From positions 1 through 32,425 of the forward strand of contig RBNJ01000348.1 in the NCBI GenBank assembly GCA_003990765.1: DNA of 32,425 bases, read 5' to 3'. Below are positions 1 through 32,425 of the stretch, one piece after another (the first letter of the stretch is position 1; each line of letters opens with the position of its first letter). The translations under genes and the position numbers were made by a program. The stretch comes from Jimgerdemannia flammicorona (taxonomy: Eukaryota). Below the pieces are notes generated by a model. The model did no database searches and was not told where the DNA came from. It worked only from the letters and a program-made list of their open reading frames with translations.

Positions 1-503
1 TATGCTGCTGTAAGGACTCTGACAGCAGCACAGCAAGTAGCCCTCATGCCCTTCAGCCTACGAGGCCCTGCCAGAGCAGCATTCACAGCCGCAACCCATG
101 CAGGAAATGATGCTGATGCTATACTGATAGCACAGAAGACCTGGCTCCGAAACACATATTACACAGACGAGATCAAGCAAGCCCTGAAGGATCAGCTCAA
201 CACAACATGCCAAGGAATGAGCAAGGATCCAAACACATTCTATACCAGAATCCGATATCAGATAATCCTTGCAGATTATGCTGCTGCTACCCGAGATCAA
301 GTAGCTGAAGCAACCTTCATGAAAGGAGTCCATCCAGAAATAGCCATGGCCATCCGCTCATCACCAGTGATTCTGGATCTGCCACAAAGGGTCACCTATG
401 CTCAGCGATACTGGACAGCTAGACACCCACAAGACCATATAATGGAGAGAGTTACAGGAGTCAGAATCGAGGCACCCAAGGCAACCAGTGTGATCCCCAC
501 CAC
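1..503 (+). pseudogene. gag: Ty3/Gypsy gag fragment (element A, same family as element C), truncated at ~503
   Basis: Near-identical to 22627-23130 (MPFSLRGPARAAF...DLPQRVTYAQRYWTARHPQD). Similarity stops after gtgatccccacca. Confidence 0.9.
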
Positions 504-1045
504 AGTCTTTTGCCTGGAGGAATATCAGAGATAGTTGGATCAAGATATTGACAAATCCTAAGAATAATACAGCATATTTTACCATACACTTTACAATTAT
601 GGTAACTTATAGTATGTTGTCCTCTTCTTGGCTTTGGGGCTGGAGCTTGAGGAACTGGAGCTTGAGAGACCAGGGTCAGAGCTTGAGGGGCTGGAGCTTG
701 AGGGGCCAGGACTGGGGCTTGAGAGGTTAGGGCTGGGGCTTGAGGGGCCAGGGCTTGAGAGGCTGGGGCCAGGGCTTGAGAGACCAGAGCTTGAGAGGTT
801 GGGGCCAGAGCTTAAGGGCCAGCAGGGGCTTGGGCTTGGGGGCCAGCAGGGGCTTAAACTTGAGGACTAACAAGAGTATAGCTAGCTGAGATAAATCTCT
901 CAAGTGCTTTCTCTATTTTCTTTTTATTTTTCTTATAGTTTTCATTACTCTTGTCATCATTGTCATCATTTAGCCATTTGAAAACTTTGCTGATAGTCTC
1001 ATTCATTTCCTTGAAGTACTCAGACAAGTCTTCAAGATAACTTAT
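504..1045 (-). pseudogene. Decayed gene fragment of unknown function with a Pro/Ala repeat and a Cys-rich segment
   Basis: One minus-strand frame reads SYLEDLSEYFKEMNETISKVFKWLNDDNDD...(QAPAP)n...KPRRGQHTISYHNCKVYGKICCIILRICQYLDPTISDIPPGK, with two TAA stops at CAA/CGA-equivalent repeat positions. There is a minus-strand TATAAATA near 1170. Confidence 0.5.
628..870. repeat. Degenerate minisatellite (gggcttgaggggcca-type units) encoding QAPAP-like repeats on the minus strand
   Basis: Repeated ggg(g)cttgag(a/g)gg units are visible directly. Confidence 0.85.
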
Positions 1046-1199
1046 AGGGATAAATAGTGAAGGTAATTTTAAAATTTGTTGTTTATTTTTATTTTATTTT
1101 ATTTTTATTTTTATTTTATTTTATTTTTTATAGCTAGAAATGCAGACAGAAGTACAGCTTAGACAGCCTATTTATATATTTTTTATCTAATACTTAGAT

Positions 1200-1575
1200 T
1201 CAAATATGGTATGATACTGAGAGCTTCAAACATAGTAGTATAATACTGAGAGCTTCAAATATAGTAGTGATGATACAATGAGTTAATATAGAGAGCTTTA
1301 AATATAACAGTGATATAGTCAAGTCAGTGTAATACTGAGAGCTTTGAATATAGTAGTAATGTAGTGAGGTAATATAAAGAGCTTTGAAGTAGTAATACCA
1401 TCAGAAAGCTTTAGCAGATAGGTAGTTTCAATGGAGCCAATATGATATAGAGCAAGAGAGCTTCAAAGTGGTGATACCATTAGGAAGCTTTAGTAGTATC
1501 AATAGTATAAATAGGTAGCTTTAGTAGTGATGCAGTAAACCAATATAATGCAGACAAGCAAGCCAAGAGCTTGGA
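1200..1575. repeat. Degenerate repeat array with core gagagcttcaaa-tatagtagt
   Basis: About ten diverged copies of (ga)gagctt(c/t)(a/g)aa, followed by tagtagt/gtggtg. Confidence 0.65.
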
Positions 1576-1689
1576 ATATAGATACTTTGTTGTTCAGAAT
1601 TCCAATACAATGATTTGATATATATATATATTTGGTATTTTGAGAAATTATATTTTGAGATTATATTATATTTTGAGATTGAAATACTA

Positions 1690-3922
1690 GACTAATTGCT
1701 ATATCTTTAAATACATATATTTACAAATCATTTCAGAATCTAAAGTACCTCTTTTGGGTGTTACAAGATCTATACCATTTGAAAAAACCAGCTCAATTGG
1801 AGCACTTGTTGCTGGGATAGCTAAATAGTCATATGCTATTTTTACTAGATTTCAGAAATCTCTACTATGGCTCTAATGTTTCCAATAAATTGAATTAATT
1901 AGAAAAAACTTTCGAAATATATAGACCAAATTTGAATATGAAAGCCCAACTCACTTGTCACTATAATAATATATCAACTCCTAATTGAAATTTAATAATT
2001 TTACTTTTTAAATAAGCATCTACCTCTTGCTCAGAATTTGTTATCAATTTTTGTCTTTTGTTGCTATAAAATATATGTTCATTTAGTTTAGTAAGGATGT
2101 TATTATTATCTTCAATTATAGTATCAACATTGATGTTAACATCAACATTGGAAATTGTGCAATAAACTGATCCAAATAGAGTGATATAGTCTTTGTTATA
2201 GACTGTATAAAGTGTGTTTTCAGCCTCTTGAATCCAAATGTCTTCCCAACCATAAGATAAATAATATCCTAGTTTAATCCTGAGATCAAAAACTGGTTTT
2301 TATTCTAAAAAATAGATTTGTAGTGACCAACTGATCAAGCAAATTTCAAATTTCAAAACTGTTTTAGCACTAAGCAAATTTTGAAATAGATTTATCAAAA
2401 TATTTACTTATTAGTACTAATATAATAAAGACCATCTGTTATTGAATAACATATCTTTAACTTATCAATAGCTACTGTTATTGCCTGGTGAATAATTCCA
2501 TTGACTCTTCTATCTTTAGTATTCAAATATCTTTATCATTCTCCAACTTATCAGCAGATAGTTGTAAATTGGAATAGTCATATAAACTGTTATATATTTT
2601 TACTTAGCTGCAAGATCTGTTACCTTTTGAAAGTTCTTTAGAATTTTCATAATATCTTTTAGTATCTGCCAAGTATCATCTTTAATGATATATTTTCATA
2701 AATCTTTATCAGTCATAATTGTTGTAATTAAGGGCCATTAATAAAAATTAATTTATTAATAAATAAATTATTATAATATAAATTATAATATAATATAATA
2801 TAATATAATATAATATAAAACTTATCTCCAATAATTCTAAGGTCTGTTCAATTATAAAATATGTTAAATTCCACTGAGTCTTAACATCCAGAATAAGTTC
2901 TTTTAGATTGCTAATTTCAAAAGCTTTATATTATACTTTAAATTGATCAAGATGTTGTAGTGATAACTAGATCTTGATAATATTTATCTGGAGTTTTAAA
3001 GTTAGTTCTCTATCATCATCAGCCTTCATATAAACTAAAAAGGTCTGAGCAGCCAGATTAATAATATGAGACAGGCAGCAAATATGTTGTATTGACTGAT
3101 AAAGACTAATATCAAACTTCATTCCAATTGTTTAAAAAAATGTATTATTGTTAGATATATTGTCTATTGTTATAGCTAATATCTAGAGTAAAAGATCAAT
3201 AATTTGAAATATAAGTTTTTGAAAATTCTGACCTTTTTTGAAAATCTCATCCTTTTTCAAAAATCCTGTCCTTTTTTGAAAAATTCTGCCCTTTTTCAAA
3301 AAATCCCAAAAATTTCACTCTTTTTTGAAAATCCTGACCATCCTGACTTTTTTTTTTTTTTGACCTTTTTAAAATATACCTTTGTCTATATGCCAAAACT
3401 TCAAACATATCTTCCAAAGGCATCAGTAAGATTTTCACCTAAATGAGATCCTGATAGCTTGACAAAATCAATCAGCATACAGTTGAGTTATTAATTCTGA
3501 CAGATCTAATATGTATTAATTCCAAGAAATGCATACATATTTAGAGATATCTATATATCAATAGTGAAGGATATTTGACCTCATATATTCTATTTTCAAA
3601 TATAATAAAATTAATTTAAATAGATATTTAACTTGGAAATATTTGAATTAATATTCAATATCAAAATATTAGATCTTACTTATAGCATAATTTTGATAGC
3701 ATCATGCTTCTTTTAAAAGGCCAGTTTAATTTCATTTCATATAGTTCTAGTAGAAGGCATAATAATATCTAGTTTCAAAAGAGAAAAAAGATCTTTCAAC
3801 TCTGAATTCTCAATAAATATAAAAGGCTGACTATTACTGATAATATAGCAAATAAGCTTTTCTCAAAATAATGACATAGAGAATTTTGGCTATTTTGAAT
3901 ATTATAAAGTAATAATAAATTA

Positions 3923-3953
<31 letters not shown>

Positions 3954-4293
3954 CAAGTTATATAAAAAATATACTTGTAAAAAAAAATAACTCTATCTCT
4001 TCTCCTCCTTGATAACTCTTATAATACTTGTTAAAATGTGTCCACAAATTTGTTATTGAACTACCAATAGTCTTATATGATGTTCTACAGTGGTTACATT
4101 TTATTCAAACATATCTATTTTCTATATACTTCTTTGTGAACTCCTTCTAAATATCAGAGTATTCTTTTCCTTTTTCAGACTATAATAAGACTTGTGATGA
4201 GACTATACTTATTATAGCTATACTTGTATCTGATACTGAAGCTGTTACCATAGTATTCTCTATAGATAGTGGTGTCAAAAGTATATCAGACAT
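1690..4293 (-). pseudogene. hAT-superfamily transposase pseudogene with introns
   Basis: Minus-strand motifs in order: BED finger (SDI*KEFT...KCNHC...GSSITNLWTHFNK, ~4160-4025); ISFTID.*.S.NMYAFLGI...LIDFVKLSGSH.GENL (~3580-3430); ILAIT.DN.SNN (~3180); HICCLSHIINLAAQ (~3085-3050); LDVKTQWNLTYF (~2890); C-terminal dimerisation motif DYLAIPATSAPIELVFS (~1830-1780). GT-AG intron at 3679-3590, with AT-rich intron-like gaps near 2740-2820 and 3890-3975. Confidence 0.9.
3205..3394. mobile_element. Short insertion in the hAT coding region, probably a truncated end of another DNA transposon
   Basis: Interrupts the transposase between GENL..DAF and ILAIT.DN. Contains ~20-bp units of type tttgaaaatcctgacc. 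Confidence 0.45.
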
Positions 4294-4339
4294 GCTTGAT
4301 TACTTTGAGAGAGTGTTGTTATATATTAAACTGCATGTG

Positions 4340-4491
4340 TTTAGATTTGAATCGAATTGATTCAATTTGATTTGAATCAAATCAAATTGGACCTTAATTC
4401 AAATTAAATCAAATTGAATTGACTTTTGAATATTTTGAATTAAATCAAATTAGGGTCAAATTCAATTTGATTCAATTCATTAAGAGCACTA
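4340..4491 (-). mobile_element. hAT 5' terminus: TIR (minus strand TAGTGCTCTTAATGAA) plus subterminal gaatc/gattc repeats
   Basis: TAGTG-type hAT end with dense GAAT(C/T)(G/A)A pentamer repeats. D-LTR sequence resumes exactly at 4492. A similar terminus lies at 31259-31274. Confidence 0.75.
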
Positions 4492-4953
4492 ATTGAGATA
4501 ATAACTACTGATACAAGTACCAATCTGCATTCATATCTGACTACTTCAACTATAATAAAAAAACTAAAAAACACAATCTGTACCTCCAGACAACTCTTGA
4601 GATTGAATAAATAACTCCACTATCTAAGTATACATATATAATATAAAGAATAGCTATCAGCTTACTACAATCCAGCAATACATAGTACCATAATCTATAG
4701 AAGATATATAGTGTAATGGTGACCCCAGAATGATGACATCAGCACAGGAGACAGTCTTTTCTTATAAGTCACCAGATCAGAATACAAGAAGATCATATGG
4801 TATATGAGATGAGCAATGATGACCAACTATGAGTCATTGTGACCACAGTACAAGCATCCTGAAGAATATAAAAGAAGGATCAAGAAACTGCAGTAGCAGC
4901 AACCAATAAGAACCACCAATCCCAAATTAGCTCAAAGACTTACTATAAATGAA

Positions 4954-5790
4954 ATGCCTGCTGCCCACCAAACCTCAAGGTCAAGGAACCACCAAGGTAT
5001 CTTAGTTGAAGAAAGGATGTTCCAAGACATCAGAAGAGCCATGAGGACCTGCTCAAGAAGAACTCCTAGTGTCAATCTGAGTACTACAGACCCCTATCAC
5101 TTTATCCTCTACCACTGTGAAATGGAAACAAGGATCACCATTGCTACCGAATGCCTCCAAATGTGGCAGGAGTATGAAATAGGAAATCTTCTCTGCCGGG
5201 AGTTCCCACAGACCAGCACTCAAGAGCTACAAGATGCCACTCTCATGGATATACACAAAACAAGGACAGCTAAGAAGATCCATCAGATCTTCAGGCATGT
5301 ACCATAGTCGATTCCCAACTTGGAGTATGTTAGAGTCTCAGATTTCAGAGATCTGTCATCCCATCATATCAATGCACTAGAAGCCAGGGTGGCTACAGAA
5401 GCCCAGTCCACTATCACCCTCAATAGTGATGAAGTAGAAGACTTCTGGCACCCTATCCTCTAGGACAACCCAGACCAATTCCTGTAAGAGTTGATCTCAG
5501 TATTCCAAGGCCCTAGCATCTGGGTTAGATCTCCCTAAGACCCCACATTTGTCCCCTATTTTGTAGAAGAGAACCTCATAGACTGGAGAGCTCCAGATCT
5601 TATTCCCAATTTTCCCGCCATCAAATGTAATGATGTCATCAGCGATGACATCATCCTGCACAATATTGAAGTATATGAAACACATGAAGTATATGAAATG
5701 GATGACCTACATGACAAATTCATGGATCTCATCTCCTTCAGTGATGATAATGATGATGAAGCCCCCATAATCCTGAACTTTTTGCTCTAA
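4954..5790 (+). pseudogene. LTR-encoded ORF, 278 aa when reconstructed, unknown function with an acidic C-terminus
   Basis: Single frame MPAAHQTSRSRNHQ...DEAPIILNFLL* with four internal stops. Each is a sense codon (TGG, CAG, CAA, CAA) in the 3' LTR copy. Confidence 0.8.
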
Positions 5791-5948
5791 GTTCTTTATT
5801 AAACTGAATAATACCAGCACCAGTATTCTGATGTGATACTGAATTATACCAGCATCCTGAACCTGTACAACCATCAGTACCAACTCTAGAACTTAGTAGT
5901 TTTAATTATTGGAATTTATATTTAGCTTTATATCTTAATTATATTTTG

Positions 5949-5981
5949 TATAAATACCCCTCTTATTTCCTCTGAAATAAA
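5949..5981 (+). promoter_or_regulatory. Element B LTR TATA box (TATAAATA) and downstream AATAAA
   Basis: TATAAATACCCC at 5949 and AATAAA at 5976, both conserved in the 3' LTR. A similar TATAAATA(C/A)CCC occurs in the C LTR (22213) and D-family LTRs (16832, 30429). Confidence 0.6.
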
Positions 5982-6191
5982 GTCAATCTTCTCAGTGAAA
6001 TATACATACTTCCTTGCAAGCAATCTAAGAGATAACAAGACAGTTTAAAGATAAGAAGTTTGAGGACTATAAGACCTTGGGAAGGTACTCCAATAAGAAC
6101 TTGCTTATAACAAACTTGAGTTAGTCTAAGAGATATACCTTGAAGAGAATCTAGTATATTTGAAGGACTCAGTAACTACTATGTGACAACT

Positions 6192-6209
6192 TGGTACCCA
6201 TTGGCTGGT
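6192..6209 (+). promoter_or_regulatory. Element B primer-binding site (TGGTACCCATTGGCTGGT)
   Basis: TGG lies 3 nt after the LTR-terminal CA. The same sequence occurs in element C at 22438. The primer tRNA was not identified. Confidence 0.7.
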
Positions 6210-6308
6210 GATTCAAGATGAATCCCTCACTTTCAAGCTGAAAAACAAATAACCCCCACAACAACTATCCTGACTACAAGAGTCACCCCTGCAAGAATTC
6301 AAGACAAG

Positions 6309-8030
6309 ATGGAAATGCATCCCCCCACATTCTATAGATATACTACTGAAGAGTCAATCCTGACCTTCATTGAAGACTTTGAACAATTTGCTGCCATACA
6401 AGCCCTTGGTGTGGATGCTCAATTGGCCCTTCTACCAGTCAGCCTCAGAGGACCTGCCAGAGATAAGTTCAATGCAGCCACTATTGCTAATGCTGGTATA
6501 GCAAAACTTGCCAATATGAAGACCTTTCTCAGAACAATATATTATACTGAAGAGATCAAGTAAGCTCTCAAGGATCAACTCAATACTATCTGCCAGAGAC
6601 TTAGTGAAGATCCCAACTCATTCTATACCTGAATCTGCCACCAGATTATCTTGGCTAACTATAATGACTGCCTCAAGGAACAAATAGTAGATTCAACTTT
6701 CCTTAAAGAAGTTTACCCTGAAATTGCCCTAGCAATCTGGTCTATCCCAGCTGCACTGACCCTTGATCAGAAAGTGGTCTTTGCACAGAGATATTGGACT
6801 GCCAGACACTTTGCCGAATACTCAATGGAGAAAATAACTGGCATCAAGATGGAGCTATCAAAGCCAACTAGTATCTTACCTGCCATAGTTGTAAACAGAC
6901 AACCAACCCCACCTACCCCCAAGACAGCCAAAGCTGACCCAGTGGAAGAACTTGCCAAGCAGTTTGCTGAGATGACTGTACACCTTAGTGATATTGTTAA
7001 AGAAGTCCAAAGCACCAACAGGAGACCAGTGCAGAGATTTGCAGCTGCTACAGAAGAACACAATATCACATGCTTCAGATGTAGAGAAGAAGGCCACTAT
7101 GCAAAGAATTGCATGACTGAAACAAGATGCAAAGTCCAACCAAGCAATGCTAGCAGAACTAGAGAACAAACTAATGCAGTAGTCATTGAGGAGATTGGTG
7201 ACACTGATGATGAAGAATACTATGAGGAGCTTGAATTCTACTCTGCTACTGAAGGTACCAGAACCCAGTCCAAGCTCTATGATAAGAAGAGCAACAGCAA
7301 GCCAGTTGGAAGACCAAAGAAGACTCCAGCCATCACTATTCAAAGTAAGACCCAATCTGAGGAGATTGATCAAGACATGAAGTTAGATAAAGCTGCCCAT
7401 CAAATTATTGAAGGCACTACTCCAGTCTCAGGAGAAAGCAAAAGTAAGAAGGAACAGAAGCTGTGCAAGACCAAGATCCATCAGTATGACATCTACAAGG
7501 ACCTCAAGGAACAGAAGGTCAATGCTACTTTTGGACAACTAGCTGAAGTCTCTGCCTTCAGACAGCAGTTGAGAGTAGGACTTGTAACTACTGCTAAGAA
7601 TCAAGAGTACAAGATTGTAGAAGCTCACAATACACAGGAAGAATCTGAGAACTCAGGTGAAGAATCCAAAGACCAGTACAAGACATTAGCCTATACCCCA
7701 TGTCAGATCAAAGATTGTATCTTTGATGCTATCATTGATACTAGTGCTGGAGGATACCTCATGAGTAAGAAGGCAATTGACTGCCTAGGCTGGGATATTG
7801 AAGAGTCTACCAAGATATGAGCTACCCTACTTGGCAAAATCCGAGAAGTCCCCATCAAGATAGAAGGAGCTACCATCCCAGTAGACATGATTGTTACAAG
7901 TGCCACCAACTATGACATCCTCATTGGCAACCAATAGCTTCACAAGGCCAAGGCCATCATTGACCTCAATGCCCAGAAGATGCAGATCAATTATAGAGGA
8001 AGAAAGTTATGAGTCTCTATTAATGTCTAC
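6309..8030 (+). pseudogene. gag: Element B gag (capsid-like, CCHC knuckle) and aspartic protease in one frame
   Basis: Zinc knuckle CFRCREEGHYAKNC; protease motifs AIIDTSAG (DTG-type) and YDILIGN. Several in-frame stops. Confidence 0.9.
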
Positions 8031-8129
8031 AAAGGAGTTCTACCAGATATGGAGGAAGGAGATGAAGAAGACACAGAGGTCTTCATACACTTGGTGAACA
8101 AGAACAAGAATAAGACATCCAAGCTCACA

Positions 8130-8237
8130 GATGAGCAGTAGTATAACAAAATTATCAATGACTATGTCCCTCAAGGAAGATGTCTCTATGGTACTAGAAT
8201 GTACTGCTCTGAACACCTGAATAACTGCTGGTCCTAT
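8130..8237 (+). other. Element B small Cys/His module (putative zinc finger)
   Basis: DEQ*YNKIINDYVPQGRCLYGTRMYCSEHLNNCWSY, homologous to 24346-24450 and 18156-18263. Confidence 0.7.
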
Positions 8238-8377
8238 ATTAGTGAAGTAGGAAAATCTGCCAACAGAAATACAAACAAGAAGCTGCTGAAGCAAAAAGGA
8301 AAGCTGATGAAGATGATCAGCCCCCAGAGCTCCAAGCTGACAGTAATGATAAGGAGGAACAAGAATCAGACATCACC

Positions 8378-8788
8378 CTCAAGGTCAAGAAGTTTCACCC
8401 CAAAGCCAAGATCCCAGAATATAAGACTGAAGGAGCCATAGAAATGGACCTTGCCAGCATTCAAGATACTACCCTTGAACCACAGACCACCACTCTACTT
8501 GGCACTGGAATTGGAGTCAAGCTGCCAGAGAACCATGCCAGAATTATCAAGACTAGAAGCAGTCTGGCCAAAAGTGAAATCTCAGTTGAAGGAGGAGTAA
8601 TTGACCCTGATTACACTGGTGAGATCTTTCTCATAGTCAGAAATCACAACTACACCACCCCCTTCGAAGTCAAGAAGTATGACAGGATTGGCCAGATGCT
8701 GATCCATGAAATCAAGAAGCCCAAGATCATTGAAGCCATTAAACACATCAAGACCAAGAGAGGAGAACAAGGCTTTGGATCTACTGGA
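8378..8788 (+). pseudogene. dut: Element B dUTPase domain (between PR and RT)
   Basis: Trimeric dUTPase motifs MDL, TRSSLA, GGVIDPDYTGEI, RIGQML and RGEQGFGSTG. Confidence 0.95.
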
Positions 8789-8979
8789 AGAGGAGTCTAT
8801 GCTGCTACCAAGATTACCGAACTTGAGCACAAGAAAGACAAGAACCAGAACAAGCACACATATACCATTGGAGAAAACTTTCCCCTGGAGAAACAACTTC
8901 TCAAGATCCTGTACCAGAATAAAGAAGTACTTGCTACAGACTTCAGGGATATCCACAATCAAGAATCCAAGTACTACCA

Positions 8980-10309
8980 TGAAGTTGATACTGGCAATAC
9001 TAAGCCCATCTACTAGAAAGCCAGACCTATACCACCTGCCTACAGAGAGTGGCTGTGAGCAGAACTCAAGGAAATGGAAGAAGCTGGGATCATCAAGCAA
9101 GCTATCAGCCCCTGGACCTCACCCATTGTCCTTGCCTCAAAGAAAGGAAGCAAGCCTAGAGAGTTTGCACCAAGACTCTGTATTGACTATAGAAAGCTCA
9201 ATACCATCACTAAGAAGGATAGGCAGCCCTTGCCAAATATTCAAGAAATTCTTACTACTCTTGGAAGTGAAGCCAAATACTACACCACCTTGGATCTGTT
9301 CTCAGGCTTCCATCAGATTGGTCTCACTCAAGATGCCAGTGAGAAATCAGCCTTCATCACACCTGATGCCACCTATATCTACCTGCGAATGCTATTTGGA
9401 ATGTGCAATGCCCTAGCAAGTTTTCAGTAAATGATGAACAGAGTCTTCAGCAACAAGATTGGAAAATGGCTCTTTGTCTATGTTGATGATGTGATCATCT
9501 TCAGTAATACTGTATGGAAACATATCAATCACATACAGCTAGCCCTCAAGAAGCTCAAAGAGCATGGCCTCTATATCAAGCCCAAAAAATGCAAGTTTGT
9601 AGCTCAAGAAATCACCTACCTAGGACACCTTATCAACCAGACTGGAATCTACACAGATCCCATAAAGATCGAGGCTGTTGCAGCCTACCCAAGACCCAGA
9701 ACAACTATAGAAGTCCACGCCTTCCTTGGACTGGCTAGCTACTACAGAAAATTCATCAAAGGATACTACAACATTACAGCACCTATCTATGAGCTACTGA
9801 AGAAGGAGACTAAATTCAAATGGACCAAGGAGTACCAAGAAACCTTCAATGAACTCAAGATCAGGTTGATCCAAGCACCTATCCTCAGAAGACCAGACTA
9901 GAACCTAGAATTCATCCTGCAGACAGACATGAGTGCTATAGGACTTGGAGCAGTCCCAGCTCAGAAGAAAGATAGACATGAATATGTCATCTCCTATGCA
10001 AGCCAAGGTACCTGCAGAGCAGAACAGAACTATGAGTCATGCAAGCTTGAATGCTTAGCAGTAGTTTGGGCAGTAGACAAGTTCCACTACTACCTAGCTG
10101 GGAAACACTTCACTATTCAAACAGACCACTCTGCTCTTGCCTGGCTATTCCACACTCTAAACCCCAAAGGAATATATGCCAGATAGATCTACAGGCTGCA
10201 AGAGTATGACTGTACTGTCAAGCACTGCTCAGGAAAGACCAATACCAATGCTGATGCACTCTTAAGGACACCCCAAAACACCCACATCAAGACTATTCAA
10301 CATGAATAA
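8980..10309 (+). pseudogene. pol: Element B reverse transcriptase and RNase H
   Basis: SPWTSPIVL, RLCIDYRKLN, LDLFSGFHQI, YVDD, FLGLASYYRKF, FILQTD, KLECLAVVWAV, TDHSAL and NADAL. The frame ends at TAA 10307-10309. Confidence 0.95.
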
Positions 10310-11400
10310 GAAGCTATACTATGGATTAATCAGCTATCTTAGACAGCAGAAGATGCCCAACCACCTCAAACCCTGGACAATCACCATCATCAACCAGACT
10401 TGGAAACAGTTTGAACTAGACAACACTATACTCAGAAAAGGAGGAAAGCTAGTAATACTCAAATACAAGAAGTATCAAGTAATGAAGGAAGTACATGAGC
10501 AAGGATACTTAGGAGAAACCAATATATATGATAAGGCAAGAAGAACTATGTGGTGGTCCAAGATAGAAGAAGACCTACACCAATTTGTCAAAGGGTGTGA
10601 CAAGTGCCAAAAACAGAAACAAGATCAGCAAGACCAGATACCCAGGTCATCAAGAATTGAGCCTATCCCCTTCCACCACATTGCAATGGATATCATTGGA
10701 CCACTACCAGTAACACTATCAGGAAACAGCTATATCATAGTTATTGTAGACCTCTTCACCAAATAGATAGAGGCAGGAGCATTACAAGAAGCCAATGCCC
10801 TCTCTATAGCCAACTCCTGCACTGAGAAATCATCTGCCACTACAAGATCCAGCACATCAAGACCACTGTGTACCACCCTCAAGGAAATGGACAGAAAGAG
10901 AGAACCAACAAGACCCTCAAGAACATTCTAGTAAAGATCTCAGAGACATATGAGAATTGGGATAACTATCTCCCAACTACCCTCTCTGTCCTATGAGACA
11001 TATGGTCACAGAGCACACACTTTACCCCAAGAGAGCTGCTCTTCGGAGAAGAAGATTCTGATGGAACCTCAGCCACGAATCTAGACCTAACTTGGAGATA
11101 GGTTGATGCAAAAATCCAGAGACTACACCAAATCAGGAAGAAGGCTGAAGATTACATCACCAAGTTACAAGCACTGATAAGGAAGAATGCAGAAAAGAAT
11201 CATAAGGCCCTAGAACCCATCCAAATCAGAGAAAAAGTTCTACTATATTGAAATATGGTAGAAACCTCATGGTCATGAAAACTGGAGCCCAAATGGGAAG
11301 GTGCAAGATATCAAGAGAACCACCTTCTGGCTTAGAAAAATCTCAGGAACTATACTGCCTACTACAGTATATAGGAACAGACTCAAGAAGTACTACAAAC
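10302..11400 (+). pseudogene. Element B integrase (separate +1 frame, internal deletion)
   Basis: HHCC-type region (VHEQG...CDKCQ), IAMDIIGPLP, YHPQGNGQ.ERTNKTLK and KLEPKWEG. Confidence 0.9.
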
Positions 11401-11772
11401 CTATACAAGAGAAGCAAAACATGATGACTACCCATGAGGTTCTAGTCTGCGAATCATAACAGCATGTCCTGTGACTAGCAGGCTATCTGTCTGGACCATT
11501 CTCTAAGAGATATGATACTGGCAACTACTCATCTGTGAGACTTTCAAAGTCAGAGGAGTTCAAACCATCAACTGATTGGTCAAGATCAGAATCAGGCCCT
11601 TGCTCTATATGAAGGGAGTGACCCTTCACCATTACACCAAAATACAAAGAGAAGATACCAGCCCATAAATACCACTTTTTGACTCCTTGCCAGAGGTTAT
11701 GAGATCAGCAAATTTTTCAGGACTGGACCAATGAATAAGAATACTTAAGAAGATCCTTATTTAGGAAGAAGA

Positions 11773-13318
11773 TGTAATGGTAATCCCAGAATGATGACAT
11801 CAGCACAGGAGACAGTCTTTCCTTATAAGCCACCAGATCAAAATACAAGAAGATCATATAGTATATAAGATGAGCAATGATGACCAACTATGAGTCATTG
11901 TGACCACAGTACAAGCATCCTGAAGAATATAAAAGAAGAATCAAGGAACCACAGTAGCAGCAACCAACAAGAACTACCAATCCCAAATTAGCTCAAAGAC
12001 TTACCACAAATGAAATGCCTGCTGCCTACCAAACCTCAAGGTCAAGGAACTACTAAGATATCTTAGTCGAAGAAAGGATATTCCAAGACATCAGAAGAGC
12101 TATAAGGACCCACTCAAGAAGGACTCCTAGTGTTAACCTGGGTACTGCAGACCCCTATCACTTTATTCTCTACTACTATGAAATAGAAACAAGGATCATC
12201 ATTGCTACCGAATATCTCCAAATGTGGCAGGAGTATGAAATAGGAAACCTCCTCTGCCGGGAGTTCCCACAGGCCAGCACTCATGAGCTACAAGATGCCA
12301 CTCCCATGGATATAGATAGCTAAGAAGATCCATCAGATCTTCAGGCATGCACCATGGTTGATTTCCAACTTGGAGTATGTTAGAGTCTCAGATTTCAGAG
12401 ATCTGTCATTCTGCTATATCAATGCACTAGAAGCCAGGGTGACTACAGAAGCCCAGTCCACTATCACCCTCAAAGTGATAAAGTAGAAAACTTCTGGCAC
12501 TCTATCTTTCAGGATAACCCAGACCAATTCCTGCAAGGGTTGATCTCAGTATTCCAAGGCCCAAACATCCAGATTAGATCTCTCCAAGACCCCACATTTG
12601 TTCTCTATTTTGTAGAAGAGAACCTCATAGACTGGAGAGCTCCAGATCTTGTTCCTGATTTCCCCACCGCCAAACATAATGATGTCATTGATGATGACAT
12701 CATCCCATGTGACATCAAAGCATGCAAAATACACAAAGTACACAAAATGGGCAACCTATATGATGAATTCACAGATCTCATCTCTTTCAGTAATGATGAT
12801 GATGATGAAGACCCCATAATCCTGAACTTTCTGCTCTAAGTTCTTTGTTAAACTGAATAATACCAGTACCAGTATTTTGACATAACACTGGATAATTCCA
12901 GCACTGGTATTCTGAGGTGATGTGAAATTATTCCAGCACTGGTATTCTGATGTGACACTGAATTATACCAGCATCCTGAACCTGTACAACCATCAGTGCT
13001 GACCCTGGAACTTAGTAGTTTTAGTTATTAGAATTTATATTTAGCTTTATATCTTAGCAACCATTGAATTATATTTTATATAAATACCCCTCTTATTTCC
13101 TCTGAAATAAAGTCAGTCTTCTCAGTGCAATATACATACTTTCTTGCAAGCAATCTAAGAGATAACAAGACAGTTTAAAGATAAGAAGTTTGAGGACTAT
13201 AAGACCTTGGGAAGGCACTCCAATAAGAACTTGCTTATAATAAACTTGAGTTAGTCTAAGAGATATACCTTGAAGAGAATCTGGCATATTTGAAGGACTC
13301 AGTGACCACTATATAACA
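11773..13318 (+). repeat. Element B 3' LTR (1546 bp) including a second copy of the LTR ORF (12015-12839)
   Basis: Preceded by the PPT, with TG...CA ends. Carries two extra copies of a ~35-bp repeat relative to the 5' LTR. Confidence 0.95.
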
Positions 13319-14221
13319 GCAGATAGTGAATTTGATAAAAGCAAAGATAATATATCTCTTCTTTGCCCACCAACTCTATATCTAGCATATAAGATAGATG
13401 ATATCCTATAGGATAGTAATATAGTCTCAATGTATTATTATCAGAGTAAATAAGGAGAAGTAATCCAAGAACTACTCTTCCTAGATAACTACTTTATCAG
13501 AGATAATATCATTGATAGTAATATCATTAAAGACTATCTAGACAGTATCTAAATCTATAGATAGCTTAGCAGTTATTAGTATAATTAGATTAGCCTTATA
13601 TAATGTGACTGTATACTAACTCAGCAGTTAGACAATCTCTTAATATGTCAGTTTATACTTATACTATATGACTGCATTCTGACTCAGCAAGGTACTAAGT
13701 ACTATATCTATATTAATATAGTCTAGATAGTATAAATATCCCCTCTCCCAGATCTCAGAATCTCAGGCTTAAACAATTGAAATATAACTCCTGAACACTT
13801 CTCCACAATATCTCTTCATATAACTACTCCTAGTATAGCAATATCATGAATAGCAAATAAATCTATTTAATAACTTACAAACTACTCTTAAGTAAATCCA
13901 CACTCTATTAGATCCCACTCTTAACCATATTATGAAATTTCCTAATTGGGTATTGTCTGCAGTGATACATCAATTCAACTAAGCTGATCTTAGTTTCTTA
14001 AACTTCTTAAAATATAGAAAATCCTGAACATCCAGAACTAGTTCAAAAAAGGACTTTGGTTGAGATATTAATCCAATCTTGAAATCAATAAGTATAGAGG
14101 ATATACTCTATATAAAATTGATCTTGACCTAAAGAAAACAGTCTTCTAGAATATTCAGAACTTTTAGAAAACTCTTCCAGAACTACATAATAGTACTTTT
14201 ATAAGTAACCCTCTTACAACT

Positions 14222-14235
14222 TGGTAGTGGTGGTT
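14222..14235 (+). promoter_or_regulatory. Element D primer-binding site (TGGTAGTGGTGG)
   Basis: TGG lies 3 nt after the LTR end. TGGTAG(C/T) is compatible with initiator-Met-type priming, but this was not verified. Confidence 0.6.
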
Positions 14236-15167
14236 TATAATTCAATTCCGCTTCAAGATGCTTCCTCACTCTGCTATAAATCTCTATAAGAATTCCTACA
14301 AATTGGTATAAAGCCTAACCTTTAAACTGAAATTTATCCTGAACTATCTGACAATCTGGAGAGAATTGAACCTGACATATAAGGACAACTTAACCTTCAC
14401 ACCTGTAACAAGTGGAACAGACTTTATCTATAAAAAGAAGTACTCTAATTAAGCCAGTAGATAGATGAAACTTTATATACTGAACTCCTTGCTCTACATC
14501 CTGTAAGTCAAGATGAAAAAGGTCTTATAGAAGCCTTCTTTACTCTTCTCAACAAGAGTTTTGTTAGCTCTACAAACTTGAGTAACCTAGGATAACCAGC
14601 AGTAGTCTTTTTAGCCTTAGTTCCTCATAAAGTCCAAGCCTCTATAGCCAAGTGGCTCAACTTTACTGACTTTCACCATACAAGAACTAAGACTGCCTTA
14701 TACTACTGCTTCCAGAATTATAAGGCTCACTATATTCTTAAAGAGAAATCCTTTATCAATAATTCAACTCTGAATCAAAAGCAGGTTCAGCTACAGTCCT
14801 ACTTGAAAATAAAACCAATACTGAACTGAAACCAGATTTTGAATTAAGTCCATCTAAAATCCAATATACAACTGATTCTATTTACTTCAATGCTAAGTAA
14901 ACTCAACTACATGAGGACCAAAGCCAAGAGAAGGAGGAGTATCTTAGTGAATTTGATTCTGGATATACTACTGAGAGAGATACACCTCCATTAGGACAAA
15001 ATATATCTATACAGCAATAGACAGCTATCTACCAAGCCCTTACTTCAAACTCATAACAGTTATGTTAGCAACTTATACAGACTCAAAGAACACTATCATA
15101 CTCTACACTAATATCTCAAGTTATACCAGTAATACTACTACTAGTAATCCAACTACCTCTAGTGAAC

Positions 15168-17650
15168 ATGGCAAACTAATATATTCTAGACCTCACAGCC
15201 CAGGTAGCCATAATGGTAGCAACCATTACTGCCTTAGCTGAACAGACCCAACTAACAAAAAGTCTGAGTCTACCTACCTTCAATGGTACTGTATAAGAAG
15301 TCCAAAGCTTTATTAATATAGTTGATACTAATTTTTGAAGCCAACCAATAGACTAATGAGTGAGTTGCTGACTATCTTCTGATAAACAATTAAGACCATA
15401 CTCTACAATAACTCTTTACTACTACTATAGTCTATGTCTATTAAGTTATTATATTCTTCTGAAGATCTGCCAAAGAATGGTAGCAAACTCTTTCTAAAAA
15501 ACTCCTCACATAGGACATCTGACCTATAGTCATTGCCCAAAATGTAGCAAATAATGCCCCAGAATATAAAAACTATCCTGCAGCCCCTGGACTCAAATAA
15601 CTCATAATTGCTCAATACTACAGTAAAACTCTATAATCTCAAATTTAATATATATAGTAAGAAGAAATTCAAAACCTTCTATAAAAAACTTGAGTCACTC
15701 CTGAATACTATTGGTCTAGAATATATTACTAATGATAAAGCATAAAATGGTATAAAAGTAGATTATTTATTTGATACATTATCTGAATAGCTTATAAGAA
15801 AAATCTGAGAACAAGAATGCCTAGTTGTAAGCACACAATCTCCAAGCTACCAAAATCACATGTCATCCTCAGAACTAATTTGGAAACCACATGCAAGACT
15901 ACAAAACAAGTTACTGAAGAGATTATCTGATTATACAAAATATGCTAGCAAATATGAGAATCTACCACCAAGATACAAAAATACCAGAAGAAGTATTACA
16001 ACTATAAGACCAACTCTGAACCTCTATAACTAGTTTAGTATACTATACTATTACAAAAGGAAACCAAAAGTACCAAACTCAAACCAAGATAAGAAGGACC
16101 CTATCTCATCCATCAAGAGTTTATGAACTACACTTATCAAACTCTAGACCAAGATATACTGCAACTATACAAGACCTCATTACTTAGCAGAAGCAAAACA
16201 CATTTGAACAACTCTGTTTGCTCTATATATATCACCTCTATTGGAGAGTGACAGATGCTTCATCTGAACTCAAGAAAGCCGACATTGTTGAAACCAATCT
16301 CAAGCCATCCATGTAATAGATATTACTACTAGAAATTGTCTCAGATTACAGAAAATATCATTTCTGAGAGGTTCAAACCCCTAGCTGTGACATTGGGAGC
16401 CCTTGCCCTAGACAAGGATGACCAGTCCTTGCAAATATACCAGCAGGCCAAAAAAAAAAAGAGAACCAAGACCTGTTATCCTTATACAACCACTGCTACC
16501 AAGAACAGCCTTAATCTTGCAAGAGATAGAAGTGACAATACCTTGAAACTGATGATGTCAGAAGTCAGAAAACTGCTCAGACTTTGCTAGTGATGATGTC
16601 ATCAATAGTGATATCATCAAAGACTAACCAGATAGCACCTAAATCTATAAATAGCTTAGCAGTCATAGTATAGTTAGATTAGCCTTATATGATATGACTA
16701 TGAACTGACTCAGCAGTCAGATAATCCCTTGACATGTCAGATCACACTTGTACTATATGACTGCATTCCAACTCAGCAAAGTACTAAGTATTACATCCAT
16801 ATTCAGCATAGTCCAGATAGCCCCTCACTAGTATAAATACCCCCTCCCCCAGACCTCAGAATCTAAGACTTGAACAGACTTGAATATACAAGAACATTCC
16901 TAAATACTTCCCCACAATATCCCTTCACACAACTACTCCTAGTATAGCAATATTATGAATAGCAAATAAACCTATTTAATAATCTACAAATCACTCTTAA
17001 ATAAATCCACTCTCCATTAGATCTCACTCCTAATCCCATTATGAAATTTCCTAATTGGGTATTGTCTGCAGTGATATGCTAATTAAACTAAGCTGGTCTT
17101 AGTTTCTTGAACTTCCTGAAATATGGAAAATCCTGAACATCCAGAACTAGTCCAAAAAAGGACTTTGGTTGAGACATCAACCTGAACTTGAAATCAATAA
17201 GCATAGAGGACATACTCTATATGAAATTGATCTTGACTATAAGAAAACAGTCTTTCAGAATATCCAGAACTTCCAGAAAACCCTTCCAGAACTACATAAC
17301 AGTTACTCTAAAAAGTAACCTTCTTACACTAGTTGGTTGTGATCACCAATAATAGTACCTAGCAAGAATCAAAACTATGGTCAAGTGAATTCTATCAGCT
17401 GGACCAATTCTGTCTTGAAGACAATTCAACAATAAGGAAAAGACTTAGACAAAGAAAAAAAAACCCAAGCATGAAGCATCCCAAGCTCCCTCCACATCTA
17501 CCTCTTGAATATCTCAAAATCCTGAACTTACTCAGCTAAGTACCTTCAAGAAACTCACTGAAGGAGAAAGAAATGAACTTTATAGAAGTAGAGTATACTT
17601 CTATTGCTGAAAAACAGGATATATGACCAGTGTCTACTCTAATCAAAAAC
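15168..17650 (+). pseudogene. gag: Element D gag, interrupted by the solo LTR at 15826-17328
   Basis: LPTFNGT..EV..FI at ~15270. Decayed knuckle LTEGERNEL.RS..YFYC*KTGYM.SVY. at ~17554-17640. Confidence 0.7.
15826..17328 (+). mobile_element. Solo LTR of a D-related family with a 5-bp TSD (CTAGT)
   Basis: TGTAAG...CTTACA ends, CTAGT at 15821-15825 and 17329-17333. The first ~90 bp and last ~740 bp match the D LTR. Confidence 0.9.
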
Positions 17651-17711
17651 TCTGAACAGCAATACAAGCAACTGTTACTACTCTGTATTATCTCAACAAT
17701 CTGACTACTAA

Positions 17712-18125
17712 AATACTAGACTTGTCAAGTTAAGGTCAACTGCCAAGACCCCAATCAAAGAAAGTCAAAAAGCAGCTAGATATGACCTATATATAGCCAA
17801 AGAAGCTACAGTTTCCAACTGAGAAGTTAAGCCAGTCTATATAGGAATCAGCATTCAAATTCCTGAAGAATATGTTAGAAGGATATGCTATTACAGCAGC
17901 CTAGTACTAAAAGAACTCTCAGTAGAAGGAGGAGTTATTGATAAAGATTATATAGGTGAAATTATTGTCCTTATTCAAAACTATAGTTGAACACTCTTCA
18001 AGATCCCCATTGGTTTCTGTACTACTCAGATCCTATTTGAGAAAATTGAACCAACTCTGATAGTCAAAGAAGTCTCTGAACTACTACTTACCATCCAAGA
18101 ATCTAAAGGATTTGGCTCATCAAAT
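17712..18125 (+). pseudogene. dut: Element D dUTPase domain (between gag and PR)
   Basis: AARYDLY, YSSLVLK (RSSLA), VEGGVIDKDYIGEII, TQIL and KGFGSSN in one frame. Confidence 0.9.
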
Positions 18126-18155
18126 AAGGCCTCAGCCCAATCTACTATGAATAAA

Positions 18156-18263
18156 GAAGAACAATTCTACAAGAAAATTAAAGATGGATTTGTACCAAGT
18201 AGCTAATACCCCCATAGTGTTAGAATGTACTCTTCCTGAATAATCAATAATTGCTTCTCTTGT
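18156..18263 (+). other. Element D small Cys/His module (putative zinc finger)
   Basis: EEQFYKKIKDGFVPSS*YPHSVRMYSS*IINNCFSC, in frame with the dUTPase. Confidence 0.7.
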
Positions 18264-18339
18264 GTCAATGGACTGGTTCAAAGGAGAACCAATAGAAGGA
18301 AAACTCCTATAACTGAAATTACTACTATTAGATCAGACA

Positions 18340-21300
18340 AACTGCTTATACTCTAAGCTTTTATCAACTGAGTACCTGTCAAGATTATGATAGATAGCAG
18401 TATCTCAGGCAACTTCATCAATGAAGAAACAGTCAACAGACTCAAGATTCTGACCTCTCTGGTACAATAGACTCAAGCAGTTGTCATAGCTAATAGAATA
18501 TCTTATATCATTAGTAAGGAAGTCCACAACCTACCCTTCTGAATTGATAACTACCATACTCCAGATTATATTACTTCCTAACAATAAAATCATCCTAGGG
18601 ACTCTATAGTTGAAACAAGAGAACCTTATGATTGATTAGGTAAACTATTCTCTAACTATCAAGAAGAGACACCACAATTTCAAACTGTAAGATAAAAAAG
18701 ACCCACTCAGTTCTAGTGACTCTGGTCTAAAGATTATCTACATTAATAAGCTATAACTTAAGAAATTGGCCAAGAAATAACCTCTCTTTACTATCTCCAT
18801 CTGACCATCCAAAGAAGAACCTGAGAACCTTGAAGAAGACTTTTTCAAAGTTGACAGCCATGTTAGACCCTTACTCCAGAAATTCTAAGATATGTATATT
18901 CCCAAAGAAACTCCTGAAAGATCTACCCCCTAAATAAGCAATAGACTATACCATCAAGACTATCCCAGATGCCAAACCAGCCTTCAAGTCAATCTATCAT
19001 ATATCTCTAAGAGAAATTGATATACTTAAGAAAAAGATTGATGAACTCTTAGAACAAGGATTCATCAGACCTAGTGTATCACTATATAGTGTACCAGTCC
19101 TCTTTATTGTCAAGAAAGGAGGAGATCTATGAATATATATTGATTACTATAACCTCAATAAATAGACTATTAAGAACTATTGCCCACTACCCCAAATCAA
19201 TGAAATATTCAATAGACTTACCAACCCACAATTTATGAGCTCTTTTGACCTACAAAATAATTACTGGCAAATTATCATAGAAGAAGAAGACATCTATAAG
19301 ACCATCTTCCAAACTCGCTATAGATATTTCAAGTTATTAGTTATGCCTTTTGGCTTAACTAATGCTCCTGCAATCTTCTAGATACTGATGAATACCATCC
19401 TATACCTGTATCTAGATAAATTTATTATTATCTATATTGATGACATTCTAGTCTTTAGCAAAACCCTAGAGGAATATCTTAAACATCTTAAACTAGTACT
19501 ACTGAAGCTTCAAGAAAACTAACTTTTTACAAAACTCAGCAAATGTAAATTCCTCCTAAAGGAAATTCAATTCCTTAGACATATATTATTATGCTCAATA
19601 AAATCAAAGTAGACTCCAGCAAAATCTCTGCAATTAAGAATTGACCCAGATCCAAGAAGCTGAAAGACCTCTAGTCATTTCTGAGACTAGCAAACTATTA
19701 CTAGCAATTTATTGCCAACTTTACCAAGATCACTATTTCTCTTATCCAAATGACCAAGTATAGTAAGAAAGAAGGATAGCCTTAGACTATAAAATAAGAA
19801 AAAGACTTCAACAATCTTATAAATTGGAGACCTGAACAAAATATAGTCTTTCAAGTACTGAAAGATATCTTGATAACTACTCTAGTACTTTAAGCAATAA
19901 ACCCTGTCCTGTCTTATGAAGTTACTACTAATGCCTCTGACATAGCTCTTAGAGTAGTGCTTATACAAGAAGAATATCCTGTAGTCTATCATTCTCACAT
20001 GTTCAATGATGCTAAGATCAATTATGTAATCTATGAAAAGGAAATATTAGTTATTATAGACACTCTGATCAAATGGCAACCATACCTAGAAGAAGTATAC
20101 TTCACTATTTTAATAGACTATAAATTATTAGTCAACATCAAGACTCAGGCTATCCTTTCTTGAAAGTAAGCCAGATAGATGAAAGTCCTCACCAACTTTG
20201 ACTATAAAATCCAGTATCACTCTGGTAAAGAGAATATTGTCACTGATATAATCTCTAGACCACAAATTGAAAAAGTCATCCAAACTCTCACCTTAGTTAT
20301 CAACTCTATCATAGAATAATTATTGCAGCATATGTTGATGATAAAGAGGCCCAGACACTCTAAGAAATTCTGAGTAGTAATGATATTGATAAATACTTTT
20401 AGTATCATTAATATCAACTAAAGGACAATGCCATCTACTACAAGGACAGATTGTATATTCTAAATAATCAAGATCTCTAAAGGACTATCCTATTTGAATA
20501 TCATAATACTCCTACAGCTAGATATTTAGGATTTGACAAATACTATAAAGTTATTTTCTGAAACTTCTATTGACCCTATATGGCAAATCAACTAAAGACC
20601 TACATCACTTTCTATAATACCTGCCAATATAATAAGTTCTCAATACTAGTAAGACCTAGCCTACTCTACCTCATCCTAATACTATCTACTAATTGAGAAT
20701 AAATCTCTATGGACTTCATTATATAACTACTCTAAACTAAGAATGAGAAAGATGCAATTGTTGTCTTCATGGACTATCTCAGAAAACAAGTCTATTTTGT
20801 ACCAACTACTATTACTACAATAGTATTAAATATAGCCACACTCTTATTTGATAATATTTTCTACTATTACAGTCTTCCTAAGATTATTATTAGTAACTAA
20901 GATCCAAAGTTTACTAGCTACTTTTGGAAAGCCCTATATGCATACCTTAGAATAAAACTTGTACTATCTATAGTCTTTTATCTCAAAACTGATAGTCAAA
21001 CTGAAAGAATGAATCAAACTTTAGAACAAATGCTAAGGAACTATATTTCCTATAGACAAGATAATTGGTATAAATATCTTACTACAGTTGAGTTTATCTA
21101 TAATAACAGCAAGTAAGCCTCTCTTGGATAACCCTATTCTTTATCAATACAGGACAAAATCTGAACACCCCTCTGATACTCATTAGAACTACCAATGAAC
21201 CCTCTACTATCAAAGTCATTGAAAAATTTCTGCACTGAATACACAACTTAAGCCAGATTGTAATTAAGAACTTATCTTAAGCTTAAGAATAACAATTACA

Positions 21301-21750
21301 GTATATTAACCAGTACTGCTAAGAAGAAACTTTTGATATCAAAAAAAATAGTTCTACTAGACATCCAAGGATACTGAGTTGATAACTTCAAGCACAGACT
21401 ATCTATGAAGCTAAATAGCAAATTCATCAGACCATTTGAAGTCATCATACAAGTCTCTCCAACTTTCTACAAATTAGTGCTACCAGACACTATTAAGATT
21501 CACCCAGTCTTCAATGTTCAATATCTTAAACAATATAATGAAAATGATAATAAACTATTTCAAATCTGAATCACAAAACCACCTATATCTATTATTATTA
21601 ATGACTAAGAAGAATACAAAGTTAAACAAATATGGCTACAAAAACTATTTAGAATATCTTATCAAATTGAAAGGTTATTCAATCTATAATATGACATGAG
21701 AACCCAAGACCAATCTATAGAATGCTACTGAACTAGTTCAAGAATATAAT
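18340..21750 (+). pseudogene. pol: Element D pol: protease, RT, RNase H, integrase and chromodomain
   Basis: IMIDSSISGNFI; GFIRPSVSLYSVPVLF..KKGGDL; YIDDILVFS (~19434); ISMDFI; KFIRPFEV...IHPVFNVQYLK. Chromodomain EEYKVKQI...EYLIKLKGY....T*EP.TNL.NA (~21605-21750). Confidence 0.9.
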
Positions 21751-21962
21751 TCTTTGAACAACTGAAATCTGAACACTTCAGTACCTATTGGTCAATATTA
21801 TATACTACTACTCCTGAATATTAAGTACTCTTATAATTATTATAAACAAAATCAAGAACTCAGTAAGATAAGACAAAAGAATACCAACTCTCTAGAAAAA
21901 TAGCAAAACTAAAAGTCAGCCTATTCTTCCCATATTACTAATGAGAAATGAGGCATAGATAT

Positions 21963-22434
21963 TGTGACAGTATAGCCAGATTCGGAAGAAGGAAATAGGG
22001 AACAGACACTTGATTACACCCAGTCTCAAAGTAGTATAGCCACATAGTTAGCAGTCTCTGATTTTGCCATTTGCTAAATATTTTGCAAAGTGCAAGATCG
22101 AGCCTCTTGATATAGTATAGTATTTCACAACTGGTGAAATATTTCACAAAGTGTTAAATGACTCATAATTTAGCCACGTAACCCAGTAACCATCTCATAG
22201 CTAGCAAACTTATATAAATAACCCAGTATCTTTGAGTGAATAAAACCTCAGATCGAAATAGTTCAAAGCAAAGAGATAGCAAAGGAACTAGTACATAAGC
22301 CTGCAGGCAGATATACTTCGAACTCACCCACCCTCCCCTACAACTTCAAGAGACTCTGCAAGAGTCAGAACAGTCAAGTTTTCAAGATATAGAAATCTGA
22401 TATACTTTCAAGAGTAAGCATCCACTATGTTACA
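21963..22434 (+). repeat. Element C 5' LTR (472 bp)
   Basis: TGTGACAG...atgttaCA. Direct repeat of 28193-28638. Confidence 0.95.
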
Positions 22435-22548
22435 ACTTAGTGCCCATTGGCTGGTAATTCAAGATGAATTCCTCACTTTCAAGCTGAATAACAAACAACT
22501 GCCACTACCCAAACAACCATACAAACTGAGCCCCAATACCCAGACAAG

Positions 22549-24245
22549 ATGGATATGAGACCACCAGTATTCTATAGATATACCTCAGACAAATCAATCA
22601 TCACCTTTATTGATGATTTTGAGCAGTATGCTGCTGTAAGGACCCTGACAGCAGTACAGCAAGTAGCCCTCATGCCCTTCAGCCTACGAGGTCCTGCCAG
22701 AGCAGTATTTACAGCTGCAACCCATACAGAAAATGATGCTGATGCTATACTGACAGCATAGAAGACCTGGCTCTGAAATACATATTATATAGATGAGATC
22801 AAGCAAGCCCTAAAGGATCAGCTCAATACAACATGCCAAGGAATGAGCAAGGATCCAAATACATTCTCTACCAGAATTCAATATCAGATAATCCTTGCAG
22901 ATTATGCTGCTGCTATCCGAGATCAAGTAGCCGAAGCAACCTTCATAAAAGGAGTCCATCTGGAAATAGCCATGGCTATTCACTCATCACCAGTAATTCT
23001 GGATCTGCCACAAAAGGTCACCTATGCTCAGCGATACTGGATAGCCAGACACCCACAAGACTATACAATGGAGAGAGTTACAGGAGTCAGAATCGAGACA
23101 CCTAAGTCAACCAGTGTGATCCCCACCATAATGATCAATCGAAACACACCTCAGCCAAAAGCTACAGAGTAGCAAAAGAACAGTGACCCTATGGAGGAAC
23201 TCACCAAAAGGTTTACTGAAATGACATGTAGTAAAGGAAATCCGAGAAAGAGATCGCCGTCCTGTTCAGAAGTTTGTGGCCACTTTAGATAAGAAGAAAG
23301 GTATCTGCTATAGCTGTGGAGAAGAAGGCCACTACTCCTATGAATGCATGAGCGAAATCAAGCACAATGCTCAACCAAGCAATACTATATGAAATAAGGA
23401 GCAGGCCAATACAATCACCTTTGAAGAAATTGGAGATTCTGATGAAGAAGAATGGGAGGCCTATCCTGCTCAGACTACTAAGAAGGATGTTCGCAAACAA
23501 CCCTACAAGAGACCGCCAGGAAGACCCAAGAAGAACTCAGTGGAAAAGCGGATGGAAACTGCCACAGAAAGCCAAGCCGAAGAGATGGACCAAGATATAG
23601 AGCTAGAGCAAGCAGTTCAAGATATCATCCGAGGAACCACTCCAGCCAGTGAAGGAGAAAAAGAAAAGAAGCTTTGCAAGACCAAGATCTTCAAGTATGA
23701 TATCTCAGTCAACAAAAGGTCAATGCAACCTTTGGTCAGCTTGCAGAAATCCCAACATTCAGACAGCAAATGAGGTTTGGACTTGTCGAAACAACTAAGG
23801 AACAAGGATGGAAGATAACTGAGGCCAATAATGCTCAAGAGGACTCAGGAGAAGAAAGTAAGGACAATTGCAAAACCTCCGCTTATGCAATATGCCAAAT
23901 CAAGGATAGAATCTTTGAAGCCATCATTGATATAGGAGCAGGAGGATGTCTCCTCAGTAAGAAGGCAGTGGACTGCCTAGGTTGGGATGTAGAAGAAGCA
24001 ACTAAGCTAGTATTCGTCACAGCTGATGGCACAAGAGCCACACCTCTGGAAAAGATCCAAGATGTTCCCATCAAGATTGGAGGAGCAACTATCCCAGTAG
24101 ATGTAATTGTAACCAATGCCACCAACTATGACATCCTCATTGGCAATTAATGGCTTCACAAAGCCAGGGCAGTAATTGATCTCAATGCCCAGAAGATGCA
24201 AATCACCTACTGGGGACAGAAGATATGAATTCCCATCAATGTCAA
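22549..24245 (+). pseudogene. gag: Element C gag and protease
   Basis: Homologous to B gag. Knuckle CYSCGEEGHYSYEC (~23306); protease motifs AIIDIGAGG and YDILIGN. Confidence 0.9.
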
Positions 24246-24345
24246 TAAAGGAGTCTTGCCTGATATGGAGGAAGAAGAGAGTGAGCAAGAGGAAGCTTAT
24301 ATAGTGACCACTCCAAAGAAGTAGAAAGTTGGATGGATGAGTGAA

Positions 24346-24450
24346 GAAGAATAGTACAAGAAGATTGTAAAAGGTTATGCCCCACAAGGAGTCTGTCCTC
24401 ATGGGATTAAGATGTACTATATGGAGCATATCAATGATTGCTACCAGTGT
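24346..24450 (+). other. Element C small Cys/His module (putative zinc finger), best-preserved copy
   Basis: EE*YKKIVKGYAPQGVCPHGIKMYYMEHINDCYQC. Confidence 0.75.
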
Positions 24451-24579
24451 ACCATCGGAATCAAGAAGATCCACCAGGAAAGAAGGCAGAAACCCCTCGA
24501 AAAACAGATCAGGGAAGAAGAGAAGGAGGAAGATGATAAACCACCAGCTCTTCTAGAGGATAGTGACAATGAAGAAGAA

Positions 24580-24996
24580 ATCAAGATCAAGATTCGAAAG
24601 ATCCACCCTGATGCAGTCCTACCAGAATACAAGTCAGAAAATGCAGCCAGAATGGACATCACTATAGTAGAAGAGACTATACTAGAACCCCAGACAACTA
24701 CCCTACTTGCAACTGGACTAGAAATAACCATTCCAAAAGACCATGTCGGGATCCTCAAGACAAGAAGCAGCCTGGCCAGAAGTGAAATTACCATCGAAGG
24801 AGGAGTCATCGATTCAGACTATACTGGAGAAATTCTGCTCATTGCCAGGAATCACAATTCTACAATTTCATTCCCAGTCAAGAAGAAGGACTGATTGGCA
24901 CAGATGTTGATCTTCCCAATCATACAACCAAGGATCATAGAAGTCAAGAATCTAGAGGAAACGAAAAGAGGAAAGAAAGGATTCAGATCCACAGGA
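24580..24996 (+). pseudogene. dut: Element C dUTPase domain (between PR and RT)
   Basis: AARMDI, TRSSLA, GGVIDSDYTGEI, AQML and RGKKGFRSTG. Confidence 0.95.
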
Positions 24997-25184
24997 AGAG
25001 GAGTATTTGCCAGCACCAAGATCACTGAACTCAAGCATAAGAAGGAGGAAAACACAAGCAAGCACAGCTACACCATTGGAAACGAATTTCTACTCAAGAA
25101 AGAACTTAAGAAAATACTCCATGAATTCGAAGATGTCCTTGCTACAGATTTCAAGGATATCAAAGGTAAGACCCCATACTACTA

Positions 25185-26518
25185 TCATGAAGTGGATACT
25201 GGAAACACTGAACCAATTTATCAGAAGACAAGACCTGTCCTGCCAGCCTACCGAGAATGGCTCAGAGAAGAAATCAAGCAGATGGAAGAAGCTGGCATTA
25301 TTAAAGAAGCCAGCAGCCCCTGGTCCTCATCTGTTATACTAGCCCTGAAAAAGGGCAGCAAGCCTGGAGAATTCGCCCCAAGACTCTGTGTTGATTACAG
25401 AAAGCTCAACATGGTTACCAAAAAGGATTGCCAACCACTGCCCCTCATCAATGACATCCTCATAACACTGGGAGATGAAGCACAGTACTATAGCACTTTG
25501 GACTTATACTCAGGATTCCACCAAATCGGACTCACAGACATAGCAAGTGAAAAGTCAGCCTTTATCACCCCAGATGGAACCTATGTCTACCTACGAATGC
25601 CATTTGGAATATGCAATGTACCAGCAAGTTTCCAGCAAATGATGAACAAAATCTTCTGCTATAACATGGGAAGATGGATGATGGTCTATGTTGATGATGT
25701 AATTATCTACAGCCAGACACCAGAAGAACACCTGCAGCACATCCAGCAGATAATGGAAAGACTGAGGAAGCATGGCCTATACATCAAGCCCAAAAAATGC
25801 AAATTCACAGAAATCGAGATCTTCTATCTCGGTCACATCATCAACCAAGAAGGAACACACATGGACCCCCCTCAAGATACAAGCAGTGGCAGCATACCTG
25901 AGACCCACCACTGTTACGGAAGCCCAAGCCTTCATAGGACTTGCCTCCTACTATCACAGATTTATTAGAGGATTTTCTAATATTGCAGGACCAATCTACG
26001 AACTTAATAAGAAGGATACCAAGTTCCAGTGGACTGGCAGACAACAAAAAGCATTTGATGAACTCAAGATCAGACTGACCCAGGCACCCATCCTCAGAAG
26101 ACCTGACTGAACTCAAGAATTCATCCTACAGACTGATGCAAGTACACAAGAACTAGGAGCAGTCCTAGCTCAAAAGAAAGATAAAGTAGAGTATGTCATT
26201 GCATACCTCAGTCACAGAACCCGAGGAGCTGAAAAAGAATATGAATCCTATAAGTTGGAATGCCTCACAGTCATCTGGGCCATAGAAAAGTTCCACTACT
26301 ACTTGGCTGGAAGATACTTCACCATCCAAATGGACCACTCAGCTCTCATCTAGTTACTGACAACTGGACAACCCAAAGGAATCTATGCCAGATAGATAAT
26401 GAAGCTATAAGCCTATGATGTAACCATTATACACCACTCTAGAAGAACAAATTCCAATGCAGATGCCTTCTCACAGACACCCCGAACTACCTTCAACCAA
26501 TAAATCAATCATGAATAA
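25185..26518 (+). pseudogene. pol: Element C reverse transcriptase and RNase H
   Basis: RLCVDYRKLN, LDLYSGFHQI, MPFG, YVDD, FILQTDAS, KLECL and NADAF. One frameshift near 25870. Confidence 0.95.
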
Positions 26519-27704
26519 GGAGCTCTACTATGGAATTATTACATATCTGGGATAGCAAAAGATGCCCCAATATCTGGAAGAATGGATACAAATGATTATC
26601 AACAGAACATGGAAACAATTCGAAACTGATGGAGAAATACTGAAGAAAGGAAAACTACTAGTTATACCAGAACACAAGAAGGAGCAAGTGATGAAATCAG
26701 TATACGAACTTGGCCACCTAGGAGGAACAAATACATATGACAAGACAAGAAGAACAATATGGTAGCCAGGGATGGAGGAAGATATCAGACAATTCGTCAA
26801 GGCCTGTAACAAATACCAGAAACAGAAATAAGACTAATGAAATCAAGCCCCAGGATCAGCACACATAGAACCAGTACTATTCGCCCACATTGCAATAGAT
26901 GTAATCGGCCCTCTACTCTTGACTTTGACTGGCAACCAATAAATCATCATCATTGTAGACCTTTTTACAAAATGGATAGAAGCAGGACCCCTTATGGAAG
27001 CCAATGTACAGTCAATTGCTGATTTCTTCCACAAAGAAATCATCTGCCAGTTCAAGACCCCAACACAAGTAACTACAGATAGAGGAACAGAATTTGTGAA
27101 CCAGTTCTTCGAAGTTCTCTACAAGAAGTACAAGATCCAGCATATTCGGACCACAGCATATCACTCTCAAGGAAATGGACAAGTAGAAAGAACCAACAAG
27201 ACTCTCAAGAATGTTATTGCCAAGATCTGCGATAACTATGAGAACTGGGATCACTATCTGCCAATAGTATTATCTGCTCTCCAGGATATCTGATCACAAA
27301 GTACCCACTTTACCCTTTAAGAAATGCTGTTCAGAGAAGAATGTTCTCAGGGAATCCTATCATCCAATAGAGATGCTGTATAGAAACATGTGGACATGGA
27401 AATATGGAGACTACACCAAATCAGGAAGAAGGCTGAGAATTACATAACCAAGGTGCAGACACTACAATGGAGGAATGTGGAAAAGACCCACAAACCCTTG
27501 GAGATTATCAAGATAGGAGACAAAGTCCTAGTGTATCGGAATATGGTAGAAGCTTCATGGTCATGAAAACTGGAGCCCAAGTGGGAAGGACCTTACCTTG
27601 TGCAAGATATAAAAGGGACCACCTTTTGGCTACGAAAACTCTCAGGCACAATAATCTCCACCACTATTTACTGAAACTGACTCAAGAAATATCATGGTCA
27701 GTAA
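26511..27704 (+). pseudogene. Element C integrase (separate +1 frame)
   Basis: MNKELYYG start, GHLG, IAIDVIGPL, TDRGTEF, YHSQGNGQVERTNKTLK and KLEPKWEGPY. Stop at 27702-27704. Confidence 0.9.
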
Positions 27705-27717
27705 CAAAAGTACTGTG

Positions 27718-28170
27718 ATGGTACTCAAGATCACTAATGCTGCCCAAAGAGCCATTGAGAGACAATGGTGCACCACCGAGCCTCCAACCATAGAGGAGTC
27801 CTATGACAGTATCCAAAGCATCGTGCAGACTCATCTCTCTCAGATCTCACACTTCAAGGCCTATTAGCATTAAAATGAATTCCAAGAGTACTTCAAACTT
27901 AGCCAAGTACTCAACTAAGACCCAGAAATGACCAAAGAAAACTGGATCACAGAATACCAGCTCTCCTATTCCCAGATTACCATTGCTAAGAGAATCCACA
28001 AGCTATTCTGAGAAGATGAACCTGCACTATCCCACCTGTGAGGAGTGACTCCCTCAGACTTTGACTGAGTCAGGCGACACCATTGGGAAACAGTAATGTA
28101 ACAAATTGCACAATACAAGACCATATAGACCATTGAAGCCTGGGAGTTTGAATAGATGCTTCAGGGATGA
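27718..28170 (+). pseudogene. Element C possible extra ORF between integrase and PPT
   Basis: MVLKITNAAQRAIERQW...IAKRIHKLF*EDEPALSHL*GVTPSDF reads in one frame but has nine internal stops. Confidence 0.5.
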
Positions 28171-28192
28171 GATTATCTATTCAGGAGGAAGT

Positions 28193-28638
28193 TGTGATGG
28201 TATAGCCAGATTCAGAAGAAGGAAATAGGGAATAGACACTTGATTGCACCCAGTCCCAAAGTAGTATAGCCACATAGTTAGCAGTCCCCAATTTCGCCAT
28301 TTGCTAAATATTTCGCAAAGTGCAAGATCAAGCCTCTTGATATAGTATAGCATTTCACAACTAGCAAAATATTTCGCAAAGTGTTAAATGACTCATAACT
28401 TAGCCATGTAACCCAGTAACCATCTCATAGCTAGCAAACTTGTATAAATAACCCAGTATCTTTGAGTGAATAAAACCTCAGATTGAAATAGTTCAAAGCA
28501 AAGAGATAGCAAAGGAACTAGTAAGCCTATAGGCAGATACACTTCAAACTCACCCACCCTCTCCTGCAACTTCAAGAGACTCTGCAAGAGTCAGAACAGT
28601 CAAGTTTTCAAGATACAGAAATCTGATGTACTTTCAAA
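28193..28638 (+). repeat. Element C 3' LTR, lacking the last ~22 nt
   Basis: Matches the 5' LTR up to ctttcaa. The terminal gagtaagcatccactatgttaca is absent. Confidence 0.9.
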
Positions 28639-28876
28639 GATTTCTTAGAGGAAATTCTCTAGCAGTGAATGATGTTAGAATCACTTCCAGTATATGGCAT
28701 CAAACACACAACCCTTTAATGTATGAATCTAACATGTTAGATAACTGTACTATAAATATGCTACTTTCTGAGAAAAATAGATATTACTAGACTTTTGACC
28801 ATCCAAATAGTATAACAATACTAGACCAAAATTAGAAGACCTTAATAAGGATATTGAAAGCTAAGAAGGAGAGAGT

Positions 28877-30892
28877 TATAAGTATACAATCTTCAAACTA
28901 CCAAAATCACACATCACTCTCTGAATAAATCTGGAAATCACATATAAGATCACAAAGCTAAGTCAAACTAAAGTCACAGAGTACAAAGCTGAGTCAACTT
29001 AAAGTTACAGAACATAAGATTTATACAAACAGACTCTTATCAATCAGAACTGAATGTATATATACTGAGTACTCAGATATATCAAAATAGAGAACTACAA
29101 TAAACTAAACAAACAACTATAACTCTTAAACATATATACAAATATGATAGCTGAGATCTGCAACTGCATCTGTACTAATATTTGGAATGCTATTATCAAC
29201 TGAGCTACATCTCCCCTACCCCTCATGAATATCCATAGCCTAGCACCTCTCTACTTCATAAAAGCCTGATGGAATATCCTAAACATGCTCAGTAAAGCTC
29301 ACTGAATTAGACAAATCTCAAGCTACTATCAGATCAGCTGTCTCCTAGAAGATATGGTCAAATATCACTATAATACAAATACATATTACCTAGATATCTC
29401 AATATCAGAAACTCATCATCTGCAAATACCAAGAACTTTTTTATGAGTATAGCACCTTTATTTCCCATCTTTAAGTCACTACCACTAAAATAATTGCCAC
29501 CCTATCTTATAACTAAATTGAGAATTTGATATAAGAACTCAATCTCAAATATATTAAGTATATCCAAACCATAGACAGAACCTTTCTACACCCCAATGAC
29601 TATATCCTGCAAATATCCCAAGTTGGATATGCTATAAAAGATATCTATAATATAATCTAGTTCAATAATGACAAAGTAGAAGATAATGATCCCTCTGATA
29701 CTGACATAACCTTCAGTCAAGGATTCCTGCCAGTCTTGATCACTCCACTAACTTTGTCAATAAACTTACAATAGTTTATAACTACCTATAAGACCTATTG
29801 GGATAATGACCACTGGTATAAGTACTAACCTACATTCACATCTGTCTACTTGAACTACAATGAAGAAACTGGAGAATATAACTTGTACCTCCAGACAACC
29901 CTTGAGATCAAACCAATAACTCTACTACCTAAGTATATATAATATATATAAAGAATAGCTACCAGCTTACTATAACCCAGTAATATATAGTGCTATAACT
30001 TATAGAAGATATGTGGATAGTGAATCCAATAAAAGTGAAGACAATGTACCTCTCCTTTACCCACCAACTCCATACTCAGCATATAAGACAAATGATATCC
30101 TATAGGATAGTGACATAGTTCTAATATATTATTACTAGAGTAAATAAGGAGAAGTAATTCAAGAACTACTCTTTCTAGACAACTACTTTATCAGAGATAA
30201 TATTATTGATAGTGATATCATCAAATTACTATTCAGACAGTATCTAAATCTAGCAGTTATGTATTAGTATAATTAAATTAGCCTTATATGATATAACTGT
30301 ATACTGACTCAGCAATCAGATAATCTCAATATATCAGTTCACACTTGTACTATGTGACTGTATTTTGACTCAGCAAGGTACTAAGTACTACATCTATATT
30401 TAGCATAGTCCAAATAGCCTCTCATTAGTATAAATACCCTCTCTCTAGATCTCAGAATCTCAGACTTAAACAATTGAAACATAACTCCTGAATTCTTCCC
30501 CATAATATCCCTTTATATAACTACTCCTAGTATAGCAATATCATGAATAGCAAATAAATCTATTTAATAATCTACAAATTACTCTTAAGTAAATCTGTAC
30601 TCTATTAGGTCCCACTCCTAACTATATTATAAAATTTTCTAATTGAGTATTATCTGTAGCAATATGCTAATTCAACTAAGTTGATCTTAGTTTCTTAAAC
30701 TTCCTAAAATATAGAAAATCCTGAACATCCAGAACTAGTCTAAAAAAGAACTTTAGTTAAGATATCAACAGAGGATGTACTTTATATGAAATTGATCTTG
30801 ATCTAAAGAAAACAGTCTTTCAGAATATCCAGAACTTCCAGAAAACCCTTCTAGAACTATGTAATGGTACTTTTATAAGTAACTCTCTTACA
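28877..30892 (+). repeat. Element D 3' LTR (2016 bp)
   Basis: Follows the PPT, starts TATAAG (TGTAAG in the solo copy) and ends ctcttaCA. Confidence 0.85.
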
Positions 30893-31274
30893 TTGGATCA
30901 TATATTACTGAGTTATCAAGAAAAACAGCTAACTTGCCAATTTTGAAAATTATTTGACTTACTGATTTTGGAAATTTCTTCAAAAGAACATTTTCCTTAA
31001 TAGCTTGGCAATATGTAATCTGATTTTAATATTCTTGATATCATTAGAAAGACCTTATTAAGGGCTTTCAAATGATATTAAGATTGTCAAAATTGGATAA
31101 TTATTCATTAAGTTATTGATATAAACATTTAATTGTCTAATTTGGAAATTAAAACAATAGTTGATTTGAATTGATCTAGATGGGATTTAAATCTCATCTG
31201 AGTTGATCCAGATGAGATTCAATCTGAATCTAATCTGAATCTATCTGGATTAAATTGACTCATTCAGAGTACTA
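30893..31274 (-). mobile_element. Terminus of a second hAT-like element
   Basis: Minus-strand end TAGTACTCTGAATGAG resembles TAGTGCTCTTAATGAA at 4491. gatc/gaatc subterminal repeats at 31160-31260. Confidence 0.6.
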
Positions 31275-31663
31275 CTTGGAATATATCTCTACAGAGTATA
31301 TGATTGCTAATTCACTTATAAAAGCTCTTCTAAAGCTAAAGTTCAAGCTATATATTAAAGAAATAGATCTTATGAGTAATATACCAGTTTAGTGGTTAAT
31401 CACAGGATACTTTTTGGGCTCTAAAAAACCTCTCTTACTGTATTTGTATTATTTATATCTATATTTTACATTCTTACTATATATATCTTTTATCTATAAG
31501 TAAATTTTTATAGGTATTTTAGATATTTCAAATATATTTTAGAATATTTTCTGATCTACAAAAATTTCTTAGATATAGGATTTTATAATAGTAATTCTGG
31601 GTTATATGCATTTCTAGTTTTTGTATATATTGTATTACTTTTTACTCTAGTTTGTATTTTTAC

Positions 31664-31665
<2 letters not shown>

Positions 31666-31726
<61 letters not shown>
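31666..31726. repeat. Poly-T tract (61 nt)
   Basis: Direct observation. Confidence 0.95.
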
Positions 31727-31727
<1 letters not shown>

Positions 31728-32217
31728 AGTTATATATCTTATTGAGCAGGAGTGTTGGGATGATAACTCAATATATTAATATATAACTTATATCATTCTA
31801 TCAGATTTATATCATTCATTAGTAATATATAAAATATATAACTTCAAAAACTTCAATAAATACTTCTCTCTTTAAATAAAGCTCAGAATATTTTTCTTAA
31901 AAATTTTCTAAAAAATATTTAAACTTATATAGTATTTTTTCAAATTACTTAAATCTACTAAAATATTTTAAATTTTATTATTATTTATTTTTTTATATAA
32001 TTTCTAAAATAATAATATTTTAGTCTAGTTTATTTAATTAGTTATATCTTTTTTTAATCTTTTTTATTATTTTTATAATCATTTAATATTTTTTAAATAT
32101 CTTCTCAATATTAAGCAATAGCTAAAATATTTTTATCTCTTTTTAATATTAAGTATCTTAGCTTAGCTAATTATATAATATTTTAGTTATTCTTAACTTA
32201 AACTTATTTTAATATTA

Positions 32218-32219
<2 letters not shown>

Positions 32220-32301
<82 letters not shown>
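32220..32301. repeat. Poly-T tract (82 nt)
   Basis: Direct observation. Confidence 0.95.
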
Positions 32302-32305
<4 letters not shown>

Positions 32306-32425
32306 ATTAATATTTTTCTAGATTCTCCTTCAGATCTTTCATAAATATTCTCTTTATCTTCTTAAATAAAGCTCAGTATATTGTTCTTTTAAAAAATCTA
32401 CAAAACTTTTTAATTTTTTGTATCT

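Follow-up and report, generated by a model that had tools for sequence, protein, structure and literature searches.

The open reading frame (ORF) at positions 4954–5790 of the window (the whole stretch of 32,425 nucleotides analyzed here) is best explained, at a probability of roughly 70%, as a dead copy of a selection-maintained accessory gene of ~270–340 amino acids that resides inside the U3 region of a dUTPase-bearing Ty3/gypsy lineage. In LTR retrotransposons, accessory genes usually lie in the internal region, and genes located in an LTR are oddities of a few retroviruses, such as MMTV sag and nef, which overlaps U3. A search of full texts that did not extend to subscription journals or supplements yielded no account of a protein ORF carried in the LTR of a non-retroviral LTR retrotransposon, and PMC10787394 and a Blumeria preprint contained nothing relevant on LTR ORFs.

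The frame is part of element B (4712–13321), a dead Ty3/gypsy retrotransposon with gag, dUTPase, reverse transcriptase (RT), RNase H, and integrase; the features described here lie on the forward strand. Its direct LTRs occupy 4712–6191 (5′ LTR, 1480 bp, TG...ACAACT, ending in CT instead of CA) and 11773–13321 (3′ LTR). Their boundaries were set by the flanking repeat D, the empty-site paralogue at 30013–30020, and the target-site duplication (G)ATAG, of which a left remnant, ATAG (4708–4711), matches both GATAG on the right (13322–13326) and the uninterrupted paralogue (30016–30020). The two LTRs are 90.5% identical over 1466 columns. LTR pairs differ nearly exclusively by transitions; classical RIP was considered and rejected, as its indices do not fit (TpA/ApT 0.75–1.11; (CpA+TpG)/(ApC+GpT) 1.10–1.54).

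A primer-binding site (PBS)-like sequence, TGGTACCCATTGGCTGG (6192–6208), lies immediately 3′ of the 5′ LTR and is conserved in the related element C as TAGTGCCCATTGGCTGG, and a polypurine tract (PPT), AGGAAGAAGA (11763–11772), abuts the 3′ LTR and is homologous to AGGAGGAAG, which precedes 28192 in element C; contigs of the sequencing runs X1 and X6 read ...AGGAGGAAGA ahead of 4712. The gag region (6222–7820) comprises a leader frame (6222–6563) and a frame at 6633–7820 with a CCHC knuckle (Pfam zf-CCHC, E 1.9e-5). It is followed by a broken pol (8246–11460) containing dUTPase (within 8246–9016; Pfam, 1.4e-25), RT (9059–9901; RVT_1, 6.4e-13 and 3.2e-10), RNase H (9902–10186; RT_RNaseH, 6.1e-29), an integrase zinc domain (10266–10766; Integrase_H2C2, 2.6e-13), and core remnants. 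The assignment to Ty3/gypsy rests on the two direct LTRs with their target-site duplication, on the domain order zf-CCHC, dUTPase, RVT_1, RT_RNaseH, Integrase_H2C2, and on the PBS and PPT; Pfam detected neither a protease nor a chromodomain in element B. The nearest named relative of its RT is glomeromycotan and just 45% identical, and the host is probably a soil fungus. Scans of the window for tRNAs and Rfam families returned nothing.

The 5′ LTR copy of the ORF (4954–5790) consists of 278 codons and a terminal TAA, and it is interrupted by exactly four internal stops, each attributable to a transition: TAG at 5305 (codon 118) and 5461 (codon 170), and TAA at 5485 (codon 178) and 5536 (codon 195). 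The aligned codons of the 3′ LTR are TGG, CAG, CAA, and CAA, encoding tryptophan or glutamine. The only in-register lesions of the 3′ copy (12015–12839), which hmmsearch recovers as three frame pieces, are a CAA-to-TAA change at codon 14 (12054), an 11-nt deletion at codons 101–104, and a 1-nt deletion at codon 157. At the five codons that carry a stop in one copy or the other, the homologues P0002/P0003, introduced below, carry Q, W, Q, Q, and Q. Because the lesions of the two copies do not overlap, the ORF is shown, at the level of sequence, to have been intact when element B inserted, both copies having decayed later through transitions and small deletions. The first-pass annotation had described a single frame with four stops that are all sense codons in the 3′ LTR, 3′ lesions (one TAA, an 11-nt and a 1-nt deletion) missing from the 5′ copy, and an ORF intact at insertion, and the alignment bears out all of this. 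Differences between the copies are distributed 40/28/33 over the three codon positions, a pattern that fits neutral decay since the insertion. Five stops fall in the ORF frame, compared with 10–29 in the five other frames, and only 11 of 20,000 mononucleotide shuffles of the window ORF had four stops or fewer.

Intact natural homologues of 247–342 amino acids are present in public metagenome assemblies. At E ≤ 0.01, 6 of 181 candidates qualified, with intact frames and coverage of up to 100%; these six clusters correspond to 16 member sequences, two of 323 amino acids among them, and since they stem from gene callers that report open frames only, broken copies are under-sampled in this set. 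A profile search against 1.84 billion representatives likewise gave six matches, four of them with E ≤ 1e-30. Identity to the 5′ LTR ORF ranges from 47 to 84% for the intact homologues P0002–P0007, and intact family members as a whole span 29–84% identity with conserved motifs, P0022 being a solid remote member. Relatives were found neither in viral_contigs nor in genome_contigs, and fused forms of 600–2000 amino acids were not found in the family, an absence that the tool itself flags as weak evidence.

The search of metagenome_contigs yielded one locus out of 537 pattern matches. This contig, L001, is the sole external DNA locus that could be read; it starts at the TATA box and stops within U5, so that the LTR ends lie outside it. 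L001 carries an open frame of 323 codons, a length that remained open in 0 of 20,000 shuffles, and its layout is the same as in the window: GAATATAAAAG, ATG, ORF, TGTATAAATACCCC, AATAAA. Comparison of the window ORF with L001 gave a dN/dS of ~0.22 overall and 0.10 in the core (codons 60–215), NG86 estimates for which dS is saturated (pS 0.65–0.73) and which transition-biased mutation may distort. Differences between the subfamilies are distributed 96/66/130 over the codon positions, with an excess at the third. The dN/dS comparison, which the first-pass annotation had proposed, indicates purifying selection between subfamilies, and neither of the signs against a gene that it had named, family-wide stops or frameshifts and a lack of such selection, was observed. 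Within what sequence comparison can establish, the LTR ORF is shown to be a real gene of a conserved family under purifying selection between subfamilies.

The position of this gene relative to the LTR signals is central to its interpretation. A TATA-like box, TATAAAAG (4867–4874), is present in both LTR copies and represents a candidate promoter of the ORF. L001 carries the 11-nt core of this box, GAATATAAAAG, unchanged, and the stretch from the core to the ATG has diverged, with a 21-nt gap. A perfect palindrome, ATGAGTCAT (4829–4837), lies 30 nt upstream of TATAAAAG and presumably resembles an AP-1/Gcn4-type bZIP site. The corresponding pattern, ATGA(G/C)TCAT, occurs five times in the window versus 0.84 times expected (0 of 100 shuffles reach five), and four of the five occurrences fall in the four LTRs of elements B and C. 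The predicted main LTR promoter box, TATAAATA (5949–5956), with the U3/R border placed shortly downstream, is conserved as TGTATAAATACCCC in element B and L001 and as TATAAATAACCC in element C, ~225–240 nt from the LTR end. A polyadenylation-signal-like hexamer, AATAAA (5976–5981), follows ~27 nt past the main TATA box and would be the likely poly(A) signal; GTGAATAAA occupies the aligned position in L001 and element C.

The first base of the ORF is 242 nt into the LTR, and the whole frame falls between the start of the LTR (4712) and the conserved main TATA box (5949). Because the TATAAATA(C/A)CCC plus AATAAA module downstream of it is common to L001 and to the ORF-less LTR of element C, the ORF is, by predicted promoter position, wholly within U3. 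Two points made at first pass can be placed here: an upstream TATAAAAG at 4867, before the ATG and apart from the main TATAAATA at 5949, is confirmed in both starts, and the duplication of the gene at each insertion together with its persistence in solo LTRs would follow from the location in U3.

Element C provides a view of the history of the family. Its internal region shares just ~72–80% nucleotide identity with that of element B, and its LTR is ~480 bp long and contains no ORF; the LTR of element B is ~1 kb longer, and the two align only at their ends and in the promoter-proximal part. The earlier statement that element C lacks the gene, which would make the gene a dispensable add-on, therefore holds for the LTR but not for the element as a whole, as a relic of the N-terminal domain lies upstream of the 3′ LTR. 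This relic (27856–28119), between the integrase and the PPT/3′ LTR, is decayed and remotely homologous to the N-terminal domain of the LTR-ORF family by hhalign (probabilities of 82.6%, E 9.6e-6, and 77.0%, E 2.1e-5; other frames ≤0.14%) and by hmmsearch (8.7 bits, reached by 0 of 60 shuffled six-frame sets, whose maximum was 0.6). Its frame crosses the PPT and reaches the first few bases of the LTR. The internal stretch of element B at 11301–11772 contains no homologue of the LTR ORF, and only the relic of element C lies, in sense orientation, after pol and before the 3′ LTR. Given that the relic is internal in element C, the gene family seems to predate the B-type LTR and to have changed place with respect to the PPT/LTR boundary. 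A relic of an old PPT and LTR start at the 3′ end of the ORF in L001 or element B was also considered and was not significant against shuffles, which matched as well in 374 of 1000 cases for the C junction versus L001, in 52 of 1000 for the B junction versus L001, and in 992 and 839 of 1000 versus the LTR of element B.

The protein product is characterized by a basic N-terminus (net charge of 0 to +7 over the first 50 residues), a helical core, and an acidic tail (charge of −15 to −27; 21–36% D+E). The annotator of the first pass did not recognize the protein, and the searches conducted here were likewise without a match: a Pfam search with the X-read ORF gave 0 families at E ≤ 10, a PDB sequence profile search 0 matches at E ≤ 10, and Foldseek against the PDB, with AlphaFold2 models, nothing at E ≤ 0.001 (best E 0.41). 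The two AlphaFold2 models have mean pLDDT values of 51.4 and 59.3 and share the helical core. A wide structure search with VIA reached a best Z of 5.0, under the noise level that the tool states for helical models. In the ESM Atlas, the best score for P0003 was 0.83, with no family and an Atlas model pLDDT of 0.35; P0022 scored 0.92 to unnamed clusters, with just 143–153 of 256 features in common, and the named rows for it (Translat_reg, DUF6192, DUF3102, DUF1016_N) scored ≤0.90 and are leads only. The Pfam family ATG5_HBR, hit by 4 of 17 members (best E 0.028), was dismissed as noise. The ORF is unrelated to the gag and leader frame of element B itself (hhalign probabilities of 0.04% and 0.19%). 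None of the seven members tested contains a transmembrane segment (maximum 19-residue KD hydropathy ≤1.05).

Taken as a model, the product would consist of a basic N-terminus, a helical domain of ~130 residues (roughly residues 20–155), and a disordered acidic-hydrophobic tail with an LNF(L/R)L end. Putative LIR-like (EEFWNPIL), SIM-like, and LxxLL-like (LNFLL) motifs, picked out by eye, are not invariant across the family. The protein is predicted to be soluble and intracellular, probably nuclear; given two models of low confidence, the lack of a matching fold is a weak finding. On composition, we tentatively propose as its most likely role that of a regulatory or adaptor factor acting in trans for the element, which might, for instance, activate transcription from the LTR or bind a factor of the host.

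Based on these data, a simple model would suggest that each LTR, whether 5′, 3′, or solo, forms a self-contained unit of ~1.1 kb, in which transcription would run from the upstream TATAAAAG, with the bZIP-like palindrome lying 30 nt ahead of this box, and end at the poly(A) signal of that LTR. We give this arrangement somewhat better than even odds. In addition or instead, the ORF could be the 3′-terminal cistron of the genomic RNA and be reached by splicing, as in MMTV sag or HIV nef. A stricter version of the latter, in which the gene is real but without a promoter of its own, is expressed only from the 3′ LTR as the last genomic cistron via a spliced subgenomic mRNA, and contains TATAAAAG as an enhancer or incidental U3 motif, is the strongest competitor, although we regard it as possible rather than likely. 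It would account for the 3′-terminal position of the ORF on the genomic RNA, for the pyrimidine-rich tract with a following AG (TCTTTTCTTATAAG, 4757–4770) that lies past the LTR start and ahead of the ATG, and for the relic in element C, which begins directly after pol and leaves no room for a promoter. It does not readily explain why GAATATAAAAG is letter-for-letter the same in element B and L001 with a diverged 3′ flank, or why a perfect bZIP-like palindrome precedes TATAAAAG as one of the same kind precedes the main TATA box of element C.

Alternatively, the upstream TATAAAAG would be the true genomic promoter and the ORF the first cistron in a very long R/U5 leader, comparable to the Ogre-type ORF1 upstream of gag. 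The TATA and palindrome module before the ORF does resemble the main promoter module of element C. However, TGTATAAATACCCC plus AATAAA, located ~230 nt from the LTR end in element B, L001, and the ORF-less element C, marks a shared genomic promoter, and an R region of ~1.1 kb would be far beyond the norm for LTR elements; we consider this arrangement unlikely. Sequencing runs bear on it marginally. Part of the stretch is present in 20 runs, none listed as RNA, with a best share of words of 0.29. Contigs of X10 and X17, for which an RNA type is a guess, cover the LTR; a word depth of 558–3492 in the LTR is seen in X10, compared with ~0–2 in the internal region apart from one bin at 184.7, and in the DNA-type runs X1 and X6 the LTR is merely ~2.5–3.5 times deeper than the interior. 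That the contigs of two runs with guessed RNA type begin near 4917–4924 is a weak hint in favor of a long leader, but the X10 depth upstream of 4887 equals that of the ORF. Contigs of X10 exit the LTR ends into unrelated sequence, which would fit solo LTRs, another element, or read-through. The runs were read as contigs, in which neither RNA ends nor strand are displayed, and they hence have no bearing on expression.

Another origin to be weighed is capture: the ORF would be a fragment of a host gene picked up by transduction, or foreign DNA inserted as a nested unit, that became fixed in the LTR of one subfamily in the manner of Bs1 and has no role for the element. Such an event is suggested by the additional ~1 kb of the B LTR, which aligns with that of element C only at the ends and in the promoter-proximal part, yet it is improbable in view of the family as a whole. 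The gene is open and under purifying selection across subfamilies that are 29–84% identical, a distant homologue sits at the pol–LTR junction of element C, and the six clusters among 1.84 billion representatives reveal no larger cellular family. Longer fused forms were not found either. Moreover, transduced genes occur in one or few copies, according to the part of PMC7264820 consulted. Finally, although both window copies are broken, a chance open stretch, or one conserved merely as cis-acting U3 DNA, is very improbable given the shuffle results for the window (11 of 20,000) and for L001 (0 of 20,000), the third-position excess with dN/dS of 0.10–0.22, and intact homologues with conserved motifs down to 29% identity.

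Returning to the reading of an accessory gene in U3, a more speculative and rather doubtful extension would treat the LTR as an autonomous cassette. All LTRs, including solo LTRs, would express the family-specific trans-acting protein from a stress-responsive promoter with a bZIP site, boosting the transcription or replication of all related copies or disarming a host factor that silences them. The protein would be a "public good" that scales with LTR copy number and outlives the coding elements, and the shift from the pol–LTR spacer into U3 would have been an adaptive step that doubled the dose and uncoupled the gene from the genomic RNA.

If a conserved protein gene does lie wholly in the LTR of a non-retroviral, probably fungal, gypsy element, this architecture arose independently outside the retroviruses. 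Solo LTRs could then be protein-coding, possibly self-transcribed, and masking them as non-coding repeats would be unwarranted. Element B and L001 on one hand and element C on the other constitute a natural pair with one gene family on either side of the PPT/LTR boundary, so that the way in which genes enter U3 can be tested directly. The function of an orphan protein without a matching fold likewise becomes a tractable problem.

Comparison with known systems places the gene between several precedents. LTR retrotransposons of plants and fungi carry additional ORFs (aORFs), among them the env-like ORFs of Athila and Bagy2 and the antisense ORFs of Grande, RIRE2, Retand, and Boty, as reviewed in PMC7264820. 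As described there, aORFs resemble the LTR ORF in being family-specific orphans that are kept in most copies and have no cellular homologue, and the relic of element C occupies the typical sense site between pol and the 3′ LTR; aORFs are, however, placed in the internal region there, in contrast to the LTR location in element B and L001, and the text contained no wording for LTR-located ORFs. Ty3/gypsy elements bearing dUTPase are described, in the sections seen, from the fungi Postia, Phanerochaete, and Tuber (PMC2864245) and from bdelloid rotifers as Juno, Vesta, and TelKA (PMC5408684), the rotifer elements bearing varied extra ORF3s; in those sections the extra ORFs are internal, and an LTR-borne ORF is unmentioned. 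The shared feature is dUTPase between protease and RT, as in elements B and C.

In the Cassandra TRIM, each LTR harbors a gene for 5S rRNA that is driven by a pol III promoter of its own. The likeness is that of an independent transcription unit in the LTR, present in two copies per insertion and remaining in solo LTRs, but the cargo of Cassandra derives from the cell, is non-coding, and is transcribed by pol III, whereas the LTR ORF encodes a protein and has signals of the pol II type. Among retroviruses, the PPT and U3 are overlapped by nef in HIV/SIV and by bel/tas/bet in foamy viruses, and the latter also combine an internal promoter with an acidic-tailed transactivator. These genes are similar in being accessory genes at the pol-distal end that overlap or enter U3, as does the relic frame of element C in crossing the PPT into the LTR; the gene of element B differs in lying wholly inside the LTR, not just overlapping it, and has no homology to them. 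By analogy with foamy Tas, the LTR ORF, with its candidate second promoter and a C-terminal tail that is acidic and hydrophobic, may be likened to such a transactivator system. The sag gene of mouse mammary tumor virus is a superantigen ORF in the U3 of the LTR, for which the name "LTR-ORF" is in use in the literature. Like the LTR ORF, it is a complete ORF of ~300 codons in the U3 of an unusually long LTR (1.3–1.5 kb), occurs in both LTRs, occupies the 3′ terminus of the genomic RNA, and is accessory and outside gag–pol. The LTR ORF has no similarity to it in sequence or fold and, with no transmembrane segment, is not a type II membrane protein, and its host, element B, is a probably fungal Ty3/gypsy retrotransposon without env.

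Element B is a Ty3/gypsy retrotransposon whose limits (4712–13321, forward strand) were set by self-comparison of the window and Pfam scans. Its LTRs (4712–6191 and 11773–13321, same strand) are identical in 1327 of 1466 aligned columns and are bordered internally by a PBS-like TGGTACCCATTGGCTGG at 6192 and the PPT AGGAAGAAGA at 11763–11772, both also on the forward strand. Between them lie gag with a CCHC knuckle, dUTPase, RT, RNase H, and integrase, in this order and every one broken. B is inserted in another repeat (D) with flanks at 4481–4707 and 13322–14218; an uninterrupted copy at 29789–30892 represents the empty site, with (G)ATAG as the TSD. Repeat family D, with a further copy at 16589–17328, is unclassified, and its copies are 81–84% identical. 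No ORF of at least 90 aa is present within 13300–22000.

Element C, a related retrotransposon with LTRs of only ~480 bp (21962–22438 and 28192–28637, forward strand, by self-comparison), carries the domain set of B, dUTPase included, with an internal identity to B of only ~72–80%. The available text of two reports places a dUTPase between PR and RT in fungal gypsy elements (PMC2864245) and in bdelloid rotifer elements (PMC5408684). The best named relative of the C RT is from Entrophospora sp. (Glomeromycota; 45% identity, E 6.5e-93), compared with ~40% and around 1e-50 for animal elements; the top match overall (70%) is a metagenome protein with dUTPase and RT. Sequencing runs containing parts of the B LTR are mostly soil metagenomes. 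A soil fungus is therefore the probable host. At the left edge of the window, a GC-richer stretch holds a third-element fragment (1–502), 92% identical to the gag region of C at 22627–23128; near the right edge (31590–32363) lie two short-tandem-repeat blocks of period ~9–13 nt in very AT-rich DNA.

Translated, the frame at 4954–5790 in the 5' LTR of B yields 278 residues and is interrupted at four codons: 118 (TAG), 170 (TAG), 178 (TAA), and 195 (TAA). In a codon-by-codon walk of the LTR alignment, the 3' copy (12015–12839) reads TGG, CAG, CAA, and CAA at these codons and has only lesions of its own: codon 14 reads TAA, 11 nt are deleted at codons 101–104, and 1 nt is missing from codon 157. 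The copies have no lesion in common, and because both LTRs were copied from one template, the ORF was open when B inserted. The first-pass annotation had read the two sets of lesions as private to their copies and the ORF as intact at insertion, and the alignment confirms it in each respect. The frame contains five stops including the terminal one, against 10–29 in the other five frames, and shuffling of the window's ORF left four or fewer in 11 of 20,000 trials. In both copies of B, a second ATG 5 nt upstream of the start (ATGAAATG, 4949–5005) begins an overlapping frame of 18 codons; this ATG is missing from L001, a metagenome contig with an open relative of the ORF.

Each of the four stops in the 5' copy is a change of the CpA-to-TpA type, and transitions account for 135 of the 139 substitutions in the B LTR pair and for all 29 in the C pair. 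Per-site rates from the LTR pairs are 0.34 for CpA, 0.43 for CpG, 0.21 for CpC, and 0.05 for CpT, and CpG observed/expected is 0.01–0.20 throughout the window. Candidate processes are editing, methylation outside CpG, or a system resembling RIP; the window falls short of the indices of classical RIP. Differences between the two ORF copies are distributed 40/28/33 over codon positions with a pN/pS of 0.59, which has the appearance of neutral decay under almost purely transitional mutation. Divergence of the LTR pair is 12.2% in the ORF part, compared with 6.2% before and 5.5% after it, and the stretch 5620–5720 is particularly rich in TG/CA to TA changes. The 3' LTR has 70 extra nt downstream of the ORF (12903–12972; tandem CCAGCACTGGTATTCTGA... 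units). The 5' LTR lacks 11 nt (AGCAACCATTG) at 5936/5937, just upstream of the main TATA, that are present in the 3' LTR and in contigs of sequencing runs X6, X10, and X17.

Selection on the ORF is visible among its relatives. Searching with the X-read ORF recovered 6 homologues among 181 candidates, in clusters totaling 16 sequences, and a profile run against 1.84 billion representatives recovered 6 clusters, of which 4 reached E ≤ 1e-30. The members come from metagenome gene callers, which report open frames only; their frames are intact, reach 342 aa, and show identities of 29–84%. Shared motifs are an MPA/MPP start, W(Q/H)EYEIG, HQIFRHAPW, FWNPILQDNPDQFL, FQGP, PYFVEENLIDWR, and a terminal LNF(L/R)L. 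L001 (1345 nt), the sole outside DNA copy compared, has an open frame of 323 codons, whereas none of 20,000 shuffles stayed open. Between the 5' copy and L001, differences by codon position are 96/66/130, and NG86 gives pN 0.27, pS 0.65, and a dN/dS of 0.22, falling to 0.10 over codons 60–215, with dS saturated in this comparison. The annotation had held that stops or frameshifts across the family, or a lack of purifying selection between subfamilies, would speak against a gene; the intact homologues, the open L001 frame, and both dN/dS values point the other way.

Two TATA motifs lie on the forward strand where the annotation had placed them, a candidate for the ORF (TATAAAAG, starting at 4867) and that of the main LTR promoter (TATAAATA, starting at 5949). 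The start of L001 has the same GAATATAAAAG as B; the 60–85 nt from there to the ATG have diverged, with a 21-nt gap, and the start context AAATGCCTGC is conserved. Downstream of the stop codon, B and L001 share TGTATAAATACCCC followed by AATAAA within ~27 nt, and the ORF-less LTR of C has a matching module (TATATAAATAACCC, GTGAATAAA) about as far from its end. Judged by its conservation, this common module most plausibly represents the genomic promoter, with a poly(A) signal where U3 meets R, which would place the ORF in U3. We put the probability that the ORF is a selection-maintained gene located in U3 at roughly 0.85–0.9.

The perfect palindrome ATGA(G/C)TCAT, which resembles an AP-1/Gcn4-type bZIP site, occurs five times in the window (0.84 expected), four of them within the four LTRs of B and C (4829, 11890, 22158, and 28388; the fifth is at 10032). 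It precedes the TATA of the ORF by 30 nt in B and the main TATA by ~50 nt in C. Taken together, the upstream TATA, the palindrome, and the shared module suggest that a self-contained unit of ~1.1 kb lies in the B LTR, running from a promoter through the ORF to the shared poly(A) signal. A separate promoter for the ORF is plausible, from which transcription would run to the shared poly(A) signal. Alternatively, or in addition, the protein could be expressed from a spliced subgenomic RNA of the 3' LTR copy. In the small runs X10 and X17, guessed to be RNA, word depth within 4400–11700 is very high over the LTR, and the interior is hardly covered; their contigs pass from LTR ends into unrelated sequence.

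The predicted protein has no transmembrane segment (maximum 19-residue hydropathy ≤1.05 in all seven members tested). Its first 50 residues carry a net charge of 0 to +7, and the tail after a conserved WR carries −15 to −27, with 21–36% D+E. AlphaFold2 models of two homologues, P0003 and P0018 (17-row alignment each), agree on a ~130-aa helical domain, modeled with moderate local confidence, and on an unstructured remainder after it, with mean pLDDT of only 51 and 59. No fold or family match rose above noise in Pfam, PDB sequence, Atlas, VIA, or Foldseek, nor was a relation to the element's gag found. From composition, a nuclear regulatory or adaptor protein would fit the basic N terminus, helical core, and acidic-hydrophobic tail, a role we regard as doubtful. 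The reading as a whole, with the unit and this role so weighted, is likely, though less secure than the gene itself.

Across the window, tblastn finds the family in the two LTRs of B only. Profile methods do detect the N-terminal domain in C, as a decayed and distant homologue that lies, in the same orientation, between the integrase end and the PPT (27856–28119, forward strand; hmmsearch 8.7 bits, reached by none of 60 shuffled six-frame sets, maximum 0.6). Hhalign gives 82.6% probability (E 9.6e-6, family columns 72–153) and 77.0% (columns 18–153), against at most 0.14% in the other frames. P0022, the weakest match of the profile search, is a solid remote member with the same domain (96.4%). 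The annotation's view that C lacks the gene holds for its LTR but not for its interior. Because the PPT and first LTR bases are homologous between B and C, the gene lies on the downstream side of this boundary in B and on its upstream side in C. Rather than an add-on absent from C, the family has the look of an old ORF3 that has shifted, within this lineage, relative to the LTR boundary. The relic frame in C crosses the PPT and ends at a TGA in the first LTR bases. Looking at the end of the ORF for remains of an earlier PPT/LTR start, as a trace of a move, gave no significant match.

Additional ORFs of plant and fungal elements are described in the internal region, and the phrases for an LTR location that were looked for do not occur in the available text of that source (PMC7264820). 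Full-text searches of openly accessible main texts returned no case of a protein ORF carried in the LTR of a non-retroviral LTR retrotransposon. The finding, a conserved orphan gene in a retrotransposon LTR that is dead in the B copy, is real and moderately interesting. Among retroviruses, U3 is overlapped by HIV nef and by the bel genes of foamy viruses, and the long LTR of MMTV contains a complete ORF, sag, within U3. The ORF of B is homologous to none of them, and its protein lacks the membrane anchor that is a hallmark of Sag; by position, MMTV sag is its closest known counterpart.

Follow-up and report, generated by a model that had tools for sequence, protein, structure and literature searches.

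What is the short Cys/His stretch that lies beside the dUTPase in three decayed retrotransposons of Jimgerdemannia flammicorona, and how has it kept that place while the order of its neighbours was reversed? The stretch under study is found at positions 18156-18263 of contig RBNJ01000348.1 (assembly GCA_003990765.1), which was analysed over 32,425 nucleotides, here called the window. It is still unclear (passages of PMC2864245) for what reason a dUTPase is present in some LTR retrotransposons and retroviruses, and in what way the enzyme is delivered to the site of reverse transcription. An accessory domain that stays beside the dUTPase despite a reversed order provides a concrete handle on the question of delivery.

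We read the stretch as the decayed core of an unnamed Cys/His mini-domain of about 50 residues (the module), which is part of the Gag-Pol polyprotein in a small group of dUTPase-bearing Ty3/Gypsy LTR retrotransposons. Taken as a whole, with the zinc fold and the tethering role included, this explanation is in our judgment evenly poised between right and wrong. What is new is the small domain family; accessory zinc-type modules of retroelement polyproteins are already known.

Layout of the window

Repeat analysis and a Pfam scan of the plus-strand frames, with stops read as X, resolve the window into nested, decayed Ty3/Gypsy LTR retrotransposons on the plus strand. Elements B, C, and D display the hallmarks of Ty3/Gypsy (Metaviridae) elements in the Pfam map, that is, the Pol order protease (PR)-RT-RNase H-IN, a Gag knuckle, and LTRs, and flanking LTR pairs were found for B and C. 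The features of the three elements are as follows.

~4712-6188 and 11773-13318 (+), LTRs of element B
7071-7112 (+), CCHC knuckle of element B
7686-7964 (+), aspartic protease of element B (Pfam Asp_protease, E 4.9e-4; RVP_2, E 3.1e-3; both below curated cut-offs)
8112-8294 (+), Cys/His module of element B; one stop, P/H of C-P-H and last Cys altered, frame soon lost
8402-8788 (+), dUTPase of element B (Pfam PF00692, E 5.7e-24)
17596-17637 (+), Gag CCHC-type knuckle of element D, decayed, ~100 nt 5' of the dUTPase
17742-18122 (+), dUTPase of element D (Pfam PF00692, E 9.9e-20), directly 5' of the module
18141-18314 (+), Cys/His module of element D (HMM envelope; core 18156-18263); two in-frame stops, first Cys lost
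~18333-18700 (+), aspartic protease of element D, decayed, limits approximate, placed by alignment to P0016
19169-19576 (+), RT of element D (Pfam), followed by RNase H and IN
~21962-22411 and 28192-28637 (+), LTRs of element C
23303-23350 (+), CCHC knuckle of element C
23884-24213 (+), aspartic protease of element C (Pfam RVP_2, E 2.5e-8), upstream of the module
24328-24507 (+), Cys/His module of element C; one in-frame stop, all four Cys/His ligand candidates kept
24616-24996 (+), dUTPase of element C (Pfam PF00692, E 4.3e-24), 3' of the module after an acidic linker

By sequence, the dUTPases of B, C, and D are assigned to the trimeric type, with PF00692 scores of 71-85 bits (cut-off 22), and Pfam also identifies RT, RNase H, and IN in B and C. 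The protease region of B is continuous, in the alignment, with the PR end of P0015, an intact relative from outside the window. That of D had no match in the Pfam scan; in P0016, a second intact relative, the protease is Pfam-positive at residues 143-259. The active-site stretch of the D protease lies at 18390-18416, and a frameshift occurs further 3'. Element D also has an SH3_Tf2-1 match and a weak chromodomain match (Pfam, E 0.0012, below cut-off), and the insertion site of C is just 3' of this chromodomain region.

The nesting has left several further traces. A D-type LTR-like repeat is present in three copies (13554-14218, 16643-17327, and 30242-30892), the middle one of which abuts mid-Gag directly at 17335, so that D seems to lack a primer-binding site and the N-terminal part of Gag; such an arrangement points to two D-type elements, in tandem or recombined, with a common LTR. 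The flanks of B (4492-4707 and 13322-13531), when joined, correspond to an uninterrupted sequence at 29797-30225, immediately 5' of the third D-type repeat; the insertion of B was therefore into another D-type copy, in its 3' internal region. Positions 1-300 of the window are 93% identical to the Gag region of C at 22627-22926, which implies that another C-type copy extends beyond the left edge. At ~31590-32363, where the sequence is AT-rich (GC ~0.25) and a long T run is close by, there are arrays of short direct repeats with a spacing of ~9-13 nt.

The three copies of the module

The module is ~50 residues long and sits between PR and dUTPase in all three elements. The amino acid strings on which the original prediction was built were all found in the window sequence; that of C, which had been placed at 24346, is one residue short at its start and is in register from 24343. 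As had been claimed, the three copies align without gaps, and the order is indeed opposite, PR-module-dUTPase in B and C and dUTPase-module-PR in D, according to Pfam, BLASTP, and the placement of the D protease. When D is compared with C by BLASTP, the module forms a separate HSP (52 bits, E 9e-12, 20/52 identical), the dUTPases are 34% identical over 145 aa (E 2e-17), and no significant HSP is found for the proteases.

Intact relatives

A profile of the module only, built from the three window copies (HMMER), matched 11 proteins at E <= 0.001 among 1.84 billion representatives, seven of them at E <= 1e-10 and the best at 1.3e-17. A second search, with a 13-row alignment and restricted to proteins of 113-2000 aa in a 5.8-billion-protein collection, returned 11 proteins, three of which were new and 10 of which carry PF00692. 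All the outside copies come from short metagenome or read-assembly contigs, and two carry the source label "dUTP pyrophosphatase". The B-like fragment P0015 is intact, comprises the PR end, module, dUTPase, and RT, and is 83% identical to B; the D-like fragment P0016, likewise intact, comprises the dUTPase end, module, PR, and RT and is 74% identical to D across the dUTPase end, the module, and the start of PR. Both have the full C-P-H...C-x2-C pattern. A scan of metagenome contigs found only two loci (L001 and L002), and none of 37 pattern matches in viral contigs was confirmed as the module. A word-indexed protein search with the decayed C copy brought up no candidate with sufficient words in common.

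An HMM made from ten outside sequences only hit exactly three places in the six-frame translation of the window (56, 50, and 83 bits), and the 13-row HMM reached no more than 2.9 bits in any of 20 six-frame sets with shuffled residues. As the region is short and flanked by charged linkers, and as the window copies contain stops, one might suspect that there is no domain here and that low-complexity linkers of decayed elements resemble one another by chance. This reading, to which we assign next to no probability, is refuted by the pairwise E value of D and C, the E values of the profile against 1.84 billion proteins, the distance between the scores in the window and those in the shuffles, and the confident AlphaFold2 models presented below. 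Judged by its sequence, the module is a real, conserved, and rare domain, and its HMM is a possible addition to transposable-element annotation.

Conservation and predicted fold

The consensus derived from the alignments is E-E-x-[WF]-Y-x2-[IL]-x2-G-[YF]-x-P-x-G-x-C-P-H-G-[IV]-x-M-Y-x7-C-x2-C, followed by a long helix. In alignments of 13 and 16 rows, the first and last Cys of the Cys, His, Cys, Cys series are invariant, and the P, the His, and the Cys in third place are each conserved in at least 90%. The exceptions at the His and the third-place Cys are Tyr, which is consistent with C:G>T:A decay. The sequence thus offers the four conserved Cys/His ligands that are generally expected of a zinc domain.

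The AlphaFold2 model of P0008 (82 aa, stand-alone, from 13 sequences) has a mean pLDDT of 79; near the Cys/His core, at residues 21-70, the block means are 82-93. It comprises a helix (19-27), the C-P-H loop (36-38), a second helix (45-50), and the C-x2-C (51-54), which opens a long helix (52-75). In the model of the whole of P0004, the pLDDT is 84-90 in the module (211-260), where C-P-H lies in a small hairpin, and 75-94 in the dUTPase core (block means, residues 61-170), and falls below 50 in segments that flank the module at ~198-210 and 270-289. A confident module between segments of low pLDDT looks like a self-contained unit on flexible linkers. The four conserved Cys/His residues, the candidate ligands, are placed as in many zinc sites. 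We infer that the module quite probably folds alone around one zinc (Cys, His, Cys, Cys) and is flexibly linked to its neighbours.

Lys and Arg are frequent, as judged by eye in the alignment, on the helix after C-x2-C, and the linkers that follow are acidic; the K/R pattern may be a faint sign of binding. A predicted complex of three dUTPase domains, one module, and Zn scored 0.00 in two runs in which alignments were unused and the fold of the partner was uncertain, a result that speaks neither for nor against binding.

Comparison with known domains and systems

The original prediction held that no such domain is known from canonical Ty3/Gypsy polyproteins, and no counterpart emerged from Pfam, PDB sequences, or the full-text literature searched. 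Pfam gave nothing for the window copies at E <= 10 except one chance-level row, no family was matched by more than two of the 13 members when these were searched singly, and the 13-row profile had 0 matches at E <= 10 among PDB sequences. Fold searches with the P0008 model gave a best E of 5.6 in the PDB (Foldseek), a best Z of 4.0 with 0 chains at Z >= 5 in a wide search, and a best E of 0.7 in BFVD; no known fold can be named for the module and none is excluded. In a protein atlas queried with P0008, the best feature score was 0.87, and no Pfam family was common to the 30 matches.

Two zinc motifs that occur elsewhere in the same polyproteins should be considered. The zf-CCHC knuckle (PF00098) is rejected, as the module has the spacing C-x-H-x12-C-x2-C, not C-x2-C-x4-H-x4-C, and had no match to it at E <= 10 in the three window copies and 13 members that were covered. 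The integrase HHCC domain (PF17921) consists of two His, then C-x2-C ~23-32 residues later; here too the spacing is wrong, and there is no match over the module at E up to 10, though true IN regions match elsewhere. Both the Gag CCHC and the IN HHCC are, like the module, short Cys/His motifs of the B, C, and D polyproteins, but they differ from it in spacing and position.

C-x-H ... C-x2-C is the ligand pattern of the second RING site, and the P0004 model, where a hairpin carries C-P-H and a helix begins with C-x2-C, has a treble-clef-like layout. RING-type matches were limited to one of the 13 members (zf_RING_Vps8_fungal, E 0.0023 to 0.01; zf-C3HC4_3, E 0.066), all below curated cut-offs, and the fold search did not exceed the Z value given above; compared with RING and treble-clef domains, whose fold it may still have, the module lacks a first zinc site and a fold match. 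The ZAS-type anti-sigma zinc motif is H-x3-C-x2-C. A His three residues before C-x2-C is kept in the B/C-type copies and in P0003, P0005, P0007, P0008, and P0010, and is replaced in P0001, P0004, P0006, P0011, and P0016; anti-sigma chains reached only Z 3.0-3.4 in the fold search, within noise.

One of the closest analogies is found in the betaretroviruses. The M-PMV NC-dUTPase, as described in PMC1802613, is a homotrimeric fusion whose zinc-knuckle NC domains bind oligonucleotide. The module resembles this arrangement as a small candidate zinc domain flexibly joined to a trimeric retroelement dUTPase that is encoded beside PR (PMC1802613 and PMC4531489), and the D-type relatives P0004, P0005, and P0034 likewise have a CCHC knuckle before the dUTPase. 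It differs in its Cys/His pattern and in its position, which is on the PR side of the dUTPase or N-terminal to it.

Fungal Gypsy elements with a dUTPase are reported in passages of PMC2864245 from Postia placenta (PosPlaTy3-3/-4/-5), Phanerochaete chrysosporium, and Tuber melanosporum, with the dUTPase at the N-terminus of Pol, at its C-terminus, or between PR and RT; its role is there said to be unclear, and independent acquisitions are suggested. Two of these placements are represented here, by B/C and by D. The zinc motifs named in those passages are CCHC and HHCC only, and no module of the present kind is mentioned. Searches of full-text literature likewise brought up no account of a Cys/His motif next to the dUTPase of a retrotransposon, though one may be mentioned elsewhere, for instance in the 2008 paper on P. 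chrysosporium.

Occurrence beside dUTPase and protease

Twenty copies of the module were counted, namely 15 protein clusters (P0001-P0011, P0014-P0016, and P0034), two DNA loci, and the three window copies; P0012 and P0013 were left out as members of the P0010 cluster. In this sample, which is small and may be biased, a dUTPase adjoins the module in 16 of the 20 copies: 12 of the 15 protein clusters (P0001-P0006, P0010, P0011, P0014-P0016, and P0034), L001, and 3/3 in the window. The dUTPase comes before the module in 12 of these and after it in four (P0002, P0015, B, and C).

No dUTPase is visible in P0008, P0009, L002, and P0007. The first two (82 and 63 aa) are too short to show whether one was present. 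L002 (2-1120, +) is a near-open frame of 373 aa with two in-frame stops and a clean module; neither dUTPase nor PR is present in the ~112 aa before the module and the ~210 aa after it. P0007 has the module with no dUTPase or PR in the available sequence. The L002-type frame has a Pfam match to SCNM1_acidic (30-33 bits, cut-off 27), and a second motif, W-C-x-C-x2-C, is common to L002 and P0007. Further Cys-rich sequence was seen in the frame; a search with the plain open stretch of L002 gave no usable match. The frame may be a host gene or another mobile element, and the presence of the module in a protein with no dUTPase raises the question of where the retroelements obtained it.

Seen from the side of the enzyme, the association is rare. 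Proteins of 176-560 aa include 1923 relatives of the P0004 dUTPase at E <= 1e-10, and among the 120 nearest that were listed the module HMM was positive in three. At least 11 retroelement dUTPases are without the module; these include dUTPase-PR fusions with ~30 residues from motif V to PR (P0127, P0050, and P0066) and PR-dUTPase-RT types (P0040, P0055, P0068, P0093, P0035, P0046, P0102, and P0106). The proposal that the module accompanies dUTPase therefore stands as far as most copies and both orders are concerned, and the module is not as frequent in elements that lack the enzyme; it fails as a statement of exclusiveness, given L002 and P0007, and the module is not a general partner of retrotransposon dUTPases. 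The tie between module and dUTPase is neither exclusive nor reciprocal.

PR adjoins the module in every copy long enough to show a PR. The module is before PR in P0004, P0006, P0011, P0016, P0034, L001, and window D, and after PR in P0015, P0002, and window B and C. Because it lies beside PR wherever PR is visible, a partner of dUTPase and a partner of PR are inseparable here. The module could be a spacer, assembly, or regulatory domain for PR (e.g., in dimerisation or cleavage order), with the dUTPase merely in the same slot, and it is in keeping with this that the order swap leaves the module between PR and dUTPase. We nevertheless think it unlikely: the module occurs with no PR in L002 and P0007, low-confidence linkers separate it from PR in the AlphaFold2 model of P0004, dUTPase-PR elements without it exist, and the D and C proteases have no significant BLASTP match when their modules do.

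Common descent or exchange

The module was originally proposed to have been shuffled between lineages. Between P0016 and P0015, identity is 47% in the module (47 aa), 42% in the C-terminal half of the dUTPase (92 aa), and 38% in RT (144 aa), so that the module is the best conserved of these pieces; RT is 34% identical between D and C. Since the divergence of module and dUTPase is close to that of RT, a recent exchange between lineages need not be invoked, and shuffling is not required. The divergences fit common descent with rearrangement, and the difference in order between B/C and D would then be a rearrangement around the module.

A dUTPase tree was calculated from 62 rows, comprising all rows with a module or from retroelements, 16 named cellular rows, and one in four of the remainder; the branch of the decayed D is very long. 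One branch separates the nine module-bearing dUTPases, of both orders, from the 53 others, with an SH-aLRT of 85 in a quick tree and UFBoot 94 / SH-aLRT 74 in a careful tree. In an AU test, a tree in which the B/C dUTPases are joined to module-less PR-dUTPase-RT elements was not rejected (p-AU 0.62), and this constrained tree was 9.2 log-likelihood units above the quick free tree. The data are compatible with a single origin of a dUTPase+module cassette, which would later have been rearranged.

Such a cassette could also have been inherited, and rearranged, with no functional tie between its parts. The module would then be a general-purpose domain whose job is unrelated to dUTP hydrolysis, such as host-factor or nuclear-import binding, oligomerisation through the long helix, or counter-defence. 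Its presence in the frame of L002 and P0007, which lacks both dUTPase and PR, argues for this, as do the careful-tree branch and the fact that most retroelement dUTPases have no module. We still give it a low probability, as the alternative placement of the B/C dUTPases was not rejected, nothing points to any particular other role, and a module that was kept beside the dUTPase through rearrangement, if rearrangement took place, suggests a functional link.

Decay of the copies

The deviations of the window copies had been described as transition-type, and comparison with intact relatives bears this out, most of them being C:G>T:A. Counted as minimal codon changes from the protein sequences of relatives, a single C:G>T:A change can explain 7/7 differing positions in the core of B (positions 1-36), 11/14 over 46 residues in the D module, and 5/14 in the C module. 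The same bias is seen in the elements as a whole, with which the changes in the module agree: transitions account for 134/138 differences between the LTRs of B and 29/29 between those of C, the changes are found mostly at CpG, CpA, and CpC, with few at CpT, and the observed/expected ratio of CpG over the window is 0.09. The signature of cytosine deamination in these sequences is strong and looks like RIP or methylation-driven decay.

Candidate functions

The original prediction had named a nucleic-acid tether, a trimerisation aid, and an anti-defence factor as candidate roles. The function that we prefer, tentatively, is that of a tether. After processing by PR, the module would be retained at the C- or N-terminus of the dUTPase and might anchor the enzyme, either on nucleic acid or on the reverse-transcription complex. 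The zinc knuckles of NC in the betaretroviral NC-dUTPase fusion would be a parallel. This reading draws on the tolerance of either end of the dUTPase on flexible linkers, on the analogy with NC-dUTPase, and on the K/R-rich helix seen by eye. A more far-reaching version, which we consider rather improbable, is that of a new zinc-binding family that would couple dUTPase to the reverse-transcription/nucleoprotein complex or to a host factor (e.g., in uracil-directed restriction), that would have been permuted around the enzyme, and for which the L002-type frame would be a non-retroelement protein and a possible cellular source.

A similar stretch in Gag

One further Cys/His stretch was seen in the Gag of D, at 17335-17403 (+), where C-[PD]-H-x2-W-C is followed by a conserved helix. 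In intact relatives (P0005 ~139-184 and P0034 ~138-183) it reads R/G-C-P-H-x2-W-C-F, like the start of the module, and the module HMM has a weak partial match to residues 150-163 of P0005. Perhaps it is a second Cys/His motif, perhaps a vestige of how the module arose.
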